Positions 1 through 63,488 of a stretch of DNA of 63,488 bases are shown here, one piece after another. Numbering within the stretch: the stretch's first letter is position 1; every line of letters starts with the position of its first letter. The DNA comes from a virus. Under the pieces are notes generated by a model. It was given only the letters and a program-made list of their open reading frames with translations. It was not told the DNA's origin and did not search any database. The stretch is taken from IMG/VR virus record IMGVR_UViG_3300032144_000008, positions 1 to 63,488 of that record. The stretch is one strand, 5' to 3'. Position numbers and translations under genes: made by a program.

Positions 1-127
1 ACCTTTCACGTCATGAGCCAGGTTGCCGTGACGGCTGAACCGGGTGGAGTTACCGGCTACACTAGCGCATCAATACCCGCAGACTACGAACAGTTCATCC
101 TCCGCGCCTCGGACGCTGCCATGACGA
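1..127. repeat. 127-bp terminal direct repeat, identical to 63362..63488; interpreted as circular-assembly overlap
   Basis: Bases 1-127 are letter-for-letter identical to 63362-63488, so the unit genome is 63361 bp. The repeat lies inside an open reading frame. Confidence 0.95.
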
Positions 128-984
128 TTTACGTCAGCGACAGTTCCGACCCAATTGACCCTGACAACGCAACCACCTACGACGCCTCTGGAGTAGGAGA
201 GGTCCGGCTGCCGGACGATTTTGCCTTTGGGGGTGGAACGTTGTGGTACCTTGCCAAGAACACCACCGAAACAACCGTCAACTTTTATCTGCGTCGCATT
301 CTTTGCAACAAGGATTCCAATGGGGTGTATCCGGGGGATCTGCCAGACTTCTTCAAGAAATTGAACAATGGCAGCTTTGGTTATGAGATTCGCAGCTACA
401 ACTTCCCCAGCAGCACCTATTTGTCCACTTATCTAGAGTGTGGCAAGTTGGAAATTCCGCATTCCGGATACTGTGTCTTTGAGGTGGTGGTTTCACGGTT
501 GCCGGTATTGGGTGATAACGATCTGTGGGAGATTCCTTCCACGGGTGAAGCTGCCCTGGACGTCAAGCTCGGGGTCATGTTGGGCGCAACTTTTGATGTT
601 GCTGGGACGTTTGAGGAGTTTCAAACGGTGACAATTTTGGCAGACGAGCCAAGTGTGACGACGACGGTGTTTTGGCCGGTGATTGGCGGGACTCCGTTGG
701 CCTACCAATCAACCAGCGCGGTGGACGTCATGGCCTTTGTGAATTTCATGCCGTTGGTCAATAGCCATTTCTTCCCAGATTACGACTATTCTTCCGGAAG
801 TTTGGCCAATGTGTCGGTACACGGACAATGGTCAGGGGAACGACAAACTCCTTCGACCGCTAGGCTCAAGACCGGATTCGCCCTCAACGGAAGGCCATCA
901 GACCCAAACATTTCAGACTGGGTGGTGCTACCAGTCAGTGCTGAGCTTTACAACGACACCGAGGCAACTCTGGGAATTTTATGA
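1..984 (+). CDS. C-terminal part (327 codons) of the origin-spanning tail tip/baseplate protein; continuation of 61838..63488
   Basis: The frame is open from base 1 (acc ttt cac gtc atg...) and in phase with the frame open at the window end. The track lists only the internal ATG at 13. Stop at 982-984 overlaps the next start (ATGA). Confidence 0.8.
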   Translation, partial: TFHVMSQVAVTAEPGGVTGYTSASIPADYEQFILRASDAAMTIYVSDSSDPIDPDNATTYDASGVGEVRLPDDFAFGGGTLWYLAKNTTETTVNFYLRRILCNKDSNGVYPGDLPDFFKKLNNGSFGYEIRSYNFPSSTYLSTYLECGKLEIPHSGYCVFEVVVSRLPVLGDNDLWEIPSTGEAALDVKLGVMLGATFDVAGTFEEFQTVTILADEPSVTTTVFWPVIGGTPLAYQSTSAVDVMAFVNFMPLVNSHFFPDYDYSSGSLANVSVHGQWSGERQTPSTARLKTGFALNGRPSDPNISDWVVLPVSAELYNDTEATLGIL

Positions 985-3900
985 ACATCTTGAAAAGAAT
1001 CTTGGTCTTGTGGCTGGTCTTTCTGGCGGTTGTAGTCACGGCTCAAACACATGTGCGGTTTGATCTTGCTGCTCCTTACTTCAACGCCAACCCGGCTTCC
1101 AATCGGGTAGTGACATTGCAGCCGTTGACGCCATTTCCTGGCAACCTGATTACTTATACATCGTCGGTGGCAGGGATATTCTACCATTCCAATGCCTACA
1201 TTGGAGACTATTCGGGCGTCGTCAAGGCCAAGGGCCAGGCGGCACAGATTCCATTTCAGATCACAGTCACGGCCACCAATCTAGGTGTGATAGATGCGGA
1301 TGACATCACTTCGGTTTTGGGACAGCAAAGTTATCCGTCCGCAGGCAAGTCGTCCTGGTCCATTCAATCAGCAGACCAACGATTCTTATTCACTCCAACC
1401 AATGCCGCCACGGCGGAAGACGGACAGATCCTGGCCATCACCGGGGACAAGACCAAGTACATTGATGTAGCAGCCGGCAGCACCACTTACAATCTCATCA
1501 ACTCGACCAATCTGCCGGCCACTTCCATTCGACCGGGCACGGCAGGCATAGATATTTCCGGCAACGCCGCCACTGCCACCTTTGCTTCCAATGCAATTGA
1601 TGTGGCCGGGTCTGCTTCCATCAGCATAGAAACCAATCTATTGCTGCGCACCCCTTCACTGACAACCGCCGTCACCAATGCCTGGCGTTTGGATGCCACC
1701 AATGCCGCGTTGCTGGCAGCCCAGAACGCCACCAATGCTGCTGCTTTGGCCATCAACCTTGAGTTGACGGCAAGAACAAATCAGACCTCGCTTTCAAATG
1801 TGTTGCGCACTTCCTTTGCAGACATCAATGCCTCAAGCAGCACTGAATGGATCACAAACGCGCTGGCGTCCAAGACGGGAACCAATGAGATCCGTGCGGT
1901 GATTCACACCAACACCGCAAACGTGTTGGCAGGCGCAGTGATCACGGCCACCAATGCGCTGGTTGCTCCAACGGTCTATGCTAATGCAATTGAATCCACG
2001 AACGCAAGCAGCCTTACGATCACAGCAGGTGGCGACACTCTGACGTTGGGGTCAGATGCCGCGACGTATAATGGATCGAGCGGCTTTGTGGGAGTAGGCA
2101 GTTCCTTGACGGTGGACGCAAGCGGATTCAATGGCAATTTGACGACAGGCGACAATACGGTGCAAGAGATCGCTCAGAAGTTGGATGACCTGGTGGCCAG
2201 CGGTGCGGATCTGTCTGCGATTGATTTCCTGGTTGGGACGGCGAGCGGGTTGTTGTCGGGCGAGATTGCGGTGGGGATTACGCCGGGTGGTGAACTTGGT
2301 GGGACATGGGCCAGTCCTACGATTGATGACGGCGTGACGGTGACAAGTTGGGCATTGGGTGCATCCACGGCAACCACGCCAACCTCTGGCGACAACGACA
2401 CAAGCTTGGCCACGACAGCCTTCGTGCAGACTGAACTGGTGGCGGCGACCAATGGTTTGCCGGCATTGCTTTCGGCCAAGGCAGGCACAAATGAAACACG
2501 GGCATTGATTCATACCAATGCGGCGAATATTTTTGCGGGCGAAGGTTCTGGTTTGACCAATTTGAACGCCTCTGAATTGCGCAGTGGCACTGTTGCCGCG
2601 GCTCGCCTGCCGGCAAACACCGTCAGTTCGGACGGCATTGTGACCAGTGGCAGTGGACAGATTAGCAAGGTATGGAAAACCGACGGCAGCGGCAATCCAA
2701 GTTGGCAAGATGACGCGCTTGGCGAACCGGGCGGCGGCATCGGCACGCTGAATGGCTTGACCGCCGATCCGCAGAGCTTTTCTGTCGTGCGAACATTGAA
2801 TGATGCGCAGATCGTTTCGGCCACAAGCACACACACGTTTCATTTTCCTTACGCGGGGGCAAACACGAACGGATTATTGCACACGAACGATTGGGCAGTG
2901 TTCTCAGCGAAGGCGAGTGCACAATCGGTGATTGACGCCACGAACAGTGCCCGGCTGGCGATTCAATTGGAGCTCACCGCCAGAACGAATCAGGTGTCGC
3001 TATCAAATGTCTTGCGGACTTCCTTTGCGGACATTTCCGTGACTGGTGGCGGAGGCACAACGAATCTATTGGGGGTGCTTGTCGAAGGGAGTAATGCAGG
3101 TGGTCAAAGTGCTACCAATTTCAACACTGTCATAACCACCAACGTTTTAGGAGTCGGCAAGGCTGCCTATTTTACGAACTTGACACCAACCAGAATTGCA
3201 TTCGTTGGCAGTGGCAAGGATTTGACGAACAGCGCAGACTTGATTTTTAATGCGGCTGCCAAACGATTTGTTTCAGGGAATAACAACTCTGCCAAGGACG
3301 ACGCTACCGGAACAGACTCTGCCATAGTGGGAGGACAAGACAATTATTTGGGCGGATCAACCGAGGACGTTGCCATTTTGGGAGGTACATGGAACAGAAT
3401 CGGCGTAGCAAACCATCCGACGGGCGGAGGTGGATACTCCTCGGTTATTCTTGGCGGCCAGGGAAATTTGATAAGCGGATCAAATGATGTAGTTGCACCA
3501 TTATTCATGTCATACAACTCCATAATTCTGGGCGGCCAAAGCAACATCGTGACAAGAAATTTGGGCACGGCTGGCGGCAGAGGAGCATTGTCGGACCACG
3601 TCTCAGCTTGGGTGTGGTCTGATTCAACCACCGACACCAATTTTTATTCAACCGGCAGCAACCAGTTTCTGGTAAAAGCCACGGGCGGAGTCGGAATTAA
3701 CACCAACAACCCGCGTGGTTACTCCATGGCGATTCACGGGAATGTGTATCATCAAGGGACAAATTCCATGATGGGGGCGCACATCTTTAATGGCGCAGCC
3801 TCTGCTGGCGTATTGCGGATTGACGAGGATAGTGACGACGGAGCAAATTATTTGGCGCAGACCATTGCTCCGCTGGCGGGCAATCGCACCATCACTTGGC

Positions 3901-6900
3901 GGGATGCCAGTGGAACTCCTATGCTTTCCGGTGACACCTTCACCGGGGATGTGACCGCTACAATCGACACTGACGGCGGCACGGCCTTGACCATTGCAGA
4001 CTCCGTTGCCGTGACCGGCTGGACCTTAGGTGCGTCCATTGCCACCACACCGAGCAGTGGTGACAGCGACACATCGTTGGCCACTACAGCGTTTGTGCAG
4101 ACCGAATTGGCGGCTGCCACCAACGGACTGCCTGCTTTGCTTGCTGCCAAGTCGGGGACGAATGAGACGCGGGCAATTATTTTCACAAATGCCGCCAATC
4201 GAATTGCCACTTCGGTACTTACCAACGCAGCCACTACTGCAGCGTTGGTGTATGCGGATGCCAACGGCGGTTACGGCGAGGCAACTGTGGCAAATGTTTA
4301 TGGACTGTGGACAGGCACGGGCACATTCCCAACCCGCTTCGGCACGAACGCCGATGTTCATTTGATTCCTGGTAGCAATATCAGCATAACCACCAACACT
4401 GTAGGAAGCATATTTACCATCGCTTCATCAGGCGGGGCGGCGCTGGAATATGCCAATGCTCAAGACGTTTTCGTCACCACCGGCAATGACTCGGTGATCC
4501 TGGTGGATTCCGGCAGCAACATTCTGGCGACGTGGAACGGTGCGGCGGATACGTTTCTTCAGAACATCGCCGGCTCGACGCTCACGATGAATAGCGGCGG
4601 CGTGCAAATTGAGGCCACCGACCACGGCGTCTCGGTTGAAACGGACGGCATCAACATCACCGGCACAGGCATCAGTCCCAGCACGCTGCTGGGCGTGGAC
4701 GCGGACAGCGATCTGGTTTCCGTGACATCGCTGTCCTCACTGAATGTGACGCTACTCAACGCCACGAATGTTGCCACGATGATCACCAACGCGCCTTTCC
4801 TTAAGACGGACGCGAACAGCTTGCTGGCTTACACGGCAGACGGCGCCAGCCTTACCAACCTCAACGGCAGCATTGTCATCGCAGGCAGCAATGTGACGGT
4901 CACCACCAACACCGTGGCCGGCACGGGGCAGAAGACTTACACCGTGGCCAGCACGGGCGGCGGTGGCGATGCCACCAAGCTGATGATGAGCGGTGGCCTT
5001 GGAACAGACGACACCTGGGCGGGCGCGATCATCACCAACTTGAACGCGGGCGCAACCATAGCGCAATGGGACGCGGTGTATCTTGGCAGCGCGAGCAAAT
5101 GGCTGCTCGCGGATGCGAATGGATCGGGAACATATCCGGCGCTCGGCATTGTGACCTCAGCGGCGAATGACACCGATCCCGTCACGGTGGTCACGCATGG
5201 CACGATCCGCAATGATGCGTGGGCATGGACGCCGGGCGGCACGTTGTATCTCAGTTTGACGGCGGGCGGCCTCACGCAGACTGCGCCGTCCACGGATGGC
5301 GAGATTCTCCAAGTTGTCGGAACGGCGCTCACGGCGGATATTATTGAAGTCAATCCGTCGTCGGACTATGCCGAACTTGGAACGCCGGCAGCCGGCGGGA
5401 CTCCTGCTTTGGCATTAGTATTGGCTGAGGGTCAGGACGCGGACGGCCTTTCGATTACTAATCTCGGATCGCCGACTGCAGCGGACGATGCCGCAAGATT
5501 AGCAGACATCAATTCAGCGACGAATGGCTTCCCCGCGTTGATTGCAGTCAAGGCGAACACGAACGCGCCTGTCCTCTATTACCCGTCCATTTACGGCATC
5601 ACGACGAACCTGCCGTATTCCCCGACTGTGAACATCTTGAGGACGTTCGTGCCGCAGACGAATGATTACGCCGGACAGTTGGCCTTCAACGAGTGGTGGT
5701 CCTACGACAGCCAAACGGACAATGGTGAGGGCATTTACAGCCGCGGCTGGAACCACAGCCCCACCGGCCACATTGACACGAATTTCCACAGCTTCCTGGA
5801 AAACGTGGAATTGAACTGGGATCCCACGCTTGGCGCCCCCAACGAACTGGAGCGGCAGATTGAATATTATCTGGAATACGGACCTCGCTCCAATGGCGCG
5901 TCCGCCCGGGTGTTCGGTTTAACGATGCGCAGCAACCTGATGACCGCCCGGTTCAATGCCGACTTCTTCGGGGTTGCGGATCCTTATTCCAATGTCCCCT
6001 CCTTCTCGGTGGACCCGGATCGCGACAACGATTCGGCGGTGATGATCTTGAAGGGCATCTTCAAGGTGCGCACCAATGCCGCGAACGGCGGGCAGATTGT
6101 TCTGGAAGGCGGACAACTTCAACACACCGTGCCGAGCGGCTTCACCGCGTCCTTCGTCACCAGTGGCGTGGACTGGGACAATGGGCAGGCCGTGCGCCCG
6201 GACTTCTTCATGCACAGCACCGGCACGAGCAAGGCGTGGACGACCACGGGCTTCACCAATCTGAACTTGACACGGGCGGCGCTGGCCTTGAGCAACGGCA
6301 CGCCGGGCCGCGTGATGATGTTTGGGCCGGGCAACCTGGTGACCAATGTGAGCGGGACCGGCGTACTGCTCGGCACGGGCGATCCGGCGGTGGCCGGCAC
6401 GGATTACGTTTCTCCGTCTGGAAGCGGTGCGGCGCTTACGGTGGATGCGAGCGGCTTTGATGGCAACCTCACTACCAGCGACAACACGGTCCAGGAGGTG
6501 GCGCAGAAGCTTGATGATCTTGTGGCCATTGGTGGAAATTACCTGTCCAACACATTGTATGTCTCTTTCTCAAGTGGCAATGACACTACCGCTCTGCCCG
6601 GACGCAGGGACCTGCCCTACGCGACGCTGTCCAACGCCGTCTATGCGGCGGACACCGACGACACAGTGTTTGTGTTTCCTGGCCGCTACACCAACAGCGG
6701 TCCGATGATGACGCTCTCGAATAAGAGCACCTCCATCTATTTCCTGGGCGAAGGGATGTTGGTGCTGACCAATAACACCGAGATTCTTCTGCAACAACCC
6801 ACGAATCATAACATTGTCCACGCACCCGGCTGGACCTGGATCACTCAACTTGGACACGCGTTCCGGCAGGCCCCCGTCGGGCAGGGAGACGCCAACATCG

Positions 6901-9161
6901 ATCTCACGGTTGGGCATGTTAAGAACCGGGTGAATGGTAAAATCGCCATCCAGACGGATGGCGAAGGCACCAACCGTTTCACCTTTTCCAGCATTCATTG
7001 CACTGGCAGCGGTGTAGGCATCAGCGTCAACAATCCGGAGAACCACATGTATATTGGCACCATCCTGTGTGCCACCGGCGAACCGATCCAAATCGAACTG
7101 GGTCGAAATTATATCTACGCGGACCAGATGACCGCCAGCAACACTGTGCTTTATGTCTACGGCTCTCAAAGCTCGACCTATACCGATATTCAGGTAGGGA
7201 AACTGGAATCGCTCTCCGGTAACTATCTGATCACGGGTGATGACGTTGGCCAGCTTTACATCACGGCCAACACCATCATTGGCAACGCAGACTACCGGAT
7301 GATTGATTGCTTTGCCACCAACCTGACCATTCGCGGAGCGACCATCATCAACCGAGGCACCGGCGCGTTGTTCCACGGCTACAGCGGCAACAACACCTAC
7401 CTGATCGGCTGCCGCCTGGAATCTGAAGGAGCGGAGATCGAGGGGGCTGGCACTAGCAAGTTTTATCTCATGGGCACCTCTTACGACCCGGCCACATCCA
7501 GCGGCACCATCAACCGACTGGATAATTATTTCCCGGTCAACGCGAATGTGGCCGGCACGAATCACAGCCACGCGCTGGTGCTCACGAATCTCAACCAGGG
7601 CAACGCCACGGTGGCGCTCGGACTGGACGGCGCTACCGGACGAGTAACAACCAATAGTGTGCCCGGCGGCTCGGGTGATGATCTGGGTGATGCCACGGCG
7701 GTGGATGTGCAGGCGTTATTTCCTAGTCCGATCCTGACGAATGGCCATACCGCACGCGTGTTCCTTGGGAACGGATTGCTGTCCACGAACGCGGCGGCCA
7801 CCAACCTTTTTGCGGGCCCGCTAATCTCGCCGGGCGATGGTTCGCAATCCTTCAAGGCCGGCGAGGCGGCTGACGCCGACGGCGCTGGGGCCACGGCGGT
7901 GGGCGTGGGCGCGACTGCTCCGGGTGCAGACGGAACAGCAGTTGGCCGCAACGCGCAGGCCAACAATGAAAATTCCACGGCGCTGGGCGAAGGCACGGCG
8001 GCAGACGCCAATCTCGCCACCGCCGTTGGTGCGGAGGCGGGCGCATCGGGATCCAGCTCAACTGCGATTGGTGGCGCTTCCTCCGCCGGTCATGGCAACT
8101 CCACCGCACTGGGCACGAGCGCCACCACCACCGAAGCCAACCAGATCCGCCTGGGCACGGCGTCGGAAAACGTGAGCGTCCCTGGCGGCTTGCGCGTGAA
8201 TGGAACCATCTTTGCCACGAACCTCACGGCCAGCCAGTTTGTGGCCACGGACGCGGACAAGAAACTCGTCAGCACTTTGAACGGCTCGACGTTGACCGAT
8301 CTGAACGCGGCGAATCTCGGCAGCGGTATCATTCCCGATGCGCGGATGCCAAACCTCACCGGCGAAGTCACCACCAGCGAAGGCGCGGTGGCCACCATGA
8401 TTGCGGATAGCGTGACGGTCACGGGCTGGGCTTTGGGCACCAGCACGGCAGACAACTTCACCGCCGGCACACTGACCAACACGGCGGGCACAGCTAACCG
8501 GATGGCCTTTCATGACGCGAACAAGAAGATCATCGCCGCCGCCGCCAGCGGTGCGGTGCCATTAAATGCGGATGGCTCGGCCACCACCTGGGCGCAGATC
8601 AACGCGCTCGCCCCGGCAGGCATCATCACCAACTACACCACGCAGGCGATCACGTTGACCAACGCCGCCAACGCCATTGCTGGGGTGCTGACCAATGCCG
8701 GCGGAACGGCCTGGGGCGTCGCCTACCACGACTCAAACAAGAAGATCACTTCCACCGCTGCCGGAACGGCTGGGCAGGTCTTGATAAGCAACGGCAGCGC
8801 CGCCCCGTCCTACGTCTCGCGCACGAACTGTGCGACGTTCGTTTTGGAAAACCCCACGAGCAGCGACAAGATGCCCGGCCCGCGCTTGCAGGGCGCGTCA
8901 ACCATCCGCAGCGTCACCTGCACGCTCATCGGCAGCGGCTCGCCCTCGATCACTTACAACATCAAATACGGCTCGGATCTCAGCGCCGCCGGCACCAGCG
9001 TGACCACGACGCCGAGCGCCGTGACCAGCGTGACCACCGGCACCGCCGCCACGATCAACAACTCCGCCGTGACCGGCGGGGACATTCTCTGGCTGGCGAA
9101 CACCGCGCAGAGCGGCACGGTCAACTGGATGAGTGTAACCGTGGAATACACGACGCCATGA
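981..9161 (+). CDS. giant mosaic tail fibre / adhesin-like protein (2726 aa) with embedded beta-helix (pectate-lyase-like) and YadA-head-like segments
   Basis: Single uninterrupted ORF. N-terminus MNILKRILVLWLVFLAVVVTA-QT is signal-peptide-like. Has internal protein repeats (DTSLATTAFVQTEL..ATNGLPALL, TVDASGF.GNLTT.DNTVQE.AQKLDDLVA). Motif LPGRRDLPYATLSNAVYAADTDDTVFVFPGRYT is typical of right-handed beta-helix depolymerases. An Ala/Gly-rich run ..STALG..ATAVG..STAIG..STALG resembles Hep_Hag head repeats. Confidence 0.85.
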   Translation: MNILKRILVLWLVFLAVVVTAQTHVRFDLAAPYFNANPASNRVVTLQPLTPFPGNLITYTSSVAGIFYHSNAYIGDYSGVVKAKGQAAQIPFQITVTATNLGVIDADDITSVLGQQSYPSAGKSSWSIQSADQRFLFTPTNAATAEDGQILAITGDKTKYIDVAAGSTTYNLINSTNLPATSIRPGTAGIDISGNAATATFASNAIDVAGSASISIETNLLLRTPSLTTAVTNAWRLDATNAALLAAQNATNAAALAINLELTARTNQTSLSNVLRTSFADINASSSTEWITNALASKTGTNEIRAVIHTNTANVLAGAVITATNALVAPTVYANAIESTNASSLTITAGGDTLTLGSDAATYNGSSGFVGVGSSLTVDASGFNGNLTTGDNTVQEIAQKLDDLVASGADLSAIDFLVGTASGLLSGEIAVGITPGGELGGTWASPTIDDGVTVTSWALGASTATTPTSGDNDTSLATTAFVQTELVAATNGLPALLSAKAGTNETRALIHTNAANIFAGEGSGLTNLNASELRSGTVAAARLPANTVSSDGIVTSGSGQISKVWKTDGSGNPSWQDDALGEPGGGIGTLNGLTADPQSFSVVRTLNDAQIVSATSTHTFHFPYAGANTNGLLHTNDWAVFSAKASAQSVIDATNSARLAIQLELTARTNQVSLSNVLRTSFADISVTGGGGTTNLLGVLVEGSNAGGQSATNFNTVITTNVLGVGKAAYFTNLTPTRIAFVGSGKDLTNSADLIFNAAAKRFVSGNNNSAKDDATGTDSAIVGGQDNYLGGSTEDVAILGGTWNRIGVANHPTGGGGYSSVILGGQGNLISGSNDVVAPLFMSYNSIILGGQSNIVTRNLGTAGGRGALSDHVSAWVWSDSTTDTNFYSTGSNQFLVKATGGVGINTNNPRGYSMAIHGNVYHQGTNSMMGAHIFNGAASAGVLRIDEDSDDGANYLAQTIAPLAGNRTITWRDASGTPMLSGDTFTGDVTATIDTDGGTALTIADSVAVTGWTLGASIATTPSSGDSDTSLATTAFVQTELAAATNGLPALLAAKSGTNETRAIIFTNAANRIATSVLTNAATTAALVYADANGGYGEATVANVYGLWTGTGTFPTRFGTNADVHLIPGSNISITTNTVGSIFTIASSGGAALEYANAQDVFVTTGNDSVILVDSGSNILATWNGAADTFLQNIAGSTLTMNSGGVQIEATDHGVSVETDGINITGTGISPSTLLGVDADSDLVSVTSLSSLNVTLLNATNVATMITNAPFLKTDANSLLAYTADGASLTNLNGSIVIAGSNVTVTTNTVAGTGQKTYTVASTGGGGDATKLMMSGGLGTDDTWAGAIITNLNAGATIAQWDAVYLGSASKWLLADANGSGTYPALGIVTSAANDTDPVTVVTHGTIRNDAWAWTPGGTLYLSLTAGGLTQTAPSTDGEILQVVGTALTADIIEVNPSSDYAELGTPAAGGTPALALVLAEGQDADGLSITNLGSPTAADDAARLADINSATNGFPALIAVKANTNAPVLYYPSIYGITTNLPYSPTVNILRTFVPQTNDYAGQLAFNEWWSYDSQTDNGEGIYSRGWNHSPTGHIDTNFHSFLENVELNWDPTLGAPNELERQIEYYLEYGPRSNGASARVFGLTMRSNLMTARFNADFFGVADPYSNVPSFSVDPDRDNDSAVMILKGIFKVRTNAANGGQIVLEGGQLQHTVPSGFTASFVTSGVDWDNGQAVRPDFFMHSTGTSKAWTTTGFTNLNLTRAALALSNGTPGRVMMFGPGNLVTNVSGTGVLLGTGDPAVAGTDYVSPSGSGAALTVDASGFDGNLTTSDNTVQEVAQKLDDLVAIGGNYLSNTLYVSFSSGNDTTALPGRRDLPYATLSNAVYAADTDDTVFVFPGRYTNSGPMMTLSNKSTSIYFLGEGMLVLTNNTEILLQQPTNHNIVHAPGWTWITQLGHAFRQAPVGQGDANIDLTVGHVKNRVNGKIAIQTDGEGTNRFTFSSIHCTGSGVGISVNNPENHMYIGTILCATGEPIQIELGRNYIYADQMTASNTVLYVYGSQSSTYTDIQVGKLESLSGNYLITGDDVGQLYITANTIIGNADYRMIDCFATNLTIRGATIINRGTGALFHGYSGNNTYLIGCRLESEGAEIEGAGTSKFYLMGTSYDPATSSGTINRLDNYFPVNANVAGTNHSHALVLTNLNQGNATVALGLDGATGRVTTNSVPGGSGDDLGDATAVDVQALFPSPILTNGHTARVFLGNGLLSTNAAATNLFAGPLISPGDGSQSFKAGEAADADGAGATAVGVGATAPGADGTAVGRNAQANNENSTALGEGTAADANLATAVGAEAGASGSSSTAIGGASSAGHGNSTALGTSATTTEANQIRLGTASENVSVPGGLRVNGTIFATNLTASQFVATDADKKLVSTLNGSTLTDLNAANLGSGIIPDARMPNLTGEVTTSEGAVATMIADSVTVTGWALGTSTADNFTAGTLTNTAGTANRMAFHDANKKIIAAAASGAVPLNADGSATTWAQINALAPAGIITNYTTQAITLTNAANAIAGVLTNAGGTAWGVAYHDSNKKITSTAAGTAGQVLISNGSAAPSYVSRTNCATFVLENPTSSDKMPGPRLQGASTIRSVTCTLIGSGSPSITYNIKYGSDLSAAGTSVTTTPSAVTSVTTGTAATINNSAVTGGDILWLANTAQSGTVNWMSVTVEYTTP

Positions 9162-10426
9162 AATCCATTCTCCATCTTCCATTCTCCATCCTCGTCTTCC
9201 TGACGTTTGCCCTCCCCGCCCACGCCCTCACGCCCGTCTTTTGTTGCGGCTTCGAGTGCGGTCAGATGGGATCGGCGGGCCAGCATTGGACTTCCGGGGG
9301 TGGGACGGTCTCTTTTGACACCACCACCAAGCGCAACGGTGCGCGGGCGTTGCGGACCAATCCCACGGCCTCGTCCAGCGCCTACGTCACCTCCCCATCG
9401 CCCGGCAGTTTCGACACCTGGGTGGGTCGCGTGGCCATTTATTTCACCACCCTGCCGAGCATCAACCAGACGCTCTTTATTGGCGCCAACACCTCGGCGG
9501 GGGCGGTCTTCAACGCTTCGGACAGCAAGATTTATCCGGGTTATTTGAGCGGCACGGTGCAGTTCGGTAGCAGTGGCGTGGCGGTGACCACCGGGGTTTG
9601 GTATATCCTCAACGTCTCGGTCAATGTATCCGCCAACCCCTGGCTGATTGATGTGAAAGTGGACGCCACCACCACCACGCAGTTGAGCCGGGCCACGACC
9701 GCTTCAGGGGACACCGCCTTTCGCGTGGGGATGGTTCAGTCCTCCAGCACCACGGCCGATGTTTATTTCGACGATCTTGTGATCACTTCCGCGGGTGGCG
9801 ACTACCCCATCGGCGACGGTTACGTAAACCATTTCGTGCCCACATCCGACGGCACGCACAACGTCGCTGGCGCGGCGGACTTCCGGCGCGGCGACACCAC
9901 CACCGACATCCTCAACGCCACCACCACAGCCTATCAACTCGTGGACGATGTGCCGCTCGATGACACGACCCCGGACACGGACGACCACATCCGCATTGCC
10001 GCGCCCGCCAACGCGACGGATTACGTCGAACTGGTCTTTGGCCCCGCCAGCGGCATCAGCACACCGACCGTTGCGCCGCGTGCCGTCGAGGTCATCACGG
10101 AAATCTTCGCCGCCGGCACGGGCCTCTCCGACGAGATCATCAAGCTCAACGACAACGGTACCGAGGACAACATTTACGACGGCACGCAGGTGGCGGGCGT
10201 CACGACCGGCACTTACAAACGCAAACATTACGCCGCCGGACCTGCCGGCGCGTGGACGATTGGCGGCGGTGGCAACGGGGACTTCAACGATCTGCGCCTG
10301 CGCTACGGCTACGCCACGGACGCCAATCCGGACAAATCCCTGATGGCCGTCATGGTAGAGGCCGAGTTCGTCCCGTCCATCCCACCGCCTGCCCGCACCC
10401 GCCGAGCCCAAGTGATCACCAAATGA
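9158..10426 (+). CDS. secreted-type (signal peptide) ConA/LamG-like putative receptor-binding or fibre-associated protein
   Basis: ATGA overlap with the fibre gene. N-terminus MKSILHLPFSILVFLTFALPAHA-LT. Beta-rich Thr/Ser/Asp composition. Confidence 0.7.
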   Translation: MKSILHLPFSILVFLTFALPAHALTPVFCCGFECGQMGSAGQHWTSGGGTVSFDTTTKRNGARALRTNPTASSSAYVTSPSPGSFDTWVGRVAIYFTTLPSINQTLFIGANTSAGAVFNASDSKIYPGYLSGTVQFGSSGVAVTTGVWYILNVSVNVSANPWLIDVKVDATTTTQLSRATTASGDTAFRVGMVQSSSTTADVYFDDLVITSAGGDYPIGDGYVNHFVPTSDGTHNVAGAADFRRGDTTTDILNATTTAYQLVDDVPLDDTTPDTDDHIRIAAPANATDYVELVFGPASGISTPTVAPRAVEVITEIFAAGTGLSDEIIKLNDNGTEDNIYDGTQVAGVTTGTYKRKHYAAGPAGAWTIGGGGNGDFNDLRLRYGYATDANPDKSLMAVMVEAEFVPSIPPPARTRRAQVITK

Positions 10427-11034
10427 AAACCAAATTCTCAATCTTAATCTTTCTCTTAATCTTAATCTCTTTTCCCTCCAACGCCGCGATCACCAAATGG
10501 AATAATCTCGACGTGGGTGGTGGAACACTGGCAACCAACGCTGCCGCTACCAACACATTGTTGCAAGGCACGTCCGCTGCGACCGCCAAATGGACGGGTG
10601 GCCCGACCATCACAAACCTCACGACCATCGGCACCGGAGCGAACTACATGGACTCGCTGATCGTGACCAACGTCCTCACGGCGCGGACGAACAACGCGGT
10701 GTTCGATTCGATCAACACCAACTGGGTGATTGGCACGCGCTACACCAATACCGTAGCGGGTGGCTTTGATGCCCGACGAGCCAAGATTGCCTACTCCATT
10801 GAACTCACGGCGGCGGCGGCGGGTACGGCCAAATGCACGCTCTACGTCGAGAAGGTTGGCGTCATCACGAACAAGCTGTCCGTTTCCGCCGGGCCGTTGG
10901 CGTCCCTGATTACTATTGAGCCATTGCTGGACTTTGCTGGTTCAAATGATGTCTGGTATTTCGCCGACGAAACCTCCGGGGCTGGCGCGAGTATTGCGGG
11001 TGCAGCTGGGACAGGCAGTTGGAAAGGCTGGTAA
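10423..11034 (+). CDS. small signal-peptide protein, tail-fibre block
   Basis: Internal ATG at 10423 gives an ATGA overlap with the upstream stop. N-terminus MKTKFSILIFLLILISFPSNA-AI. The track ORF start at 10252 overlaps the upstream gene and looks spurious. Confidence 0.65.
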   Translation: MKTKFSILIFLLILISFPSNAAITKWNNLDVGGGTLATNAAATNTLLQGTSAATAKWTGGPTITNLTTIGTGANYMDSLIVTNVLTARTNNAVFDSINTNWVIGTRYTNTVAGGFDARRAKIAYSIELTAAAAGTAKCTLYVEKVGVITNKLSVSAGPLASLITIEPLLDFAGSNDVWYFADETSGAGASIAGAAGTGSWKGW

Positions 11035-11036
11035 CG

Positions 11037-11774
11037 ATGATCAAATACATTCTCATTCTTTGCGCACTGGCCAGCGGGGTATTTGGCGCTGTTACCATTG
11101 GCGGCAAGGCGTCGTTGAATGGCAAGGCGTCGTTGGCGACGGAGGCGTCAGGTGGCGGTGGGGGTTTCTCGGACGACTTCAACCGCGCGGATGGCGATTC
11201 GCTCGGCGGCAACTGGACGGAGATTGGTGACGTGGATATTGCGAGCAACGCGGCCAATTCCCCACAGACCTTTGACAATAACCTTCGCGGCGCGGCCTAT
11301 ACCGCCACGTCCTGCGGTTCGGTGAATCAATACGTCAAGGTGACACTGACCAGTAATAACTCAGGCGGCAACGTCGCGCCGGGTGTGTTGTTGCGCTATA
11401 CGGACGCCTCGTCACCGTGCTACAATGTTCGGTTCGCGATTGCTTCCGATATTGCCCGTTGGAATCGGCTGGCCACACCGACGCCAACCGGGACCGATGC
11501 AGCGGTTGACAACGATCAATTGACAGTCGCTCCCGGCGATGTCGTTGGAATCACCATCGGCGGCACTGGGGCCTCGACCGTGGTTCGCATCTGGGTCAAC
11601 CCGACTGGTCTCCCAAGCGCGGTGGATAATTGGGACGGCGACACGACGCCCAGTCTTTCGTTGACTGTGGACCCCGGCACTCCGGTTGACACGGGAAACT
11701 ATGTAGGCATTTGCGGGCTTGGTTCCTTGGGCGTGCTGGAATGGGATGATTTTTACGGGGGAGGTTTGCCGTGA
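11037..11774 (+). CDS. signal-peptide protein with LamG/ConA-like jelly-roll motif
   Basis: ATG lies 3 nt after the upstream stop. N-terminus MIKYILILCALASGVFG-AV. Motif FSDDFNRADGDSLGGNWTEIG is typical of LamG-like lectin folds. Confidence 0.65.
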   Translation: MIKYILILCALASGVFGAVTIGGKASLNGKASLATEASGGGGGFSDDFNRADGDSLGGNWTEIGDVDIASNAANSPQTFDNNLRGAAYTATSCGSVNQYVKVTLTSNNSGGNVAPGVLLRYTDASSPCYNVRFAIASDIARWNRLATPTPTGTDAAVDNDQLTVAPGDVVGITIGGTGASTVVRIWVNPTGLPSAVDNWDGDTTPSLSLTVDPGTPVDTGNYVGICGLGSLGVLEWDDFYGGGLP

Positions 11775-13546
11775 GACGCCTGCTCCTGCTCCTGCTCTTA
11801 ATCGTGCTCCACTCGCGGGCCGCCACCATCAACGCGGATAGCGCGTCGCACACCGACGTAACTGCTGCCATCGCCGCAGCCAGCGATGGCGATACCGTTG
11901 TCATTCCCTCTGGCACGGCGCTTTATACTTCCGCGCTCACCTTGACCAAAGCCATCACCCTGCAAGGCGCTGGAATTGGTCAGACGATCATTCAGGACGG
12001 CCTTAGCTCATACGGCGCGTATTTGTTGAACGTCACGCTGGTTGAGGATTTGACGACGCGCATCACCGGCATTGAGTTTGAGGATGGCGCAGGCAGTTAC
12101 GGAGCGGGCCAGGCGAATCGCATTCGCATTTCAGGCACTTCGATTGATGATCGGCGCATCAGGATAGACAACTGCAAATTCGATTCACTGTGCGGACCGG
12201 TCTTCGTGTTCTACACCTGCCTTGGCGTCGTTGACGACAATATCATTCTCGGAAAATCTTCCGGCATTCCCGCGTTTCTTGGACACGTCATCAATTCGAG
12301 TTGGGGGCGCACGGTGGACACTTCCGCTTGGGGCGATGGCGCGTTTACCAATGCGAACGAATTTGGCAGCGAGCGATTCCTGTTTTTTGAGGACAACAAA
12401 ATAACGAATCTCTACGCGGCGTCGGCGTTGACCATGCTGGACGGTCATTCCGGTTCGCGCTACGTCGTACGATCAAATGTTATCCATAAAGGGAGCTTTG
12501 AAATTCACGGGCCAGAAGCGGCGCGCACGCGGGGCGGGCGGGCCTTTGAGGTTTATCGCAACGTCTTGACGAGCGACGGCTCGCGGTCTTCACCGCTTTA
12601 CATGCGCGGCGGCGTCGGCGTCGTTTGGAGCAACGCGATTGACGGCTGGACAACCAGCGCGGTGTTTTCACTTTTGGACAATCGCACCCGCGATAACATT
12701 TTCGCCCCGTTCAACGGCGCGGACGGTCGCAATGGTTGGGACAAGAATAACGTCGGCACTCCGTTTGACACCGGCACCGCGACGAGCGCTGGCACGCTCA
12801 CTGTAACAGCGAGCGCGGAGTCTTGGACGCCCGATGCGTGGATTGGCTACACCGTGCGCCGCACTTCTGGAAAAGCTGTCGCGAGCCTCACACGCAGCGG
12901 TAGCACATGCACTGTCACCAGCACGGGCCACGGATTCAGCACAGGCAACAAGGTTTCCATCTGGGGATCGGATCAATACCCGTTCAACGGCACCAAGAAC
13001 ATCACCGTGACGGGCAGCGACACCTTCACTTTCACCAGCGATTTTCTCCCGGCGGAAACGACGGCGACAGGAACGATCAAATGCGCGCTCGGTCACAACT
13101 TCGCTTTGATTCTGGACAACACCGGCACGCAGTTGACCTTCGCCGACGCGGTGAGTGGCACGGATTACCGATTGATTTTTGCGGCGGCTGACACCTTTGA
13201 AATCAACAAGGTTGACCAGAGCATGGATCAAATCGGCGTCATCGGCGGAACGAGCCTCGACGGCGTGAACGTGCCAACGGCGGTCTGGAGCAACACACAA
13301 ACCGTCTCACCGTGGTATGAGTGGAACAACTACCGGGAAGCCGGCGCGGACGTGGATTTTTCCACCGGCTTTTCCGGCGGTGTGTATCCGACCATCGTCA
13401 GCGGCACTCATTTTCACAACGACACCCCCGCGCCGGGCTACACGCCCTACACCTACCCGCACCCATTGCGCGGGGAAGGCGAAGCGCCAGCCACCTACAA
13501 CCTGAGCGTTGGCACGCTGAATGTGAATAATTTGATTGAACGCTAG
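11771..13546 (+). CDS. signal-peptide right-handed beta-helix protein, putative polysaccharide depolymerase/tailspike-like
   Basis: GTG start in a GTGA overlap. N-terminus MRRLLLLLLLIVLHSRA-AT, followed by INADSASHTDVTAAIAAASDGDTVVIPSGTALYT..ITLQGAG, a pectin-lyase-fold entry motif. Confidence 0.7.
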   Translation: MRRLLLLLLLIVLHSRAATINADSASHTDVTAAIAAASDGDTVVIPSGTALYTSALTLTKAITLQGAGIGQTIIQDGLSSYGAYLLNVTLVEDLTTRITGIEFEDGAGSYGAGQANRIRISGTSIDDRRIRIDNCKFDSLCGPVFVFYTCLGVVDDNIILGKSSGIPAFLGHVINSSWGRTVDTSAWGDGAFTNANEFGSERFLFFEDNKITNLYAASALTMLDGHSGSRYVVRSNVIHKGSFEIHGPEAARTRGGRAFEVYRNVLTSDGSRSSPLYMRGGVGVVWSNAIDGWTTSAVFSLLDNRTRDNIFAPFNGADGRNGWDKNNVGTPFDTGTATSAGTLTVTASAESWTPDAWIGYTVRRTSGKAVASLTRSGSTCTVTSTGHGFSTGNKVSIWGSDQYPFNGTKNITVTGSDTFTFTSDFLPAETTATGTIKCALGHNFALILDNTGTQLTFADAVSGTDYRLIFAAADTFEINKVDQSMDQIGVIGGTSLDGVNVPTAVWSNTQTVSPWYEWNNYREAGADVDFSTGFSGGVYPTIVSGTHFHNDTPAPGYTPYTYPHPLRGEGEAPATYNLSVGTLNVNNLIER

Positions 13547-13552
13547 CAAACG

Positions 13553-13834
13553 ATGGACAGGTCTGTACATGGTTTTAGGGCAAATATGAAAGACACAATC
13601 TCCACCACCGTGATTGCTGCGGCGGCATTTATTACTCAATTCACCAACCTGGATTTATTCTTCAAGGTCTTGGTCGGAGGATTGACGGTTGGGTTTTTAT
13701 CGTTCAAGTTGTGGATGGCAATTTTGAACAACATAGATGCCATTCTGAATCCACGTCAGTACATTGCTGATAGTCGTGCCCGACGAAAACAAGAGCAGTG
13801 GCTCAAGAGCCAAAATGCCGACAACGCTGATTGA
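13553..13834 (+). CDS. small two-TM membrane protein with charged C-terminus (holin-like)
   Basis: Hydrophobic segments TTVIAAAAFITQF and VLVGGLTVGFLSFKLWMAIL, then the tail RARRKQEQWLKSQNADNAD. Lies directly after the fibre block. Confidence 0.55.
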   Translation: MDRSVHGFRANMKDTISTTVIAAAAFITQFTNLDLFFKVLVGGLTVGFLSFKLWMAILNNIDAILNPRQYIADSRARRKQEQWLKSQNADNAD

Positions 13835-14154
13835 TTATGACACCAAAGTGGATCACCAATTTCGTGGACGGACTCAAGAGCCTGGTGAATATTCCTAGCG
13901 TGTGGATTGATGGAGCGTTGTACGTCTGTCTGGCGTTGACGGGATTTTGGATGATTTTTTTTGGCACCGACGAGGCTGCCAAATATGTCGCTCCGACCAT
14001 TCTTTTTTGGTCCAAAGGAGTCATTGGATCCTTGGACGCGGCATTCCTGGCGATGAAGTTATTTCGCAGCAACACCTTTGCGGTACACACCGCTGAGCAG
14101 AAACAGAAAACCGGTAACACTGAGATCCTGCGGAAGCAAACTGAAAATGGTTAA
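13831..14154 (+). CDS. membrane protein (2-3 TM), second holin/antiholin-like candidate
   Basis: TTG start in a TTGA overlap (alternative ATG at 13837). Hydrophobic segments ALYVCLALTGFWMIFFG and VAPTILFWSKGVIGSLDAAFLAM. Confidence 0.55.
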   Translation: MIMTPKWITNFVDGLKSLVNIPSVWIDGALYVCLALTGFWMIFFGTDEAAKYVAPTILFWSKGVIGSLDAAFLAMKLFRSNTFAVHTAEQKQKTGNTEILRKQTENG

Positions 14155-14167
14155 CCTAAATCCAAAC

Positions 14168-14578
14168 ATGAAAAAGATCCTTGCCATTATTGCCAGCGCC
14201 AGCTTGTTGTGCGGCTGCACCACCACCCCGCAACAAACTCAAATTGAACAGTTGGCGGCGGACCTGCGCGACATCACCGAGGCTACGGTGATCATTGCGC
14301 TGGCCGAGAAGCCCGACAACCGCGACGAGCTCTTGCTGGTGTTGGGCAAGCTCAAGGCGTTGGAAGCGTTGCCGGATCCCATCACGCTGACCTCGTTGCG
14401 CAGCCTGTTGATGGAGTTGCCGCTGGACCGGCTGGAGTCGGACAAGGGACAACTCTACATCATCGGTGCTCGGGTCATATTGCGCCGGGTGGGTTATGAA
14501 GTTGACCTGGGATCGCTGACCACAGTTCGACCAATTGTGGTTGCGTTGCGCGAAGGTTTGGAAGCGGGGTTGAAGTGA
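14168..14578 (+). CDS. lipoprotein (lipobox-like LLCGC)
   Basis: Internal ATG gives MKKILAIIASASLLCGCTT. The region upstream of this ATG in the track ORF overlaps the previous gene. Confidence 0.6.
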   Translation: MKKILAIIASASLLCGCTTTPQQTQIEQLAADLRDITEATVIIALAEKPDNRDELLLVLGKLKALEALPDPITLTSLRSLLMELPLDRLESDKGQLYIIGARVILRRVGYEVDLGSLTTVRPIVVALREGLEAGLK

Positions 14579-14871
14579 AGCGGCTCCTGTTGGTCGCAAC
14601 GTTGTCGCTCGTGTGCGGCTGTCAGAGCTACCGTGAACGATTCATTTACTTCGGGGCGGACGGCTCAACCAATCACGTGGTGGACGTTTCCTTCAAATCT
14701 TGCCTGATGATGGGCAAGGCGGCTAAATTGCGGACCGAGACCCAGACCGGGGAGTTTATCCGTTCCGTCAACGCCGACGGTCTGGAGGTCAAACCGGACG
14801 CTGAATCAGTCAAAGCCATCACTCAAGGGGTGACCGAAGCCCTGCTCAAGAGCCTCAAGCCTGTGCCTTAA
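14575..14871 (+). CDS. lipoprotein (lipobox-like LVCGC)
   Basis: GTG start in a GTGA overlap. N-terminus MKRLLLVATLSLVCGCQS. Confidence 0.6.
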   Translation: MKRLLLVATLSLVCGCQSYRERFIYFGADGSTNHVVDVSFKSCLMMGKAAKLRTETQTGEFIRSVNADGLEVKPDAESVKAITQGVTEALLKSLKPVP

Positions 14872-14901
14872 CAGCTTGTTTTCAATGGGTTCCGCCCTGT
14901 T

Positions 14902-15009
14902 TGAAAATAGTTGAAGATTTTTCTTTCCTTTTGCCCAACCGTCAGGCAGAGTTAAGTCACGGTCAGGGGCGAAGAGTCTGAGACCGAGAAAAGAAAGAAC
15001 GCTAAAATG
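14902..15009 (+). promoter_or_regulatory. copy 1 of a four-copy promoter/leader repeat
   Basis: Shares tgaaaatagttgaag ... ccgtcaggca ... gaaagaacgctaaaATGaa with 18565-18671, 27933-28031 and 37370-37473. Ends at the start codon of the downstream gene. Confidence 0.6.
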
Positions 15010-15417
15010 AACGCTAAAGAATCCGAAACCCTTCAACCGAATCACGCCACTTGGGCAATTTTGTCCGAAGTGTTCAAGCCGAATGGTGACGCCAATGCGG
15101 TAATGTACGCCGCGCACCGTTTGCAACAATTGGTTGGCGAAGACCCCGACGCTCCGATCAAACCCGGCAAGCGAAGCGTTATTATTACCACCAACGGCGG
15201 GCATTGGGGGCGCGGAAACTCCATCAAGACGGCTGCTGAAACGTGTGTCAAGGCCGGTGCATCCAAATCCGAGCGAGCCTGCGTGATGCTGGTTCTGAAC
15301 GACGACGCCCCAGAAGTGAATCAGGGCGGAATGGTGATCAGTAATTGCGACTCAGCCCAATTGAACATTGGCTGTGTTGGAACGATTGGTGGAATTTTGA
15401 ATGCCAACAAGAATTGA
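15007..15417 (+). CDS. hypothetical early protein (first gene after repeat copy 1)
   Basis: The ATG is embedded in the conserved leader. 136 aa with protein-like composition. Confidence 0.6.
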   Translation: MNAKESETLQPNHATWAILSEVFKPNGDANAVMYAAHRLQQLVGEDPDAPIKPGKRSVIITTNGGHWGRGNSIKTAAETCVKAGASKSERACVMLVLNDDAPEVNQGGMVISNCDSAQLNIGCVGTIGGILNANKN

Positions 15418-15482
15418 CCTCGCACTCCACCCGGCTGCGGCAGGGGTGGACTGCGAAGCCAAACACGGCTCGCACAACCAAA

Positions 15483-15797
15483 ATGAAGAACGCTATGAAA
15501 ACTGAATTAAAATTCCAGGCCAAGCGGTCTGACGCAGGAAACTGGTTCGTCTGCAAAGACGGTCGCACCTTTTGCGAAATCACCCACATTTGTGGCGACC
15601 CTGAATTGAACGCACACCTTGTTGCCAAGCAACTCAACGAACACACCGCGCTGGTGGCGGTGGCAGAGGCAGCAGCAAACTTGGCGCACGAGTGTGTTCC
15701 AAACAGCGACAAAAACATGCCGCGTCTGAGAGAATTTTGGGCGGCGCAAGCAACACTTCATGCTCTTCGCAATGAACAATCTCCCACGGCGTCTTAA
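15483..15797 (+). CDS. hypothetical protein
   Basis: Internal ATG (MKNAMKTELKF...). The start context aaATGAAGAACGCTATGAAA resembles the conserved leader end. Confidence 0.55.
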   Translation: MKNAMKTELKFQAKRSDAGNWFVCKDGRTFCEITHICGDPELNAHLVAKQLNEHTALVAVAEAAANLAHECVPNSDKNMPRLREFWAAQATLHALRNEQSPTAS

Positions 15798-15819
15798 TTA
15801 GCGTTCTGCCGACCGTGGC

Positions 15820-15856
15820 GCGGCAGCCCGAAAGCTCTCTGCTTGGAGGCTGCCGC
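15820..15856 (+). terminator. strong hairpin after the 15483..15797 gene (candidate terminator)
   Basis: gcggcagcc (15820-28) pairs perfectly with ggctgccgc (15848-56). An inner aagc/gctt helix extends it. There is no clear U-tract. Confidence 0.45.
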
Positions 15857-16084
15857 AACTGAATTTGAAATATGAAATTATGAGCGCGTGGCAGGCTGCA
15901 CCATTTGACGGCAACGATAGCGATAAAACAAATTGGAGGACACGCCTCCTGGCGAGATGCGTTATGACAAATTGTCGAGTGTCAACCCTTGAGGGTCGGA
16001 AGTCGGTAAGGTTTGTTCGCGGTGACTCGTTGTCGTCATTTATTTTGTAAGTCAACCAAACAACCCAAAGAGAAAGGTCAGTCA

Positions 16085-16729
16085 ATGAAATGGCGTGAAG
16101 GTGGTGGTCAGTTCGAGCAAATCCCTCCGGGGTCTCATCTTGCTCGGTGTTACGGGGTCGTAGATCTTGGCACCCAGCAGAAAACTTTCCAGAACGAAGT
16201 TCATCTGGAACGACAAGTTCAAATCTCATTTGAGCTGCCAATGCTCAAAATGGAAGGCAAGTATGATCCCAAGGCCAAGGGCAAACCCATGATGGCCAGC
16301 CGCAAGTTCAAGCAGAGCCTGCACCAGAAGGCCAATCTCAGGAAGTTCTTGGAAGGCTGGCGCGGGCGGGCATTCAAGCCGGGTGAAGCCGAACAATTCG
16401 ATCCCAAGAAGCTGCCGGGGCTGCCCTGCCGGGTCAATGTGGTGGAGAGCCAGGACGGCACGCGCACCTTCATTGACAGCATTGCGCCGCTGGGCAAAGG
16501 GGAGAAGATCCCCAAACAGATCAACCCGTCCGTTTACTTCAGCTTGGATCCGGAGGAGTTTGACCCGGCGACGTTCGACAAGTTGAGCAACGGACTCAAG
16601 GAGCGCATCGCCAAGTCGCCAGAGTTCATTGCGCTGGAGAACGGCGGTGCGGGTGAAGAAGCCCAAGGGGATGCTCCGGCGGAAGGTGGCGAAGCTGGCG
16701 AACCGGGCAACGACGACGCGCCGTTCTGA
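16085..16729 (+). CDS. single-stranded DNA-binding-like protein (DUF669/gp2.5-like) with acidic C-terminal tail
   Basis: Starts MKWREGGGQFEQIPPGSHLARCYGVVDLGTQ. The C-terminus EEAQGDAPAEGGEAGEPGNDDAPF ends in an acidic ..DDxPF tail like bacterial and T7-type SSBs. Confidence 0.6.
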   Translation: MKWREGGGQFEQIPPGSHLARCYGVVDLGTQQKTFQNEVHLERQVQISFELPMLKMEGKYDPKAKGKPMMASRKFKQSLHQKANLRKFLEGWRGRAFKPGEAEQFDPKKLPGLPCRVNVVESQDGTRTFIDSIAPLGKGEKIPKQINPSVYFSLDPEEFDPATFDKLSNGLKERIAKSPEFIALENGGAGEEAQGDAPAEGGEAGEPGNDDAPF

Positions 16730-16739
16730 ACAATTTGTG

Positions 16740-16842
16740 GGCACAACAGGACCAACAGAGTTTATCGGTAGAAGTCCGAAGTGGACGGCCAACGTAATAG
16801 TGAGCCTGAAAGATTGAAGTTCCCAACTCTGCCTGTTGTGCC
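16740..16842 (+). other. long-range interrupted 18-bp stem enclosing ~60 nt (structured intergenic element)
   Basis: ggcacaacagg (16740-50) pairs with cctgttgtgcc (16832-42). cagagtt (16756-62) pairs with aactctg (16825-31). Both helices are perfect. Confidence 0.35.
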
Positions 16843-16863
16843 TGCAGCTTAATTCAACCCAAA

Positions 16864-17616
16864 ATGAAACTTATCAAATTCTTCAAAGAGTCCCTCAAGC
16901 TGCCAACCTTGTTGGGCGTAACGTCTGAAGCTGAGGAGGAACGCCAGGAGCTCTCCCTAAACCTGCGAGCCATCACCAAGGTGACGAATGCCACCGAACA
17001 GACCGCTGCGGTGACGGTAGCCAGAGACGTTCAAACCTATGTCAAAGCGGTCAAGGACAAGGGGCTGGAATTTCGTCGCCCCATCAACGACTTTGTTTCG
17101 TTGGTCAAGCAGACCGAGGACAATCACCTAGCCCCATTACTGGTGGAGCAGGAACGTATCAAGAAGCTGTGCGCCAACTTCCAGGAAAAGGAAGCGAGAC
17201 GAGTGGCCAAGGAAGAGGAAGAGCAAGCCGAGCTCCGTGAGAAGGCCGAGCGCGAACGGCAAGCCCTGGAAGAGAAGGCTCGCCAAGCCGCCATCAAAGC
17301 TGCTGCCACCGGCAAGGCCAACGACGAGAAGAAAGCTGCCGCCGTTCAAGCCGCTGCCGAGGCTGCTGAACAAGCGGCTCAAGCCACCATGGTGTTGCCG
17401 TTGCCCGAGAAGGCGCGTGACACCGGCATGAGCGTCAAGCGGGTGCTCAAGTGGGAAGTCACCGACATTCGTGCTCTTGCGGCCGCACGACCGGATCTCG
17501 TAAAAATGGAGCCAAAGGGGTCAGCCATTCAAGCGGTGTGCATTCCTGAAATGCCCAACAAGCCACCGGGACTGAAGCTGTGGTGGGAGAATCAAACTAT
17601 TTTCTCAAAACGATAA
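16864..17616 (+). CDS. coiled-coil Glu/Lys/Ala-rich protein, function unknown (recombination or replication accessory possible)
   Basis: 250 aa. The central stretch EKEARRVAKEEEEQAELREKAERERQALEEKARQAAIKAAA suggests a long helix. Confidence 0.6.
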   Translation: MKLIKFFKESLKLPTLLGVTSEAEEERQELSLNLRAITKVTNATEQTAAVTVARDVQTYVKAVKDKGLEFRRPINDFVSLVKQTEDNHLAPLLVEQERIKKLCANFQEKEARRVAKEEEEQAELREKAERERQALEEKARQAAIKAAATGKANDEKKAAAVQAAAEAAEQAAQATMVLPLPEKARDTGMSVKRVLKWEVTDIRALAAARPDLVKMEPKGSAIQAVCIPEMPNKPPGLKLWWENQTIFSKR

Positions 17617-17625
17617 GTGATTTGT

Positions 17626-17761
17626 GAGCACGTGGCGGAACGGTGTAGCCGAACAGACTCAGGAGCGAAAGCTAGGGTCGTCGTTCCAATGCCTTGAAAG
17701 AGTTATTAGCGTGACAAGCTGAGTCCGCGAGAAACTAGCTGGTTAAAATCCAGCCGTGCTA
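17626..17761 (+). ncRNA. tRNA-like structured RNA candidate (acceptor-like, D-arm-like and T-arm-like helices around an ~85-nt core)
   Basis: agcacg (17627-32) pairs with cgtgct (17755-60). T-arm-like gctgg-ttaaaat-ccagc lies at 17738-54. The 5' end gagcacgtggcggaacgg parallels the tRNA at 28578. The T-loop is non-canonical and no clean anticodon arm was found. Confidence 0.25.
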
Positions 17762-17781
17762 ATCAAATTGAAAGTACAAAT

Positions 17782-17985
17782 GTGAATCTTTACCTCTGGA
17801 TTCTCCTTGTTCTCCTTTGTGCCCTAGCCGTCCCAGTCATTTGGGCCGGAGTCAGCCGGTGTCCCAAGTGTCACGGTTTCTGCGAGGACGAGGAAGCCTG
17901 CCAACTCAAGATTCAAACCGACCAACAACACGAAACCGAAAGACAAACCCATGGCCAAAAAGAAAACGACGATTCAGCCGCGTGA
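17782..17985 (+). CDS. small N-terminally membrane-anchored Cys-containing protein
   Basis: GTG start. Sequence LYLWILLVLLCALAVPVIWAGV followed by CPKCHGFCEDEEAC. Confidence 0.45.
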   Translation: MNLYLWILLVLLCALAVPVIWAGVSRCPKCHGFCEDEEACQLKIQTDQQHETERQTHGQKENDDSAA

Positions 17986-18388
17986 AGGCACCAAGGTCCG
18001 CACACGCATCAAACATTTGTTCACCCCAGAGGAAAAGGATGAACGAATCAAGGAGCTCACCCGCACCATGCGCGAGGTGGAACTGAAACAAGAGCAGTTG
18101 AAGTCTGCCAACGCCACCGCCAAAGCGGAAATCCGCTTCTTGCTGGCTGGCGTCACAGACCTACGAAACCAACTGGAGGACGGAGGACAGCCGATTGAAG
18201 TGGACGCCATCAAGGTGGTGGACCGGAAGGAGGGGACAAAATCCCTGTATCGTTTCTGTCCCGGCCAACCGGGTCACGACGAGTTCTTGAGCAAGGCCAA
18301 CTTGACGGAGGAAGAGTTTTCCGAGTTGCCCGGCATCCTACCTGACCCGGTTCAGCGGGACGACGACCCGGCTCACCCCCAGGAATGA
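17951..18388 (+). CDS. hypothetical protein
   Basis: 145-aa ORF with protein-like, partly coiled-coil composition. Confidence 0.55.
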   Translation: MAKKKTTIQPREGTKVRTRIKHLFTPEEKDERIKELTRTMREVELKQEQLKSANATAKAEIRFLLAGVTDLRNQLEDGGQPIEVDAIKVVDRKEGTKSLYRFCPGQPGHDEFLSKANLTEEEFSELPGILPDPVQRDDDPAHPQE

Positions 18389-18396
18389 CCGTTTCA

Positions 18397-18427
18397 GCCG
18401 GGGTGGAGGCTTTCCAAACACCCCGGC
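18397..18427 (+). terminator. 9-bp perfect hairpin downstream of the stop codon
   Basis: gccggggtg (18397-405) pairs with caccccggc (18419-27). No U-tract. Confidence 0.35.
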
Positions 18428-18564
18428 AAACGTCGCTGCAAGGCCAAGGCGTGGTTTTTATCGGTTGGACGGAAGGCGGGAGGGGCAAGTTTTCGGGGTG
18501 AATTTGTTAAAATTGACCTTGTTAGTTGAAGTCCAACAACTTACAAAAGAGCAGCTGTTTCAAA

Positions 18565-18671
18565 TGAAAATAGTTGAAGAAAAAGCTTTCCTTCAGCCTG
18601 ACCGTCAGGCATAGTAATGGCACGGTGAGGGTGATGAAGCTCCGCCGAACAAAAGAAAGAACGCTAAAATG
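18565..18671 (+). promoter_or_regulatory. copy 2 of the four-copy promoter/leader repeat
   Basis: Contains tgaaaatagttgaagaaaaagctttcc...ccgtcaggca...gaaagaacgctaaaATGaa. Confidence 0.6.
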
Positions 18672-18851
18672 AATAAAACTGAAAAGGCAAAGCACTTGAT
18701 TCTGAGTGCGCTTGAAGACGGGTTGGAGCTTGTCAAGAACAACGGCACCGGGTTGTCCAAAAAGGAATTGGCCGAAGACGTTGCAGGCTTCTGCAAACAG
18801 GCCAACATGATCGCCAAGCGTTATGGTTTTGAAACCTACTTCAAGCCATGA
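18669..18851 (+). CDS. hypothetical small early protein
   Basis: The ATG lies in the conserved leader. 60 aa. Confidence 0.5.
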   Translation: MNKTEKAKHLILSALEDGLELVKNNGTGLSKKELAEDVAGFCKQANMIAKRYGFETYFKP

Positions 18852-19198
18852 AACTCCGTCTCAACAAGAAAGTCCTCGCCGAAATGCCCGCACCCGTTCG
18901 TTCGCTCGTGATTGAGTGGCGCGACCGCTGGCACAAATCCTTCATCTTGGTTGTCAACCGCACAGACGTTCCAATGCAGGAGGACGCCAAGGTCACCGTT
19001 GTTAATTTGCTCACCGAAGCCCAGCAAACCGAACGCGTAGCGGGTGAGTTTGCTGGGATGACTCGGATCAGCCCGACGGCCAACTTAGTTCTGCCGGCTG
19101 GTTGTGTGGCGGTGGTGACGGGAATCTTCCTGGGGCATCCGTGGTTGACGATTTACCAAGCCAGCCCGGTGCAGCTTGAAAGCGGGGTGGCCAAGTGA
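18848..19198 (+). CDS. hypothetical protein
   Basis: ATGA overlap with the upstream gene. 116 aa. Confidence 0.55.
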   Translation: MKLRLNKKVLAEMPAPVRSLVIEWRDRWHKSFILVVNRTDVPMQEDAKVTVVNLLTEAQQTERVAGEFAGMTRISPTANLVLPAGCVAVVTGIFLGHPWLTIYQASPVQLESGVAK

Positions 19199-21177
19199 CC
19201 GCCATTCAAGAACTCACCAGTTTGCTCAACTGGAGCGAGCCCAAGACGGTGAAGACCCGCCAAGGCGAGCGCCAATTGCAAACGGCTGAGCCGACACCCC
19301 TGTTCTGGTCGCTGTGGCGTTCCTCCAAGGAGGAGCTCAAGGCGGCTGGAATCTCAGTGGGCAAGTCTGGCCCAAGTAACGACTGGGAAGTTTGCTGGTG
19401 GCAAGCCCCGGTGCGTACACCAGTGGCAACCCTTGAGCGCATGAACGGTGGTCCTCTCAAAGACCTCAACCGTTTGTGTGCGGTGTGCAGCAAGATGATT
19501 CCGGCCGGAAACCTTTGCGAGGATTGCGAACAAGACGGCGGTGGCAATCCGCCAGCCGCCAAGGTTGTGACCGAAGCCACCGAAAGCATCTTCGGCAAAA
19601 AGGCAGCGGGTGTGGACATGACACCCCAGCCGGTTGTTGGGATTCCTTCCGAAGTGGTCCTGAGCCCCGAACAAATCGCCATTCACAACTGGATCGAGAG
19701 CGGCGAAGGCAATTGCGTGGTGCAGGCTCGAGCCGGCACGGGCAAAACCGCCACCATCACTTGGGGCATCACCAAGGCCAAAGAGCAGGACATTCTTTAC
19801 TTGGTGTTTGGCAAGAAGAACGAAGTTGAAGCCAAGAACAAAATTCTGGATTCCCGAGTCACGATCCGCACGCTCAATGCGTTTGGTTATCGCTGCTGCG
19901 GCTCGGTGTGGCGCGAGTGCAAGCCGGACGACGCGGTGGAAAAGGATCGCATCTCCGCCGTTTGCCCGAACATCCCAGACGAAGCCTCCGGAGCTGTGGA
20001 ACGGCTCGTGGGCTTTGCCAAGAATCTGTTTGTGGGTGTGCCTTCGTTGGAAAACCTGATTGTCACGGCCAATGAACGGGGCGTGTTCTGCGGGTTGCAA
20101 ACCCAGGAAGGTGAGGATGAGTTTCCGGTTGGACGACTGGCCAACATTGCCCAAGCGGCAATGGAAACAGCCAAGGTCAAAGACCCGGCCAACCGGATTT
20201 CTTTTGGCGATCAGGTGTGGTTGGCGGTAACGATGGGCTGGGTGCGACCGGTGGCTGACCTGATCTTTGTGGACGAAACTCAGGACATGAACCTGCCCCA
20301 GCTGTTGATGGTGCAACGAGCCATTCGTAAGGGTGGCCGGGTGTGTGTGGTGGGCGATGATCGTCAGTGCATCTACACCTTCCGTGGCGCTCATCCAGAT
20401 GGAATGGGCATGATGCGAGATTCGCTCAAGGCTCGGACGCTGGGCCTGACCGTCACTCGTCGTTGTCCCAAGTGTGTGGTGCGCCGTGTCAAGTCAATTG
20501 TGCCGGATTACCAGTCGGCCGAAGATGCACCGGAAGGCGAAGAGTTTTTCGTCAACGAAGCTGAGTTGATGGAACGGTTGCAAATTGGGGACGCGGTGCT
20601 CAGCCGGGCCAATGCTCCGTTGATGGGCCTGTGCCTCGCCTTGCTCCGCAAAGGCGTGCCGGCTCGAATTGAAGGTCGCGACATTGGCAAACGGTTGGTC
20701 AGCATTGTGCGTCGGTTCAAGGCCAAGAGCGTGCCCGACTTTCTGCGCCGGGTGGAAGCCTGGGTCAACAAACAACGCAAGCGGCTGGACATCGGCAAAG
20801 AGGGCAAAGCCAAAATGGCCGGCATCATGGACGAAGCCGAAACGTTGCAAGCGGTGGCCGAAGGTTGTGCCAACGTGTTTGAAATCGAACAACGCATCAC
20901 CAGCCTGTTCCAGAACAGCGACGACGAAGGCGTCAAACCGGCTGTGGTGCTCAGTTCCACTCATAAGGCCAAGGGGTTGGAATGGCAGCGCACGGCGATC
21001 CTGACCTGGACGTTCAACAAGCGTTGGAAAAATCAATCCTCGGCTCAAGTGCGCGAGGAAGAGAATCTTTGGTACGTAGCGTTGACCCGCACCAAATTCT
21101 CAATCTCCTACGTCAGCGAAGGCGGACGAGGCAAGGTCAAGGAACAAGGTGACGGAACGAAAGCGGGTGCAATGTGA
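19195..21177 (+). CDS. UvrD/PcrA-like superfamily-1 DNA helicase with an N-terminal extension containing a CxxC..CxxC cluster
   Basis: Walker A ARAGTGKTAT, Walker B FVDETQDMN, motif III VGDDRQCIYTFRGA, and LWYVALTRTK near the C-terminus. Zn-finger-like CAVCSKMIPAGNLCEDC. Confidence 0.85.
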   Translation: MTAIQELTSLLNWSEPKTVKTRQGERQLQTAEPTPLFWSLWRSSKEELKAAGISVGKSGPSNDWEVCWWQAPVRTPVATLERMNGGPLKDLNRLCAVCSKMIPAGNLCEDCEQDGGGNPPAAKVVTEATESIFGKKAAGVDMTPQPVVGIPSEVVLSPEQIAIHNWIESGEGNCVVQARAGTGKTATITWGITKAKEQDILYLVFGKKNEVEAKNKILDSRVTIRTLNAFGYRCCGSVWRECKPDDAVEKDRISAVCPNIPDEASGAVERLVGFAKNLFVGVPSLENLIVTANERGVFCGLQTQEGEDEFPVGRLANIAQAAMETAKVKDPANRISFGDQVWLAVTMGWVRPVADLIFVDETQDMNLPQLLMVQRAIRKGGRVCVVGDDRQCIYTFRGAHPDGMGMMRDSLKARTLGLTVTRRCPKCVVRRVKSIVPDYQSAEDAPEGEEFFVNEAELMERLQIGDAVLSRANAPLMGLCLALLRKGVPARIEGRDIGKRLVSIVRRFKAKSVPDFLRRVEAWVNKQRKRLDIGKEGKAKMAGIMDEAETLQAVAEGCANVFEIEQRITSLFQNSDDEGVKPAVVLSSTHKAKGLEWQRTAILTWTFNKRWKNQSSAQVREEENLWYVALTRTKFSISYVSEGGRGKVKEQGDGTKAGAM

Positions 21178-21524
21178 ATTGGCACCGCGTTACAATGCAA
21201 CGCTACGCTGCTCCGGTTGACGAATTTGACAGGCCGTGCGGAAACGGAACGGTTGCCTTGATCAAGAGTCAATTTCCTGTTATCAAAGAAACGCCAAAAG
21301 GGGTTTGGCTTGACATTGGGCTTGGGGAAAAGAAGTTCGTTTTGAAACAGAGCAAGCGACAATGGGCATCACCATCAGAGGAAGCTGCAATGGAGAAATT
21401 CATCAGGCGCAAATGTCGCCATGTCTCAATTCTCAAGGCCCAAATTTACGACATTGAACGAGCCTTGGATTTGACGGGCAAGGTCAAGGAAAACTCAGAC
21501 GGAACTAAAGAAGGAGCGATATGA
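21174..21524 (+). CDS. hypothetical protein
   Basis: GTG start in a GTGA overlap. 116 aa. Confidence 0.55.
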   Translation: MNWHRVTMQRYAAPVDEFDRPCGNGTVALIKSQFPVIKETPKGVWLDIGLGEKKFVLKQSKRQWASPSEEAAMEKFIRRKCRHVSILKAQIYDIERALDLTGKVKENSDGTKEGAI

Positions 21525-21883
21525 CAACTGATCAACTTGACACGGCTCGTTATCACGCTGGTGCCTTGAAGGGTGCAGCCCAAAAGGAAAAGGCCACCTA
21601 CAAACGCCAGTTGTTGTTTGACGCGGCCAACTTCCTGGAATCGCTCAAGGGGTGGCAGCCGATCAAGACTGCCCCCAAGGACGGCACATTCATTTTGGCA
21701 GCCGCACCCAGTGGGTACATCGGAACGCCGTTGCGCGTCTCGGTTTGCACCTGGGAGGATGGCGGCAGGTTTGGCCCAAGGTCAGCCGGTTGGCGCACCC
21801 ACAGCGGAGACTGGTTCACGGAAGGTGGTGCAGATGCCATTTCCTGGATGCCGCTGCCGGCCATTGATCAGGAAGAATCATGA
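21521..21883 (+). CDS. DUF551-like phage protein
   Basis: ATGA overlap. WQPIKTAPKDGTFILAA... resembles the W..I...P motif of DUF551. Confidence 0.6.
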   Translation: MTTDQLDTARYHAGALKGAAQKEKATYKRQLLFDAANFLESLKGWQPIKTAPKDGTFILAAAPSGYIGTPLRVSVCTWEDGGRFGPRSAGWRTHSGDWFTEGGADAISWMPLPAIDQEES

Positions 21884-22041
21884 CCACCCCGCTGCGCAAC
21901 GACTCCGACCGTTACAAGGAATTGCAACTCCTGCTGGCCAACCTGCTGCACACCGGCCAAAAGGACGCGCCAGAGTTTCGGTCAGCCTGGCAGGAGTCGG
22001 AGAACATCAAGAACCGCAACGGAGGCATGCCACCCGAATGA
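21880..22041 (+). CDS. 53-aa hypothetical protein (absent from the ORF track)
   Basis: ATG at 21880 overlaps the upstream stop (ATGA). Its own stop overlaps the next ATG at 22038 (ATGA). Translation: MTTPLRNDSDRYKELQLLLANLLHTGQKDAPEFRSAWQESENIKNRNGGMPPE. Confidence 0.45.
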   Translation: MTTPLRNDSDRYKELQLLLANLLHTGQKDAPEFRSAWQESENIKNRNGGMPPE

Positions 22042-22304
22042 ACTGGAATCGTAAACCCATCCGTCCGCCACAAGACCCCAAGCGTCCTGCCACGCTGGTG
22101 GTGAAAGGGCTGGCTGAACTTCAAGCTGCGGTCAAACGGGCGGATCAACTGGTGAAGCACAACGGTGAATGGAAACGTGGCAAACCGGGCGACTATTGCA
22201 TCAACGCCCTGATTCACTTAGGCTCCGCTACCGCCAGCAACAAGAACGGACGCTACGAACTGGAGCTAACCTGGCACGAGCCCAAACAACAAGATCTGTT
22301 ATGA
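22038..22304 (+). CDS. hypothetical protein (88 aa)
   Basis: Internal ATG of track ORF 21573..22304. The part of that ORF upstream of 22038 overlaps two better-supported genes. Confidence 0.5.
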   Translation: MNWNRKPIRPPQDPKRPATLVVKGLAELQAAVKRADQLVKHNGEWKRGKPGDYCINALIHLGSATASNKNGRYELELTWHEPKQQDLL

Positions 22305-22498
22305 CCGTCTACAAAACCATCCAGCAAATCGTGATGGCCAATCCCGAATTGAGCACCAGGGAAGTCTTTGAGCAGGCACGAGTGAAATTCCCCAACGACA
22401 ATCCGTCGTGGTTGAAATGTCGAGCGGCGCAGGTGTGCTGTGTGACCCGCAAGGCGATCAAAGAAAAAGCTTTTCTTTCCAAGGCGGCGGGCGTTTAA
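22301..22498 (+). CDS. hypothetical protein (65 aa)
   Basis: ATGA overlap. Starts MTVYKTIQQIVMANPELSTREVFEQARVKF. Its 3' end carries a partial copy of the palindromic repeat core. Confidence 0.5.
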   Translation: MTVYKTIQQIVMANPELSTREVFEQARVKFPNDNPSWLKCRAAQVCCVTRKAIKEKAFLSKAAGV

Positions 22499-22666
22499 TT
22501 GGAACGTTGCGGAAGCGACAAGCCGACTGGAAACCGGCTCAAAGAAAATGACAGCAATCAGTCCAACCGAATCTTCGATGCGCGTGCGAGCGCAAGTGGG
22601 TAATTCAGGCCGCCAGGCCGACTGTCGCCCGTTTCCAACGTTCGCCCGCGCATCGAGGTTTTGTGT

Positions 22667-23464
22667 ATGAGCACTCTCAAAAAGTTTGATCGGCCAATCT
22701 GCTTCCAAAGAATTTTCGTTGAGTTGACAGGCACCATCACAGGAGCGTTGTTCCTTTCTCAGGCTGTGTATTGGCAAAATCGTTGCAGCTCAGAAGACGG
22801 TTGGTGGTGGAAGACACAAGAAGACTGGACAGAAGAAACGGGCATGACGCGCCACGAGCTTGTTTCGGCCAAAGAGGCAACCAAAAAGTTCATCCGCCAC
22901 AAGCTGGGAGGAGTGCCTTGCCGAAGCTTTTGGAAGGTGGATGCAGACGCTTTAGATGCCTGTGTTCAGCTGGTGGAGTCCAGTTCGCCGGAATCCGGTG
23001 AACTGGATAGCCGGAAAGCGGCGAACAAGTCCGCTGAAAAGCGGCGAACAACTAAAGACTCTAAAACTTCAGCTGAGAAGAGCGCATCCGCGCCTCCTCC
23101 TTCAACCAAGAACGGAAACAACGTTGTTCCTCCATCAAGGGAGTTCTCCGACGGTTGGTGCGTTGCCTTCAAGCTCAAGCATCAAGGAACCGACTACGAC
23201 TACCGAGCCAAATGTGGGGTGGCGGTTGACCGTTTGCTCAAGAAAGGTGTTCAGCCAGGAGAATTGCTAGCCACCGCTATCAAGGCCTGGTCGCAAACCG
23301 ACCCAAAGGCATTTTGGAACTGCGTCAATTTGAGCCATGATGTGGCGCAGTTTTGTGGAGCTTACACCAAGATCAAATTAGAACTGGTCAAGCTGAATGT
23401 AGGCAGCAACGTTTCGGCTGGCGGGGTGAACAAGTCCACAGGGGAACGGGTGTTCATGCCATGA
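22667..23464 (+). CDS. replisome organiser / replication initiator-like protein (winged-helix N-terminus)
   Basis: FQRIFVELTGTITGALFLSQAVYWQNR...WWKTQEDWTEETGMTRHELVSAKEATKKF resembles phage replisome-organiser N-domains. Lies directly upstream of the primase-helicase. TTG at 22661 is an alternative start. Confidence 0.6.
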   Translation: MSTLKKFDRPICFQRIFVELTGTITGALFLSQAVYWQNRCSSEDGWWWKTQEDWTEETGMTRHELVSAKEATKKFIRHKLGGVPCRSFWKVDADALDACVQLVESSSPESGELDSRKAANKSAEKRRTTKDSKTSAEKSASAPPPSTKNGNNVVPPSREFSDGWCVAFKLKHQGTDYDYRAKCGVAVDRLLKKGVQPGELLATAIKAWSQTDPKAFWNCVNLSHDVAQFCGAYTKIKLELVKLNVGSNVSAGGVNKSTGERVFMP

Positions 23465-25137
23465 CCTACGAAGCTTTCATCGCCCGTTTCCACGAAACCA
23501 AGCCCAACTCCAGCGGAGGCGTGATGGTGCAGTGTCCAGCGCACGAGGACAAGACCGCCTCCCTAGCAGTGGGCCGGGGCAAGGACCAGAAGGTGGTGCT
23601 CAAATGCTTTGCCAATTGCACCACCGAGGACGTGGTGCGGTCGTTGGGGCTGACGATGAAGGATCTGTTTCCCGCCACACCTGAAAAGAAATTTCATTTG
23701 AACGGCAACGTCAAGAACAGCTTATTTGGGAAGAAGGCCGCAACGTTACCGAAGGTCAAGCCGGTCATTGAAAAGATTTATTCCTACACCGACGCGCTGG
23801 GTCGGGAACTGTATCAGGCGGTGCGACTCAAGCCGAAGGACTTTCGGCAACGTCATCAGGTTAACGGGGAGTGGGTGTGGAAAATGGACGGGGTGGAACG
23901 GGTGTTGTACCGATTACCCGAGGTGCAACAGGCCAAGCAGGTCTGGATTGTGGAAGGGGAAAAGGACGCCGACAACCTGGCTGCGATAGGTTGTTGTGCC
24001 ACCTGCAACGTGGGCGGAGCGGGCAAGTGGCTGGACGGTTACACCAGCTGTCTGGCTGGCAAGGAAATTGTACTCTGCGGCGACAACGACAAGGCCGGTC
24101 AGGAGCACATTGAATTGGTGCACGATTCCGTAGCGGCCAAGGTTAGGAGCGTCAAGATCATCCGGGTGCCAGCCCCCCACAAGGACGTGAGTGACTTGTT
24201 GGCCAGTTGCAATTCTCCGTCGGAGGGCAAGCTTTGCCTGGACTTGTTGTTGCAGGAGGCGGTGCCGCATGTGGGCGGGGTGAGGATGCCGGTTTACTCC
24301 ATGGCGGACATCGAGCCGCGTTACCACAAATTTGTCACCACGCCGGAAAATTCCCGGGTGGACCTGAGCAAGTGGCTGCCGTCGTTTCGCGGACGGTTGC
24401 GACCGTTGTCGCCGGGCACAGTGGTGTTGATAAGCGGGGACACTGGCACTGGCAAGACCAATGTGCTGCAGAACATCGCCATGGCGTTTCCGGAACTGCG
24501 CACGCTGATGTTTGAGATGGAGTTGAGCGAGGAGGATTTGTTCGAGCGTTATTTTGCCCTCAAGAGCCGGTCGGATGCCCGGGACATTGAGGAGGAATAC
24601 AAGAAGAATGGTTGCTTTGGTCACACGGCCATGATGCAACAGTTTCCCAATTTGTACATCTGTCCCGAGCCCAGCCTAACGATGGATCAGTTTGAGGCCA
24701 TCGTGGTGGGCAGCGAACTGAAGATGGGCGGCAAGCCCGATGTGGTGTTGCTGGATTACGCCCAATTGGTCAAGGGCATCGGCAGCCGATACGAGAAGAC
24801 CAGCAACGTGGCTGAGGGCATCAAGGTGGTGGCTAAGGCCACTCGCACCATCATCTTTGTAGCCTCACAAGTGGATCGGGCCAGTGGCAAAAGTGGCGAG
24901 GTCAGCCTACACAGCGCCAAGGACAGCGGCAGCCTGGAAAACTCCAGTGGGGTGTTCCTGGGGCTGGAGCGCAGCCCGGAAGACTCGTCGTTGCTGGTGG
25001 TGAAGGTGATCAAGGCCACCAAGGGCGGCAGTGGCACCATCATCCATTGCAATATTGACGGAGCCAAGTCATTAATCACAGAACGAGCCAGAGTTGACAC
25101 CGAGAAAATCACCAGCGGCGAACCACCACCCGAATGA
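23461..25137 (+). CDS. bifunctional primase-helicase (Zn-binding + Toprim + DnaB/RecA-like ATPase)
   Basis: CPAHEDKTASLAV...KCFANC is Zn-finger-like. Toprim motifs VWIVEGEKDADNL and LCGDNDKAGQEH. Walker A ISGDTGTGKTN. Confidence 0.85.
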   Translation: MTYEAFIARFHETKPNSSGGVMVQCPAHEDKTASLAVGRGKDQKVVLKCFANCTTEDVVRSLGLTMKDLFPATPEKKFHLNGNVKNSLFGKKAATLPKVKPVIEKIYSYTDALGRELYQAVRLKPKDFRQRHQVNGEWVWKMDGVERVLYRLPEVQQAKQVWIVEGEKDADNLAAIGCCATCNVGGAGKWLDGYTSCLAGKEIVLCGDNDKAGQEHIELVHDSVAAKVRSVKIIRVPAPHKDVSDLLASCNSPSEGKLCLDLLLQEAVPHVGGVRMPVYSMADIEPRYHKFVTTPENSRVDLSKWLPSFRGRLRPLSPGTVVLISGDTGTGKTNVLQNIAMAFPELRTLMFEMELSEEDLFERYFALKSRSDARDIEEEYKKNGCFGHTAMMQQFPNLYICPEPSLTMDQFEAIVVGSELKMGGKPDVVLLDYAQLVKGIGSRYEKTSNVAEGIKVVAKATRTIIFVASQVDRASGKSGEVSLHSAKDSGSLENSSGVFLGLERSPEDSSLLVVKVIKATKGGSGTIIHCNIDGAKSLITERARVDTEKITSGEPPPE

Positions 25138-25140
25138 GCT

Positions 25141-25299
25141 ATGGATAACGAATTACAAACCCTCATCAACATCCTCATCAAGGAGCGCGACGTTTATCGT
25201 CAGGCCTTGATTGAGATCTCCGACCGAGGCGACAATTGGTCCGCGCAGAAAGCGACGGAGGCAGTCAAGAAATATATTTCAAACGAGGAGGGGAAATGA
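25141..25299 (+). CDS. 52-aa hypothetical protein (absent from the ORF track)
   Basis: ATG lies 4 nt after the primase-helicase stop. Its own stop overlaps the next ATG (ATGA). Translation: MDNELQTLINILIKERDVYRQALIEISDRGDNWSAQKATEAVKKYISNEEGK. Confidence 0.45.
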   Translation: MDNELQTLINILIKERDVYRQALIEISDRGDNWSAQKATEAVKKYISNEEGK

Positions 25300-25607
25300 T
25301 TGATTACGACATTGGAGACAAAGTGGTTTGTAAAGACGGGAATTTTTCTCCTGTCGTCAACGGGTTGTATGCAGAACTGCCGAAGCAGGATTCAGTTTAC
25401 GTTGTCCGTGACATTAAGTTGGGCATTGCTTTGGACTGCAAGACTGGAGAGGTGAGCGTGTTGCTGGTTGGCATCACAAACCCAAAGGCGAATGTTTCGC
25501 CGTTTCGGGAGCGCGGATTTGCCGGCTGGAGATTTGAAAAGTTGAAAGCGGTGACGACCACAGAGGAAAAACCAATTCAAGAACCAAAGGAACTTCAACC
25601 GGTATGA
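25296..25607 (+). CDS. hypothetical protein
   Basis: Preceded by GAGGAGGGG (SD-like). Internal ATG of track ORF 25236. Confidence 0.55.
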   Translation: MIDYDIGDKVVCKDGNFSPVVNGLYAELPKQDSVYVVRDIKLGIALDCKTGEVSVLLVGITNPKANVSPFRERGFAGWRFEKLKAVTTTEEKPIQEPKELQPV

Positions 25608-25834
25608 AATGGAACACCACCAGCCCGCCCGCCAGCTTCAAGCTGAACGATGCCAGCCCGATGCCCTGGGGCATTCACGAAGGGAAACCCATGGCGCAGT
25701 TGCCGGTGGAATATTTGCACTTCCTCTGGCAGAACCACGGGCTTAAGAACAAGCCTACCGATAGCGTTTCGATTTACATCCAGGGCTGCCTATCAGCGTT
25801 ACGGAAGGAAAATTCAGACCTGCTTTGGAGTTGA
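25604..25834 (+). CDS. DUF3820-like small protein
   Basis: MPWGIHEGKPMAQLPVEYLHFLW matches the mPfGKhkGk.l.dvP..YL.WL style motif. Confidence 0.55.
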   Translation: MKWNTTSPPASFKLNDASPMPWGIHEGKPMAQLPVEYLHFLWQNHGLKNKPTDSVSIYIQGCLSALRKENSDLLWS

Positions 25835-25835
25835 A

Positions 25836-26339
25836 ATGATCCTCACCGTCAAACCTGTCCCCGGCGAGCCGACTTGTTTCATGGTTGAGAGCTACACGCT
25901 CCAATGTCAGAATTGCAACCGGTTGGTGCGGCGCTTCCCGGTCAACATGGTTTGGTTTTCCGAGAAGCAAAAGATGCTGCTCAAGTTCGTTGGGGTGTGG
26001 ATCAAGATTGAAGCTGTGTTGGAGAAGCTGAAACAGAACCGGGCCAACGTGTCCGGCGACCAGTGTCCCAAGTGTGGTGGCGTTTTGGAGATGCGGTTGC
26101 ACAAGGTGGACATCGCTCGGTTCAATTGCAACGGGGAATGCGGGTGCGAATACTTCACCACCACGCTCCAGAAGGAATTGCGCAAACTGAAGCCTGCTGA
26201 ACAAGCCCTGGGGCTGCACCGTTGCTCGCACATCGAAGCCGCAAGGGACTTCGCGATTGACGTGGCCATTGCGGGCCACGAACACTTACGTTTGCGGGTG
26301 AATGGGAACGGCAAACAGAAGGAGGAGCACGCGGCATGA
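25836..26339 (+). CDS. SWIM-type zinc-finger protein
   Basis: CxC-x(n)-CxH pattern: CGCEYF....HRCSH. Additional CxxC pairs upstream. Confidence 0.55.
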   Translation: MILTVKPVPGEPTCFMVESYTLQCQNCNRLVRRFPVNMVWFSEKQKMLLKFVGVWIKIEAVLEKLKQNRANVSGDQCPKCGGVLEMRLHKVDIARFNCNGECGCEYFTTTLQKELRKLKPAEQALGLHRCSHIEAARDFAIDVAIAGHEHLRLRVNGNGKQKEEHAA

Positions 26340-26818
26340 AATACCAAAAGAAGACAAAGCCAGCCTTGTGGGTGTCAGCTTACCCCAAACAAGCCACCGC
26401 GCTTCGTCCAGGGCGAGCCGAGGCTAAAAAGGTTGGCCGTCGCCCCTTCCAGCCTCGAAAACGTCGCCTTGGCCCTGCAAAGCACGGCGCGAGGGCTCCC
26501 CGGACGCTGGTTCAAGTCTTTTTGGCCGAGGAAAAGAAGCTTTACCGGGAGGAAGCCCGGCAATTTGTGGCCGCCACCAATGAAATTGGCCAGTTTTGCC
26601 CCGTCGTTTGGGCGCTGGTGGGGACGCAGGTGCCGGTGGAGGAAATCCACCACATGCGCGGACGGGGTTACGGGGGCCGCAGCCCGTTGCTGAGAGATCA
26701 ACGATTCTGGCTGGCGGTTTCGCATTCGGGGCATCGTTTTTTGCATGAGAACATGGGTGTTGCCAGGGAGCACGGCTGGATCTGTGAAAAAGGTTTGTGG
26801 AATGTTGCCCCAAAATGA
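26336..26818 (+). CDS. basic protein with a possible HNH-like nuclease motif
   Basis: EEIHHMRGRG...LAVSHSGHRFLHEN is only loosely HNH-like. Confidence 0.5.
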   Translation: MKYQKKTKPALWVSAYPKQATALRPGRAEAKKVGRRPFQPRKRRLGPAKHGARAPRTLVQVFLAEEKKLYREEARQFVAATNEIGQFCPVVWALVGTQVPVEEIHHMRGRGYGGRSPLLRDQRFWLAVSHSGHRFLHENMGVAREHGWICEKGLWNVAPK

Positions 26819-27606
26819 GGCGTGCCGTTTACATATACGCGTTGTGCGAGCCTTGTGGAGAGGCGGTTCGTTATGTGGGCCAGAGCACCAAGCCGGCACA
26901 CCGTTACGAGGGACACCTCAAAGAAAAGGCAAGAACTCACAAGGTTCATTGGATTCAGTCTGTGTTGGCCCAAGGTAAAAAGCCAGTTCTGAAAATACTG
27001 GACACAATAAGTGATTGTACCGAAAAACAATGGCAGAAGGCGGAGAGATTTTGGATCAATAAAATGGCGGGCCTTGGTCACAGGCTTACAAATGCAGACC
27101 CAGGCGGGATTGGCACAACGATGAGTTTTGACACCCGGAGAAGAATTGCAGAAACGCTCAAAGGAAGGAAGCGTCCAGAGATCTCCAAGATGTTTACGGG
27201 GAGAAAGGCTTCCTCGTTGGCTAAAAAGAACATGAGCAAGGCTCAAAAGAGAAGGTTTAAGAAATGGAGTTTTTCTTCAGAGGCAATCGAAAGGATAAGG
27301 CTTTCGTCAGCAGGCAGGAAGTTGAGTTCGGAACACAAGGAGAAACTCAGATTGGCAAATGTGGGCAGGGTTGTGTCTTTGGAGACACGAGCAAGATTTA
27401 GTTATTTGGCAAGAAACAGGTCTCCTGAAACTAGGGCCAAAATAAGTTTGGCGAACACAGGCAGAAAATTAACAGAGGAGCACAAAAGGAAAGTGGGGCT
27501 TAGTTTGAAGGGGCATCCTGTTTCTGACAGCACAAGAGAGAAAATAAGGCTGGCGGCCATCAGGCAACATTCTCGTGCAGGGCACAAAATGAAAGTCTTT
27601 CCATGA
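26815..27606 (+). CDS. GIY-YIG homing endonuclease with NUMOD3-like DNA-binding repeats
   Basis: VYIYAL....VRYVGQS..P..R (GIY-YIG). Has repeated x-S/T-x-E-x-R/K-x-K-I/L-S/R-x-A-x-x-G-R/K modules. Visibly more A/T-rich than the flanks. Confidence 0.8.
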   Translation: MRRAVYIYALCEPCGEAVRYVGQSTKPAHRYEGHLKEKARTHKVHWIQSVLAQGKKPVLKILDTISDCTEKQWQKAERFWINKMAGLGHRLTNADPGGIGTTMSFDTRRRIAETLKGRKRPEISKMFTGRKASSLAKKNMSKAQKRRFKKWSFSSEAIERIRLSSAGRKLSSEHKEKLRLANVGRVVSLETRARFSYLARNRSPETRAKISLANTGRKLTEEHKRKVGLSLKGHPVSDSTREKIRLAAIRQHSRAGHKMKVFP

Positions 27607-27935
27607 TGCTCAATCGCGGACAACTTTTGTTGCTGGTGTGCAACCGTTGCAAGGCGGAGTTGCCAATTGCCTTTGGCCACAACGCCGAAAACATCACCCC
27701 GGAAATCGCCAGCCAGCAATTCACCTGTCTGGGCTGGAAAACCAAGGGCAGCGTTTCGGCCTGCCCGAAGCATTCCCGGTTGCCCGCGCTGACGCCCAAA
27801 GCGGTGCTGGCCGACTTCATGAATTTCCTCAAGTTGACGGGTCGCAAGCCGATTTTGCACCCCAAAGACCTGCTCAAAGACAAGCCCAAAGAGTGGTCGG
27901 GAACCAGTGTTTTCGGGCGAAAGCAAGCGAAATGA
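27603..27935 (+). CDS. hypothetical protein
   Basis: ATGA overlap. 110 aa. Confidence 0.5.
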   Translation: MMLNRGQLLLLVCNRCKAELPIAFGHNAENITPEIASQQFTCLGWKTKGSVSACPKHSRLPALTPKAVLADFMNFLKLTGRKPILHPKDLLKDKPKEWSGTSVFGRKQAK

Positions 27936-28031
27936 AAATAAATGAAGAAAAAGCTTTTCTTTTGCCCAACCGTCAGGCATCTTTGAGTTACGGTGAACGA
28001 AAAACTGAAAAACGGAAAGAACGCTAAAATG
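27933..28031 (+). promoter_or_regulatory. copy 3 of the four-copy promoter/leader repeat
   Basis: Contains tgaaaataaatgaagaaaaagcttttcttttgcccaaccgtcaggca...gaaagaacgctaaaATGaa. Confidence 0.6.
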
Positions 28032-28226
28032 AAAATTCAAATCTCCAAAATGGAACGCTCGGAACACCAAGGCGACTGGCACGACAAACCGTTGCGTTGG
28101 CAAGCGGTTGGTCCTGATTCCGAACTTCAAAAGTTCTCAACGAAGAAAGAGGCGTCTTTGTGGGCCAAAATTCGCCGCAGGGCGACGAGTCAATTTGAGG
28201 CATTCCGAACTTACGTCGCGTCGTGA
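28029..28226 (+). CDS. hypothetical small early protein
   Basis: The ATG lies in the conserved leader (internal to track ORF 27993). Confidence 0.5.
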   Translation: MKIQISKMERSEHQGDWHDKPLRWQAVGPDSELQKFSTKKEASLWAKIRRRATSQFEAFRTYVAS

Positions 28227-28570
28227 GTGAGGCAATCAAATGGAAGGTTGGGGATTTGTTTTTCATTCCGCAATGGCCGACCAGAATTTATCGTGTTCAT
28301 CGGACACGTGGAACAGCGATTTATTATTTGGGGAATGAATACGGGTGTAATCCGCCACGAGGAATCATCAGACAAACCCACACATCAGAAGCCGTGTCGT
28401 GGGTTAAAGTTGAGCGCAATTATTCAATGCCGAGAAACGCAACAACGATGGATTTCACCCATGAAGGCAGACGGTCTCAGCGGCGTGGCGTTTGCGAGAA
28501 GTGTGATGTGCCAACCAATTGGATTGTCATGGCTGTTGGTCGTCCTGCTTATTGGTGCGGCTGTGATTGA
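28223..28570 (+). CDS. hypothetical protein with a C-terminal Cys cluster
   Basis: GTG start in a GTGA overlap. C-terminal pattern CEKCD....WCGCD. Confidence 0.5.
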   Translation: MSEAIKWKVGDLFFIPQWPTRIYRVHRTRGTAIYYLGNEYGCNPPRGIIRQTHTSEAVSWVKVERNYSMPRNATTMDFTHEGRRSQRRGVCEKCDVPTNWIVMAVGRPAYWCGCD

Positions 28571-28577
28571 TTTTTAT

Positions 28578-28704
28578 GAGCGTGTGGCGAAATGGCAGAC
28601 GCAGCGGGTTGAGTCCGTGCGAACGTAAGTTGTCTTGCTGGAGAAACGACTTCAATGATGGCAAGGCTAGTCGTCGAGAGCAGGTTCGATTCCTGCCACG
28701 CTCA
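28578..28704 (+). tRNA. atypical tRNA gene with a ~59-nt insertion in the variable region (anticodon GAG-Leu or UGA-Ser depending on register)
   Basis: 7/7 Watson-Crick acceptor stem (28578-84 with 28697-703). U8, A14 and GG in the D-loop. Canonical T-arm gcagg-TTCGATT-cctgc. Discriminator A. No encoded CCA. 127 nt in total. Confidence 0.4.
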
Positions 28705-28712
28705 TTATTTCC

Positions 28713-29627
28713 ATGAAACGCAACGTCTCAATTCAAGAATCTCCCTATGGTAGATTGCCTTCCGCGTTGGCGGTGCAAGTGGGCGACATCATTCAGTGCG
28801 ACCTCGGGATGCGGATCGTCACCGAAGTCACCGCCAAGGCCGCCACCGCCATCAAGCTGGTGGGGCTGGACCATCCCAAGGATATCGGTTTAGAAGTCTC
28901 CAAGAGCCGGATCATCGAACGGCGGGGAGCAGACGGATTGAAAGAATTTCTCCTGCGCAAACGCGCCTTGCAGGAGGAGGAACGAAGGTTGGCGCTAAAC
29001 AACCCAAACGAAGAAGAAGTTATGCCAAAAGGAATGGTCAAACTAGAGCCGGGTGACAAGCTGTGCTACGCCGGCAAGTCTCACACCGTAGTAGCCACCA
29101 CCGAACGCCGTGCGTTGATGGAAGACGCCGACGGCAAACAAGTCTGGGACAAGCGGGTAGTGAACGAGTTCATGTTCACCGACTGCACCACGTCCGCCGT
29201 CTACCGGCTCAACGAGCAGGAACGGGTCAAGCACCTGGAAAACTTTCTGGCCGCCCGCAAGCCGTCGAGCAATCAGAAATCAACCCAAACCAACGGCACT
29301 GAGGAAACTGAAATGAAAGCACGAGTGAAAGCGGGCAAGGTGGCCACTCCCAAGAAAACCAAGGCGGCTAAGGTGGCAGCCGCGCCCAAGACAACTGAGG
29401 CCAACGGCGAGAATCTGCTGTTCGGTCATCCTGTATGTGAGGCGTTGCGCGCCGCAGGCAAGGCTGGAGCCACGGTTGAGCAGGCCCAAAAGGTGGTGGA
29501 AAAGTACAAGATCAAGATGCGCAGTTCCGCCACGGTTGAGCGCAACCTGGTTTTTGGCAAGCGGGAGGTCAAGGGTTTGACCATTGCCCCGTTGACCAAG
29601 GCCCAATTGGCTGAGTTTGGCGTATGA
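28713..29627 (+). CDS. hypothetical protein with a Lys/Ala-rich histone-H1-like linker
   Basis: 304 aa. Internal segment KAGKVATPKKTKAAKVAAAPKTTE. Confidence 0.6.
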   Translation: MKRNVSIQESPYGRLPSALAVQVGDIIQCDLGMRIVTEVTAKAATAIKLVGLDHPKDIGLEVSKSRIIERRGADGLKEFLLRKRALQEEERRLALNNPNEEEVMPKGMVKLEPGDKLCYAGKSHTVVATTERRALMEDADGKQVWDKRVVNEFMFTDCTTSAVYRLNEQERVKHLENFLAARKPSSNQKSTQTNGTEETEMKARVKAGKVATPKKTKAAKVAAAPKTTEANGENLLFGHPVCEALRAAGKAGATVEQAQKVVEKYKIKMRSSATVERNLVFGKREVKGLTIAPLTKAQLAEFGV

Positions 29628-30541
29628 ACATTTACGGCGCAGGCATGGCGGGCTTGTTGGTGGCTACGGTGTTGAAGCGATTCAATCCGGTGGTGCACGA
29701 AAAACAAGCCAGTCTGCCCAACAATCACAATGCACTGTTGCGCTTTCGGTCAGACGTTGTCTCTAAGCTGACGGGCATTCCGTTCAGGAAGGTGGCGGTG
29801 GCCAAAGGAGTGGTGTGGGACGGGGAGGTCCGAACCGTTGCCACCATGGCCATGAACAACGCCTATGCCTGGAAGGTGGTTGGCAAAGTGGTGGAGCGGT
29901 CGGTGTTGAACCTGACAGGTGGAGATCGCTACATCGCTCCGCCAGACTTTGTCTCAAGGTTGGCCGAAGGCTTGGCCATTGAGTACAACTCAACTCTGGG
30001 GACCAACATCTTGTTGCGCAACGCGGACAGCGATCCGTTGGTGTCAACAGTGCCCATGCCAGTTTTGATGGGGGTTGCAGGGATTGACAATCGGCCAGAG
30101 TTCCGTTGTCGTCGGGTGTGGACCGCCACTTCAATGTTGAAGGATTGCGATGTGTTCCAGACCTTGTACTACCCAGAGGTGCAACGTCGCTATTACCGGG
30201 CCAGTATCACGGGCAACAAGTTGACGGTTGAGTACATGACCGATCCTGGAGAAACAACCGAAAACGACATCGATGAAGTGATGGATGACTTTGGCATCGA
30301 TCAACAGCCCAAGGTTGAGGTCAAGAGCCAGGAGTATGGCAAGTTGGCTCCATTGGACAACCCGCAAGTGGCACGGCAGTTCATTCTGATGATGACGGAT
30401 CGCTATCGCGTCTACAGCCTGGGACGGTTTGCCACCTGGCGACAGTTGTTGCTTGATGATCTGGTCAAGGACATATCAATCATTGAGCGGTTGGTTGATT
30501 GCAGAGACCGTTACGAAAAGGTTCTGAGAGGAGCAATGTGA
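29624..30541 (+). CDS. FAD/NAD(P)-binding Rossmann-fold protein (UDP-galactopyranose-mutase/amine-oxidase-like)
   Basis: N-terminal dinucleotide-binding motif MNIYGAGMAGL. C-terminal YSLGRFATWRQLLLDDLV resembles the GRL.tY.Y..MD tail of UGM-type flavoenzymes. Confidence 0.7.
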   Translation: MNIYGAGMAGLLVATVLKRFNPVVHEKQASLPNNHNALLRFRSDVVSKLTGIPFRKVAVAKGVVWDGEVRTVATMAMNNAYAWKVVGKVVERSVLNLTGGDRYIAPPDFVSRLAEGLAIEYNSTLGTNILLRNADSDPLVSTVPMPVLMGVAGIDNRPEFRCRRVWTATSMLKDCDVFQTLYYPEVQRRYYRASITGNKLTVEYMTDPGETTENDIDEVMDDFGIDQQPKVEVKSQEYGKLAPLDNPQVARQFILMMTDRYRVYSLGRFATWRQLLLDDLVKDISIIERLVDCRDRYEKVLRGAM

Positions 30542-31299
30542 TGAAAGTTGAATTGATGAGTTGTACCCCCGAGGCTTTAACGCTGCTGTTGAGGACCAAG
30601 GGCACCCGGCTGACGCACGAGGACGATCCGTCTAAGTGGACGCCTGCCAAGCGCCAGGAACACTTGGAATACATGCGCGATACAATCAAGAGCAGCTGGG
30701 AGTTTGTGGACGCGGTTTTCAAGATTGAAGGGGTAACCCGAGCCTTCACCCACCAGATGGTCAGGACCAGAACTGGCTCATATGCCCAGCAGGCCATGCG
30801 GGTGGTGGACGCTCGCAACCAGCCGGTGGAAGTGGCTGCTTCCATTTCTGACGATGAGGTGATGTTGGGCATTTGGGATCGTGGCGTCAAGGCTGCTATG
30901 GAAGCCTATGGCGAGTTGATTGACTTTGGCGCTCCGGCTCAGGATGCTCGTGGCATTTTGCCCACCCACATCACCACCAGCATCATGGCCAAGTTCAACT
31001 TGCGCACGTTGCACGAAATGGCAAAGTTGCGGCTGTGCACTCGGACTCAGGGGGAGTACAACTCGGTGTTTAGGGAGATGCGACGACTGTTAATTGAAGT
31101 CTGGCCTTGGGCAGCGGAGTTCCTGGAAGTCTATTGCGTTGCTCACGGGACTTGTGCCTTCCCTCGGTATGGCAAGTCAGAGTGTCCTATTTATCTTCCG
31201 GAGATGGACAACACGGCTGTGAGGGAAGCGGCAAGGACAAGGTTTTGGTCTGTCAGATACGAAGCTGCACCAATGGCCAAAGACGGAAAAGCAATGTGA
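30541..31299 (+). CDS. thyX: flavin-dependent thymidylate synthase (ThyX)-family protein with a divergent signature
   Basis: EGVTRAFTHQMVRTRTGSYAQQAMR aligns to the ThyX block ..SRa.tHqlvRHR...sqqSqRY. ARGILP and NLRTLHEMAKLR also align. RHR is replaced by RTR and the signature Ser by Ala. Confidence 0.8.
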   Translation: MKVELMSCTPEALTLLLRTKGTRLTHEDDPSKWTPAKRQEHLEYMRDTIKSSWEFVDAVFKIEGVTRAFTHQMVRTRTGSYAQQAMRVVDARNQPVEVAASISDDEVMLGIWDRGVKAAMEAYGELIDFGAPAQDARGILPTHITTSIMAKFNLRTLHEMAKLRLCTRTQGEYNSVFREMRRLLIEVWPWAAEFLEVYCVAHGTCAFPRYGKSECPIYLPEMDNTAVREAARTRFWSVRYEAAPMAKDGKAM

Positions 31300-31300
31300 C

Positions 31301-31909
31301 ATGAAACATTTCGTTTATTTGACTGTCGATCCAGCATCGGGAAGATTTTATTATGGCAAGCACTCCGGGCTTGAGTTCAACCGCAAGTATCAAGGCAGCG
31401 GAGTTTGGGTTAAGCAACAAAGGGCCAAAGGCAGAACGTTGACCACCAAGGTTGTGGCAGAGCTGGTTTCGGAAGCCGATGCATTCAAGATTGAGCGTTG
31501 CTTCATTGCCTTGGCTCGTGCCCGTCCCCTTTGCATGAACTTTGCCGATGGAGGAGAAGGACAAACATCAGAGTTTCTGCGCAAAGTCCTGAATCAACCG
31601 CACATCAAAGCCAAATTGCAGGCTGCATCCCGACGCAGCAGCGGTTGTCGTGGCAAAACTTGGAGGTTGTCCGATTCGTCGAAAGACAACCACAGGACAG
31701 CAACCACTGCTGCATGGAAAGAAGGTAGGATGCAGGGTTCAACGGGATACAGACACAACGAGGATTTCAAAATGAAAATGAGTGCAATGATGAAGAGCAG
31801 GAGCTTGTCTGACGAAACCAGAACAAAGATGTCAATTGCTGCAAAGGCCAGGGCCAAACGTGACGGCAGGATTGGCGTTGGACTTTTCAAAAATGGAAAG
31901 GCAATGTGA
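31301..31909 (+). CDS. GIY-YIG homing endonuclease (free-standing, inserted at the thyX/HAD junction)
   Basis: FVYLTVDPASGRFYYGKHS (GIY-YIG). One NUMOD3-like motif SDETRTKMSIAAKARAK. Flanked by 15-nt direct repeats ggaaa[a/g]gcaatgtga at 31285-99 and 31895-909. Confidence 0.75.
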   Translation: MKHFVYLTVDPASGRFYYGKHSGLEFNRKYQGSGVWVKQQRAKGRTLTTKVVAELVSEADAFKIERCFIALARARPLCMNFADGGEGQTSEFLRKVLNQPHIKAKLQAASRRSSGCRGKTWRLSDSSKDNHRTATTAAWKEGRMQGSTGYRHNEDFKMKMSAMMKSRSLSDETRTKMSIAAKARAKRDGRIGVGLFKNGKAM

Positions 31910-32511
31910 TGCGAGAGAAACCTTGGATTGCGGTGGACTTGGACGGCACGCTGGCCCATTACGATGGGTGGAAGGGAGTCAACCACATCGGGAAGCCAAT
32001 TGCTTATATGGTTGACTTGGTCAAGCATTGGTTGTCAACGGGCAAGACAATAAAGATATTCACGGCTCGTTTGCACGATAACGGCGATCGTAACAAGGTG
32101 ATTGCCCCGATCAAGAAATGGTGCAAGAAACACTTGGGCCAGGAACTGGAAGTCACCAACGTAAAGACCCAAGGGGTGATTGAGTTGTGGGACGACAGAG
32201 CCTTCAATGTGCCCAAGAACGGTGGCATCAATGCAGGGTCGCTGTTGGCGCAAGGGGCAATCACCTATTTCCAGCGTAATGCTTTGTACAAGGACAACTA
32301 CAAGGCATTTGGCAACCTGTTGTTGGCGTTGTTTCCGAACCAAACTCTGCCTGCTATTACCAAGGTCGAAGACGCCTCGCGGTTGAATCTGATCCTGGAT
32401 TGTCTGTGCAAGTTGCAACGCTATGCCTACAACTTTGAGAACGGCGGCCACAAGGATTCGGCGCACGACCTGATGGTTTATGCGGCCATGTTGGAGGAAT
32501 CCACCAAGTGA
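31906..32511 (+). CDS. HAD-superfamily phosphatase fused to a MazG-like/DUF1599-like all-alpha domain
   Basis: IAVDLDGTL (DxDxT) plus a small Rossmannoid core. The C-terminal half YKDNYKAFG...CKLQRYAYNFENGGHKDSAHDLMVYAAML resembles DUF1599. Confidence 0.7.
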   Translation: MMREKPWIAVDLDGTLAHYDGWKGVNHIGKPIAYMVDLVKHWLSTGKTIKIFTARLHDNGDRNKVIAPIKKWCKKHLGQELEVTNVKTQGVIELWDDRAFNVPKNGGINAGSLLAQGAITYFQRNALYKDNYKAFGNLLLALFPNQTLPAITKVEDASRLNLILDCLCKLQRYAYNFENGGHKDSAHDLMVYAAMLEESTK

Positions 32512-33155
32512 AGACAATTGTTTATGGATCCCAAACGTCGTTGGGGCAATTCTATTGCGACCATCACCAAGAGTTGTTTTGCATAGAGGGCACCCCTTTG
32601 GTGGTCGAGATGGCAACTGTCTTGAGGTCTGTTCGCGGGCGTCCAATTCAATTGGTTTGTTTGGATGGCATCAATCATTTGTCAGTGATCGGGGAAACTC
32701 CGGTTGAAGATGCAAGCATTTTGAACCGAAATGTTTTTCTGCCCTACATGCTGGTGAATGAGATGGTTGCCATGGGGCTAGGACCAATGCGTTGTGTGTT
32801 TGTGGTTTCGCAAACGCATCGCATTCCGCAGCGCACCACCTCGCTGTATTGTGCCTCCAAGGCAGCACTGGCGCATTTGATCAAGGTGATGGCTCGGGAG
32901 TTGGCATCCAAGGGGTGGATCATCAACGGGCTGGCACCCGGTAAAATTGTTGACACCAAGATGGCCGAGTTGACCGACCAACAAGTTTTGGAGTTGAGAG
33001 GATGGAACAAGACCGCTGCCGACGCTTATGCCACCAGCAACGTTCCTATGAAGCGATTCACCAACCGGGAAGAGGTTTGTGCTGCAATTGATTGGTTGAT
33101 GGCGGCACCGGATTACGTCAACGGAACGGTTGTTGACATGACAGGAGGCGCATGA
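32508..33155 (+). CDS. short-chain dehydrogenase/reductase (SDR)
   Basis: S-x12-YCASK catalytic motif, APGKIVDTKM, and C-terminal NGTVVDMTGGA. GTG start in a GTGA overlap. Confidence 0.7.
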   Translation: MKTIVYGSQTSLGQFYCDHHQELFCIEGTPLVVEMATVLRSVRGRPIQLVCLDGINHLSVIGETPVEDASILNRNVFLPYMLVNEMVAMGLGPMRCVFVVSQTHRIPQRTTSLYCASKAALAHLIKVMARELASKGWIINGLAPGKIVDTKMAELTDQQVLELRGWNKTAADAYATSNVPMKRFTNREEVCAAIDWLMAAPDYVNGTVVDMTGGA

Positions 33156-36100
33156 GCGATCCATTCGTTCACCTTCACACCCACTGCGAATACAGCTTTC
33201 TCGATGGCTTCGGCCATCCGCACCAGTTTGTCGAACGGGCCAAGACTTTGGGCCAAAAGGCTATTGCCATCACTGATCACGGCAATGTTTCGGCGCACAA
33301 GCGTTGGTACGACGCGTGTGTTGCGGCCGGCATCAAGCCTATTCTGGGGGTGGAGGCTTATGTGGTGGACAATTCCACCAAGCGCGAACAACGACATTCG
33401 TGGCACATTACGCTGTTGGCCAAGACCCTGGAGGGATATCGGAACATTCTCAAGGTTGTCACCCAGTCTTGGGATGGTGGGTTTTATTACAAGCCGAGAA
33501 CTGACTGGGAAATCCTCAAGGCTCATTCCAAGGGGGTGGTTGCCACCTCTGGGTGTCCTGGCGGACGGGTGGGCTATGGAGTGATCAAAGAGGGTTGGTC
33601 CAACAAACAGGTGGCGGCTGAACTCAAACGTCAGGCAGGAATTTTTGAGGATTACTTTGTTGAGGTTTCGCCGTGGCAATACCCAGATGGTGTCAAGGTG
33701 GCGCAGCATGTTTATGATTCGGCTCAGGCGGAAGGTTTACCGCTGGTGTTGACTATGGACGCTCACTACCCGGCTCCGGAGGACGCCCACAAGCAGGACG
33801 TGATGCTGTGCATCCAGAACGACGCCCAGTTCAATGATCCCAATCGGATGCGATTCACCCAGCAGGACTTTTGCATCAACAGTGGTGGGGAAATGGCCCA
33901 GAAGTGGGAGGCTATTCACGGGGTGCGATTGCCGATGTTGGACGAGATGATTTTCAACACCAGGAAAATTGCCGACTCGGTGGGGTTTGACTTTCCGAAT
34001 GCCACCCCGTTGGAATTTCCTCACCAAGGAGACAAGAAGGTCTTGTTGCACCAACTTTGCGAACAAGGATTGAAACGGCGCAAGTTGAAAGGACCGGTTT
34101 ATCGTAAGCGGTTGGACCACGAGTTTGAGTTGGTGTTGTCCAAGAATTTTGTGGACTACTTTTTGATTGTGGCTGACTTGATCGTTTGGGCTAAGGAGCA
34201 TGACATTCTGGTTGGTGCGGCTCGTGGCAGTTCGTGTGGGTCGTTGATGTGTTACTTGTTGCGCATCACAGAAATTGATCCCTTGGTGCACGATCTGATA
34301 TTTGAAAGGTTTATCGATGTCACCCGTAAGGATCTGCCCGACATCGATATTGATTTTGAGGCCGAACGGCGGCACGAGGTGAAGGAATACATGGCAGCCA
34401 AGTATGGCGCTGACAAGGTTGCCAATCTGGCCACTTTCGGAACGTTCAAAGGTCGGTTGTGCCTTCAGGACATCGGTCGGGTGTTTTCGGATCGCATTCC
34501 GGTGCAAGCGGTGGAGGAGGTCAAGCGGTTGATTGTTCAGCGCAGCAGTGCGGACTCGCGAGCCGGGTTCACGATGGAGGACACCTTCGTCAACTTTGAT
34601 CAGGCGGCGGAATGGTTGAAGAAATACCCAGAGTTAGGGCTGGCCAAACATTTGGAAGGCCAGATTCGTCAACTAGGGGTGCATGCAGCCGGGGTGGTGG
34701 TTAGCAACGAGCCCATCAGCAACTTTGCTGCCATGTATGTGACTAAGAACAAGGACCGGGTGATCTCGATGGATTACTCAGATGTCAGTTCTGTAGGATT
34801 GTTGAAGATAGACGTTCTGGGATTGACGGCGCTGACCGTTGCCAAGCGAACACTGGAGTTGATTAAACAGCGTCACAAAAAGGAAATTGATCTGTCTGTT
34901 TTGCCGCTGGATGATGCAGAGGTGTACAAGAATTTCTGTAAGCGTAACCTGCAGGGCATCTTCCAATTTGAAGGGGCGTCCACGCGTCAGGTGTGTCGTC
35001 AGGTGCAACCCGACTCGTTCAAGGAGATCACTGCCGTTAATGCCTTGAGTCGTCCCGGACCACTTCATTCCGGAGGCACCACTAGCTATGTTGCACGTCG
35101 GCAGGGGCACGAGAAAATTGTTCCGCTGCACCCGTTGTTGGAAGAGGTAACTCGGGACACCTATGGAATCACTATTTATCAAGAACAGGTGATGCAAGCG
35201 GTGCGCATCATGGGCAAGTTTGACTGGTCAGGCATCGCCACAGTCCGTAAGATGATGAGTAAGAAATGGGGTGACGAGGCGTTTGCTAAATTACAAGATC
35301 AGTTTGTTGCCGGTGCCACCAGCCAAGGTGTCAAGACCGATGATGCCATTTTGGTTTGGAAGAACATTTGTACATTCGGTTCTTGGGCTTTCAACAAGGC
35401 GCACAGCGTGGCCTATTCGGTGATGGCATATCAGCTGATGTGGCTCAAGACCCATTACACCTCGGAGTTCTACGCCGGGGTGATCAGCTGTGAGGACGAT
35501 GCAGAAAAACAGCGGCGAATGTTTAAGGAGTACAGCTCCACCGGGTTCAAGCTGGCACCGGTTTGCATCAACCAAAGCGGCAAGACCGTTGGTTGTGACC
35601 AAGACGGTTTGCGTTTGGGGATGGACGCCGTGGTTGGGTTGGGAGAAAAGACAACGGACACCATTGTGGCCAATCGTCCGTTCAAAAGTTATCCAGACTT
35701 CACCAAGCGTTGCAAGATTCCCAAGGGCCAAGCCGACAAGTTGCTCAAGATTGGAGCGTTTCGCAATCTAGACTTTGATTTGCTCACCGAACAACAGGAT
35801 CTGTTTGGGGCGCACCTGGCCAAGACCGATACGTTTGATTACCGTCACCCCAGCGAGAAGGACCTGCGTGAGTTTTGTCCGCTACAGGCAGAAGGCAAGA
35901 CCTACATCAAGTGGCGTGAATGGGTGGCCAAGAAGGCAACCGGAAAGCTGTGGCTGATTCGGGATCTGGACGACATTTCCGAGCGCACTGAGATTTTGTT
36001 GATTGGTTGCACCAACCCCAGCACCAGCTTCAACGCCAAGAACAAGCAGGAGGAGAGCGCCAGCCGGGGCAACACCTGGGAGCCCAAGGAGGACGAGCGC

Positions 36101-36403
36101 CACTTGACCAAGGAACAGTACAACTTTCTCAACTTCGACTTTGAGGACGAAACCGACAGCGTGATTGTGCGCGTCAGCTACAAGTTGTATCCGCAGTACA
36201 AGGAATGGATCTGGAACATCAAGGCCGACGACGTGTTGGGGGTGCGCGCCTCGATGAATGGAACGATGCGTATGGCGTTTGCCACCCATGTGGTCAACCT
36301 GACAGAAATGGGCAAGCGCATCCGGGCCAAGCAACCGCTGACTAAAATTGAGCAGGAGTTCTTCAAGGGCCGAGAACGTAAATTCAAAAGGAGATTCGCA
36401 TGA
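33152..36403 (+). CDS. dnaE: DNA polymerase III alpha subunit (DnaE-type, PHP domain intact)
   Basis: FVHLHTHCEYSFLDG...AITDHGNV (PHP). 1083 aa, with polymerase-core motifs such as LKIDVLGLTALT and IYQEQVMQ. Confidence 0.9.
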   Translation: MSDPFVHLHTHCEYSFLDGFGHPHQFVERAKTLGQKAIAITDHGNVSAHKRWYDACVAAGIKPILGVEAYVVDNSTKREQRHSWHITLLAKTLEGYRNILKVVTQSWDGGFYYKPRTDWEILKAHSKGVVATSGCPGGRVGYGVIKEGWSNKQVAAELKRQAGIFEDYFVEVSPWQYPDGVKVAQHVYDSAQAEGLPLVLTMDAHYPAPEDAHKQDVMLCIQNDAQFNDPNRMRFTQQDFCINSGGEMAQKWEAIHGVRLPMLDEMIFNTRKIADSVGFDFPNATPLEFPHQGDKKVLLHQLCEQGLKRRKLKGPVYRKRLDHEFELVLSKNFVDYFLIVADLIVWAKEHDILVGAARGSSCGSLMCYLLRITEIDPLVHDLIFERFIDVTRKDLPDIDIDFEAERRHEVKEYMAAKYGADKVANLATFGTFKGRLCLQDIGRVFSDRIPVQAVEEVKRLIVQRSSADSRAGFTMEDTFVNFDQAAEWLKKYPELGLAKHLEGQIRQLGVHAAGVVVSNEPISNFAAMYVTKNKDRVISMDYSDVSSVGLLKIDVLGLTALTVAKRTLELIKQRHKKEIDLSVLPLDDAEVYKNFCKRNLQGIFQFEGASTRQVCRQVQPDSFKEITAVNALSRPGPLHSGGTTSYVARRQGHEKIVPLHPLLEEVTRDTYGITIYQEQVMQAVRIMGKFDWSGIATVRKMMSKKWGDEAFAKLQDQFVAGATSQGVKTDDAILVWKNICTFGSWAFNKAHSVAYSVMAYQLMWLKTHYTSEFYAGVISCEDDAEKQRRMFKEYSSTGFKLAPVCINQSGKTVGCDQDGLRLGMDAVVGLGEKTTDTIVANRPFKSYPDFTKRCKIPKGQADKLLKIGAFRNLDFDLLTEQQDLFGAHLAKTDTFDYRHPSEKDLREFCPLQAEGKTYIKWREWVAKKATGKLWLIRDLDDISERTEILLIGCTNPSTSFNAKNKQEESASRGNTWEPKEDERHLTKEQYNFLNFDFEDETDSVIVRVSYKLYPQYKEWIWNIKADDVLGVRASMNGTMRMAFATHVVNLTEMGKRIRAKQPLTKIEQEFFKGRERKFKRRFA

Positions 36404-36741
36404 CCGAAGTTTACCCACAGGCTCCGGGTTGGAAGACCGACAGACCCGAGACGAGCAAACAGGCTGCCAAGGCCATCAAGAGCCGGGCGGACACGTTACG
36501 AGAATTGGTGTTGGAAAAATACCGGCTGGGATCGGCTACTGCCGACGAGATTGCCGCCAAGTTGGGCGAGAGCGTGTTGACAATTCGCCCACGGGTGGCG
36601 GAGTTGCACAAGCAAGGCAAGTTGGTGGACACCGGGGTGCGACGCCCTAACGAGAGCGGTCACAGCGCCACAGTTTGGCGTTTGGAAGACGAGCGGGTGA
36701 AAAAAGCCTTTCCTAACGGTCAGCAATCAACGATGTTTTAA
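36400..36741 (+). CDS. winged-helix DNA-binding protein
   Basis: GSATADEIAAKLGESVLTIRPRVAELHKQGKLV is wHTH-like (MarR/ArsR style). Confidence 0.55.
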   Translation: MTEVYPQAPGWKTDRPETSKQAAKAIKSRADTLRELVLEKYRLGSATADEIAAKLGESVLTIRPRVAELHKQGKLVDTGVRRPNESGHSATVWRLEDERVKKAFPNGQQSTMF

Positions 36742-36744
36742 GAC

Positions 36745-37194
36745 ATGGCAAGCCTGCCCAACAACCCAAGTGAGACGTTGCGGAAATTGAATCCGCACTT
36801 GTACGGCACCAACCTTGTGGTGCGTGGGGACGAGGTGCATTTGCGAAAGATTGGAGCATTGCTGCCGTGTCAAGGCAAACGTCTGCGCCAAGACCCCAAG
36901 CCGCTAATGAACAAGTTGGAGCAAGACCTGTTCAATTATTTGAGCCGGTTGTATCCGAAGGTCAAGCTGCACGCCCAAGCCAAACGCTTCCGGTTGGCCA
37001 ACGGGCTGTGGTACAAGCCGGACCTGACGGCGGTGCTGGACGGGCAGGAGACTGCTTGGGAGGCCAAAGGACCACACGCCTTCAGGGGTGGGTTTGAGAA
37101 TCTCAAGTTTGCGGCCGCTGCTTGGCCGGAAGTGAATTGGATTTTGATGTGGAAGAACGACGACGGTTGGCGGAGTCAGAAAATATTGCCATGA
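36745..37194 (+). CDS. PD-(D/E)XK nuclease (DUF1064-like, possible Holliday-junction resolvase)
   Basis: NKLEQDLFNYL...WYKPDLTAVLDGQETAWEAKG matches the S.lE....L...Y.PDF....iEvKG pattern. Confidence 0.55.
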   Translation: MASLPNNPSETLRKLNPHLYGTNLVVRGDEVHLRKIGALLPCQGKRLRQDPKPLMNKLEQDLFNYLSRLYPKVKLHAQAKRFRLANGLWYKPDLTAVLDGQETAWEAKGPHAFRGGFENLKFAAAAWPEVNWILMWKNDDGWRSQKILP

Positions 37195-37358
37195 AAAGTG
37201 AATCGGAAAAGAAGTTGATCAGCCGGGCCATGAGCATCATCGGTTCAATCGTCACCAAGCGCAAGCGGGAACACGCTGCGTCCATCGCTCACCTAGGGGG
37301 CAAGGCGCGTTGGAAGGACCACATCAAAAAGCCCCGAAAGCTCAAGAAACTGGCGTGA
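37191..37358 (+). CDS. small basic protein (55 aa)
   Basis: ATGA overlap. Internal ATG of track ORF 37122. Confidence 0.45.
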   Translation: MKSESEKKLISRAMSIIGSIVTKRKREHAASIAHLGGKARWKDHIKKPRKLKKLA

Positions 37359-37369
37359 AAATAGCGGGC

Positions 37370-37473
37370 TGAAAATAGTTGAAGAAAAAGCTTTTCTTTT
37401 GCCCAACCGTCAGGCATAGTCAAGTTACGGTTGAGGGCGAAGAGTCCGAAGCCGAAGAAAGAACGCTAAAATG
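37370..37473 (+). promoter_or_regulatory. copy 4 of the four-copy promoter/leader repeat
   Basis: Contains tgaaaatagttgaagaaaaagcttttcttttgcccaaccgtcaggca...gaaagaacgctaaaATGaa. An extra tgaaaatag lies at 37356. Confidence 0.6.
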
Positions 37474-38232
37474 AAAGTCGAAAAATCCTCCAAAGAATGT
37501 GCCGAGTTCAACGCCAACCCGAACAACCAAGGCGCGATTGCCGCTGGCCTGATGGAAGCCTGGGAGCCGTCTGACCGGATTCTAGCTGGCGAAAAGATTC
37601 AGGCCGAACGCGAAGCAGCCGGGTTCAAATTGGCGCAAGACGCCAAAGCGGTTTTGACGATGATTGGCGCTGTTGGCGGCGAACGCCGGGGCAAGGTGGG
37701 TGATGTTGACGTTGAAATTGATGACGTGCGGGCCAGCACTCGGTCTTACTATTCCAGCAGCGTTTCTGGCTGGAGACTTTACATCGGCGACCGTTACGGC
37801 AGCCAAAAGGGTAGTTGGGTCGGAATCGGTGACGGCGCAACGCTCGGCATCAACACCAAGCAGCTGGTCAAGGCGCAAGCGAAGATCAAGGAAGAACAAG
37901 ACCGGATTGACGCCAAGAAAGCGGCAGCAGCGGTTAAGCAGAACGTCCAGCAGCGCACGGAAGCCTTCATCAAGGACAATGCTGAGTTCTGCAAGCTGGT
38001 TGGCCACACCACCTACGACAGCGGCGAAACCTACTACTACGGCAGCGGTTGTGATCGCCGGGCGTCCTACCACACCGCGTTCCTGGTCAACGAAGACGGC
38101 TCAGTCAAGATCGGTGGCGAAACCTTCACAGTGTCGCAGTGGGTGGAAATCTTCACGCTCCGCACCGCGCAGGCCGAAGCGATGAAGGCATTGAAGGAAT
38201 CTTTCAAGGTTCAACAAGCTGTGGCCGCATGA
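37471..38232 (+). CDS. hypothetical protein (first gene after repeat copy 4)
   Basis: The ATG lies in the conserved leader. 253 aa. Confidence 0.6.
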   Translation: MKVEKSSKECAEFNANPNNQGAIAAGLMEAWEPSDRILAGEKIQAEREAAGFKLAQDAKAVLTMIGAVGGERRGKVGDVDVEIDDVRASTRSYYSSSVSGWRLYIGDRYGSQKGSWVGIGDGATLGINTKQLVKAQAKIKEEQDRIDAKKAAAAVKQNVQQRTEAFIKDNAEFCKLVGHTTYDSGETYYYGSGCDRRASYHTAFLVNEDGSVKIGGETFTVSQWVEIFTLRTAQAEAMKALKESFKVQQAVAA

Positions 38233-38315
38233 AACAATTCACCCTCATTTGGTTCAAAACCTTCGCTGTTGCCGCCTTCATTTGGGCGGCAGCGGCCATT
38301 TGGAGCAGGCTGTGA
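38229..38315 (+). CDS. 28-aa hydrophobic mini-protein (absent from the ORF track)
   Basis: ATGA overlap at its start and GTGA overlap at its stop. Translation MKQFTLIWFKTFAVAAFIWAAAAIWSRL, a single TM-like helix. Confidence 0.35.
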   Translation: MKQFTLIWFKTFAVAAFIWAAAAIWSRL

Positions 38316-38476
38316 GAGAACTTTGCGACATTCCGAACCAGCCGCACTTCCGGTTGATGGTTGTCCTCAAAGACGGGCGCAAGGTCAAGACCAAGGTGCG
38401 CCGCAACAACGTTACCGGATTCCACACCTTGATCGGGGTGAGAATCAAAGACGCCGCTGGCTGGGAGAAATTATGA
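38312..38476 (+). CDS. hypothetical small protein
   Basis: GTG at 38312 is in frame with track ORF 38249 and overlaps the mini-ORF stop. ATG at 38357 is an alternative start. Confidence 0.4.
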   Translation: MRELCDIPNQPHFRLMVVLKDGRKVKTKVRRNNVTGFHTLIGVRIKDAAGWEKL

Positions 38477-39039
38477 AAGCACTCGTTTACGATTTGGAAA
38501 TCATCAACGCTGTCCCCGGACGCGACAAACCCATTGAGGGCATCAAGTATTGCGAAGGCTGGCACGACCACAAGGGCATGGGCATCAGCGTGATTGGGGC
38601 GTTTGACTATTCAACGCAACGTTATCGGGTGTTCTTGGAAGACAACTTCACTGACTTCATTCTGCTGGCTCGCAACACAGATTTATTGGTCACATTCAGC
38701 GGTCTTGGTTTTGACAACAAGGTGGTGGAGGCTTGCATCGGGCCACTGACCACAGACACCAAAAATTACGACCTGCTTTTGGAAATGATGAATGCGGCTG
38801 ACGGCAGCCGAAAGGGAATGAGCCTGGATGCCACCGCCAGCGCCAATCTTAAGGCGGGCAAATCGGGCGACGGGGCATTGGCTCCTGTTAATTGGCAGGA
38901 GAACCGTCGGGGCAGCGTGATTGATTATTGCTTGGAGGATGTGCGGCTGACCAAGCTGCTGTTTGACCGGGTGCGCCACACAGGCGGGCTGCGTGATCCG
39001 CGTGACCCCAGCCGATTCTTGGAGATGCGAAAGCCATGA
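38473..39039 (+). CDS. DnaQ/DEDD-family 3'-5' exonuclease (stand-alone proofreading candidate)
   Basis: VYDLEIIN (Exo I), FSGLGFDNKV (Exo II) and VIDYCLEDV (Exo III, DEDDy type). ATGA overlap. Confidence 0.7.
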   Translation: MKALVYDLEIINAVPGRDKPIEGIKYCEGWHDHKGMGISVIGAFDYSTQRYRVFLEDNFTDFILLARNTDLLVTFSGLGFDNKVVEACIGPLTTDTKNYDLLLEMMNAADGSRKGMSLDATASANLKAGKSGDGALAPVNWQENRRGSVIDYCLEDVRLTKLLFDRVRHTGGLRDPRDPSRFLEMRKP

Positions 39040-39422
39040 AGAAACGCCACATTATTTACCACGACTTGACCACAGAAGAGGGCCGGCAGGCGTTCATCCA
39101 GGCTTACCGGGCCAAGCATGGGTTGAACCCGGTCTCTATAATGCTAGAAAAGGCCTCGCCCGTGGCTTTTAAGCCACTTTTGCCGGCGGAACGGGGAAAG
39201 CTAGGGGTTTGCGCCTCGACGCTCCTAGAGGCGTTCAAGGCCATTCCCTTCCCAGGAAGCTTCAAGCTAGGACCCAAACAACGCCTGCACCGTTGGTTGT
39301 GCGACGAGTGTGGCTTTTGGCACGGCCAAGTCATCAACCCCAACGAAGACAATCTGCCACCCAACGAACCGGGCTGGGACGTGCTGGTGGCCACCAAGCC
39401 CAAACACCCCAAGAAGAAATGA
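39036..39422 (+). CDS. hypothetical protein
   Basis: ATGA overlap. 128 aa. Confidence 0.55.
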   Translation: MKKRHIIYHDLTTEEGRQAFIQAYRAKHGLNPVSIMLEKASPVAFKPLLPAERGKLGVCASTLLEAFKAIPFPGSFKLGPKQRLHRWLCDECGFWHGQVINPNEDNLPPNEPGWDVLVATKPKHPKKK

Positions 39423-39991
39423 ACTCAGCAATGCTCGCGGCAGACCTTGTCAAGCGGATCCCAGACCTCGCCCAAGACAACGTCGAGAACCGTTTCAACG
39501 TAGTGCTCAATTTGATTGAGGCAGAGCGAAAGCGTCAACCCGTCACGCCGCGCCAAGTCCTGACGACCGACCAGTTGTTTGAATTGCGTTGTTTGAAGGA
39601 TTGGCTGATTCGACAACGCAACCAAGAACACGACGGCGCTTTGGCCCGGATCACCCAGCGCCGACATCAGCGCATCCGGCGTCAACAACCCACAACCACG
39701 AAAGGCAAAACGAGTAATCGAAAATCTAAACGGTCGGCAGGCAGAAAAGCCAAGCCGGATTCGCTGCATGGAGTGTTAGCCAGCACGTCGTATCATCTGC
39801 TGGCTAAATACGGCAACCACAAGCGTCCCGTCGGAACATTCGAGGCCGGACGGCGCACGCCGGCAGAAGTTGCGCGGTGGATCGAGCGCGAACTAAAGCA
39901 CGGCCCGACTCAAATCGTGGTGACGCGAGTGCTGGCTAACGCCGCACTAAGCCAAGCGGCGACAACCCAAAAGGACACCAATGCCAAGTGA
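39419..39991 (+). CDS. hypothetical basic protein
   Basis: ATGA overlap. Internal ATG of track ORF 39209. Confidence 0.5.
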   Translation: MNSAMLAADLVKRIPDLAQDNVENRFNVVLNLIEAERKRQPVTPRQVLTTDQLFELRCLKDWLIRQRNQEHDGALARITQRRHQRIRRQQPTTTKGKTSNRKSKRSAGRKAKPDSLHGVLASTSYHLLAKYGNHKRPVGTFEAGRRTPAEVARWIERELKHGPTQIVVTRVLANAALSQAATTQKDTNAK

Positions 39992-40337
39992 CTCTCAACC
40001 GCCAAGCGATCCCGCTTTGGCTTCAGTAAGTGGTTCTCCTGCGCCGATTGCGAAAGGCATGGGACAAAGTGACCGCTGCCGATTCTGCGGCGAGTTCTAC
40101 GAGAAAGCAAAACCGTGGATATGCCCAGGTTGCTGGGAAACGGTAAAAGCTGTGATCGCGGAATACCCCGATGAACTCCTGAAGCCTGCGCTGGAGAACG
40201 ACCAAGCTCACCCCACTGCCGCTGGCGGGACGGGTGGAGCGCAGAGCGGGGCGCTCCCGCAGTCGCTTGCAGCCGGTGGTTTGGCGTCCGGGCGGCGCAC
40301 TACGGGTTCGGCATCTCGGTCGAAAAACTCAAAATGA
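39981..40337 (+). CDS. hypothetical CxxC..CxxC protein
   Basis: Contains CRFCGEFYEKAKPWICPGC. Confidence 0.5.
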   Translation: MPSDSQPPSDPALASVSGSPAPIAKGMGQSDRCRFCGEFYEKAKPWICPGCWETVKAVIAEYPDELLKPALENDQAHPTAAGGTGGAQSGALPQSLAAGGLASGRRTTGSASRSKNSK

Positions 40338-40588
40338 AAATCAAAGAAATCACATTCGAGATGGGCAACGACTTCGCAGCCGTGATGGAGTGCGAACACT
40401 GCCACTCCACGCAAAAGCTGTCCTCTGGATACCATGACAACTTCTATCACACGCGAGTCATCCCGGCGATGACCTGCAAAACATGCGGCAAAACCCGCGA
40501 CGGCATCGTGCCGGAAACCGCGAATAACACGGCACGCTCACTGTGGCCGAACGACCAAGCTATGCTGCGGCATGGCGACCCAAAATGA
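40334..40588 (+). CDS. zinc-ribbon-like small protein
   Basis: Contains CEHC ... CKTC. ATGA overlap. Confidence 0.5.
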   Translation: MKIKEITFEMGNDFAAVMECEHCHSTQKLSSGYHDNFYHTRVIPAMTCKTCGKTRDGIVPETANNTARSLWPNDQAMLRHGDPK

Positions 40589-40992
40589 ACGATGCGACCC
40601 TAATCATTGAGCAGCCCAGCGCGTTGCCGTCAGCAGCAGCGACTGGTTCGGCGATACGTCCACACGAGGAACAAACACCGCTAGAAAGGGTGCTTAGATG
40701 CCACCTGTGGTATCCGAACGACATACTGGCTCGTGGTGCGAAAGAACTGCCCAAATGCGTAAAGGCTAAGGAATACAGGCAAGCAGCCGACTGGCAGGAA
40801 CTCATGCGAAAAGCTGAGTCTGAACTCAAAGACTGGACATACATCCTAGAGCTTTACGAACAAGAGCGGGTAATCGCTAAACTTGTTGTTTCTTATGCAC
40901 AACAATGTAAGGAGCTGCTCGCCCGCTTCAACGCCATGAAAGAAGAACAAAATGCCCCGCGCCCACGACAACCTAATCGGAATGCTAGCTAA
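40585..40992 (+). CDS. hypothetical protein
   Basis: ATGA overlap. Internal ATG of track ORF 40543. Confidence 0.5.
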   Translation: MNDATLIIEQPSALPSAAATGSAIRPHEEQTPLERVLRCHLWYPNDILARGAKELPKCVKAKEYRQAADWQELMRKAESELKDWTYILELYEQERVIAKLVVSYAQQCKELLARFNAMKEEQNAPRPRQPNRNAS

Positions 40993-41128
40993 TGACATTC
41001 GCCAGCAGCAACGGGTGGAAACCCACGCCCGAGACGTGGTGGAACGCCTGTTGGTGAAAAGCCAACCTGCATCCTTAACACGAATTACCTTTCCTTCCCC
41101 ATCAAAAAGAGCGAAAAACAAACCGTGA
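40952..41128 (+). CDS. possible 58-aa ORF bridging to terS (absent from the ORF track)
   Basis: Translation MPRAHDNLIGMLANDIRQQQRVETHARDVVERLLVKSQPASLTRITFPSPSKRAKNKP. Its stop overlaps the terS GTG (GTGA). It overlaps the upstream gene by 41 nt, so it is uncertain. Confidence 0.25.
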   Translation: MPRAHDNLIGMLANDIRQQQRVETHARDVVERLLVKSQPASLTRITFPSPSKRAKNKP

Positions 41129-41625
41129 GTCTGGCCACCACCAACGGGCACCCCAAGCGCAAAGTCCGCAAAAGCCGAGCCGGCAACAAAAGCAAACTGA
41201 CTGCGGCCTTCATTGGCAGCGTTCAGAAATTGGCTGCCCAAGGACTCAACCAACGTCAAATTGCCACCATCCTCAACGTAGGTGTTTCCACCATAAGCAT
41301 TTGGAAATCCAAGAAGGGCGGCCTAGAGGCAAAATTTCAAAACGCTTTACAAAAGGGTGAGGCGGAAGGCATTCGCAGAAGGCTGGCTCGCATTGAGAAG
41401 GCAGGCATCAAAGGCAGCTGGCAAGCGGACGCCTGGCTGTTGGAACGGCGCAACCCAGACCAATTCGGGCGCAACGATCGGATGCGGGTGAGCGATGTGG
41501 ATGGCAACCCAATTGCTGGCACCACGGTAATTGCTCCCACCGTGGTATTCATCCAGCCCAAGAAGGATGAGTTGAGCGAGCCAATTGAAGTGGGGCAGAT
41601 TGAGAATGGGCACCCGTCGTCATGA
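41125..41625 (+). CDS. terS: terminase small subunit (HTH-containing)
   Basis: GLNQRQIATILNVGVSTISIWK is an HTH. Lies directly upstream of terL and is coupled to it. Confidence 0.6.
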   Translation: MSLATTNGHPKRKVRKSRAGNKSKLTAAFIGSVQKLAAQGLNQRQIATILNVGVSTISIWKSKKGGLEAKFQNALQKGEAEGIRRRLARIEKAGIKGSWQADAWLLERRNPDQFGRNDRMRVSDVDGNPIAGTTVIAPTVVFIQPKKDELSEPIEVGQIENGHPSS

Positions 41626-43079
41626 ACGAGCAGGTCAAATTCACTCCCCAGCCCAAGCAGGCGTTGTTTCTTCAGAGCAATGCTGACATCACCATATTTG
41701 GAGGCGCAGCGGGTGGGGGCAAGACCTGGGGTTTGTTGTATGAGCCGTTGTACCACATCAAGAATGAGAACTTTGGCGGGGTGATCTTTCGGCGCACCTA
41801 TCCCCAGATCACGGTGGAAGGCGGGTTGTGGGACGAGAGCGACCGGCTGTATCCGTTTACGGGCGCTACCTCCACCAAGGGCTCATTACGTTGGGCGTTC
41901 CCCAGTGGCGCAACGATGGTGTTTCGCAGCATGGAGAATGAGGATGACTGTCGCAACTTTGACGGCTCGCAAATTCCTTACATCGGCTTTGATCAGTTGG
42001 AGAGCTTCACGCCCAAGCAGTTTTGGTACATGCTCAGCCGCAACCGTTCTACCTGTGGCATTCGGCCGTACATTCGGGCCAGTTGCAATCCGCAACCGGG
42101 CTGGCTGGCGGATTTGATTCAGTGGTGGTGGGATCCGGAAACGGGCTATGCCATTCCGGAACGCAGCGGGGTGGTGCGCTGGTTTGTGAGAATTGGGGAT
42201 GGCATCCGTTGGTATGCCACCCGTCAGGAGGCAGCCAAGAAACACCCGTCCGTGCCGGCCAAGAGCTTCACCTTTATCTTCAGCAAGCTGGAGGACAACC
42301 AGGTGTTGATGAAGGCAGACCCGGGCTACCTGGCCAACCTGATGGCGTTGCCGTTGGTGGACCGCGAACGGCTGCTGGGTGGCAACTGGAAGATTTCCGT
42401 GGCGGGCAACATCTTTAAACGGGAATGGTGGAAGTTTGTGGACGCGCCACCAGCGGGAATCTACAACTGGTGTCGTTATTGGGACCTGGCCGCCACTGTG
42501 CCGACCGATGGCAAAGAGCCAGACTGGACCGCAGGTGCCAAGCTGGGCGAATTGAACGGGGACATTTACATTGCGGACGTGGTGCACTTCCAAGGCTCAT
42601 CGCTGACCAACGAACGCACCATCAAGGCCACTGCCGAGTTGGACGGGCCAGCCGTGGCGGTGCGCATGGAGCAGGAAGGCGGGGCGAGCGGCAAGAGCCT
42701 GAGTGGAGACGAGGGCCATTACGCTCGTAACATCCTTGTCGGTTACGACTTCTCAGGTGTGCCCAGCAGCAAGAAGAAATTGTTGCGCTGGGCACCATTG
42801 AGCGCAGCGGCGGAAAAGGGCAGGGTGTTCTTGGTCAAAGGTCGTTGGAATCAGGACTTCGTGGATGAGTTGGAAGGCTGCAAGGGAGACGACGAGAAGA
42901 ACGACCAGGCCGACGCTGCTAGCGGGGCACTGGAGGCGTTACGTGTGCCGACCGGAGCTTGGGACGCCCATGCGATTCAAGTCGCCTCCACGGGCTACCA
43001 GCGACCAATGGGCGTGCCGGGCAGCCTTGACCCAACAACGTATGACCCGATGGCGGAAACGGTGGACGCAACGGAGTGA
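41622..43079 (+). CDS. terL: terminase large subunit
   Basis: Walker A FGGAAGGGKTW. 485 aa, with a C-terminal nuclease-like acidic region. ATGA overlap with terS. Confidence 0.9.
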   Translation: MNEQVKFTPQPKQALFLQSNADITIFGGAAGGGKTWGLLYEPLYHIKNENFGGVIFRRTYPQITVEGGLWDESDRLYPFTGATSTKGSLRWAFPSGATMVFRSMENEDDCRNFDGSQIPYIGFDQLESFTPKQFWYMLSRNRSTCGIRPYIRASCNPQPGWLADLIQWWWDPETGYAIPERSGVVRWFVRIGDGIRWYATRQEAAKKHPSVPAKSFTFIFSKLEDNQVLMKADPGYLANLMALPLVDRERLLGGNWKISVAGNIFKREWWKFVDAPPAGIYNWCRYWDLAATVPTDGKEPDWTAGAKLGELNGDIYIADVVHFQGSSLTNERTIKATAELDGPAVAVRMEQEGGASGKSLSGDEGHYARNILVGYDFSGVPSSKKKLLRWAPLSAAAEKGRVFLVKGRWNQDFVDELEGCKGDDEKNDQADAASGALEALRVPTGAWDAHAIQVASTGYQRPMGVPGSLDPTTYDPMAETVDATE

Positions 43080-43082
43080 ATT

Positions 43083-43346
43083 ATGATCAAGCCGCTTGAA
43101 AAGCATTCGGTAGGCCCAAAGCCCCGATCCGTGGTGGAAAACGCTGCAGTGGCCACGCTCGGCACGGCAAACGGTGCTCCTGAGCCCATTCAACCGTGCT
43201 GTTCCTGCCGTTGGGCGGTGCAAACCAAGGAATTGTTACGTTGCCATCTGAATCCACCCCAGGTGCGCATGCCCTACGACAACATGGCGGCCTGGCCGGT
43301 GGTGCCCAGCCGAGGTGGCGGTTGTTCATCGCACGCCACATCATGA
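43083..43346 (+). CDS. small Cys-rich protein (87 aa), first gene of the accessory cassette
   Basis: Contains PCCSCRW..RCH...GGGC. No recognised family. Confidence 0.45.
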   Translation: MIKPLEKHSVGPKPRSVVENAAVATLGTANGAPEPIQPCCSCRWAVQTKELLRCHLNPPQVRMPYDNMAAWPVVPSRGGGCSSHATS

Positions 43347-44023
43347 AGACCGCCGTTTTCCATCTCGTCCGCGAGCCGGGGGAGTCTGAGGATTTCCTGG
43401 CAAGTTATTTTGAGCACTTGAGCGGGGCGGACCACGAACTGTTTCCCGTGCTCAAGGGCGGGGCGTCCGCACCCGTGCCGGGTTTCCGCCAGTTTCGCGT
43501 GAATGATTTTGGACGGTCGTTGCACGCCTTTGGCAAGGCGTTGCGGCGGGTGGACCTGGAGGGGTTTGACACTGTTTGTTTTCTCAATTCCTTTTCGCGC
43601 ATCGCTTGTGATGGCTGGCTGGACCGATTGGTGAGCACAGCACGACGGCCGGAAGTTGGCATGGCGGGTTGCACGGCCAGTTTGGAAAGCTTTCTGGGCA
43701 ACAAGCCCGCGCTGTGGCGGTCGCTGTTGTTTCCGCCCTGGCCAAATCCACATCTGCGCACGAACGCGATCTGTCTGCGCATGGAGGTGGCACGAAAGTA
43801 TTGGCCTCGGTTCGCCTTCAACAAGCCGCTGGAACATGTCTCTGAATCTGGCTGGTGGGGTTTGACAAATCGTCTGCGGGTGGCAGGGCTTGATTGTGTG
43901 GTGGTCAACGCTACCAGCGAGCACACTCTCAGTGCGGATCGGCAAAGCTTTGAGTCGCCATGCTTTCGTGAAGGCTGGCCCACGATGGTTACGGACAATC
44001 GCCGAAAGGGAACATGCGAATGA
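43343..44023 (+). CDS. hypothetical protein, weakly glycosyltransferase (GT-A)-like
   Basis: ATGA overlap. FDTVCFLNSFSRIACDGWLDRLV resembles the GT2 pattern ..flnnD....gWl..l, but no DxD motif was seen. Confidence 0.55.
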   Translation: MKTAVFHLVREPGESEDFLASYFEHLSGADHELFPVLKGGASAPVPGFRQFRVNDFGRSLHAFGKALRRVDLEGFDTVCFLNSFSRIACDGWLDRLVSTARRPEVGMAGCTASLESFLGNKPALWRSLLFPPWPNPHLRTNAICLRMEVARKYWPRFAFNKPLEHVSESGWWGLTNRLRVAGLDCVVVNATSEHTLSADRQSFESPCFREGWPTMVTDNRRKGTCE

Positions 44024-44196
44024 CGCACGATCAGTCTCCGTTTGTTGCCGATGACCTGAAATGGCGTTGGTGGCATTGGCCGGTGGCAGCCCTGGTGTTC
44101 ATTCCGGTGGCGGTTGGGATTGTCTTCTTCATTGCGCTGGTCCTGGTATCAGGCATTAACGATTGGTGGCAAGACCGACGGAAAGACAAGTTGTGA
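44020..44196 (+). CDS. single-TM membrane protein
   Basis: ATGA overlap (alternative ATG at 44014). Contains WPVAALVFIPVAVGIVFFIALVLVSGI. Confidence 0.5.
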   Translation: MTHDQSPFVADDLKWRWWHWPVAALVFIPVAVGIVFFIALVLVSGINDWWQDRRKDKL

Positions 44197-44699
44197 GCTC
44201 ACGAATGAGTTTCTGTTTGGCGGTGGCGCTGATCGTTGCTGCGTTGGTCTGGTTGTTTGCCGAAGCGTTGCACCCCGATCATGTTGTGTTCTCCAATGAC
44301 GGTCCGTTGGGGGCATTGCAATCACAGCAGTCTCAAACCTTTGGCCCAATTTGGGCAGACCTGAATTGGTTGGGGCGCTCTGAGCCAGCTTGGTCGGCTT
44401 CCGGTATCACTGGAGGTTTCCGAGCGTTGATGCTTTGCCGCAACCTAGCAATAGGCACGGTTCTGCTTTGTATGATTGGCTGGCCGTTAGCTTATTGGTG
44501 GACTGGGCGTGGCGTCTTGAAGGGGATTGAGATTGGACTGCTGGCTTGTTGGTGTCAGCTGATTGGCTTCGGCTTGGTCTTGGCCTTGTTGCACTTCCTG
44601 ACCGGCAACCCGGAATATCTCGGCGCGTCCTTCGGCTTGTTGAGCTTTGCATTCATGGTAGGTTTTGGCTTTCTGCCGCCTGCTCCGGATCCTCACTAA
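44193..44699 (+). CDS. four-TM integral membrane protein
   Basis: GTG start in a GTGA overlap (alternative ATG at 44205). Four hydrophobic segments. Confidence 0.55.
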   Translation: MSSRMSFCLAVALIVAALVWLFAEALHPDHVVFSNDGPLGALQSQQSQTFGPIWADLNWLGRSEPAWSASGITGGFRALMLCRNLAIGTVLLCMIGWPLAYWWTGRGVLKGIEIGLLACWCQLIGFGLVLALLHFLTGNPEYLGASFGLLSFAFMVGFGFLPPAPDPH

Positions 44700-44701
44700 T
44701 T

Positions 44702-45724
44702 ATGAAACCACCTATCTCCCTCGTTTTGGCTACGGCTGAGAATTGTCAACTCGGCTGCTCTGGTTGTCCGACCGGTCGTGTCAAAATATGGAATACAAAC
44801 GAAAAGCCCGGCGTGGGCGTCATGTCCCTGGTCATGGCCGACCGCATCATCACCAAGGCCAAGGCCGAGGCGCATGTCTTGAGCGTTTGCACCTATTACT
44901 TCAATGAGGTGCTGATCTATCCGCACATCGTGGAGCTGGTGAAGCTGATCCAGTCCCACGGGTTTTATCAATTCCTCTCGACGAACTTGAACACGTTCAA
45001 GCATGTGCCGGAATTGATGGCCCTTGAACCCACGAACATCATCGTGAGTTTGTCCGGCTGGTCCAATGAGACCTATCAGCGGTACCACGCCGGCGGCGAT
45101 GTGGAGGTGGTGAAGGCGAATATGGTCAAGCTGGCGGCGTTGCGCAAGCCCGGCACGTTCCTGCGGATGAGTTGGCATGACTTTCATTACAACCGCCACG
45201 AACAGGCGCAGGCCAAAGCTTTCGCGGATGAACACGGCTATTGTTTCACGCCCTACGGTGTGGGCGTGTTGCCGTTGGAACGCACGCTGGCACGCTGGCA
45301 GGACGGGCAGCTTGATCCGGCGGAGAAGGACATTCTCGTGCCGTTGCAGGAAGCGAAGAAACTGAGCTGGCCACGAAGGCATTGGAACTGCCAGATGCAG
45401 CAGCAGACCATGACGGTGGACGCGGCGGGCAATGTTTACAACTGCTCGGATCGCTACAACAGCACCAATCTGCGCGGGAGTTTCTTTGAGCGTTCGGTGA
45501 CGGACATCCTCAAGGCGCGCAAGACGGATTTCGATTGCGTTTCCTGCAAGGCGGTGGGTGGGCACATCTACGGCGCGCAGGAATACACCGTGCCGCTGAC
45601 GAGTGTGCGGCGCTGGTTGGACATCCCCTTTCGCGGCCTGAAGCTCCAGGGCCTTTTCCAACGCCTCGATTTCGACGAATGGCGCAATCAGGTTGAGAGC
45701 CATTACGACCGGCCGCAAAAATGA
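44702..45724 (+). CDS. radical SAM enzyme with a SPASM/twitch-like C-terminal Cys cluster
   Basis: CQLGCSGC (CxxxCxxC) at codons 15-22 (nt 44744-44767). C-terminal pattern NCQ...GNVYNCS....CVSC. Confidence 0.8.
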   Translation: MKPPISLVLATAENCQLGCSGCPTGRVKIWNTNEKPGVGVMSLVMADRIITKAKAEAHVLSVCTYYFNEVLIYPHIVELVKLIQSHGFYQFLSTNLNTFKHVPELMALEPTNIIVSLSGWSNETYQRYHAGGDVEVVKANMVKLAALRKPGTFLRMSWHDFHYNRHEQAQAKAFADEHGYCFTPYGVGVLPLERTLARWQDGQLDPAEKDILVPLQEAKKLSWPRRHWNCQMQQQTMTVDAAGNVYNCSDRYNSTNLRGSFFERSVTDILKARKTDFDCVSCKAVGGHIYGAQEYTVPLTSVRRWLDIPFRGLKLQGLFQRLDFDEWRNQVESHYDRPQK

Positions 45725-45939
45725 GAAGCCGCACTCCTCCCCTCACCGAGCCTAATGGATGGGAAAAGTCCACCACCGACATTCGGGTCATTTGCACCCC
45801 CACCGAGAAGCTGTTGTGGAAGGCGGTGTTTGGAGTGGGTAACGTGGCGGAAGTCAGCCGAAGGTTGTTGAATGAAGAAGCGCACAAACAAGCCAACATT
45901 CCTTGCGGACGAAAACACCACCCAAAGGGGAAGTGTTAG
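45721..45939 (+). CDS. ribbon-helix-helix-like small protein
   Basis: ATGA overlap. IRVICTPTEKLLWKAVFGVGNVAEVSRRLLNEEA resembles the CopG/Arc strand-helix-helix pattern. Confidence 0.5.
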   Translation: MRSRTPPLTEPNGWEKSTTDIRVICTPTEKLLWKAVFGVGNVAEVSRRLLNEEAHKQANIPCGRKHHPKGKC

Positions 45940-46129
45940 GCTCACCAACTTGCACCCCAGCGGCATGTTGGCCGAGGACGTCAAGTGTCTGGCCAAAGCC
46001 AAACAACGAGCTGAAGAAGTCACCACCGAGGCCATTCAACGATATGAGAAGTGTCACCCGTTGATCAACAAGCCGTTGAAAGATGACTTTGCGAAATGTG
46101 GGGATGGGAGTTTAGTTCAATCAAGTTGA
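45872..46129 (+). CDS. possible small protein, start uncertain (45872 or 45965)
   Basis: Overlaps the previous ORF by 68 nt if started at 45872. Its stop overlaps a TTG at 46126 that is in frame with the portal gene. Confidence 0.3.
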   Translation: MKKRTNKPTFLADENTTQRGSVRLTNLHPSGMLAEDVKCLAKAKQRAEEVTTEAIQRYEKCHPLINKPLKDDFAKCGDGSLVQSS

Positions 46130-48159
46130 GCAACTTGGTTGTCTCCAAATTCGTCCACGAAGCCCGTGCCAAAGCTGCACCGGGCACTTTCCTTTCCCAG
46201 CTGCCAGTGCAGGCGCGTGCGCCTCGCTTGCCGGCTCTCAATGATGTTTCGCTAACGAATATCCTTCCTCCTTTCGGAACCAATCCGCCTCAAGGCCCAA
46301 TTGCCAACAGCGACTTGGACTTGAATGACCGTTACATCCGCAGCGATCCGCGTGAGCTTTGGTATCTCAGCCTGCCCAACAAGCTAACGCCTCAGCAGTG
46401 CCTTCAAATTCTTCGCAGTGCCCTTGGTGGTGACATTTGGCAACAGTGGCAGCTTTGCGCCATCATGCTGGACAGCTGGCCGACGTTCCGAATGGCCAGC
46501 CATCAATTGATGGAGGCAGCGGCTTATGCGCGTTACGCAGTCCACCCCTGTGCCGAGGAAGGCAAGAAACCGACGCCACAAGCGATTGAGCGTGCGGACC
46601 TGGTCAGCCGAGCGATTCGCTCCATGCATCCGGATCCGTTCAATGACGAAAAGGGATTCAGCGGAATGTGCTATGCACTGTGCGACGCGATGCTCAATGG
46701 CGTGTCCACTGTGGAGTTGATTTGGGACTTTCGCACGTCAAGTGATCACGGACGGGAGCGTATGCCCGTTTCCTCAGCCTGGGTTCATCCCCGTCACGTT
46801 TCCTTCACCAACGAAGGCCAGATTGCCGTCTTCAGCGAGAATTACAACCGGCTGACCTATGCGGGTGCTCCGCAATCCACCAAGCCTTCGCCGGACAAAT
46901 TTCTTTGTGCCCAGTTCATGAGCAAGGCCGGGTCTTGCCTTGGTGCCGGGTTCATGCGACCGCTGGTCTGGTATTGGGCCGCCCGCCAGTTCAATCTGGA
47001 ATGGATGCTCAACACCGCCAAGCAATACGGCTCTCCGTTCATCGACATCACCTACAAGCCAGGCAGCGTGAGCACTGGGCCAGGTGGTGAGTTGGAGAAG
47101 CTGAATGAGTTGCTCAAGACGGCCGGAAGCCAACGCAGATTGATTCATCCCGAGGGGACGCTGGCCAACATTCATCCGCCTACCAGTTTGGGCAAGGAGA
47201 ACCCACAACGTGTCCTTGAGGAAAAAGCCGACGAAGCCTGCCTGTTCCTGCTCCTTGGCCAAAAGGGAACCACGACGCCGACGCAAGGGGCGCTCGGTTC
47301 GCAAGACACTCACGAAACGGTCAAGGACGAACGCATTGCCGGTGTCGCCAATTGGTTGGCGCGCAATCCCCTTCGCCAATTTGCCCGTGCTGTCCTGAGG
47401 GTCAACTACGGCAACGACGACGAGTGTCCGAACATTGAGCCCGACTTCACCAAGCCGCTTAAGCCTGAACAAGTGGGCCAAATGATGAGTGCGGTCAGCG
47501 GGTCACGCGTGCCTGTTCGGGCGGACGAGTTCTACAAGAAAGTTGGTTTCACCCAGCCGGAAGCCGGGGAAGTGGTCTTGGCTGGCGGCATCATCGGAGT
47601 TCAAAGCGAGCCGATGACGGACGACGAACGGTTTGATCAACAGCTTGGCCAACAGGTCAAGACGGCGGAAGTGCAAATGGAGTTGGGGGCGGAAATGGAA
47701 CAAGGCCAGTCCGCACAGGCGTCTGAATGGGCAAGGGACAATTTTGTTCGCGCAACAGGAACAAGTGAAGGGGCAGAGAAAGGTTGGACACATCGGGTGC
47801 ACGTTAGAATGACCGACAGGCACGCGGTTGGCTCTAATAGCCGTTCTTATCCCAATCAGGAGATTCGCAAGATCCGGTTGACGGCCACCAGCGACGAAGA
47901 GGCAGAAACCAAGGCTCACAATTTCTACAAGAAGCGACAGTACAAGAATCTGCACACCGTTCACATTGAGAAGAATCCCGGCGTGCAAGCTCGCGGCACC
48001 AAACTACGCGACGTTCTTCACGCCGCTTCCTCCGACGAGCTAGACGCCTTAGAAGCCAAGCTGACCGCTGCTGAGTCAGCGCCCCACAAGAATGGAGAGG
48101 TGGAAGATTTGACCGAAACGATCGTGGGACTGGCCCACCAGAAAAGGTTTGAGCCATGA
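46096..48159 (+). CDS. portal protein (Mu gp29/DUF935-like) with a C-terminal extension
   Basis: LQILRSALGGDIWQQWQLCAIMLDSWPTFRMASHQLMEAAAYARYAV resembles the DUF935 N-terminal block. Large size, and lies upstream of the protease and capsid genes. TTG at 46126 is an alternative start. Confidence 0.75.
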   Translation: MWGWEFSSIKLSNLVVSKFVHEARAKAAPGTFLSQLPVQARAPRLPALNDVSLTNILPPFGTNPPQGPIANSDLDLNDRYIRSDPRELWYLSLPNKLTPQQCLQILRSALGGDIWQQWQLCAIMLDSWPTFRMASHQLMEAAAYARYAVHPCAEEGKKPTPQAIERADLVSRAIRSMHPDPFNDEKGFSGMCYALCDAMLNGVSTVELIWDFRTSSDHGRERMPVSSAWVHPRHVSFTNEGQIAVFSENYNRLTYAGAPQSTKPSPDKFLCAQFMSKAGSCLGAGFMRPLVWYWAARQFNLEWMLNTAKQYGSPFIDITYKPGSVSTGPGGELEKLNELLKTAGSQRRLIHPEGTLANIHPPTSLGKENPQRVLEEKADEACLFLLLGQKGTTTPTQGALGSQDTHETVKDERIAGVANWLARNPLRQFARAVLRVNYGNDDECPNIEPDFTKPLKPEQVGQMMSAVSGSRVPVRADEFYKKVGFTQPEAGEVVLAGGIIGVQSEPMTDDERFDQQLGQQVKTAEVQMELGAEMEQGQSAQASEWARDNFVRATGTSEGAEKGWTHRVHVRMTDRHAVGSNSRSYPNQEIRKIRLTATSDEEAETKAHNFYKKRQYKNLHTVHIEKNPGVQARGTKLRDVLHAASSDELDALEAKLTAAESAPHKNGEVEDLTETIVGLAHQKRFEP

Positions 48160-48506
48160 CCGCCATTGAACAAGCTAATTTGATTTGGGCACGGGAGGAG
48201 CGCAAGGGCAAGATTGTTCAGGCGGCTGCTTTTGGAAACCAGAACGCTGCTGGCCCACATAACGTCAATCATCATTACAATGAGCTTGGTGGCGATTCTG
48301 TTACTCATGATTCAGACGGCGGCAGAACGAAAATAAAGCTGCGCAAGAAGAAAGAAGGCTGGGTTGCTGATCGTTACAGCGAAGCTCCAAAGGAAGAAGG
48401 CTTCACTTATGCCGAGGGGCATCATGTTGGGAGTTCTTCGATGACTCATCACGAGGCGGCAACCAGAGCAAATAAAATTGCAGGTGCAAAATTCATCAAG
48501 TCATGA
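48156..48506 (+). CDS. hypothetical head-module protein; N-terminus paralogous to 55424..55885
   Basis: AIEQANLIWAREERKGKIV here versus AIDQANAIWAREEQRGRIV in the other protein. Confidence 0.55.
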   Translation: MTAIEQANLIWAREERKGKIVQAAAFGNQNAAGPHNVNHHYNELGGDSVTHDSDGGRTKIKLRKKKEGWVADRYSEAPKEEGFTYAEGHHVGSSSMTHHEAATRANKIAGAKFIKS

Positions 48507-48796
48507 GCAAGCCCAACAAGAAACTTTCCCGCACCAAGCCAACCAAGGCCAAGCCTAGCGTTGCGCCAGCGGGCACGCCCACGGCGGCGAGCGCACCAGA
48601 AGTGCCATCGCCTCAAGCTGAGGAATCAGCACCAGTCAAAATGGAAACAGCCGTGGGCGAATCTGTCAAGACCGTAACGTCCACTCAATTGGTGGGAAAG
48701 GTGGAAGCACCCAAGCCGGCAACCCGGAGTGGTGGCGCAGGCTGGTTTGTTCCGCCACAACAAAAGTCAGGATTTGGAATGGGAGGAACGAAATGA
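48503..48796 (+). CDS. low-complexity Pro/Ala/Lys-rich small protein
   Basis: ATGA overlaps on both sides. Confidence 0.5.
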   Translation: MSKPNKKLSRTKPTKAKPSVAPAGTPTAASAPEVPSPQAEESAPVKMETAVGESVKTVTSTQLVGKVEAPKPATRSGGAGWFVPPQQKSGFGMGGTK

Positions 48797-50499
48797 AAAT
48801 TTGTGAACGATGCCAAAAGGAACACGGTGACAACGAAGAGCACATTGCTGGCAAGGACGGCGTGTGTGCCTCAATTGTGACTCACAACGACAGCGTCGTC
48901 CGCGCAGCAGGCACGAGCGAAGGAGCGAAGAAAGGGTGGGAGAAACGCGGCGGAACATTTGGTGACTGGTTCAACGAGAATAAAGACTCGGATGAAATGC
49001 ACGAGGACTTCGCCAATCACGTCCTTGAGATGAAGCAAATGGGATTCAAGCACAAGAAATTCAAGGATTGGGCGAAAGACCGCCATGCCGCTGTTGAGGC
49101 TTCAGAAATTTCCGGTCCTGCCTCCACCGAAGTCGTCCACTGTCGCGCCTCCAGTGCAGCAGGGGAGAAGTTGGGAGCGAGCGAAAATTGGGTCGCCGGC
49201 AACCGGGTGGAATTTATGTTTATGCCAGCTGGTGTGCACACCATTTGTGCTGGGTTCAGGAAAGGGTCCATTGAGCTCACTGTGGCTTGTGATCAAGCGA
49301 CGGTTGAAGCAGTCCAGGCCAGCCTTGACGGTTGGCGGCAAGAGCGTCCCAAGCAAGAACCTTTTGCGTGCGTTGAGCATCGCGAAACCGAAGCGAGCCT
49401 GAGGATTTCTGCCAGTTGTGGATTTAGCTGGAGAGACGACGGAGTTTATTTGGCTGCTGAACCCACCACCCTTGGTGCACAGAATGTCAATGGCAAGGTT
49501 CATCGTAGCTGGTCACCATCATTTACAACCGACGCTGATTACAGCCGGGCCACCGATCAAAGTGGCACATTGGTGTTTCCAGAAGGCGTGCGTGGCTCTC
49601 GCAGCAACCCGGCTCAAATTACCGGCATCGATTTTTGCTGTGGGACGATCACTAATAAACCGGCGTTTAGAGAGATGAGTCCGGTCAAGAGCCGGGAAGC
49701 GGTGCTGGCGAGCGGGACAGAAGAGACAATTCAAGCCACTTGGAGCGATGCGGCTCGCGTTGCCGCTGCACACGCTCGTGAATTGAGTCGCCTAGCCCAC
49801 GAAGAGCCTATCAAGCGTTCAATGGACGGAAAGCCAAAGGCTGACCCCGATGCCTATGGTGTGACCAAACAAGCCCATTCGGCGTCTGGTAAAACTAAAC
49901 TCAGCGAGACTGACGGTCGCGGAGCAGGTCGCCATATGGACTCTCACAACTATGCCGCTTACATGCACACAGAGGCAGCAAAGGCGCACAAGAAAGCAGG
50001 AGACTCTTTCATGTCAGAGTTGCACACAAAAGCGGCGACAGCGCATCGTGAAGCGACGAGCGAACTTTGGAAAGAAAACAACAAAGCCTCCGACACCACC
50101 TCCTCCGACACCATCGCCGCCCATTGCAAGGAAAACCTCTTGCGCGACGTGCCCGACGCCACCAAGGCAGAGATTGCCGCTTACGAGAAATGCATTGAGG
50201 ACGGTGGCGCTCACAGCGATGCAGTTTACGAACTGCGCAAGGAGCGGAAGAATGGGTTTGTGAGCACAGCCGAGAAACCCACGCTCGATTCCATCTTCAC
50301 CAAAGTCAACGCCAGCCTCACCACCGCCAACCGTTTAGCAGAGGAGAACGGAGTGGCCAAGTTGACGGCACAGGATGTGTATGAGCGGCATTCGGTGAGG
50401 GCGGGTGCGCCGGTGGGGAATAAGAATGCTGGCGGACCTCACAAGCTGACGGTTAGCAGGGTTGGCGTTGGCGGTCATCTATCAATTCTGCCGTTTTAA
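48793..50499 (+). CDS. prohead protease (Mu gpI-like) fused to a helical scaffold-like C-terminal region
   Basis: FMFMPAGVHTICAG...ACVEHRETEA...FSWRDDGVYLAAEPT..G...VNGKVHRSWSPSF resembles Mu-like prophage protein I. The His/Ala/Lys-rich helical tail is scaffold-like. Confidence 0.65.
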   Translation: MKICERCQKEHGDNEEHIAGKDGVCASIVTHNDSVVRAAGTSEGAKKGWEKRGGTFGDWFNENKDSDEMHEDFANHVLEMKQMGFKHKKFKDWAKDRHAAVEASEISGPASTEVVHCRASSAAGEKLGASENWVAGNRVEFMFMPAGVHTICAGFRKGSIELTVACDQATVEAVQASLDGWRQERPKQEPFACVEHRETEASLRISASCGFSWRDDGVYLAAEPTTLGAQNVNGKVHRSWSPSFTTDADYSRATDQSGTLVFPEGVRGSRSNPAQITGIDFCCGTITNKPAFREMSPVKSREAVLASGTEETIQATWSDAARVAAAHARELSRLAHEEPIKRSMDGKPKADPDAYGVTKQAHSASGKTKLSETDGRGAGRHMDSHNYAAYMHTEAAKAHKKAGDSFMSELHTKAATAHREATSELWKENNKASDTTSSDTIAAHCKENLLRDVPDATKAEIAAYEKCIEDGGAHSDAVYELRKERKNGFVSTAEKPTLDSIFTKVNASLTTANRLAEENGVAKLTAQDVYERHSVRAGAPVGNKNAGGPHKLTVSRVGVGGHLSILPF

Positions 50500-50735
50500 A
50501 ATTTCACAGCAAGGAGGCTGCTGAAGAACACAGAGATGCTTATTTCAAAGACACTCATTCTTCTATTATCGAGCCTGATACAGACGGACTGTCGGAGACT
50601 CACAAGCGTGCGAATAAAGCTTACAACGACAGCCATAGCGGAAAAGGGCCAATGGCTCTTCCAAGCTACAAGGCGTCTCAAGCCAAGCCCAATCTCGAAT
50701 CAATTTACGCCCGTGCGGGCGCTAACAGCCGGTGA
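50457..50735 (+). other. start-less protein-like reading frame (-1 frame relative to the protease/scaffold gene)
   Basis: Open from 50457 with no ATG, GTG or TTG before 50664. Encodes ..FHSKEAAEEHRDAYFKDTHSS...AKPNLESIYARAGAN, similar to EKPTLDSIFTKVNAS in the upstream protein. Confidence 0.4.
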
Positions 50736-50770
50736 GTAACCGGTGAACTAACAACAACAAAGGAAAACAA

Positions 50771-52492
50771 ATGAAGGTAGTCATTCAAAGTTGCCCGCCT
50801 GATTCAAAATTCAAGGTGGGAGCCTCGCTTGATCTTTCGGGAGCAGAACTTGATGTTCTGACGGAAGCAGGCCACGAATACATCACCGCGTCTGAGCACG
50901 CGGCCAATGAGCGTGAGAAACAAACCATCACCGCCACGCGCAACGCGATGAAGGGCTTGGTGGTTCAGGCGGTCAACAAAGCCGTGGAACGGGAAGCCAT
51001 CGTGCCCAAGGGCGATGGTGCGAACAGCGCGGAAACGATCACTGCGACGGCGGTGAAGCAGATTGAACAGGGAGCGGATCCCGAGTTCGTCGTGGCGTTC
51101 ATTGACGGGTTGCCGGGCAAGGCCGACAAGGTGCTTGCGTCTCGCATCACCCGTTTCCAGGCCGATGAGAAGGGCATGCCGTTCAACAACCTGGTCGTCA
51201 CCGGGACGGACATCAAGGACGCGACCAAGGGTTACGTCAAGGCGATGGAAGGCCAGGAGGCGCTTTGCCGTTCCAATCAGTGGGACGAGGCGTTGCGCCA
51301 GAGCCGGGAAGCCGGAGTGATTCTGAGTCAGCATCACATCAAGGCGCAGGACGCGCTGTTGACCGACATGGTGGCCGGGGCAACCCGGTTTGACCCGAAG
51401 ACGGTGCGAGCGGCCACGTTCTCCGATCCCAACAGCCAGGTGGGTGCGTTGGCCGGGGACTTGATCCTGATGCGCAACCTGGGCTTCCTCAAGAACAAAT
51501 TGAACTGGATGAAGTATCTGACCACGGATTTGTCCGGCGAACCGGCCAAGTTTGGTCAGGCGATCCTCACCCGTTACATCACGCCTCCGGGTGTGCTGAC
51601 CTGGGTGCCGGGCGTCGGCTTCACCAGCGATGCTCAGACCATCTCCGATCACAACGCGGGCACGACCCAATCGGCTGCCACGGTGGCGGGCACGGCAGTG
51701 GTGCGCACCTTGAGTGTGCCGTCCACCACGGACAAGAGCGTGACCTTGAATATGTTCAAGGCGACGGAAATCACCTTCCCGGTTTCGACCCTGGGCGGGA
51801 CGATGCGTAACTTGTTTGCGGAACAGTACAGCGCGCAGTTGTATTCGCTGGCGGAGGTCATCAACCAGTATGTGTTGACGGGCATCTTTGCGGCCACGTG
51901 GACCGGCATCAAGACCAGCTACACCAAGAGTTTGGCGAACTGGAATTTGTCGGGCATGATTGGCGTGAAGAACGCCATGACCATCAGCAAGATTCCGGAC
52001 GTGGGCCGGTTCACGCTCCTGCACTCCTACTACCACGACAAGCTGTTGGAAGACTCCAACCTGCTTTCGGCCAAGGCGATCCTGGCGCTGATCAACAAGG
52101 ATCAGTCCAGCTTTGAGTCGGGCGAAGTGCCCACGCTCTTTGGCGTCAAGCCGCTGGAAAGCCAGTTGTCCAGCGCCACGGCAGCGGGGGTGTTGACCTC
52201 TTGGACGGACGATGCCGATCTCGGCACCACGAACATTGTCGGGTTTGCCGGCAACATGAGCAGCTTCCTGTTTGTGAGCCGTCCGCCCCAGGACTGGACC
52301 ACAACGCTCACGCAGCTGGGCATTCCGAGCACCGCCTCCATCCGCCTCGTCACCGAGCCGGACAGCGGTTTGACGGTGATGGTGTTCAGCTTTGCCGACA
52401 ACGGCACGATGAGCATCAATCAGCGTGTGTGCGTGATGTACGGTGCGGCACAGGGCGACCCCCGCGTTGGCCTGACGATCAAGGCTGCCTGA
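50771..52492 (+). CDS. major capsid protein with a ~230-aa N-terminal extension
   Basis: Position (portal, protease/scaffold, then this gene). 573 aa with a beta-rich C-terminal ~340 aa. The call rests mainly on synteny. Confidence 0.65.
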   Translation: MKVVIQSCPPDSKFKVGASLDLSGAELDVLTEAGHEYITASEHAANEREKQTITATRNAMKGLVVQAVNKAVEREAIVPKGDGANSAETITATAVKQIEQGADPEFVVAFIDGLPGKADKVLASRITRFQADEKGMPFNNLVVTGTDIKDATKGYVKAMEGQEALCRSNQWDEALRQSREAGVILSQHHIKAQDALLTDMVAGATRFDPKTVRAATFSDPNSQVGALAGDLILMRNLGFLKNKLNWMKYLTTDLSGEPAKFGQAILTRYITPPGVLTWVPGVGFTSDAQTISDHNAGTTQSAATVAGTAVVRTLSVPSTTDKSVTLNMFKATEITFPVSTLGGTMRNLFAEQYSAQLYSLAEVINQYVLTGIFAATWTGIKTSYTKSLANWNLSGMIGVKNAMTISKIPDVGRFTLLHSYYHDKLLEDSNLLSAKAILALINKDQSSFESGEVPTLFGVKPLESQLSSATAAGVLTSWTDDADLGTTNIVGFAGNMSSFLFVSRPPQDWTTTLTQLGIPSTASIRLVTEPDSGLTVMVFSFADNGTMSINQRVCVMYGAAQGDPRVGLTIKAA

Positions 52493-52500
52493 AGTCATTA

Positions 52501-52531
52501 GCCCGATTCGCCTGAGTTGGGCGAGCCGGGC
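52501..52531 (+). terminator. hairpin immediately after the capsid gene
   Basis: gcccg..tcgcc-tgagttg-ggcga..cgggc. No U-tract. Confidence 0.3.
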
Positions 52532-52568
52532 AATTTCAACCAATCAAAATCAAAGAAAGATCAAAACG

Positions 52569-53057
52569 ATGAATACCAAATTCAAATTCTTAACGGCAGC
52601 GTTGGTGGCTCTTGCCACGTTGTTGTTTGTCACCACGGCTTCGGCTCAGTTGGGCAAGCCTGCGGTGTTATTCAGCACGGCATCCGGCACCGTTACCGAA
52701 GGCGTCACCAACGCCAAGATCGCGTACAACGTGACGGCTCCGGTCAACAAGGTGATTGATTGCACGGCAGGCAAGGACCTCTTCCTGCAGTTCCGCTTTC
52801 AATACACCACGACCAGCATCCCGGCCACGAACACCACGTTTCAGTTCAGCGTGGCAGCCGAACCGAATGCAGTTGGGGCTACCAATCGGCATGCCATCGC
52901 TTCCTGGGGCGTGGCGGTGGCAGGCAGTACAACGGACACCGGATTCGTCACCTGGACCACTAATATAAGTGTGCTGGGGCGACCGTATGTGTATCTGGAC
53001 TCGGTGCTGCCCTTGGCACCCATCACCAACTTGACGGTGAAGTATCTGGTCAAATAG
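52569..53057 (+). CDS. signal-peptide beta-rich protein (moron-like, or a decoration protein)
   Basis: N-terminus MNTKFKFLTAALVALATLLFVTTASA-QL. Bracketed by hairpins at 52501-31 and 53081-114. Confidence 0.6.
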   Translation: MNTKFKFLTAALVALATLLFVTTASAQLGKPAVLFSTASGTVTEGVTNAKIAYNVTAPVNKVIDCTAGKDLFLQFRFQYTTTSIPATNTTFQFSVAAEPNAVGATNRHAIASWGVAVAGSTTDTGFVTWTTNISVLGRPYVYLDSVLPLAPITNLTVKYLVK

Positions 53058-53080
53058 TTCTCTCGTACGAGCGCGGCGGG

Positions 53081-53114
53081 CTGCTCACGGCTTTTCTGGG
53101 TTGGCCGTGAGCAG
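53081..53114 (+). terminator. 11-bp perfect hairpin (candidate terminator)
   Basis: ctgctcacggc (53081-91) pairs with gccgtgagcag (53104-14). T-rich 12-nt loop. Confidence 0.5.
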
Positions 53115-53132
53115 TCTCCACCAATAAACTTT

Positions 53133-53738
53133 ATGGCCACGAACTGGACGGTGATGACGGGGACCATGGTGAGGAAAGTCCTCACAGCGGCCACCCAGTC
53201 AGACCCCAATCAGAATCTGGCGGAAGGTGTGTTGGACGGAGACGAACTGAATTTGAGTGCGTCCAACCGACGAGACGAGGCAGTGGCAGAAGCGGTTAAG
53301 GAAGTGCGCGGGGCAATTCGGACGGCCGGAAGATATCCGTACGCCGTCACCGCTAGCACCGTGCCCCCAGAAGGGGAATGGCACACGTTGGTGATTGCGG
53401 CGTGGCGGCTGATTAATTCGACGCCCGGTCTGGCACGATCATTTTTGGCGGGCGATGGCGGCGCTGAGACCCCGTTGGCCAAGATGTATCGGGAGGCCAT
53501 TGAATGGATTTACGGTTGCGGTTGTCCCAAACAAGGTGGGCTACGTCAAGGAGAAGGATTTACTGAGCCCACGGATCCTGTGGGAGTGGACTGGACCACG
53601 GCGGTGGCAGCCGACAACGTTGCCATCAGCGGTATCCGTTGGGGAGATTCCGTCGCAGACGATTCTGAATACGAAGCTGGCATCACCGAAGACGGTATCG
53701 TGGTGAACAGCCAGTCTCAAAACATGAACACATACTAG
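53133..53738 (+). CDS. head-tail connector/adaptor candidate
   Basis: Position in the head module. 201 aa. No decisive motif. Confidence 0.5.
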   Translation: MATNWTVMTGTMVRKVLTAATQSDPNQNLAEGVLDGDELNLSASNRRDEAVAEAVKEVRGAIRTAGRYPYAVTASTVPPEGEWHTLVIAAWRLINSTPGLARSFLAGDGGAETPLAKMYREAIEWIYGCGCPKQGGLRQGEGFTEPTDPVGVDWTTAVAADNVAISGIRWGDSVADDSEYEAGITEDGIVVNSQSQNMNTY

Positions 53739-53745
53739 ATCCCTT

Positions 53746-54966
53746 GTGGCTGCTTTTGCTCTCATTGCTGCTGGTGTCGCTCCTGCTCGGGCTGTGGCTC
53801 GGGACGCGGGAGCAACCTTGACAGCCATCCGTGCCGAGCGTTTGGCGCGACGGATTGAGAGCGTGCTGGCCAAAGACTCTGGCCGCACCGCCAAGGCAAT
53901 CGTTCACGACGAAGCCGGTAACGTGCTGGTGATTCGGGATGCGACTTACGGAACGTGGGATTTGCCGGGTGGTCACCTGCACGAAGGCGAAAGTCTCAAC
54001 CAAGGCTTGCACCGGGAAGTGAAAGAGGAAACTGGCCTTGAGATCAGCGGCGAGAGTTGGAATCGCAACGTCAACCAAGGCCGAACGGAGGTGTTCGACA
54101 CCCAGGTTTTCGGGGTCAAACCGCGAGTCACCCTTTCCGACGAACACACCGCTTTCAAGTGGGTTGAACCGGCGGAAGCCGAAAAACTGGCTGCTTTCTG
54201 GTTTCAGGACACCTCCGGGAACGTCCCCGGCTCGTCCAGGGCGAGCTTTTATCCCGAAACCGGGCCAACGGGCGTCCCCGGCCATCAAAACGCTCTAGAG
54301 GCCAAGCAGCGCGTCCGGGCAGAAGCTGAAAAACAGGTTGGCCGAGCCGTTCACCGGGTGGTGACCCTGGCCGAAGCCGAAGTTTTGGCCGGCAAACCTG
54401 CCGACGACTTCTGGGCTTATGCGGCCGCAACGTTCTTTGGCGCTATCATGGCGGCTTACGGCGAGTCGGCCAAAGCCCTGGCGGTGATTGAACGGGGAGC
54501 AGACCACGGCGACGTGGCCACCGAAGCTGAGGAGCGAGCGCACGCTGAACAACGAGCCGGTTTGCTCAAGGACTTTCCCAAGCGGATTCGGGAACGGCTA
54601 GAGCTAGAGGTCAAGCGCGGTCAAGAGCTTTGGGAGACGGAAGCCGAATTGAATCGTCGGGTCACCTTGGAAGGTGAACGTCTCCTTGAGACCGAAGGCC
54701 GAGTGGTGGCGGAAACCGAAGCGCAAGCCATTGCTGGCTCGGCTACGTTGCGGGCCTTGAAACGAGCCGGGTTTGAAACCTGTTTCTGGGTCACGGTAGG
54801 CGACGAGCGGGTGCGTGATAGTCACACCCACAACGAATCAGTTGGCGCAGTCAAGCTGGGTGACAAGTTTCCGAATGGTTGTCGGTTTCCGGGGGATCCT
54901 CTGGCACCGCTTGCGGAAACAATAAATTGTAGGTGCTGGTTGACCGGCGCAAACCGAAAGCAATGA
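53746..54966 (+). CDS. Nudix hydrolase domain fused to a MuF/SPP1-gp7-like head morphogenesis domain
   Basis: Nudix box GGHLHEGESLNQGLHREVKEETGL (nt 53968-54039). C-terminal VGDERVRDSHTHNE....FPGDPLAPLAETINCRCW matches the MuF motif (..D.r.c..C....PP.H.nCRC). Confidence 0.8.
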   Translation: MAAFALIAAGVAPARAVARDAGATLTAIRAERLARRIESVLAKDSGRTAKAIVHDEAGNVLVIRDATYGTWDLPGGHLHEGESLNQGLHREVKEETGLEISGESWNRNVNQGRTEVFDTQVFGVKPRVTLSDEHTAFKWVEPAEAEKLAAFWFQDTSGNVPGSSRASFYPETGPTGVPGHQNALEAKQRVRAEAEKQVGRAVHRVVTLAEAEVLAGKPADDFWAYAAATFFGAIMAAYGESAKALAVIERGADHGDVATEAEERAHAEQRAGLLKDFPKRIRERLELEVKRGQELWETEAELNRRVTLEGERLLETEGRVVAETEAQAIAGSATLRALKRAGFETCFWVTVGDERVRDSHTHNESVGAVKLGDKFPNGCRFPGDPLAPLAETINCRCWLTGANRKQ

Positions 54967-55427
54967 TCGCCCGCCTCCACATCACCAACGCCTCGCTCAC
55001 TGGCTTCAGCCGGGAAGTGAAAGACCGCATCAAGGCGGCGCAGCCCAAGGCGGAATTTGCCATGGCCGAGACGTTCCAAGAGTGTGTACTGAGCAACTTT
55101 GGTGCAACGGGCAAGTTTCGGCCGTGGTCCGGTTGGCCGCCACTCAGTCCGGCTTATGCTCGGAAAGTGGGCCGGGACTACGCCACGCTGGAAGTGAGCG
55201 GACGACTCAAGGCCAATGTGGTGATTGAATTGAACGGCGCAAACAATTTTGAAGTGACCAGTGATGACGATCGGGTGCCTTATTCCACGGTTCACCAGTA
55301 CGGTGGCGGCAACAATATCCCGCAACGGGAATACTTCCCCATGACGGACGACGGTCAAGTTTATCGTCAAGTTGAAGACATCGTGCAACGCGCAGCTGAG
55401 GACGCGTTGTTGAAGGAGCTTTCGTGA
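54963..55427 (+). CDS. virion morphogenesis protein (Mu gpG-like)
   Basis: ATGA overlap. VPYSTVHQYGGGNNIPQREYF resembles the pYA.iHq.G....iPaR.fl motif. Confidence 0.6.
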   Translation: MIARLHITNASLTGFSREVKDRIKAAQPKAEFAMAETFQECVLSNFGATGKFRPWSGWPPLSPAYARKVGRDYATLEVSGRLKANVVIELNGANNFEVTSDDDRVPYSTVHQYGGGNNIPQREYFPMTDDGQVYRQVEDIVQRAAEDALLKELS

Positions 55428-55885
55428 TGAATGCAATTGATCAAGCCAATGCCATTTGGGCACGGGAAGAACAACGCGGACGAATTGTTCTTGCCGCTGG
55501 TACTAGCGAGGGGGTCAAGAAGAGTTGGGAACACCGCAACCGAGAAGGTGCATTGTTGCACTTGAAAGAACTTCGCAAGGGCGGATTCAAGGGCAGGGTG
55601 TCAGTTGAACACGACAAGAGCAAAGGGGTGTTCTTTCTCAAGAAACAAGAAGGTGAATTGGCAGCGCGCAAACCGCCAACAACCATCACGCCTTACGACA
55701 AAGACATCCGGCGCATGAAGAGTTATGGAACTCAGGACTTGCACGGAGCGCTGACAGACACGATTTACGACGATCAAAAGGCACGGAAAGAATTTGAAGG
55801 CGACAATCCGGAAGCTTCTTGGGAAGACGCCGCGTCTGATTTAGCGGCAAATTATTTGAGTGTGTATCACGCTCACAAACACTAA
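55424..55885 (+). CDS. hypothetical head-module protein carrying the AAGTSEG..K.W motif
   Basis: N-terminus is paralogous to 48156..48506. Motif LAAGTSEGVKKSWEHR. Confidence 0.55.
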   Translation: MMNAIDQANAIWAREEQRGRIVLAAGTSEGVKKSWEHRNREGALLHLKELRKGGFKGRVSVEHDKSKGVFFLKKQEGELAARKPPTTITPYDKDIRRMKSYGTQDLHGALTDTIYDDQKARKEFEGDNPEASWEDAASDLAANYLSVYHAHKH

Positions 55886-56433
55886 TGCTAGCTCAACCCG
55901 TCACCATTTCTCAGCAAGCCTCAGCGTTGAAGTTGACGTTGGAAGGTTGGGCAACGCCTCGTGGTGGACGGGTGGCGGTGATGGCCAACCAACGCCATCT
56001 CTGGGAAGAATTGACCGACTTGCCTCAAGCTGTGGCCAATCAGTCGCCGCGCATCATGGTGCTTTGTGCGGGAGCAGACCTGTTGCTGCCGGGCGAGCCG
56101 GACTGTCATCGGGAAACGCGTCGTTGGCAAATTGTGCTGGTCAAGGGTCGTGGCTTCTACAAAGACCCCATGAGCGGTTTCACAGCCGAACCATTCACCG
56201 ATTCCATCGAAGCCATTCGGGATTTGATCCGCACGATGATCGGGATCAGCGATCTGGAAGAAACACCGGGCGTCATCTACAACGGTTGGAAACCATTGCC
56301 GAGCATTTTGCCCACCCGGGAGGCGAATGCCTTTGCGGACGCGGTGGTGATTGAATTTGTCACACACAATGACATCCCGCAAGTGATTTTAATAGCACCA
56401 GGAACAGAAGGATTGGACGGGAGTGAATTATGA
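55885..56433 (+). CDS. neck / tail-completion candidate
   Basis: Called by position only. TAATG overlap. Confidence 0.5.
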   Translation: MLAQPVTISQQASALKLTLEGWATPRGGRVAVMANQRHLWEELTDLPQAVANQSPRIMVLCAGADLLLPGEPDCHRETRRWQIVLVKGRGFYKDPMSGFTAEPFTDSIEAIRDLIRTMIGISDLEETPGVIYNGWKPLPSILPTREANAFADAVVIEFVTHNDIPQVILIAPGTEGLDGSEL

Positions 56434-57023
56434 AAGGAAACAGCATGAAGAAAGTTATGAACAGAATCATTTGGGCGCTTTGCCTTTTGGTCGCGCGCAT
56501 TCGGCTTATCGTCGTCAAACGGCAATACCCCGGATGCGAAGGCGCTCGCAATGCTTGGCCCACAACAGGCGCAGGATCGCTCGCAACTGGATACGTTGCC
56601 AGCGGTGTAACGACCATTCGCTGGGGCAGCGGTGAGTTGGTCACCAGCATCAACACCGTAGCCACCAGCGTAACAGTGGGCATCGTCACCCGCTTCAATC
56701 AGTCGGCGTTGGTGGACAACATGAAGTTCCCCAACGGGAACGGGGTGTCCATCACGCGAGTGTTGATTGTGGACGGCATGAAATGGGACGTCACTGTTCG
56801 GGATGACACCGGGTTGTCTGGCACTGCCGGCATTGGCCGTCCCAAGATCGGCACTGCTGTGGTCATTGTGGATGCAGCAGGATTGGTTGCAGGCGGACTG
56901 TCAACTGCCAAGTACACCGCCACGGTGGTGGAAGGTGGTTACGACGCTGCGCCCAAACAGCCGGGTGAAATGACTTTCACGGTAGAAAATCTGGCTTTGA
57001 TTGAAAGTCAATCCGCAGTCTAA
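56430..57023 (+). CDS. major tail tube protein candidate
   Basis: Lies directly upstream of the G/GT chaperone pair. Beta-rich, 197 aa. Confidence 0.45.
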   Translation: MKGNSMKKVMNRIIWALCLLVARIRLIVVKRQYPGCEGARNAWPTTGAGSLATGYVASGVTTIRWGSGELVTSINTVATSVTVGIVTRFNQSALVDNMKFPNGNGVSITRVLIVDGMKWDVTVRDDTGLSGTAGIGRPKIGTAVVIVDAAGLVAGGLSTAKYTATVVEGGYDAAPKQPGEMTFTVENLALIESQSAV

Positions 57024-57027
57024 TTCC

Positions 57028-57582
57028 ATGAAACCCAACCCCAACCTATTCAGTCCGGAAATCGAAGCCAAGGTGGCGGAGATGGCTGCCCAAACCCAGG
57101 CAGTTGATCAACAAGCGGCAGGCGCACTGGCCGAGCCGTTGCCGGGTCCGACTAAGGACATCTTTGCCGTGGCGCAGGACATCAAGGTTGGCAAGTGGAA
57201 CGTGCGGCCGTTTTATGATCTCGACTTTGTGTTGTTGGAAGAGCTCCAACATCCCATGGCCAACATCATGAAGGCCACCATGTCGGGTGAGGAAGTCAAA
57301 GACGACTACATCCCGAGCGGGTCAACGGCTTGGCAATTGTTTTGGATCATGACCCGTCCGCCGGAAGAAACCGAGGCGTTGTTGGCGGAAAACAAGCTGG
57401 GAGAATTGATCAAGCTGTCACGGGCGGAGTTTGGCAAGCTGTCCTTTGCGGTGTTGGTCAAGCTATACGAAGCCGTGGTCCGGCAGATTGGAATCTGCAC
57501 CAGCGGCAACGTGGCCTACGGCGCACCAACAGAGGAGGGCGAGGCAAGGCAAGCCGCGTCCCCAAAATCATTGGCGGCGTAG
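57028..57582 (+). CDS. tail assembly chaperone (gpG analogue)
   Basis: Lies upstream of the tape measure gene. Contains the slippery heptamer near its 3' end. Confidence 0.65.
   Translation: MKPNPNLFSPEIEAKVAEMAAQTQAVDQQAAGALAEPLPGPTKDIFAVAQDIKVGKWNVRPFYDLDFVLLEELQHPMANIMKATMSGEEVKDDYIPSGSTAWQLFWIMTRPPEETEALLAENKLGELIKLSRAEFGKLSFAVLVKLYEAVVRQIGICTSGNVAYGAPTEEGEARQAASPKSLAA
57561..57567 (+). promoter_or_regulatory. -1 programmed frameshift slippery heptamer C_CCA_AAA
   Basis: Zero-frame codons are tcC CCA AAA. The -1 frame is open from here to 57818. Confidence 0.6.
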
Positions 57583-57818
57583 TGGATGGGCTGGGCTGGT
57601 TGCACGAAAAGCACGGACGGTGCATGGCTCGCTACGGTTGGACGGAACGGTTTTGTTGGACGGGAATTTCGACAGCGAAGTCAGCGGTGTATGACAACCT
57701 GGCCAAAGAGCAGGAGATTACGGCCTTTGGACCGTTGTGGGAGCGAAAGTCTCCCGGTTACGTCAAACAGGAAATTGAAAAGCGATTGAAGCATGGCAGG
57801 CGGAAAAATCAGCGTTGA
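57567..57818 (+). CDS. T-extension of the tail assembly chaperone (G-T fusion via -1 frameshift)
   Basis: -1 frame reads PK IIGGVVDGLGWLHEKHGRCMARYGWTERF... and is protein-like. Ends inside the start of the tape measure gene. Confidence 0.6.
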   Translation: MIGGVVDGLGWLHEKHGRCMARYGWTERFCWTGISTAKSAVYDNLAKEQEITAFGPLWERKSPGYVKQEIEKRLKHGRRKNQR

Positions 57819-59079
57819 ACTCAGACTGGTACTTGACAAGCTGAATGCCGACATCAAGGCAGCAGCGGCGTCGATGCGTGCCGGGTTGTCCAAGGACATG
57901 GGCTCAACGGCTGCCGGCACAGAGAAAGCTGCCAACGCCCAAACCAAGCTGGCGGGCGAGGTCAAGAAAACGACCAATGCGTTGAAGGACCAAGCCAAGG
58001 CTGCTTACGAAGCTTGGAAGGCGTCGTTGCCGCCGATGAGGGTGACAGACTCCACCCAACAACGCAAAGGCTCTGGCCGGTTCTTCTCGCCTTGGTCAAC
58101 GGATGCGGGTGGCGGCTTAGCCACAGATCCTGACGCCATCATCAATCCACAACGCCCGAAGGCAGCACCGGGTGCCATTCCTCCAGCGATGTTCAGACGA
58201 CCGGGTTCAATTCCGCCTCCAATTCCGCCCGCAAAAATGGGGATGCTCCAACAGGCTCTCAAGGCCATTGATCCAATTCTTTTCAAAGCGGCATTGATTG
58301 GAGCAGCCTTGGCAGGACTGAGAGTTGCACTCGGGTATGTGACGTTTGCTTTTAGGGGAATGCTTGTTCCAATCCGGTTGTTGAGCAGAACATTCATTGA
58401 GGCTGCCGAGTCGGCTCGCCGAATGTATGCCAAGGCTCTACAAAGCGGCGGTCTTGGAATGGGATATGTGGCGCGTCGTGCGGCGCTGGCCGACGTCATT
58501 GGTGTGGGCGAGGAAGAAGTTTACAGCTATGGCAACGCGGTGCGCCACTTGAATGAACGGCTCAACTTTGCCACCGCAGTGGCCGCTTACACCAACAAGG
58601 AGCTGACCTCTGCCAGCTGGGCGTTGCGCGTGGTGGCTCATGATTTTGCAGCTCTGAAGAGCCTGTTGGCAGCCCAATTGGCACCCGTTGTTCGTGAGTT
58701 GGCCGCAGCCTTTCACGGCATTGCGATGGTGTTGAGCGGGGAGGCAATCAAGTGGGGCAAGATCATTGCTTCGGGCATTCGAGCCGGGCTGTTGCAAGTG
58801 CTGGGTCCGTTCTGGAGTTCAGCCTTGTTGGGTGCTCAAGTGATTGGCGGTGGCGACAAAGGAGCTGCTCCTGGCACGGAAGTGGCCACCAAGCGCATGC
58901 CCTTTTCTGCTTGGGAGAAAATGGGCTTGGTAGTTGGAACGGGTGGCGGCAACAACTGGGCTCAGCAAACCGCGCAAGCCACCAAAAAGACGGCTGAGAA
59001 CACGGCTCGTCTAATTGAGTTGATGACCGGCAAGAACGGTCAACTCATGATTCCCTTTACGCTTCACAACGCTCCATGA
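57793..59079 (+). CDS. tape measure protein (short, 428 aa)
   Basis: Position after G/GT. Helical Ala-rich N-terminus, hydrophobic central segments, Gly-rich C-terminus. Confidence 0.6.
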   Translation: MAGGKISVELRLVLDKLNADIKAAAASMRAGLSKDMGSTAAGTEKAANAQTKLAGEVKKTTNALKDQAKAAYEAWKASLPPMRVTDSTQQRKGSGRFFSPWSTDAGGGLATDPDAIINPQRPKAAPGAIPPAMFRRPGSIPPPIPPAKMGMLQQALKAIDPILFKAALIGAALAGLRVALGYVTFAFRGMLVPIRLLSRTFIEAAESARRMYAKALQSGGLGMGYVARRAALADVIGVGEEEVYSYGNAVRHLNERLNFATAVAAYTNKELTSASWALRVVAHDFAALKSLLAAQLAPVVRELAAAFHGIAMVLSGEAIKWGKIIASGIRAGLLQVLGPFWSSALLGAQVIGGGDKGAAPGTEVATKRMPFSAWEKMGLVVGTGGGNNWAQQTAQATKKTAENTARLIELMTGKNGQLMIPFTLHNAP

Positions 59080-60365
59080 AATCCATTTCTGTAACTTCAG
59101 CCACGCCGGGATATGCCAAGGGCACCTTGACTTCCAATGGCGCCATTCCCACCGATGGCGATACAGTGACGATTGGATCCGTCACCTACACTTTCAAGAC
59201 CACGTTGACTCCCACCGCTGGACAGGTGCTCATCAACAGCAGCGCCGAGAATGCTCTGATCAATTTGAAGCGAGCCATTGATCACACCGGCACACCGGGA
59301 ACGGATTATGCCAACAGTGGCTCCACGGCCATTGCTCATCCCACAGTGGCCGGCAGCACCATCACCGCCACCAGCTTGGTTGTGGTGGCGTTGACGATCG
59401 GTTTGGGCCAGGAATCCATTGCAACGACCGACACGGCGACAACGTTGTCTTGGGGCTCAGCCACGCTGGTGGTGAGCGACCTGACGATTGTTGCCACCTT
59501 TGCTGAGGAGACCTTTGATCAACCTTCCCAGCGAGTGACGGTGGGCGAGTTTCCGTCTGGGAACACCAGCTGGTCACGGGCACACAAACTGACCAACCAC
59601 GCCCATTTTTGCGAGCGCAACCTGTCCAGCGGCGTGGTGCGAATGGCCTGGGCCTTGGATGAGTTCGCCAAAGTGGCAATAGCCTTGGAACCAAGTTTAA
59701 GTTGGACGCCAGTGGTGACGACTGAGCCGGTGGCAGACGCCACAGCCTTTGCGAGCGCACTGGTTACCTCTAACGCCACGGCTCCGGCCAACAACGACAC
59801 CATCACCTTGGGCAGCGTAACCTACACCTTCAAGACCACCTTGACCGGCAGTCCGGACGAGGTCTTGATTGGGGCTAGCGCAGCAGCCGCGCTGGATAAT
59901 TTGAAGTCAGCAGTCAACACCACGGCAGGGGAAGGCACAACCTACGGCACGGGCACGTCCATTCATCCCAACATTACCGCTACCACCAACACCGACACCA
60001 CCCAGTTGTTCGTGGCCAAGGCTGTGGGGACAGCCGGCAACGCTTATGCCAGCACCACCACTTCGGCCAATCTCTCATTCCCGGGAGCCACCTTCACGGG
60101 CGGGCTGGCAGCAGCCACCTTTGCGGTAGTGGCCGGTGGCAGCGAGACAACGCTCAGTTACCAGTGGCAATATTCCGCCGATGGCACAACCGGATGGACG
60201 GCTGCAAGCGGCACGGTCAATGGCTGTGTTTACACCAACGACACAACGGCCACTTTGACTTGCACTCCCACCACCACCGGTCAGACCGGCTACTATCATC
60301 GTTGTGTGCTGACCAATAGTGCCGGCACCACCAACACCGACGCGGTGGTTTTGACCATCACCTAA
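59076..60365 (+). CDS. tail tip protein with an internal tandem duplication and a C-terminal Ig-like domain
   Basis: DTVTIGSVTYTFKTTLTPTAGQVLINSSAENALINLKRAI versus DTITLGSVTYTFKTTLTGSPDEVLIGASAAAALDNLKSAV. C-terminal YQWQYSADG...YYHRCVLTNSAGTT..AVVLTI is Ig-like. Confidence 0.6.
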   Translation: MKSISVTSATPGYAKGTLTSNGAIPTDGDTVTIGSVTYTFKTTLTPTAGQVLINSSAENALINLKRAIDHTGTPGTDYANSGSTAIAHPTVAGSTITATSLVVVALTIGLGQESIATTDTATTLSWGSATLVVSDLTIVATFAEETFDQPSQRVTVGEFPSGNTSWSRAHKLTNHAHFCERNLSSGVVRMAWALDEFAKVAIALEPSLSWTPVVTTEPVADATAFASALVTSNATAPANNDTITLGSVTYTFKTTLTGSPDEVLIGASAAAALDNLKSAVNTTAGEGTTYGTGTSIHPNITATTNTDTTQLFVAKAVGTAGNAYASTTTSANLSFPGATFTGGLAAATFAVVAGGSETTLSYQWQYSADGTTGWTAASGTVNGCVYTNDTTATLTCTPTTTGQTGYYHRCVLTNSAGTTNTDAVVLTIT

Positions 60366-60366
60366 C

Positions 60367-61443
60367 ATGCCACAACTCGCTTTAGGATTCAGTTGGGAGG
60401 ATGGCCTGAATGGTCACGGTGGCACGCCTACGCCCGACGGTGCTATTCGGGTGCAGTCTGGTGGGGGCATCACAGCGGTGGACGATGTCATCACCGAAGA
60501 AGCTCCGGATTCCCCGGAGATTGAACGAGCCAATCAAGCCACCATGACGGCGACCAAGAGCATGTCGTGGTTGGAGGCTAAGAACCAGATTCAATACTAC
60601 GGCTTGGGAACAATTGTTGAGGATGAGTTTGGTAACATCTTCAAGGTGTTGTCGGCGCGCATTAAGCGGGTCAAGCCTTCGATGGCTACGATGACGATCG
60701 TGGCTGAGAGCATTTCCTTTGATGTGCCGGTGGACGAGTTCAGCATTCAGCCCGTGGAGTTGGGATTGAACATCCTCAAACACCCACGCTACTTCTATGC
60801 TTTTCTGGGTGCAAGTGCAGATGAAGAGGCTCGCAATCAGATGGTCATCCGTCGGTTGCAAGATTACATGGAGACCACCAACTCGCAAAAGCGGGACTAC
60901 ATGGTCAAAGAGCTCAAGGCATCCATTGGCTTCGCGGGCACAGCGGGTGCCGATCAGCCGACGCTTTCCACCACATCTCAAATTGCCGGAACAGACTGGG
61001 CCAAATATGCTGCGATGGAGATCATTCAAAAGTATTGGCGTGGGGAGGAAACGCCTTACATCGTAGGATTTGACATCAAGTGGTCACAGTATTATTTCAT
61101 TCCTCCATTTCTGATTCCGGGCGGGTTTATTGAAGACCCCATGACCGAGGCAGTGCCGCAGCTGCCAGACTATTTCTGGTTGCAGCCGGGCGGCGCTTCC
61201 ATTTTCGATTTCATTGCCTCATCCAATCCGCAATGTTATTCCTCGGACGGCACCAGTGGTGGGAGTCTGAACATCAGTTGGCTGCGCCGGTCGGACCAAA
61301 TCGAATACCAGCGCACCTGGTTCAAGATCACCCGTTCCTGGTTTGGTTCGCCGGTTGGGTTTTGGGACCCGCAGCTTTACGGATTCCAAATTGAACGACC
61401 TTCGGCTGACAACGCTGCGTCTGAATTTCTGGCCATCAACTAA
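60367..61443 (+). CDS. tail tip/baseplate protein
   Basis: Called by position. 358 aa. Confidence 0.55.
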   Translation: MPQLALGFSWEDGLNGHGGTPTPDGAIRVQSGGGITAVDDVITEEAPDSPEIERANQATMTATKSMSWLEAKNQIQYYGLGTIVEDEFGNIFKVLSARIKRVKPSMATMTIVAESISFDVPVDEFSIQPVELGLNILKHPRYFYAFLGASADEEARNQMVIRRLQDYMETTNSQKRDYMVKELKASIGFAGTAGADQPTLSTTSQIAGTDWAKYAAMEIIQKYWRGEETPYIVGFDIKWSQYYFIPPFLIPGGFIEDPMTEAVPQLPDYFWLQPGGASIFDFIASSNPQCYSSDGTSGGSLNISWLRRSDQIEYQRTWFKITRSWFGSPVGFWDPQLYGFQIERPSADNAASEFLAIN

Positions 61444-61841
61444 TGAACTTCAGCAACCCCATTCCACGAGGACCGGCAGTGAGGACTTGGCCGTCCTCGC
61501 CATTGCGCTCGCCGCGTGATGCGGATTCGCCAGTCAAGCAATGGCAGAAGGCTGGCTCCACCGGGGAGCAGGTGCTGGCCTTGCAGGAGAACGTCAAGCA
61601 GTTACAACGTCAGTTTGATCGCTTGCGCCGACGCGGGGCAGGGGATGACGCCGAGGCCACCACCGGCATGACCTACAAAGGGGAATGGGCGGCAGACGTA
61701 GAATATGTTGCCCAGAACGTTGTGACACGCGGAGCACTGGGCGAGTTCATTTGTCTGCAGGCCATTTCCGTCGTGGCACCAGAAACCGGAGCACCCTATT
61801 GGCACGGTTGGGTGCATCCTTTCCCGGGGATTTGGGGATGA
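61443..61841 (+). CDS. small tail-associated protein
   Basis: TAATG overlap upstream and ATGA overlap downstream. Confidence 0.5.
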   Translation: MNFSNPIPRGPAVRTWPSSPLRSPRDADSPVKQWQKAGSTGEQVLALQENVKQLQRQFDRLRRRGAGDDAEATTGMTYKGEWAADVEYVAQNVVTRGALGEFICLQAISVVAPETGAPYWHGWVHPFPGIWG

Positions 61842-63488
61842 GTGTTACCCGTAACATTGCCATTACCCAAGCGGATATGGACGCATTGGCTACGCTGGCC
61901 AATGGAGTTGGAGCTCCCATGCCAACCAACTTCCGGTTCAACAATTTTGACGACGCGGTGTTGCCGCCAACCGAAGTGGTGGGAACGATCAATTATGGAT
62001 CCGGAAGCTATGTCGCCAGTGGCACCGCGATCGTGTGTCACGTTTACAGCTACAAGGACGTTGCCGGGGTCAATCATTATTCTAAGCTGTATGCCATTGG
62101 GAGCGTTACGCCTAATGATTCCTTGGACGCCTTCGAGATTGAATGGGACTGGACACCTCCAGCAGACGCGGTGGACGGCTACATTTACATCCTCTTTGCC
62201 ACAGGCTCAGGTTCTGTTGGAGATTGGGCAGATGTCACCTCTTTGCCTTTCACAGACGACAACAACGGACTCACGATTCCTGTGATTGGCACGTTGGCCA
62301 CCTGGAATCCGATTGAGGGTTGGGCCACTCGATTCAGCTATCTTGAGGAAGCCAGCGGCGCTCGTCAACCGGGCCAGTGGCTTCGGGAATTGGATCGGAT
62401 TCGCCAGAACATGGTTAATCTTTACGCCGAGGACGCCACCTGGCTGGTGTCTGGTCCGTGGTGCGTTTCGGTTGGCCCGAGACTGCGTTATGGAAGTGAT
62501 GCCACCGTTTACGGAAGCGTAGAGTTTTGGTATGCGGCAGACGACCTTGCCGGAGACGTGGACTTTTTGACGGTGGCGGAAATTGGCCACGCTGACAAGC
62601 CGTATGTCTTCACCACCGTGGGGCAACCGGCAGACGAGTTCCATTCTGCGTTAAGTCCCAATTGTCCGGCTGCTGGCAATTGGACCGGTAGGATCATTTG
62701 GACAACTGCCAATGCAGTTTCAGGCGGGGTAACGCATGCTTTAACGGCAGTTTCTGGAGCCACCATTAGCCTGGAAACGTGGACGGTAATTGACAACGCC
62801 ATCATTTTGGATTTTGTCTTGGCGCTGTCCTCCGGAGCCAGTCAGGTTGACATTGACATTGATTTGAATGACGGCACCAACAGCTTTGAAGACCTGAGTG
62901 CAGCAAGCGGTCGCCAGACCGGAGAAATGGTTTCGGAAATAATCTTTGACACCGAGACCATCACTCCTTCTAGTGTTGATGTAATCCATCCCAGCAGCCT
63001 TGGCAAGAAGGCGGCTCCAACCGCTATTGATTCAGCTTTTGGGCCGGTGGTGTTTGTGGGGGTGAATTACTATCCAAGCTTCCATGTGGATGGGGATGTG
63101 GACGGAGTGTGGGTGGCGATGACCCGGTTTGCTTATGGTATTCACACTTATTTGGAATCAGACCTGCCAAATTATTATCTGGACAGCTTTGGTTCTGGGC
63201 CAAGAAGCGAAGCCAGTACAGATCCGGCGGCAGCAGCGGTGACACCTGCGGTGGCGGCTCGTTCCTCGTTGTGGCCGGTGTTTCGTGATACAGACTTTGG
63301 CACCTGGAAACGGATGTCACCTTCGGTCGCTGTTACAGAAGTGCCATATTATCCACAGGACACCTTTCACGTCATGAGCCAGGTTGCCGTGACGGCTGAA
63401 CCGGGTGGAGTTACCGGCTACACTAGCGCATCAATACCCGCAGACTACGAACAGTTCATCCTCCGCGCCTCGGACGCTGCCATGACGA
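61838..63488 (+). CDS. N-terminal part of the origin-spanning tail tip/baseplate protein (835 aa in total; continues at 1..984)
   Basis: Hand translation from ATG 61838 (MSVTRNIAITQADMDALATLANGVGAPMPTNFRF...) found no stop codon up to base 63488. In phase with 13..984. Absent from the ORF track because no stop is reached inside the window. Confidence 0.8.
   Translation, partial: MSVTRNIAITQADMDALATLANGVGAPMPTNFRFNNFDDAVLPPTEVVGTINYGSGSYVASGTAIVCHVYSYKDVAGVNHYSKLYAIGSVTPNDSLDAFEIEWDWTPPADAVDGYIYILFATGSGSVGDWADVTSLPFTDDNNGLTIPVIGTLATWNPIEGWATRFSYLEEASGARQPGQWLRELDRIRQNMVNLYAEDATWLVSGPWCVSVGPRLRYGSDATVYGSVEFWYAADDLAGDVDFLTVAEIGHADKPYVFTTVGQPADEFHSALSPNCPAAGNWTGRIIWTTANAVSGGVTHALTAVSGATISLETWTVIDNAIILDFVLALSSGASQVDIDIDLNDGTNSFEDLSAASGRQTGEMVSEIIFDTETITPSSVDVIHPSSLGKKAAPTAIDSAFGPVVFVGVNYYPSFHVDGDVDGVWVAMTRFAYGIHTYLESDLPNYYLDSFGSGPRSEASTDPAAAAVTPAVAARSSLWPVFRDTDFGTWKRMSPSVAVTEVPYYPQDTFHVMSQVAVTAEPGGVTGYTSASIPADYEQFILRASDAAMT
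63362..63488. repeat. second copy of the 127-bp terminal repeat
   Basis: Identical to 1-127. Confidence 0.95.

Follow-up and report, generated by a model that had tools for sequence, protein, structure and literature searches.

A conserved, translationally coupled ThyX gene module upstream of DnaE in phages and its possible role in thymidine hypermodification

Organization of the locus

The window analyzed here, that is, the whole stretch of 63,488 nucleotides of the IMG/VR record IMGVR_UViG_3300032144_000008, derives from a phage of a soil metagenome. Between positions 28713 and 36403, its + strand carries a row of genes in which neighbors overlap by 1–4 nt or sit 1 nt apart (Table 1). Neighbors meet in ATGA, TGATG or GTGA overlaps or at a 1-nt spacer; an ATGA, for example, contains both the stop of g0 and the start of g1. 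Six products are coupled in this fashion: g1, a divergent ThyX, a GIY-YIG homing endonuclease, a HAD-DUF6378/DUF1599-like fusion (g4), an SDR and DnaE. The original prediction of a ThyX-centered cluster of five coupled genes upstream of dnaE thus describes the locus correctly, all five lying on the + strand. Promoter-like and terminator-like sites at the locus show no excess over shuffled expectation. The block lies within the replication region, and DnaE also follows downstream in most related loci with enough flanking sequence.

Table 1. Features of the ThyX-centered locus in the window.
Feature	Coordinates	Strand	Product	Basis
g0	28713..29627	+	304 aa	ORF; own HMM matches in relatives
g1	29624..30541	+	305 aa; FAD-type Rossmann flavoprotein	phrog_4828, AF2, Foldseek
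Divergent ThyX	30541..31299	+	252 aa	Pfam Thy1, 108.8 bits
GIY-YIG-type homing endonuclease	31301..31909	+		phrog_314, E 1.4e-18
g4 N-terminal domain	31909..32232	+	cap-less HAD phosphatase	alignment, AF2, Foldseek, PHROG
g4 C-terminal domain	32233..32511	+	four-helix DUF6378	PF19905, hhalign, HMM
Short classical SDR	32508..33155	+	215 aa	adh_short, 42.6 bits; phrog_3142
DnaE-type DNA polymerase III alpha subunit	33152..36403	+		ORF; Pfam labels in relatives

The homing endonuclease gene is inserted exactly between ThyX and g4, as had been proposed. It is absent from two related loci, L100 and L007. In L100, the closest relative (75% nucleotide identity), the segment corresponding to 31300–31894 is missing and the stop codon of ThyX overlaps the start codon of g4. 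About 15 nt (GGAAA[A/G]GCAATGTGA) are found at both ends of the insertion, so that the stop/start overlap has been kept.

Proteins of the module

The protein encoded by g0 has a Lys/Ala/Pro-rich central linker and no match in Pfam or PHROG. Its place upstream of g1 is conserved (gp69 of PB1 and ORF066 of F8), and a purpose-built HMM detects it in PB1, WTB, WR01, Bas98 and L100.

g1 had been described as an FAD/NAD(P) Rossmann protein of about 300 residues with a C-terminal motif like that of UDP-galactopyranose mutase (UGM), a description that fits well. It has a GxGxxG motif in the N-terminal region (IYGAGMAGL) and the motif GRFATWRQLLLDD in the C-terminal region, and the top Foldseek match in the PDB is a UGM (E 3e-10, TMq 0.6–0.68). 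It is a member of the phage-specific phrog_4828 family (E 2e-70) and has no match in Pfam or NCBIfam, including Pfam GLF and NAD_binding_8. The AF2 model (pLDDT 93) has a UGM/renalase-like fold. With the UGM (Glf) and renalase/protoporphyrinogen-oxidase fold, which gives its best Foldseek matches (probability 1.0), g1 shares the FAD-binding GxGxxG motif, a conserved His soon after strand 2 and a C-terminal GR...W/Y..L.DD motif; however, the identity is only 10–16%, and the bacterial UGM protein is longer by about 70 residues. NAD(P)H-bound fungal UGM is among the structural matches with the best TM, and NADH-bound renalase is also among the top ones. The 2572 homologues of g1 reduce to 1187 representatives at 50% identity, and in a profile search against 1.84 billion representatives the family forms a closed set of about 1200 clusters, beyond which only about 150 weak matches (E 1e-10 to 1e-3) are found. 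A natural fusion of g1 with a YfbR-like HD 5′-deoxynucleotidase, adjoining ThyX, ties g1 to deoxynucleotide chemistry.

The ThyX gene, whose true start is the ATG at 30541, encodes a protein scoring far above the Pfam threshold for Thy1 (PF02511). By sequence (109 bits), it is of the same fold family as canonical ThyX (Thermotoga maritima TM0449 and Mycobacterium tuberculosis Rv2754c), and it can be aligned to the M. tuberculosis ThyX structures. All five nucleotide-binding arginines are kept (T. maritima R78, R80, R90, R147 and R174, corresponding to R75, R77, R87, R137 and R164 in the window), as is the Q..E pair in the last helix. In contrast, canonical His, Glu, Ser and Tyr positions are replaced throughout the clade (H53F, E86Q, S88A and Y91V in T. 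maritima numbering, with Thr in place of the His of the RHR motif). The clade also differs from canonical ThyX in a specific C-terminal extension of about 55 residues with conserved cysteines, in its constant pairing with g1 and in a score (81.6 for the window protein) under the cut-off (87.9) of the equivalog model TIGR02170. Since every dUMP-binding arginine is kept, this ThyX-family enzyme is predicted to add a one-carbon unit at C5 of dUMP.

The Pfam score and the five arginines would also suit an ordinary ThyX that boosts dTMP for rapid replication, with the accessory proteins conditioning the pools or serving ThyX, as would the location of the block in the replication region, immediately ahead of DnaE. 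Such plain precursor supply is a serious rival to hypermodification, if on the whole an unlikely explanation. In that case, g1 would be a flavoprotein that uses NAD(P)H to keep the flavin of ThyX reduced, in line with its NAD(P)H-bound and NADH-bound structural matches, and the DNA would be canonical or be modified by the products of other genes. However, ThyX enzymes themselves oxidize NADPH. Many phages, including those of Gordonia, Mycobacterium, Microbacterium and Bacillus, have ThyX without a g1-like partner, so that an obligatory one would be unexpected if the ThyX of the module were a plain synthase.

The true start of g4 is the ATG at 31909, giving a protein of 200 residues that ends at 32511. 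Residues 1–108 constitute a HAD phosphatase with a DxDxT motif (D11/D13, T53 and DD96-97 in the alignment; AF2 pLDDT 84–98 over residues 1–95), which matches phrog_1238 and phrog_415. Its Foldseek matches are BT_0820, the arabinose-1,5-bisphosphate phosphatase AfhF of phage HY126 (annotated as D-arabinose 1,5-diphosphate phosphatase), the T4 Pnkp phosphatase and GmhB, sugar-bisphosphate phosphatases being the best. T4 Pnkp is of the same cap-less DxDxT type, and the HAD of most relatives is of the PF25109 "PNKP phosphatase" type. The g4 protein differs from T4 Pnkp in the fusion of its HAD to a DUF6378 domain, and no P-loop kinase domain is found in any module protein examined. The database label "polynucleotide kinase/phosphorylase" is unjustified.

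Residues 109–200 of g4 form a four-helix domain, which is encoded by a separate gene of about 96 aa in many relatives. Its nearest Pfam family is DUF6378 (PF19905), which matches eight of the 11 family members (best E 9e-7) and the window copy only at E 0.18. The domain had been predicted to be MazG-like/DUF1599-like. The fusion with a HAD phosphatase is as predicted, and the relation to DUF1599, "nucleotide modification associated domain 1," stands at the level of profile comparison (hhalign 84.7%, E 6.7e-6), DUF6378 being nearer; stand-alone orthologues are cross-matched by a DUF1599 HMM. The MazG-like identity found no support: none of the tests made revealed MazG-like or dUTPase-like features. 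This also argues against precursor supply, in which the domain would handle dUTP/dNTPs or act as a regulatory partner and the HAD would be a nucleotide phosphatase; moreover, a dNMP phosphatase would counteract supply.

The SDR, short as had been noted, has an intact Asn-Ser-Tyr-Lys tetrad (N75, S101, Y114 and K118, all conserved) and a degenerate glycine motif (YGSQTSLG versus TGxxxGxG in relatives). The intact tetrad, a pteridine reductase among its many weak NCBIfam matches and the flavoprotein nature of g1 would accord with cofactor recycling, also put forward in the original prediction, in which reduction of pterins or folates by a FolM/PTR1-like SDR and regeneration of flavin by g1 would free thymidylate synthesis from host cofactor pools. 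We regard this as very improbable. The pteridine-reductase model gives 48 bits, where its cut-off is 288, and the FabG and acetoin-reductase models score higher. The ThyX reaction yields tetrahydrofolate rather than dihydrofolate, so that no reductase is needed. In addition, the SDR is missing in more than half of the lineages retaining the module, including PB1, F8 and 14-1.

Conservation of the module

The module is conserved in more than 1000 phage lineages and is not peculiar to the phage of the window. Among 80 related IMG/VR loci, defined by the presence of a g1 homologue, ThyX lies directly downstream of g1 in 78, the two exceptions being contig ends; next come, as a rule, the HAD and helical domains, in some loci the SDR, and then DnaE. 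A rough count gives about 64 loci with the HAD, about 65 with the helical domain and about 30 with the SDR. This co-occurrence is inflated by shared descent, as most of the loci come from one broad viral lineage. GenBank phages have g1 in 362 records and full-length clade ThyX in 351, with equal numbers by genus (292 each in Pseudomonas, 27 in Escherichia and 9 in Serratia phages). The module is also found in Pbunavirus, Wifcevirus (as g1-ThyX-HAD/helical domain-SDR), Myosmarvirus, a 42-kb podovirus and a 207-kb jumbo Rhizobium phage.

Nearly all the sampled loci belong to one DnaE-carrying supergroup, so the genes might be a mixed bag held together by descent, with their order conserved only by block inheritance of the early region with the replicase. 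The HAD would then be a PNKP-type DNA 3′-phosphatase for end repair, and the SDR and g1 would be unrelated auxiliary metabolic genes. Besides the PF25109 type of HAD in most relatives, the presence of repair genes (DenV/Pyr_excise and an RNase T-like exonuclease) within the block in relatives fits this explanation. It is nevertheless improbable in our view: the association has outlasted large rearrangements and changes of morphotype (jumbo Rhizobium phage, podovirus and myovirus), the HAD has been replaced by one of a different subtype with the fusion to the helical domain retained, and g1 and ThyX overlap in most lineages. DUF1599 also recurs beside ThyX in unrelated viruses: a crAss-like phage has DUF1599, two PNK-like genes and, a few genes on, ThyX, and Asgard wyrdviruses have a dUTPase-ThyX-DUF1599 gene set (bioRxiv 10.1101/2021.07.29.453957). 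The authors of that study read the set as an operon making dTMP from dUTP, which favors precursor supply. The near-perfect co-occurrence and the translational coupling argue for a functional link between the accessory genes and ThyX, as originally suggested.

Possible role in thymidine hypermodification

In the DNA of the Pseudomonas phages F8 and 14-1 (Pbunavirus), about a quarter of T is replaced, in TG context, by tetritol or pentose derivatives of thymidine with masses of 362 and 390 Da (2025 preprint, PMC12191111). By our calculation, these are the masses of 5-hmdU plus a tetritol or a pentose, each less one H2O. The preprint assigns no biosynthetic genes and presents Pbunavirus as an example of phages without genes previously implicated in modification (PMC12191111). 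In the inspected stretches of PB1, F8 and 14-1, ThyX is the sole recognized pyrimidine-C5 enzyme. Wifceviruses resisted all restriction systems tested except EcoP1_I, with no protection mechanism known (PMC11990801). As Pbunaviruses carry the module, their modification genes are unassigned and the resistance of Wifceviruses is unexplained, the module is a good candidate for the pathway behind the sugar-decorated thymine of Pbunaviruses. To this extent the earlier suggestion of a non-canonical pyrimidine nucleotide finds circumstantial support.

With the modification of F8 and 14-1 as a template, we propose that the module is a conserved, co-translated nucleotide-modification/precursor set traveling with the DnaE of a PB1-like supergroup and providing at least the nucleotide- and sugar-level steps of thymidine hypermodification, a proposal whose chances we put slightly below even. 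The clade-wide loss of canonical residues may cause ThyX to form a C5-hydroxymethyl or methylene product that it releases or passes on, besides or instead of dTMP. These replacements and the TIGR02170 score favor the proposal, as do the co-occurrence and coupling of the genes, the deoxynucleotidase fusion of g1 and the recurrence of DUF1599 beside ThyX. g1, the HAD phosphatase and the SDR might together produce a sugar or sugar-alcohol donor, with g1 acting as a mutase-like or redox flavoenzyme, the HAD dephosphorylating a sugar phosphate and the SDR reducing a carbonyl group; the likeness of g1 to UGM and of the HAD to sugar-bisphosphate phosphatases and the intact SDR tetrad fit such sugar chemistry. 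Several points weigh against the proposal. Modification at TG sites calls for an enzyme that acts on DNA, and the module has no recognizable one; attachment would be carried out by enzymes encoded outside it. The module proteins of F8 and 14-1 (g1, ORF065, 97%; ThyX, ORF059, 94%; HAD-helical protein, ORF057, 81%) are nearly identical and their modifications differ, which places the sugar-specific step elsewhere. The SDR is missing from this block in PB1, F8 and 14-1. About 75% of T in F8 and 14-1 is canonical, so that a plain thymidylate synthase is required anyway, a point in favor of precursor supply.

Known systems resemble the module in part. T-even-like phages (glucosyl-hmC in T4; arabinosyl-hmC/5hoC in RB69, DLP3 and HY126) likewise combine a pyrimidine-C5 enzyme with sugar-activating enzymes, and the small HAD phosphatase resembles HY126 AfhF. 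Unlike in the relatives of the window phage, the modified base is cytosine and replacement is full; the C5 enzyme is of the ThyA type, and there are recognizable glycosyltransferases. The thymidine hypermodification pathways of phages SP10, phiW-14, ViI and M6 (Lee et al., 2018; PMC5889632) begin with a dUMP hydroxymethylase of the ThyA type and involve a 5-HMU DNA kinase as well as an aGPT-Pplase. No such enzyme was detected here: the scan of about 45 ORFs of the window revealed neither kinase, aGPT-Pplase nor glycosyltransferase of these kinds, which also counts against the proposal. Common to these pathways and the module are genes in the early replication/nucleotide-metabolism region, a domain of the "nucleotide modification associated" type and, in the relatives, a product that by mass fits a 5-hmdU-derived, partially substituted thymidine. 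In the module, by contrast, the C5 enzyme is of the ThyX type, and the group appended in its relatives is a sugar or sugar alcohol rather than an amine.

Organization of the Module

A block of six tightly packed genes occupies the + strand at 28713-36403 of the window. At every junction in the block, neighbouring genes overlap (ATGA, TGATG or GTGA) or stand 1 nt apart, and sites resembling promoters or terminators do not outnumber those of shuffled sequence. Thus, the block is regarded as one translationally coupled unit in the replication module. Genes for a helicase, an O-like initiator and a primase-helicase lie 5′ of it, and a 3′-5′ exonuclease-like gene lies 3′ of it. The window comes from a soil metagenome and encodes, among others, a terminase, a Mu-like portal and a giant fibre-like protein. 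A DNA-level search of a phage collection found no close cultured relative and returned only short ThyX matches of 66-71% identity. In a search for sequencing runs in which basecalling anomalies might show, the only ones containing the window sequence were a 2019 soil metagenome (as contigs) and a wastewater RNA run.

Coordinates of the module genes and of other features in the window
Feature	Position	Strand	Length	Remark
g0	28713-29627	+	304 aa	without family match
g1, UGM-like flavoprotein	29624-30541	+	305 aa	
ThyX	30541-31299	+	252 aa	starts with ATG at 30541
ThyX C-terminal extension	31130-31220			residues ~197-226
GIY-YIG-type homing endonuclease	31301-31909	+		
Segment missing from closest relative	31300-31894			
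g4, HAD phosphatase with helical domain	31909-32511	+	200 aa	starts with ATG at 31909
Short SDR	32508-33155	+	215 aa	
dnaE	33152-36403	+		directly after SDR
GCAATGTGA(TG) motif, g1/ThyX	30530-30545			
GCAATGTGA(TG) motif, ThyX/endonuclease	31288-31303			
GCAATGTGA(TG) motif, endonuclease/g4	31897-31912			
Second homing endonuclease	26797-27606	+	269 aa	2 kb upstream of module
Giant ORF	981-9161	+	2726 aa	
Terminase	41622-43079			
Radical SAM protein	44546-45724	+		
Mu-like portal	46096-48159			
NUDIX/Mu F-like fusion	53746-54966	+	406 aa	

The homing endonuclease between ThyX and g4 matches phrog_314 (E 1.4e-18), with no GIY-YIG match in Pfam. It was originally described as inserted, and comparison with relatives agrees: the gene is precisely absent, with conserved flanks, from the closest relative (L100, 75% nucleotide identity) and from a second contig (L007). 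About 15 nt are repeated at both ends of the insertion, and therefore the stop/start overlap with g4 is preserved. The GCAATGTGA(TG) motif recurs at three junctions, where the upstream proteins all end in AM at the stop codon (GAM, GKAM and GKAM), and its ThyX and endonuclease copies are ascribed to duplication from the endonuclease insertion. The second homing endonuclease gene, also in the replication gene region, scores 33 bits with NUMOD3, 20.5 bits with GIY-YIG and E 1.9e-22 with phrog_314. The first gene of the block, g0, encodes a protein with a Lys/Ala/Pro-rich, histone-H1-like central linker (KAGKVATPKKTKAAKVAAAPK); its position 5′ of g1 is kept in PB1-like phages, and its sequence diverges fast.

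A Divergent ThyX and Its Flavoprotein Partner

Synthesis of dTMP needs ThyX only, and many phages manage with ThyX without partners. ThyX alone suffices for dTMP, and obligatory partners therefore call for explanation. Such a partner is g1. Among 80 viral contigs encoding g1 homologues, searched with purpose-built HMMs, ThyX lies directly 3′ of g1 in 78, often overlapping it, and the other two contigs end there. The ThyX-centred gene cluster of the original prediction is confirmed. GenBank phages tell the same story: 362 records contain g1 and 351 a full-length ThyX of the g1-paired clade, and the counts per genus are identical. Where phages of Actinobacteria, Firmicutes and Archaea encode ThyX, it gives only weaker, partial matches to this ThyX, and the genera concerned do not appear in the g1 listing.

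The window ThyX is a member of Pfam Thy1 (PF02511; 108.8 bits, gathering score 24.8) and matches the M. tuberculosis and T. maritima ThyX structures, and it falls under the cut-off of the NCBIfam equivalog TIGR02170 (81.6 against 87.9 bits). In an alignment of 55 distinct sequences of the clade with M. tuberculosis ThyX, all nucleotide-binding arginines are retained (R75, R77, R87, R137 and R164 of the window protein). The signature RHRxxSxxxxSxR reads RTRTGSYAQQAMR, which retains both arginines along with the first Ser and the final Arg; its His and second Ser are substituted in at least 92% of the clade. Canonical positions changed in at least 92% of the clade are His53 to Phe, the RHR His to Thr, Glu86 to Gln, Ser88 to Ala and Tyr91 to Val, in T. 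maritima numbering. The description of this protein as divergent is therefore borne out by its scores and by these clade-wide substitutions. The clade also has a C-terminal extension with conserved cysteines (CVAxGxCAFPRYGxxxCPxYxPxMD), present in Pbunavirus PB1, Burkholderia phage WTB, Serratia phage WR01 and Wifcevirus Bas98 and missing from the Rhizobium TM30 and L004 versions; the extension may bind a metal or serve as a redox site.

The flavoprotein g1 belongs to phrog_4828 (E 2e-70) and has no match in Pfam or NCBIfam even at E<=10, the GLF family profile (PF03275) included. Its 2572 homologues are uniformly ~300-330 aa long, and an exhaustive profile search resolved the family into 1187 representative clusters, 1030 of them below 1e-10, so that it is closed and well separated from cellular UDP-galactopyranose mutases (UGMs). 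An AlphaFold model built with 46 homologues as input (pLDDT 93) has UGMs as its top Foldseek matches in PDB (E 3e-10, probability 1.0, TMq 0.6-0.68, rmsd 5-7 Å), followed by renalase and protoporphyrinogen-oxidase-like flavoproteins. This confirms the original description of a FAD Rossmann protein with a UGM-like C-terminal motif, the similarity being at the level of the fold only: identity to UGMs is 10-16%, g1 is ~70 residues shorter, and by sequence it is not a member of the Glf family. One natural fusion joins a YfbR-like HD 5′-deoxynucleotidase to g1. Outranked by the UGM and renalase folds, a TrmFO-like folate/FAD methylase and a sarcosine-oxidase-like CH2-THF generator were dropped as leading ideas for g1, as was a group-A flavin monooxygenase, monooxygenases reaching TMq 0.4-0.5 only.

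HAD Phosphatase, Helical Domain and SDR

The g4 protein is a two-domain fusion of a cap-less HAD phosphatase (residues 1-108) and a four-helix domain (residues 109-200). The HAD motifs (DxDxT, the motif II Thr and the acidic motif IV) are represented by D11, D13, T15, T53 and D96-D97, invariant or nearly so among 30 sequences, and the structural neighbours are BT_0820, the arabinose-1,5-bisphosphate phosphatase AfhF of phage HY126, the T4 Pnkp phosphatase and GmhB. The label "polynucleotide kinase/phosphorylase" given to the PB1-type protein is unjustified, because the kinase domain is absent.

Foldseek with the g4 model returned only HAD phosphatases from PDB and BFVD, and the helical domain (pLDDT 51-84) had no match in either. 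Its nearest Pfam family is DUF6378 (PF19905), which 8 of 11 relatives match (best E 9.2e-7) and the window copy approaches at E 0.18 only; many stand-alone homologues carry a precomputed PF19905 match. The original prediction had likened the domain to MazG and to DUF1599, the latter likeness being the one that partly stands. The DUF1599/Nmad1 profile (PF07659) matches neither the window domain nor the 11 relatives at E<=1, and a control DUF1599 protein is found at E 4.6e-8. Profile-profile alignment (hhalign) with seven bona fide DUF1599 proteins nevertheless gives a probability of 84.7% (E 6.7e-6, 68 columns) with the motifs [KR]N..Y, K..R and [DE]S..D...Y aligned, our own DUF1599 HMM matches stand-alone orthologues of the domain (E 1.6e-5 and 3.6e-6), and the L004 lineage has a DUF1599-type protein in the same slot. 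As for MazG, HisE or dUTPase_2, neither the helical-domain nor the DUF1599 profile has a significant match among PDB sequences: the former found only POU domains (E 0.0055) and the latter only the LacI headpiece and AF_0060 (E 0.025-0.79), all taken as chance, the AF_0060 match (E 0.79) being too weak to count as evidence for MazG-likeness. Where MazG-like proteins have EExxE/ExxD motifs, the helical domain has two conserved acidic residues only, D73 and D77. The literature search found no functional study of DUF6378, DUF1599, Nmad1 or the ThyX-UGM pair in phage.

The SDR keeps its Asn-Ser-Tyr-Lys tetrad (N75, S101, Y114 and K118, conserved in 22 family members) and scores 42.6 bits with adh_short (cut-off 26.6). 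The cofactor motif TGxxxGxG is not kept in the window protein, where it reads YGSQTSLG as in L007, and more distant relatives retain TGxxxGLG. Could it be a FolM/PTR1-type pteridine reductase in a cofactor-recycling set, as had been proposed? The intact tetrad fits a reductase, but the score with the pteridine reductase model NF006598 is 48 bits against a cut-off of 288, and several FabG and acetoin-reductase models score higher. Cofactor recycling of this type is thus very improbable.

Distribution of the Module

PB1, WTB, WR01 and Bas98 have a common gene order: Dda helicase, g0, g1, small ORFs, ThyX, HAD with helical domain, an optional SDR, exonuclease and DnaE. By a rough count, the 80 contigs include ~64 with the HAD, ~65 with the helical domain and ~30 with the SDR, and DnaE then follows in most of those with enough flank. 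The module is also found in a 42-kb podovirus, and in a 207-kb Rhizobium phage it is spread over 7 kb and adjoins dUTPase and RNR genes. The gene set is conserved in more than 1000 phage lineages from soil, water and gut metagenomes.

Shared ancestry within a single DnaE-carrying supergroup may account for much of this co-occurrence, and the module might then be a mixed bag held together by descent, a reading that we consider quite unlikely. HAD, helical domain and SDR are separate genes in many lineages, and the HAD subtype has been exchanged (PF25109 type versus the short type of the window) with the pairing to the helical domain maintained. In unrelated viruses, namely Asgard wyrdviruses and a crAss-like phage, DUF1599 adjoins ThyX, in the latter together with PNK-like genes.

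Additional genes sit within the module in relatives (L004 6846-7415; L087 5157-5522 and 6971-7438; L003 11489-12019). They encode a Mom-family protein, a glycosylase for pyrimidine dimers (DenV/Pyr_excise), which lies between the ThyX and HAD genes, and, 3′ of the SDR, a member of the glyoxalase/VOC family.

A Possible Role in Thymidine Hypermodification

In the Pbunavirus phages F8 and 14-1, about one quarter of T in the DNA is replaced by novel nucleosides that derive from thymidine and have masses of 362 and 390 Da; they have been read as derivatives of a tetrose sugar alcohol and of a cyclic aldopentose (Yee et al., bioRxiv 2025, PMC12191111). F8 DNA is cut by EcoRI, HindIII, XbaI, DraI and BsaI and resists five enzymes with TG in their sites, and the hypermodified thymine triggers END nucleases (PMC12191111). 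No biosynthetic genes were named, and Pbunavirus was given as an example of phages without genes previously implicated in genome modification (PMC12191111). Our own arithmetic gives 5-hmdU + tetritol - H2O for the first mass and 5-hmdU + pentose - H2O for the second.

The module is best explained, though with somewhat less than even confidence, as supplying the nucleotide-level and sugar-level steps of such thymidine hypermodification. This reading is ranked first because the enzyme families of the module fit the sugar-thymidine chemistry of the relatives: a pyrimidine-C5 one-carbon enzyme, a sugar-nucleotide-mutase-like flavoprotein, a sugar-phosphate-type phosphatase and a carbonyl reductase would each have a place, as would a domain akin to one that is listed as "nucleotide modification associated." The TG-specific transfer at the DNA level would be encoded elsewhere. 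The earlier interpretation is supported in part, its modified pyrimidine fitting the Pbunavirus nucleosides circumstantially and its FolM/PTR1 branch finding no specific support.

Several points speak against hypermodification. Three quarters of T are canonical in F8 and 14-1, and a normal thymidylate synthase is therefore needed anyway; PB1-type phages are without the SDR; and the module proteins are near-identical in F8 and 14-1 (g1 97%, ThyX 94%, HAD-helical protein 81% identity) despite their different modifications, no module gene tracking the difference in a protein comparison of the two phages. The possible common descent behind the co-occurrence weighs in the same direction, as does the lack of a kinase, aGPT-Pplase or glycosyltransferase among the ~45 ORFs scanned. 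The main rival is plain precursor supply, in which g1 would serve ThyX in its redox chemistry while the remaining proteins would condition nucleotide pools; it is somewhat unlikely, the many phages with a partnerless ThyX speaking against it. The confidences given to the rivals overlap, because cofactor recycling is a special case of precursor supply. Even if the link to modification fails, the obligatory UGM-like partner of this ThyX clade is an unexplained piece of nucleotide enzymology.

How would hypermodification proceed without the known enzymes? No ThyA-type dUMP hydroxymethylase, 5-HMU DNA kinase, aGPT-Pplase or glycosyltransferase was detected by Pfam, PHROGs or NCBIfam among ~45 scanned ORFs of the window. 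The module lies outside the known thymidine hypermodification pathways (Lee et al., 2018): their C5 enzyme is of the ThyA type and that of the module is of the ThyX type, and their defining kinase and pyrophosphorylase are not detected in these ORFs. Should the proposal hold, the module would be a DNA hypermodification system built from different parts. In a more specific and more doubtful version, unlikely on present evidence, the clade ThyX and its UGM-like partner would act as a flavin-dependent dUMP C5-hydroxymethylase or C5-methylene transferase, not (only) as a thymidylate synthase, and together with the HAD phosphatase, the Nmad1-like domain and the SDR would lead to the sugar or sugar-alcohol thymidine of Pbunavirus. 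This would be the first ThyX-type entry into DNA hypermodification, by a pathway sharing no component with the known ThyA/5-HMUDK/aGPT-Pplase route.

Pbunaviruses are among the most-used phages in Pseudomonas aeruginosa therapy, and their thymine modification has no assigned genes, since they lack every known modification gene. PB1 gp68, gp61 and gp59 are now a candidate set, accompanied in other lineages by SDR and glyoxalase-like genes, so that the question has become directly testable in cultured relatives. If true, the link would provide a ThyX-based route to modified DNA, a function for the large orphan flavoprotein family phrog_4828 and for DUF6378/DUF1599, and a genomic marker predicting hypermodified phage genomes. 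It would also account for the so far unexplained restriction resistance of Wifceviruses, which encode g1, ThyX, the HAD/helical domain and the SDR.

Other Observations

Across the 16-kb replication region, a single protein differs strongly between 14-1 and F8, and it lies outside the module: ORF70 of 14-1 (L102 11997-13301) and ORF070 of F8 (L103 11894-13090) share 57% identity. The protein is Cys-rich, and its coiled-coil middle part has been swapped. Between the terminase and portal genes the window encodes a radical SAM protein (Radical_SAM E 3.9e-8) with a possible SPASM domain and no match to any specific NCBIfam subfamily; in the crAss-like phage L094, too, a radical SAM gene lies between those for DUF1599 and ThyX. 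The giant ORF, with a weak YadA-head repeat match, probably encodes a fibre or adhesin-like structural protein. In another window protein, a Mu F-like head-morphogenesis domain is fused to a NUDIX hydrolase domain (E 1.8e-15), and the protein looks like a putative virion-associated nucleotide pyrophosphatase.

Follow-up and report, generated by a model that had tools for sequence, protein, structure and literature searches.

A rare radical SAM cassette between the terminase and portal genes of a phage, and its possible role in glycan tailoring

Why a phage would carry a rare radical SAM (rSAM) cassette between its terminase and portal genes is the question raised by the complete 63-kb genome considered here (the window, that is, the whole 63,488-nucleotide stretch). 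Seven tightly packed ORFs on the + strand, spanning 43083-46129, separate TerL from a Mu-type portal gene. In Rhizobium phage RHph_TM3_3_3, whose TerL (49% identical) makes it the nearest relative in culture, only 9 nt lie between TerL and the portal gene that follows. An earlier note on this DNA had described such an interposed cassette, and its account of the anatomy is accurate, with every ORF that it described present on the + strand.

The cassette and its boundaries

41622-43079, + strand: TerL, large terminase subunit, bounding the cassette upstream (Pfam Terminase_6N, E 1.6e-18, and Terminase_6C; phrog_979, E 2e-137)
43083-43346, + strand: g1, Cys-rich protein, 87 aa (ORF list)
43343-44023, + strand: g2, predicted GT-A-fold protein, 226 aa (ORF list; AF2; Foldseek)
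44014-44196, + strand: g3, single-pass membrane protein, 60 aa (ORF list; hydropathy scan)
44205-44699, + strand (ORF opens at 44163): g4, four-TM protein, 164 aa (ORF list; hydropathy scan; family HMM)
44702-45724, + strand: rSAM enzyme, 340 aa (Pfam Radical_SAM)
45721-45939, + strand: g6, 72 aa (ORF list)
45872-46129, + strand: g7, 85 aa (ORF list)
46096-48159, + strand: portal protein, bounding the cassette downstream (Pfam Portal_Mu, E 7e-41; phrog_113)

Neighbouring genes of the cassette abut or overlap by 4-10 nt, an arrangement that, to judge from the sequence, is consistent with translational coupling, and a sequence scan of the cassette found no promoter-like or terminator-like sites beyond shuffle expectation. 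In the case of g7, the overlap is 68 nt with g6 and 34 nt with the portal ORF, with an internal ATG at 45965 as a second possible start. Both g6 and g7 are predicted ORFs that are not conserved with the module: neither has a homologue in the related loci, and g6, labelled RHH-like earlier, has no family match, its PDB matches (designed armadillo repeats) being a repeat artefact.

The lifestyle looks lytic: the phage has a polymerase, a primase and a helicase of its own, and a partial genome scan showed no integrase. Its candidate tailspike is weakly pectate-lyase-like, and it also carries a giant fibre of adhesin-like type. A tblastn search of 50,697 GenBank phage records found no match for either the rSAM enzyme or g2, and the cassette has no match in PADLOC, so that the earlier statement that no phage system of this composition has been described holds for the collections searched. 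The cassette is dispensable and mobile, as evidenced by L012, the closest relative, where a deletion has removed g3, g4 and the N-terminal 123 residues of the rSAM enzyme, leaving g1 and g2 intact, and by its varied placement elsewhere. For instance, in L004 the cassette is upstream of TerL, with the rSAM gene followed directly by TerL, and its surroundings in L001, L002 and L013 are fibre-like genes.

The radical SAM enzyme

The rSAM protein scores 34.5 bits against Pfam Radical_SAM, above the cut-off of 29.5, and has 17 close homologues among 5.8e9 proteins. The CQLGCSGC that the earlier note had picked out near the N-terminus is indeed a CxxxCxxC motif, at residues 15-22, with C15, C19 and C22 near-invariant (at least 90%) over the 17 homologues. 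Towards the C-terminus, C230, C248, C279 and C282 are invariant over the same set and are arranged as C230-x12-G-x4-C248 and C279-x2-C282. Because only four C-terminal cysteines are conserved, the domain fits a twitch-like type that would hold one auxiliary cluster; of the SPASM/twitch-like cluster proposed previously, the twitch-like part stands, and the SPASM match (18.1 bits) falls under the Pfam cut-off of 21.5. There is no N-terminal recognition domain of the RRE/PqqD-like type, the cluster motif beginning at residue 15. In the NCBIfam scan no family came near its cut-off and neither QueE nor NrdG was matched, in agreement with the initial impression that the protein is unlike these enzymes. 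The wider clade comprises 396 clusters at E<1e-30, and none of the 111 top members scanned reaches the cut-off of a named family; some distant members carry TPR or ankyrin domains, suggestive of protein substrates.

The structural neighbours of the AF2 model (pLDDT 74) include both sugar- and peptide-modifying enzymes. The top Foldseek matches are BlsE, SuiB, SkfB, DesII, anSME, MoaA and BtrN (TM 0.5-0.58), with BlsE the best and the full list also including PqqE and EpeE, and the peptide-modifying SuiB, SkfB, CteB and anSME score level with the sugar enzymes. By sequence, the best PDB profile matches are CteB and SuiB. The likeness to BtrN, DesII and BlsE consists in a compact rSAM core with a C-terminal auxiliary-cluster domain and no peptide-recognition domain, to which BlsE adds a weak NCBIfam similarity. 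However, identity to these enzymes is only 13-18%, TM is only 0.47-0.56 and no family cut-off is reached, and they belong to cellular antibiotic pathways without membrane partners, whereas the cassette enzyme is phage-borne and accompanied by membrane proteins.

Glycosyltransferase-like and membrane partners

The g2 protein, previously called weakly GT-A-like, is confirmed as a glycosyltransferase-like GT-A fold in its structural model (AF2 pLDDT 88, pTM 0.88). Its top Foldseek matches in the PDB are the O-antigen fucosyltransferase WrtF, the GT6 enzyme BoGT6a, LARGE1 and B3GalT5, an RgpF-like protein of rhamnan synthesis ranks first in BFVD (TM 0.67), and the GT-A-fold matches there include many phage glycosyltransferases; family scans gave no GT family match at the sequence level. 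The invariant motifs of g2 are LNSFS, PNPHLRTN, ESG and DN. It has no DxD motif, and N-S-F-S would occupy the usual GT-A DxD position as placed by strand order in the model. WrtF, the RgpF-like protein and BoGT6a, the best structural matches, are likewise metal- or DxD-independent, and WrtF binds its donor without recourse to cations or basic residues (PMC12595478). However, g2 has no detectable sequence similarity to these proteins, and lacks the C-terminal helical bundle of WrtF. A further likeness is that cellular g2 homologues adjoin dTDP-6-deoxyhexose genes, being found amid GT2, GT4, RmlC/RmlD and methyltransferase genes in rhamnose/GT polysaccharide clusters. The g2 gene accompanies the rSAM gene in seven phage-type loci, and a homologue is a neighbour of it in L002, L003, L005, L006, L007 and L012. 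For instance, the phage-like contig L006 has a methyltransferase, g2, a small TM ORF, the rSAM gene and a full-length YfhO-like protein together.

Membrane ORFs adjoin the rSAM gene in every locus. A hydropathy scan bore out the single TM segment of g3 (residues 27-45) and the four of g4. The g3 gene occupies the slot of a small TM ORF beside the rSAM gene: its pattern WRWWHW-TM-WxQD is common to a 72-aa ORF of L006 (BLASTP E 9e-5), and related small TM ORFs with an aromatic-HNPK motif flank the rSAM gene in five loci. In the case of g4, homology extends over the first four helices of YfhO-like membrane proteins, at their N-terminus, and over their first loop (FSNDGPLG ... WxDLN). The g4 family HMM finds short versions in L003, L004, L005, L013, L024, L030 and L032, and also matches the N-termini of 788-957-aa proteins in L006, L010, L015 and L017. 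The long proteins of L006, L010 and L015 score 19-26 bits against Pfam YfhO, below the cut-off of 28.5, with these sub-threshold matches confined to the C-terminus; about 11-12 TM segments are predicted for those of L010, L015 and L017, which also have a soluble C-terminal domain, and the same scan found only six TM segments in that of L006. At 164 aa, g4 itself is too short for a working GT-C. The rSAM gene and the g4/YfhO-like family stand side by side in 12 of about 25 non-redundant loci, most of the others being short contigs, and three loci with good flanks (L001, L002 and L028) have no g4 or YfhO-like gene, only the small aromatic-HNPK membrane ORF.

In three independent bacterial contigs the rSAM gene lies beside a full-length YfhO-like protein with no phage genes around; this protein has 895 aa in L010 (from a Verrucomicrobiota MAG), 884 aa in L015 (96 kb) and 957 aa in L017 (107 kb). 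The genes around the pair, heptose genes among them, encode an HddA-like kinase, a GmhB-like phosphatase, GT9 (heptosyltransferase), GT2 and GT4 enzymes, class I methyltransferases, a CTP-transferase-like protein, and proteins of the LamG and PEP-CTERM types. Since g2 is absent from these bacterial loci, the rSAM enzyme, g2 and g4 need not share one substrate. The neighbourhoods support an envelope- or glycan-modifying module, and the source of the cassette is most likely a Verrucomicrobiota cell-surface sugar pathway, with glycan tailoring favoured over the making of a modified peptide; the basis of the host assignment is the title of one MAG together with PVC-like genes in the neighbourhood.

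Glycan tailoring and its alternatives

We give about an even chance to the explanation that the cassette was captured as a module for glycan tailoring, with the host envelope as its probable target. It would be a moron-like accessory module, taken by the phage lineage from a Verrucomicrobiota/PVC-type envelope glycosylation locus and expressed alongside the late genes for packaging and head. Functionally, its core would be g2, as a metal-independent-type GT-A-fold sugar transferase, together with g3, g4 and the twitch-type rSAM enzyme, with g1, g6 and g7 as lineage-specific passengers. First, g3 and g4 would hold the cytoplasmic rSAM enzyme at the membrane, and the enzyme would then radically tailor a nucleotide-linked or polyprenyl-phosphate-linked sugar by oxidation, deoxygenation, epimerisation or decarboxylation, as might be expected from BtrN, DesII and BlsE. 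A sugar, possibly a 6-deoxyhexose, would be moved by g2 to a lipid-linked or glycan acceptor, and g4, by mimicking the N-terminal helices and first loop of a host YfhO-like GT-C enzyme, may couple this chemistry to, or interfere with, host extracytoplasmic glycosyltransfer. If this is the case, the surface polysaccharide of the infected cell would be altered, such that superinfection is blocked or re-adsorption of progeny is stopped. The rSAM chemistry, the target glycan, the role of g4 and the benefit to the phage are what we infer here.

Three-component extracytoplasmic glycosylation is known from temperate phages (GtrA/GtrB/GtrC) and from Firmicutes (CsbB/GtcA/YfhO). The cassette resembles both in combining a GT-A-fold enzyme, small multi-TM proteins and a YfhO-like/GT-C-type membrane protein, and resembles Gtr in being phage-borne and in its expected outcome, modification of a surface glycan. 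However, the sequence of g2 does not place it in GT2 and the protein lacks a TM anchor, the cassette has no GtrA-family match, and the GT-C-like component is in this phage cut to its first four helices. To our knowledge, no gtr or CsbB-YfhO system has an rSAM enzyme, whereas this is the central conserved gene of the cassette. The envelope- or glycan-modifying alternative raised in the earlier note gains from the neighbourhoods, but by its members the cassette is not a gtr operon. Several observations stand against a glycan module: no cassette enzyme falls in a characterised family at a curated threshold, the long g4 relatives match YfhO only below threshold, g2 has no GT family match by sequence, the rSAM enzyme is structurally as close to peptide-modifying enzymes, g4 is too short for a working GT-C, g2 is missing from the bacterial loci, L001, L002 and L028 have no g4 or YfhO-like gene, and the phage appears lytic, unlike the temperate phages that carry Gtr and classical seroconversion modules.

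Alternatively, g2, with a sugar that the rSAM enzyme makes or tailors, could act late, in the cytoplasm, on capsid, portal or fibre proteins. Such virion glycosylation would suit a cassette inside the late packaging/head operon with no detectable signals of its own, the rSAM gene amid fibre-like genes in three relatives, a soluble g2 with phage glycosyltransferases among its GT-A matches in BFVD, and the recurrent methyltransferases; the literature names virion glycosylation in mycobacteriophages, and it is the glycosyltransferase cassettes of some of these that the present one would then resemble. We nevertheless consider it unlikely, since the most consistent partner of the rSAM enzyme is an integral membrane protein, kin of an outer-face enzyme type that cytoplasmic virion glycosylation would not need, and since the bacterial loci hold the rSAM/YfhO-like pair without any phage genes.

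Less probable again is modification of a membrane lipid or other non-glycan small molecule, or an unrelated anti-defence or takeover function. In the lipid version, the enzyme would resemble the rSAM enzymes of hopanoids or ether lipids, scaffolded by the membrane proteins, as hinted by the ubiquity of membrane partners, by weak similarity to HpnH (E 0.038, NCBIfam) and GDGT-MAS, and by a B12-rSAM neighbour in L010 with a sub-threshold HpnJ-like match; an entirely uncharacterised clade leaves room for other functions. However, all of these similarities fall well short of the family cut-offs, both g2 and the cellular surroundings have a glycan character, PADLOC gives an anti-defence role no match, and the part of the genome scanned holds no nucleotide-pathway partners (such as queC, queD, folE or nrdD) that would go with a QueE- or NrdG-like role.

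The least probable explanation is RiPP-type maturation, whereby the rSAM enzyme would crosslink a small peptide of the cassette through a thioether or C-C bond, either the Cys-rich g1, as the earlier note had proposed, or the cytoplasmic N-terminal tail of g3 and the aromatic-HNPK membrane ORFs. The enzyme shares with SuiB, CteB and SkfB a broad twitch/SPASM clade, comparable Foldseek and profile scores and nearby small ORFs, and the domains of distant clade members hint at protein substrates. In addition, membrane ORFs with an N-terminal aromatic-His-Asn(-Pro-Lys) motif directly adjoin the rSAM gene in five divergent loci, the aromatic-HN motif occurring nowhere else among 160 small TM ORFs and twice in the L006 ORF. 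However, the g3 of the window has THD in place of this motif, and the small ORF is absent from the bacterial loci. The enzyme has no RRE and would carry one auxiliary cluster where those maturases have two, no conserved precursor accompanies it, and family scans of the cassette products identified no peptidase, exporter or immunity gene. Its conserved partners are of glycosyltransferase type.

Conservation of the Cys-rich ORF alongside the rSAM gene had been set beforehand as a test of this proposal, and g1 is absent from more than 20 related rSAM loci; L012, the sole other keeper, has the truncated enzyme that has lost its CxxxCxxC. Peptide maturation is therefore unsupported. The g1 protein, with the pattern C-x2-C ... 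C-H ... C-x2-H, has no family match in Pfam, PHROG, NCBIfam, PADLOC or PDB. It is 65-66% identical to its L012 homologue, with the CxxC, CH and C-terminal Cys positions kept, and the substitution rates (dN 0.26, dS about 3.1, ω about 0.09) point to a real, lineage-specific gene under purifying selection, outside the conserved module and retained in L012 together with g2.

Genomic setting of the cassette

An exact direct repeat of 127 bp lies at both ends of the window (1-127 = 63362-63488), and the window is thus taken to be a complete phage genome of ~63.4 kb, the repeat representing either a circular assembly or a true direct terminal repeat. The same phage is present in IMG/VR as a 62,368-bp UViG. 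All long ORFs are on the plus strand, and a partial scan of the genome identified a family-A-type DNA polymerase, a primase-helicase and a helicase, with no integrase found in that scan and no tRNA genes in a tRNA scan. The phage is apparently lytic. The cassette is bounded by two genes:

41622-43079, plus strand, TerL, the upstream boundary
46096-48159, plus strand, Mu-type portal protein, the downstream boundary

The 3,016 bases between them are filled by seven abutting or overlapping ORFs, exactly those listed in the earlier note: g1 (87 aa, Cys-rich), g2 (226 aa, GT-A fold), g3 (60 aa, one transmembrane segment), g4 (164 aa, four transmembrane segments), the radical SAM gene (rSAM, 340 aa, 44702-45724), and the small ORFs g6 (72 aa) and g7 (85 aa). 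Rhizobium phage RHph_TM3_3_3, the nearest cultured phage as judged by TerL (49% identity), has only 9 nt between TerL and the portal gene, and compared with this layout the cassette is an insertion. Neither promoter-like nor terminator-like sites exceed shuffle expectation in the cassette, and for this reason the genes are probably carried on the late transcript. AT skew is negative only across the cassette (window 43000-45000; -0.09 and -0.23) and positive over most of the genome, for which T-rich codons of membrane proteins, or foreign ancestry, are possible explanations; the GC content of the region is unremarkable.

The radical SAM protein and its membrane partner

The rSAM protein belongs to the radical SAM superfamily by its Pfam score (Radical_SAM, PF04055; 34.5 bits against a cut-off of 29.5). 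The CxxxCxxC motif, which binds the SAM-cleaving [4Fe-4S] cluster, is present as C15-x3-C19-x2-C22, with 90% conservation or better both among 17 homologues and among 111-150 clade members. SPASM domains carry a C-terminal motif of 7-8 cysteines that holds two auxiliary [4Fe-4S] clusters, and here the protein falls below the cut-offs of both Pfam PF13186 (18.1 bits versus 21.5) and TIGR04085 (16.6 versus 27). Only four C-terminal cysteines are conserved (C230, C248, C279 and C282, invariant in the 17-homologue alignment), and these ligands, beside those of the SAM cluster, are therefore enough for one auxiliary cluster. Twitch-type enzymes have a truncated SPASM domain, with C-x9-15-G-x4-C plus further cysteines and a single auxiliary cluster, and the C-terminal pattern C230-x12-G243-x4-C248 ... 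C279-x2-C282 is twitch-like. The sequence thus fits a twitch-type enzyme with one predicted auxiliary cluster, and of the SPASM/twitch-like cluster proposed in the earlier note the twitch half is the more probable, SPASM being below its cut-off at 18.1 bits. BtrN, MoaA, SkfB and BlsE, among the structural neighbours, agree with a twitch-type enzyme. With its cluster motif as early as residue 15, the protein cannot accommodate a peptide-recognition domain at the N-terminus.

Beyond the superfamily, assignment is less obvious. The top NCBIfam matches (W_rSAM_matur, TYW1 and spiro-SPASM) score 25-27 bits against cut-offs of 250-380, and close relatives number 17 among 5.8 billion proteins. The AF2 model (pLDDT 74) resembles BlsE, SuiB, SkfB, DesII, anSME, MoaA and BtrN at TM 0.47-0.58 (Foldseek), and the modelled structure would place the protein in the twitch/SPASM clade without separating a sugar from a peptide substrate. 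An exhaustive profile search against clusters made at 50% identity recovered a wider clade of 396 clusters at E<1e-30 and 3,593 at E<1e-10. None of the 111 top clade members scanned reached an NCBIfam cut-off; a few are fused to TPR or ankyrin repeats, and some are proteins of 720-770 aa in which the rSAM domain is C-terminal, as in phrog_21308. The window rSAM is the tip of a large clade without a named family. The suggestion that it is unlike the usual phage QueE and NrdG proteins is borne out, as it has no NCBIfam match to either, and the neighbours in more than 20 rSAM loci are membrane or glycan genes rather than the queC/queD/folE or nrdD partners of QueE and NrdG. A QueE, NrdG or viperin-like nucleotide function was accordingly rejected, for want of a family match and for the wrong neighbours, as was an anaerobic sulfatase maturase, an enzyme that requires two auxiliary clusters.

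About 25 non-redundant loci with rSAM relatives were searched by tblastn and with cassette-protein HMMs, and the most constant partner in them is a relative of g4, adjoining the rSAM gene in 12 loci. In seven loci besides the window (L003, L004, L005, L013, L024, L030 and L032) this is the short g4-like form, whereas in four others (L006, L010, L015 and L017) the homologous segment is the N-terminus of a protein of 788-957 aa. The common segment consists of TM1, a loop with invariant FSNDGPLG and WxDLN motifs, and three further helices; window g4, with four helices predicted by a hydropathy scan, corresponds only to the N-terminal ~160 aa of the long proteins, and is too short for catalysis. 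The long proteins of L010, L015 and L017 have 11-12 predicted transmembrane segments, a soluble stretch of ~290 aa and a terminal transmembrane segment, and that of L006 has only 6 predicted segments. Members of the YfhO family (PF09586) score above 28.5 bits, and are multi-TM proteins of ~800-900 aa with an extracytoplasmic C-terminal domain. Since the matches of the L006, L010 and L015 proteins lie below this cut-off (24.5, 26.0 and 19.3 bits versus 28.5, in the C-terminal region only), the long proteins are here termed YfhO-like; they have no NCBIfam or PDB sequence matches. A protein homologue search with g4 found only g4 itself, in contrast to the clear relatives found by tblastn and HMM, and is taken to reflect a limit of the word index. 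L004 has a second, partial g4-like gene in tandem (3-137 and 184-666) upstream of the rSAM gene, and the cassette of this phage sits upstream of TerL, not in the TerL-portal interval.

The loci with a full-length YfhO-like partner are mostly bacterial, and include L010, labelled a Verrucomicrobiota MAG. In these bacterial contigs the twitch-type rSAM gene and the YfhO-like gene are genetically linked, and glycan-assembly genes abound around the pair. For instance, the L010 pair adjoins genes for an HddA-like sugar kinase, a GmhB-like phosphatase, a GT9 heptosyltransferase and a B12-rSAM protein. In the case of L015 (a 96-kb contig), genes for a 418-aa multi-TM protein and a GT4 come after the pair and a CTP-transferase-like gene is close by, and in L017 (a 107-kb contig) a PEP-CTERM protein is encoded upstream, and a class I methyltransferase and a GT2 downstream. 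SAM-dependent methyltransferases, of class I in L002, L017 and L024, are recurrent neighbours of rSAM, g2 or YfhO-like genes in phages and bacteria alike, which hints at a methylated product:

L002, 8020-8775, methyltransferase (Methyltransf_23/11)
L017, 11957-12997, minus strand, methyltransferase (Methyltransf_23/11)
L024, 557-1543, methyltransferase (Methyltransf_23/11)
L006, 4191-5450, methyltransferase (Methyltransf_21)

The remaining cassette genes

The g2 gene lies beside the rSAM gene in seven loci, all of them phage-like (the window, L002, L003, L005, L006, L007 and L012), and is not found in the bacterial rSAM/YfhO-like loci. Its cellular relatives (~32% identity) sit among RmlC, RmlD, GT2, GT4 and methyltransferase genes. 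The earlier description of g2 as weakly GT-A-like can be put more firmly, as the AF2 model (pLDDT 88) is a single Rossmann-like α/β/α domain of the GT-A type with 296 PDB matches at E<=1e-3, and GT-A enzymes dominate among the 50 listed (Foldseek). The best PDB match is WrtF, and the best match in a viral library is an RgpF-like rhamnan synthesis protein (TM 0.67). At the position equivalent to the DxD motif after β4, as inferred from the strand order of the AF2 model, g2 has invariant L81-N82 and near-invariant S83 and S85 instead. In lacking DxD, g2 resembles the metal-independent enzymes WrtF and BoGT6a; WrtF is an O-antigen fucosyltransferase that binds its donor without metal ions or basic residues (PMC12595478).

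Small ORFs for membrane proteins adjoin the rSAM gene in all loci. An N-terminal aromatic-His-Asn(-Pro-Lys) motif is common to those of five divergent loci, and of the 160 small TM ORFs counted over 275 kb it occurs in just these 5, each directly beside an rSAM gene:

L001, 11047-11181, small membrane ORF with the aromatic-HN(PK) motif
L002, 8780-8896, small membrane ORF with the aromatic-HN(PK) motif
L013, 1189-1443, small membrane ORF with the aromatic-HN(PK) motif
L028, 4415-4609, small membrane ORF with the aromatic-HN(PK) motif
L006, 6346-6564, small membrane ORF with the aromatic-HN(PK) motif

Window g3 occupies the same slot without the motif, and resembles the L006 ORF around the transmembrane segment (E 9e-5). 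The bacterial rSAM/YfhO-like loci have no aromatic-HNPK ORF.

The Cys-rich g1 is a real gene, with a single homologue (~65% identity) in L012, the locus closest to the window cassette (TerL C-terminus 84% identical). The CxxC, CH and C-terminal Cys positions are kept there, with ω ~0.09, a ratio computable only for g1 and the TerL C-terminus, given the saturated dS of g2, g4 and rSAM. L012 is a natural deletion variant (1594-2263): it retains g1 and g2 intact but has lost g3, g4 and residues 1-123 of rSAM, CxxxCxxC among them, and its TerL is separated from g1 by two additional ORFs of 96 and 87 aa. The module can thus decay, and the TerL-side interval is a variable, dispensable insertion site. 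No other rSAM locus has g1, and in L003 TerL is directly followed by g2. Small Cys-rich proteins like g1 are common in the window genome, as judged from two zinc-ribbon-like ORFs ahead of the terminase genes:

39981-40588, two zinc-ribbon-like Cys-rich ORFs (118 and 84 aa) with CxxC pairs
41125-41625, putative small terminase with HTH, shortly downstream of these two ORFs

The g6 and g7 ORFs have no homologues in any related locus, and in L004 the rSAM gene is directly followed by TerL, arguing that neither is part of the module. A match of g6 to designed armadillo repeats was discarded as a repeat-summing artefact with zero significant stretches. Searches of Pfam, PHROGs, NCBIfam and PADLOC with g1, g2, g3, g4, g6 and g7 gave only chance-level TM matches, and nothing meaningful was found in PDB sequence searches with g1 or with the g2 and YfhO-like profiles.

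Candidate function of the module

Phages carry the rSAM gene together with a YfhO-like N-terminal fragment, a GT-A-fold protein of the kind found in polysaccharide clusters, and small membrane ORFs. On the strength of these neighbours, we infer, with about even confidence, that the module tailors a nucleotide- or polyprenyl-carried sugar at the membrane and so alters the surface glycan of the infected cell. An envelope- or glycan-modifying module had been listed earlier as an alternative and is now favoured, with the exception of its gtr form. A gtrABC operon encodes a GtrA-family flippase, a TM-anchored GtrB GT2 bactoprenol glucosyltransferase and a full-length GT-C serotype-specific transferase, and the cassette fails on all three components, having no GtrA or GT2 Pfam match, a g2 without a transmembrane segment and a g4 of only four helices. 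In operation, the cassette comes closest to the three-component surface-glycosylation systems of phages or cells (Gtr; CsbB/GtcA/YfhO), differing from them by an extra sugar-tailoring radical enzyme of the BtrN/DesII/BlsE type. Weaknesses of surface-glycan tailoring are that, among the components, only the generic rSAM domain reaches a curated family threshold, that g4 is so short, that g2 is missing from the bacterial loci, and that the phage looks lytic.

The position of the module varies among phages, being the TerL-portal interval, upstream of TerL, or amid fibre-like genes. The sugar may instead be destined for the virion itself, an explanation that we consider unlikely. Lipid or other chemistry, in place of glycan chemistry, seems about as unlikely. 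A RiPP-like reaction, for which the small membrane peptide might be the substrate, is similarly improbable; the structural resemblance to SuiB and SkfB and the constancy of the small membrane ORFs are compatible with it, but there is no RRE- or PqqD-like domain on rSAM or in the cassette neighbours (Pfam, NCBIfam), the cassette products include no identified peptidase or exporter, and only a single auxiliary cluster is predicted. In its original form, as maturation of the Cys-rich g1 favoured by the earlier note, the idea is not supported and fails the refuting check set in that note, since g1 is not kept alongside rSAM: no precursor peptide is conserved with the maturase, the only g1 homologue being in L012, where rSAM is truncated.

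The cassette lies outside the gtr, SPASM-RiPP, QueE and NrdG families, as their defining features are missing. The claim that no phage system of this composition had been described holds in the sources searched: rSAM and g2 have no tblastn match in 50,697 GenBank phage records, a scan of IMG/VR with rSAM and g2 profiles returned this phage only, and literature searches turned up no description of rSAM with YfhO, O-antigen or a Verrucomicrobia phage. The known cases of phages remodelling host surface glycans mostly involve gtr- or oac-type modules, carried by temperate phages of enterobacteria. Phage-borne glycan-modification modules are therefore known, and what is new is one built around an unassigned rSAM clade, in a phage that looks lytic and whose presumed host phylum is little studied, and traceable to a conserved bacterial rSAM/YfhO-like gene pair without an assigned function.

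A bolder extension of surface-glycan tailoring, which we regard as rather doubtful, is that rSAM and YfhO-like proteins form an undescribed two-component glycoconjugate-tailoring system of Verrucomicrobiota/PVC bacteria, adopted by phages in a stripped-down form. This form would comprise rSAM, a four-helix fragment of the membrane enzyme that retains the first loop (FSNDGPLG...WxDLN), and a small membrane peptide whose cytoplasmic aromatic-His-Asn-Pro-Lys tail might dock rSAM or be radical-modified. The fragment could then act as a decoy or adaptor, redirecting or blocking the host enzyme during infection, which would represent a new route for a lytic phage to rewrite the host surface. Solving the chemistry would provide a function for the rSAM clade, indicate what PVC YfhO-like proteins glycosylate, and test whether phages use membrane-enzyme fragments as adaptors or inhibitors.

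Two proteins of the window provide a further, weaker hint that the phage recognises a surface glycan, the first of them probably a giant tail fibre:

981-9161, 2,726-aa adhesin-like protein with YadA/Hep_Hag-type trimeric-adhesin repeats at ~residues 2280-2470
11771-13546, 591-aa candidate polysaccharide-degrading tailspike with a weak pectate-lyase-like N-terminal match (22.4 bits, under the cut-off)

MuF-fused cargo domains are of interest as virion-delivered effectors, and one such fusion is encoded downstream of the portal gene:

53746-54966, 406-aa fusion of NUDIX hydrolase and Mu-F-like head morphogenesis domains
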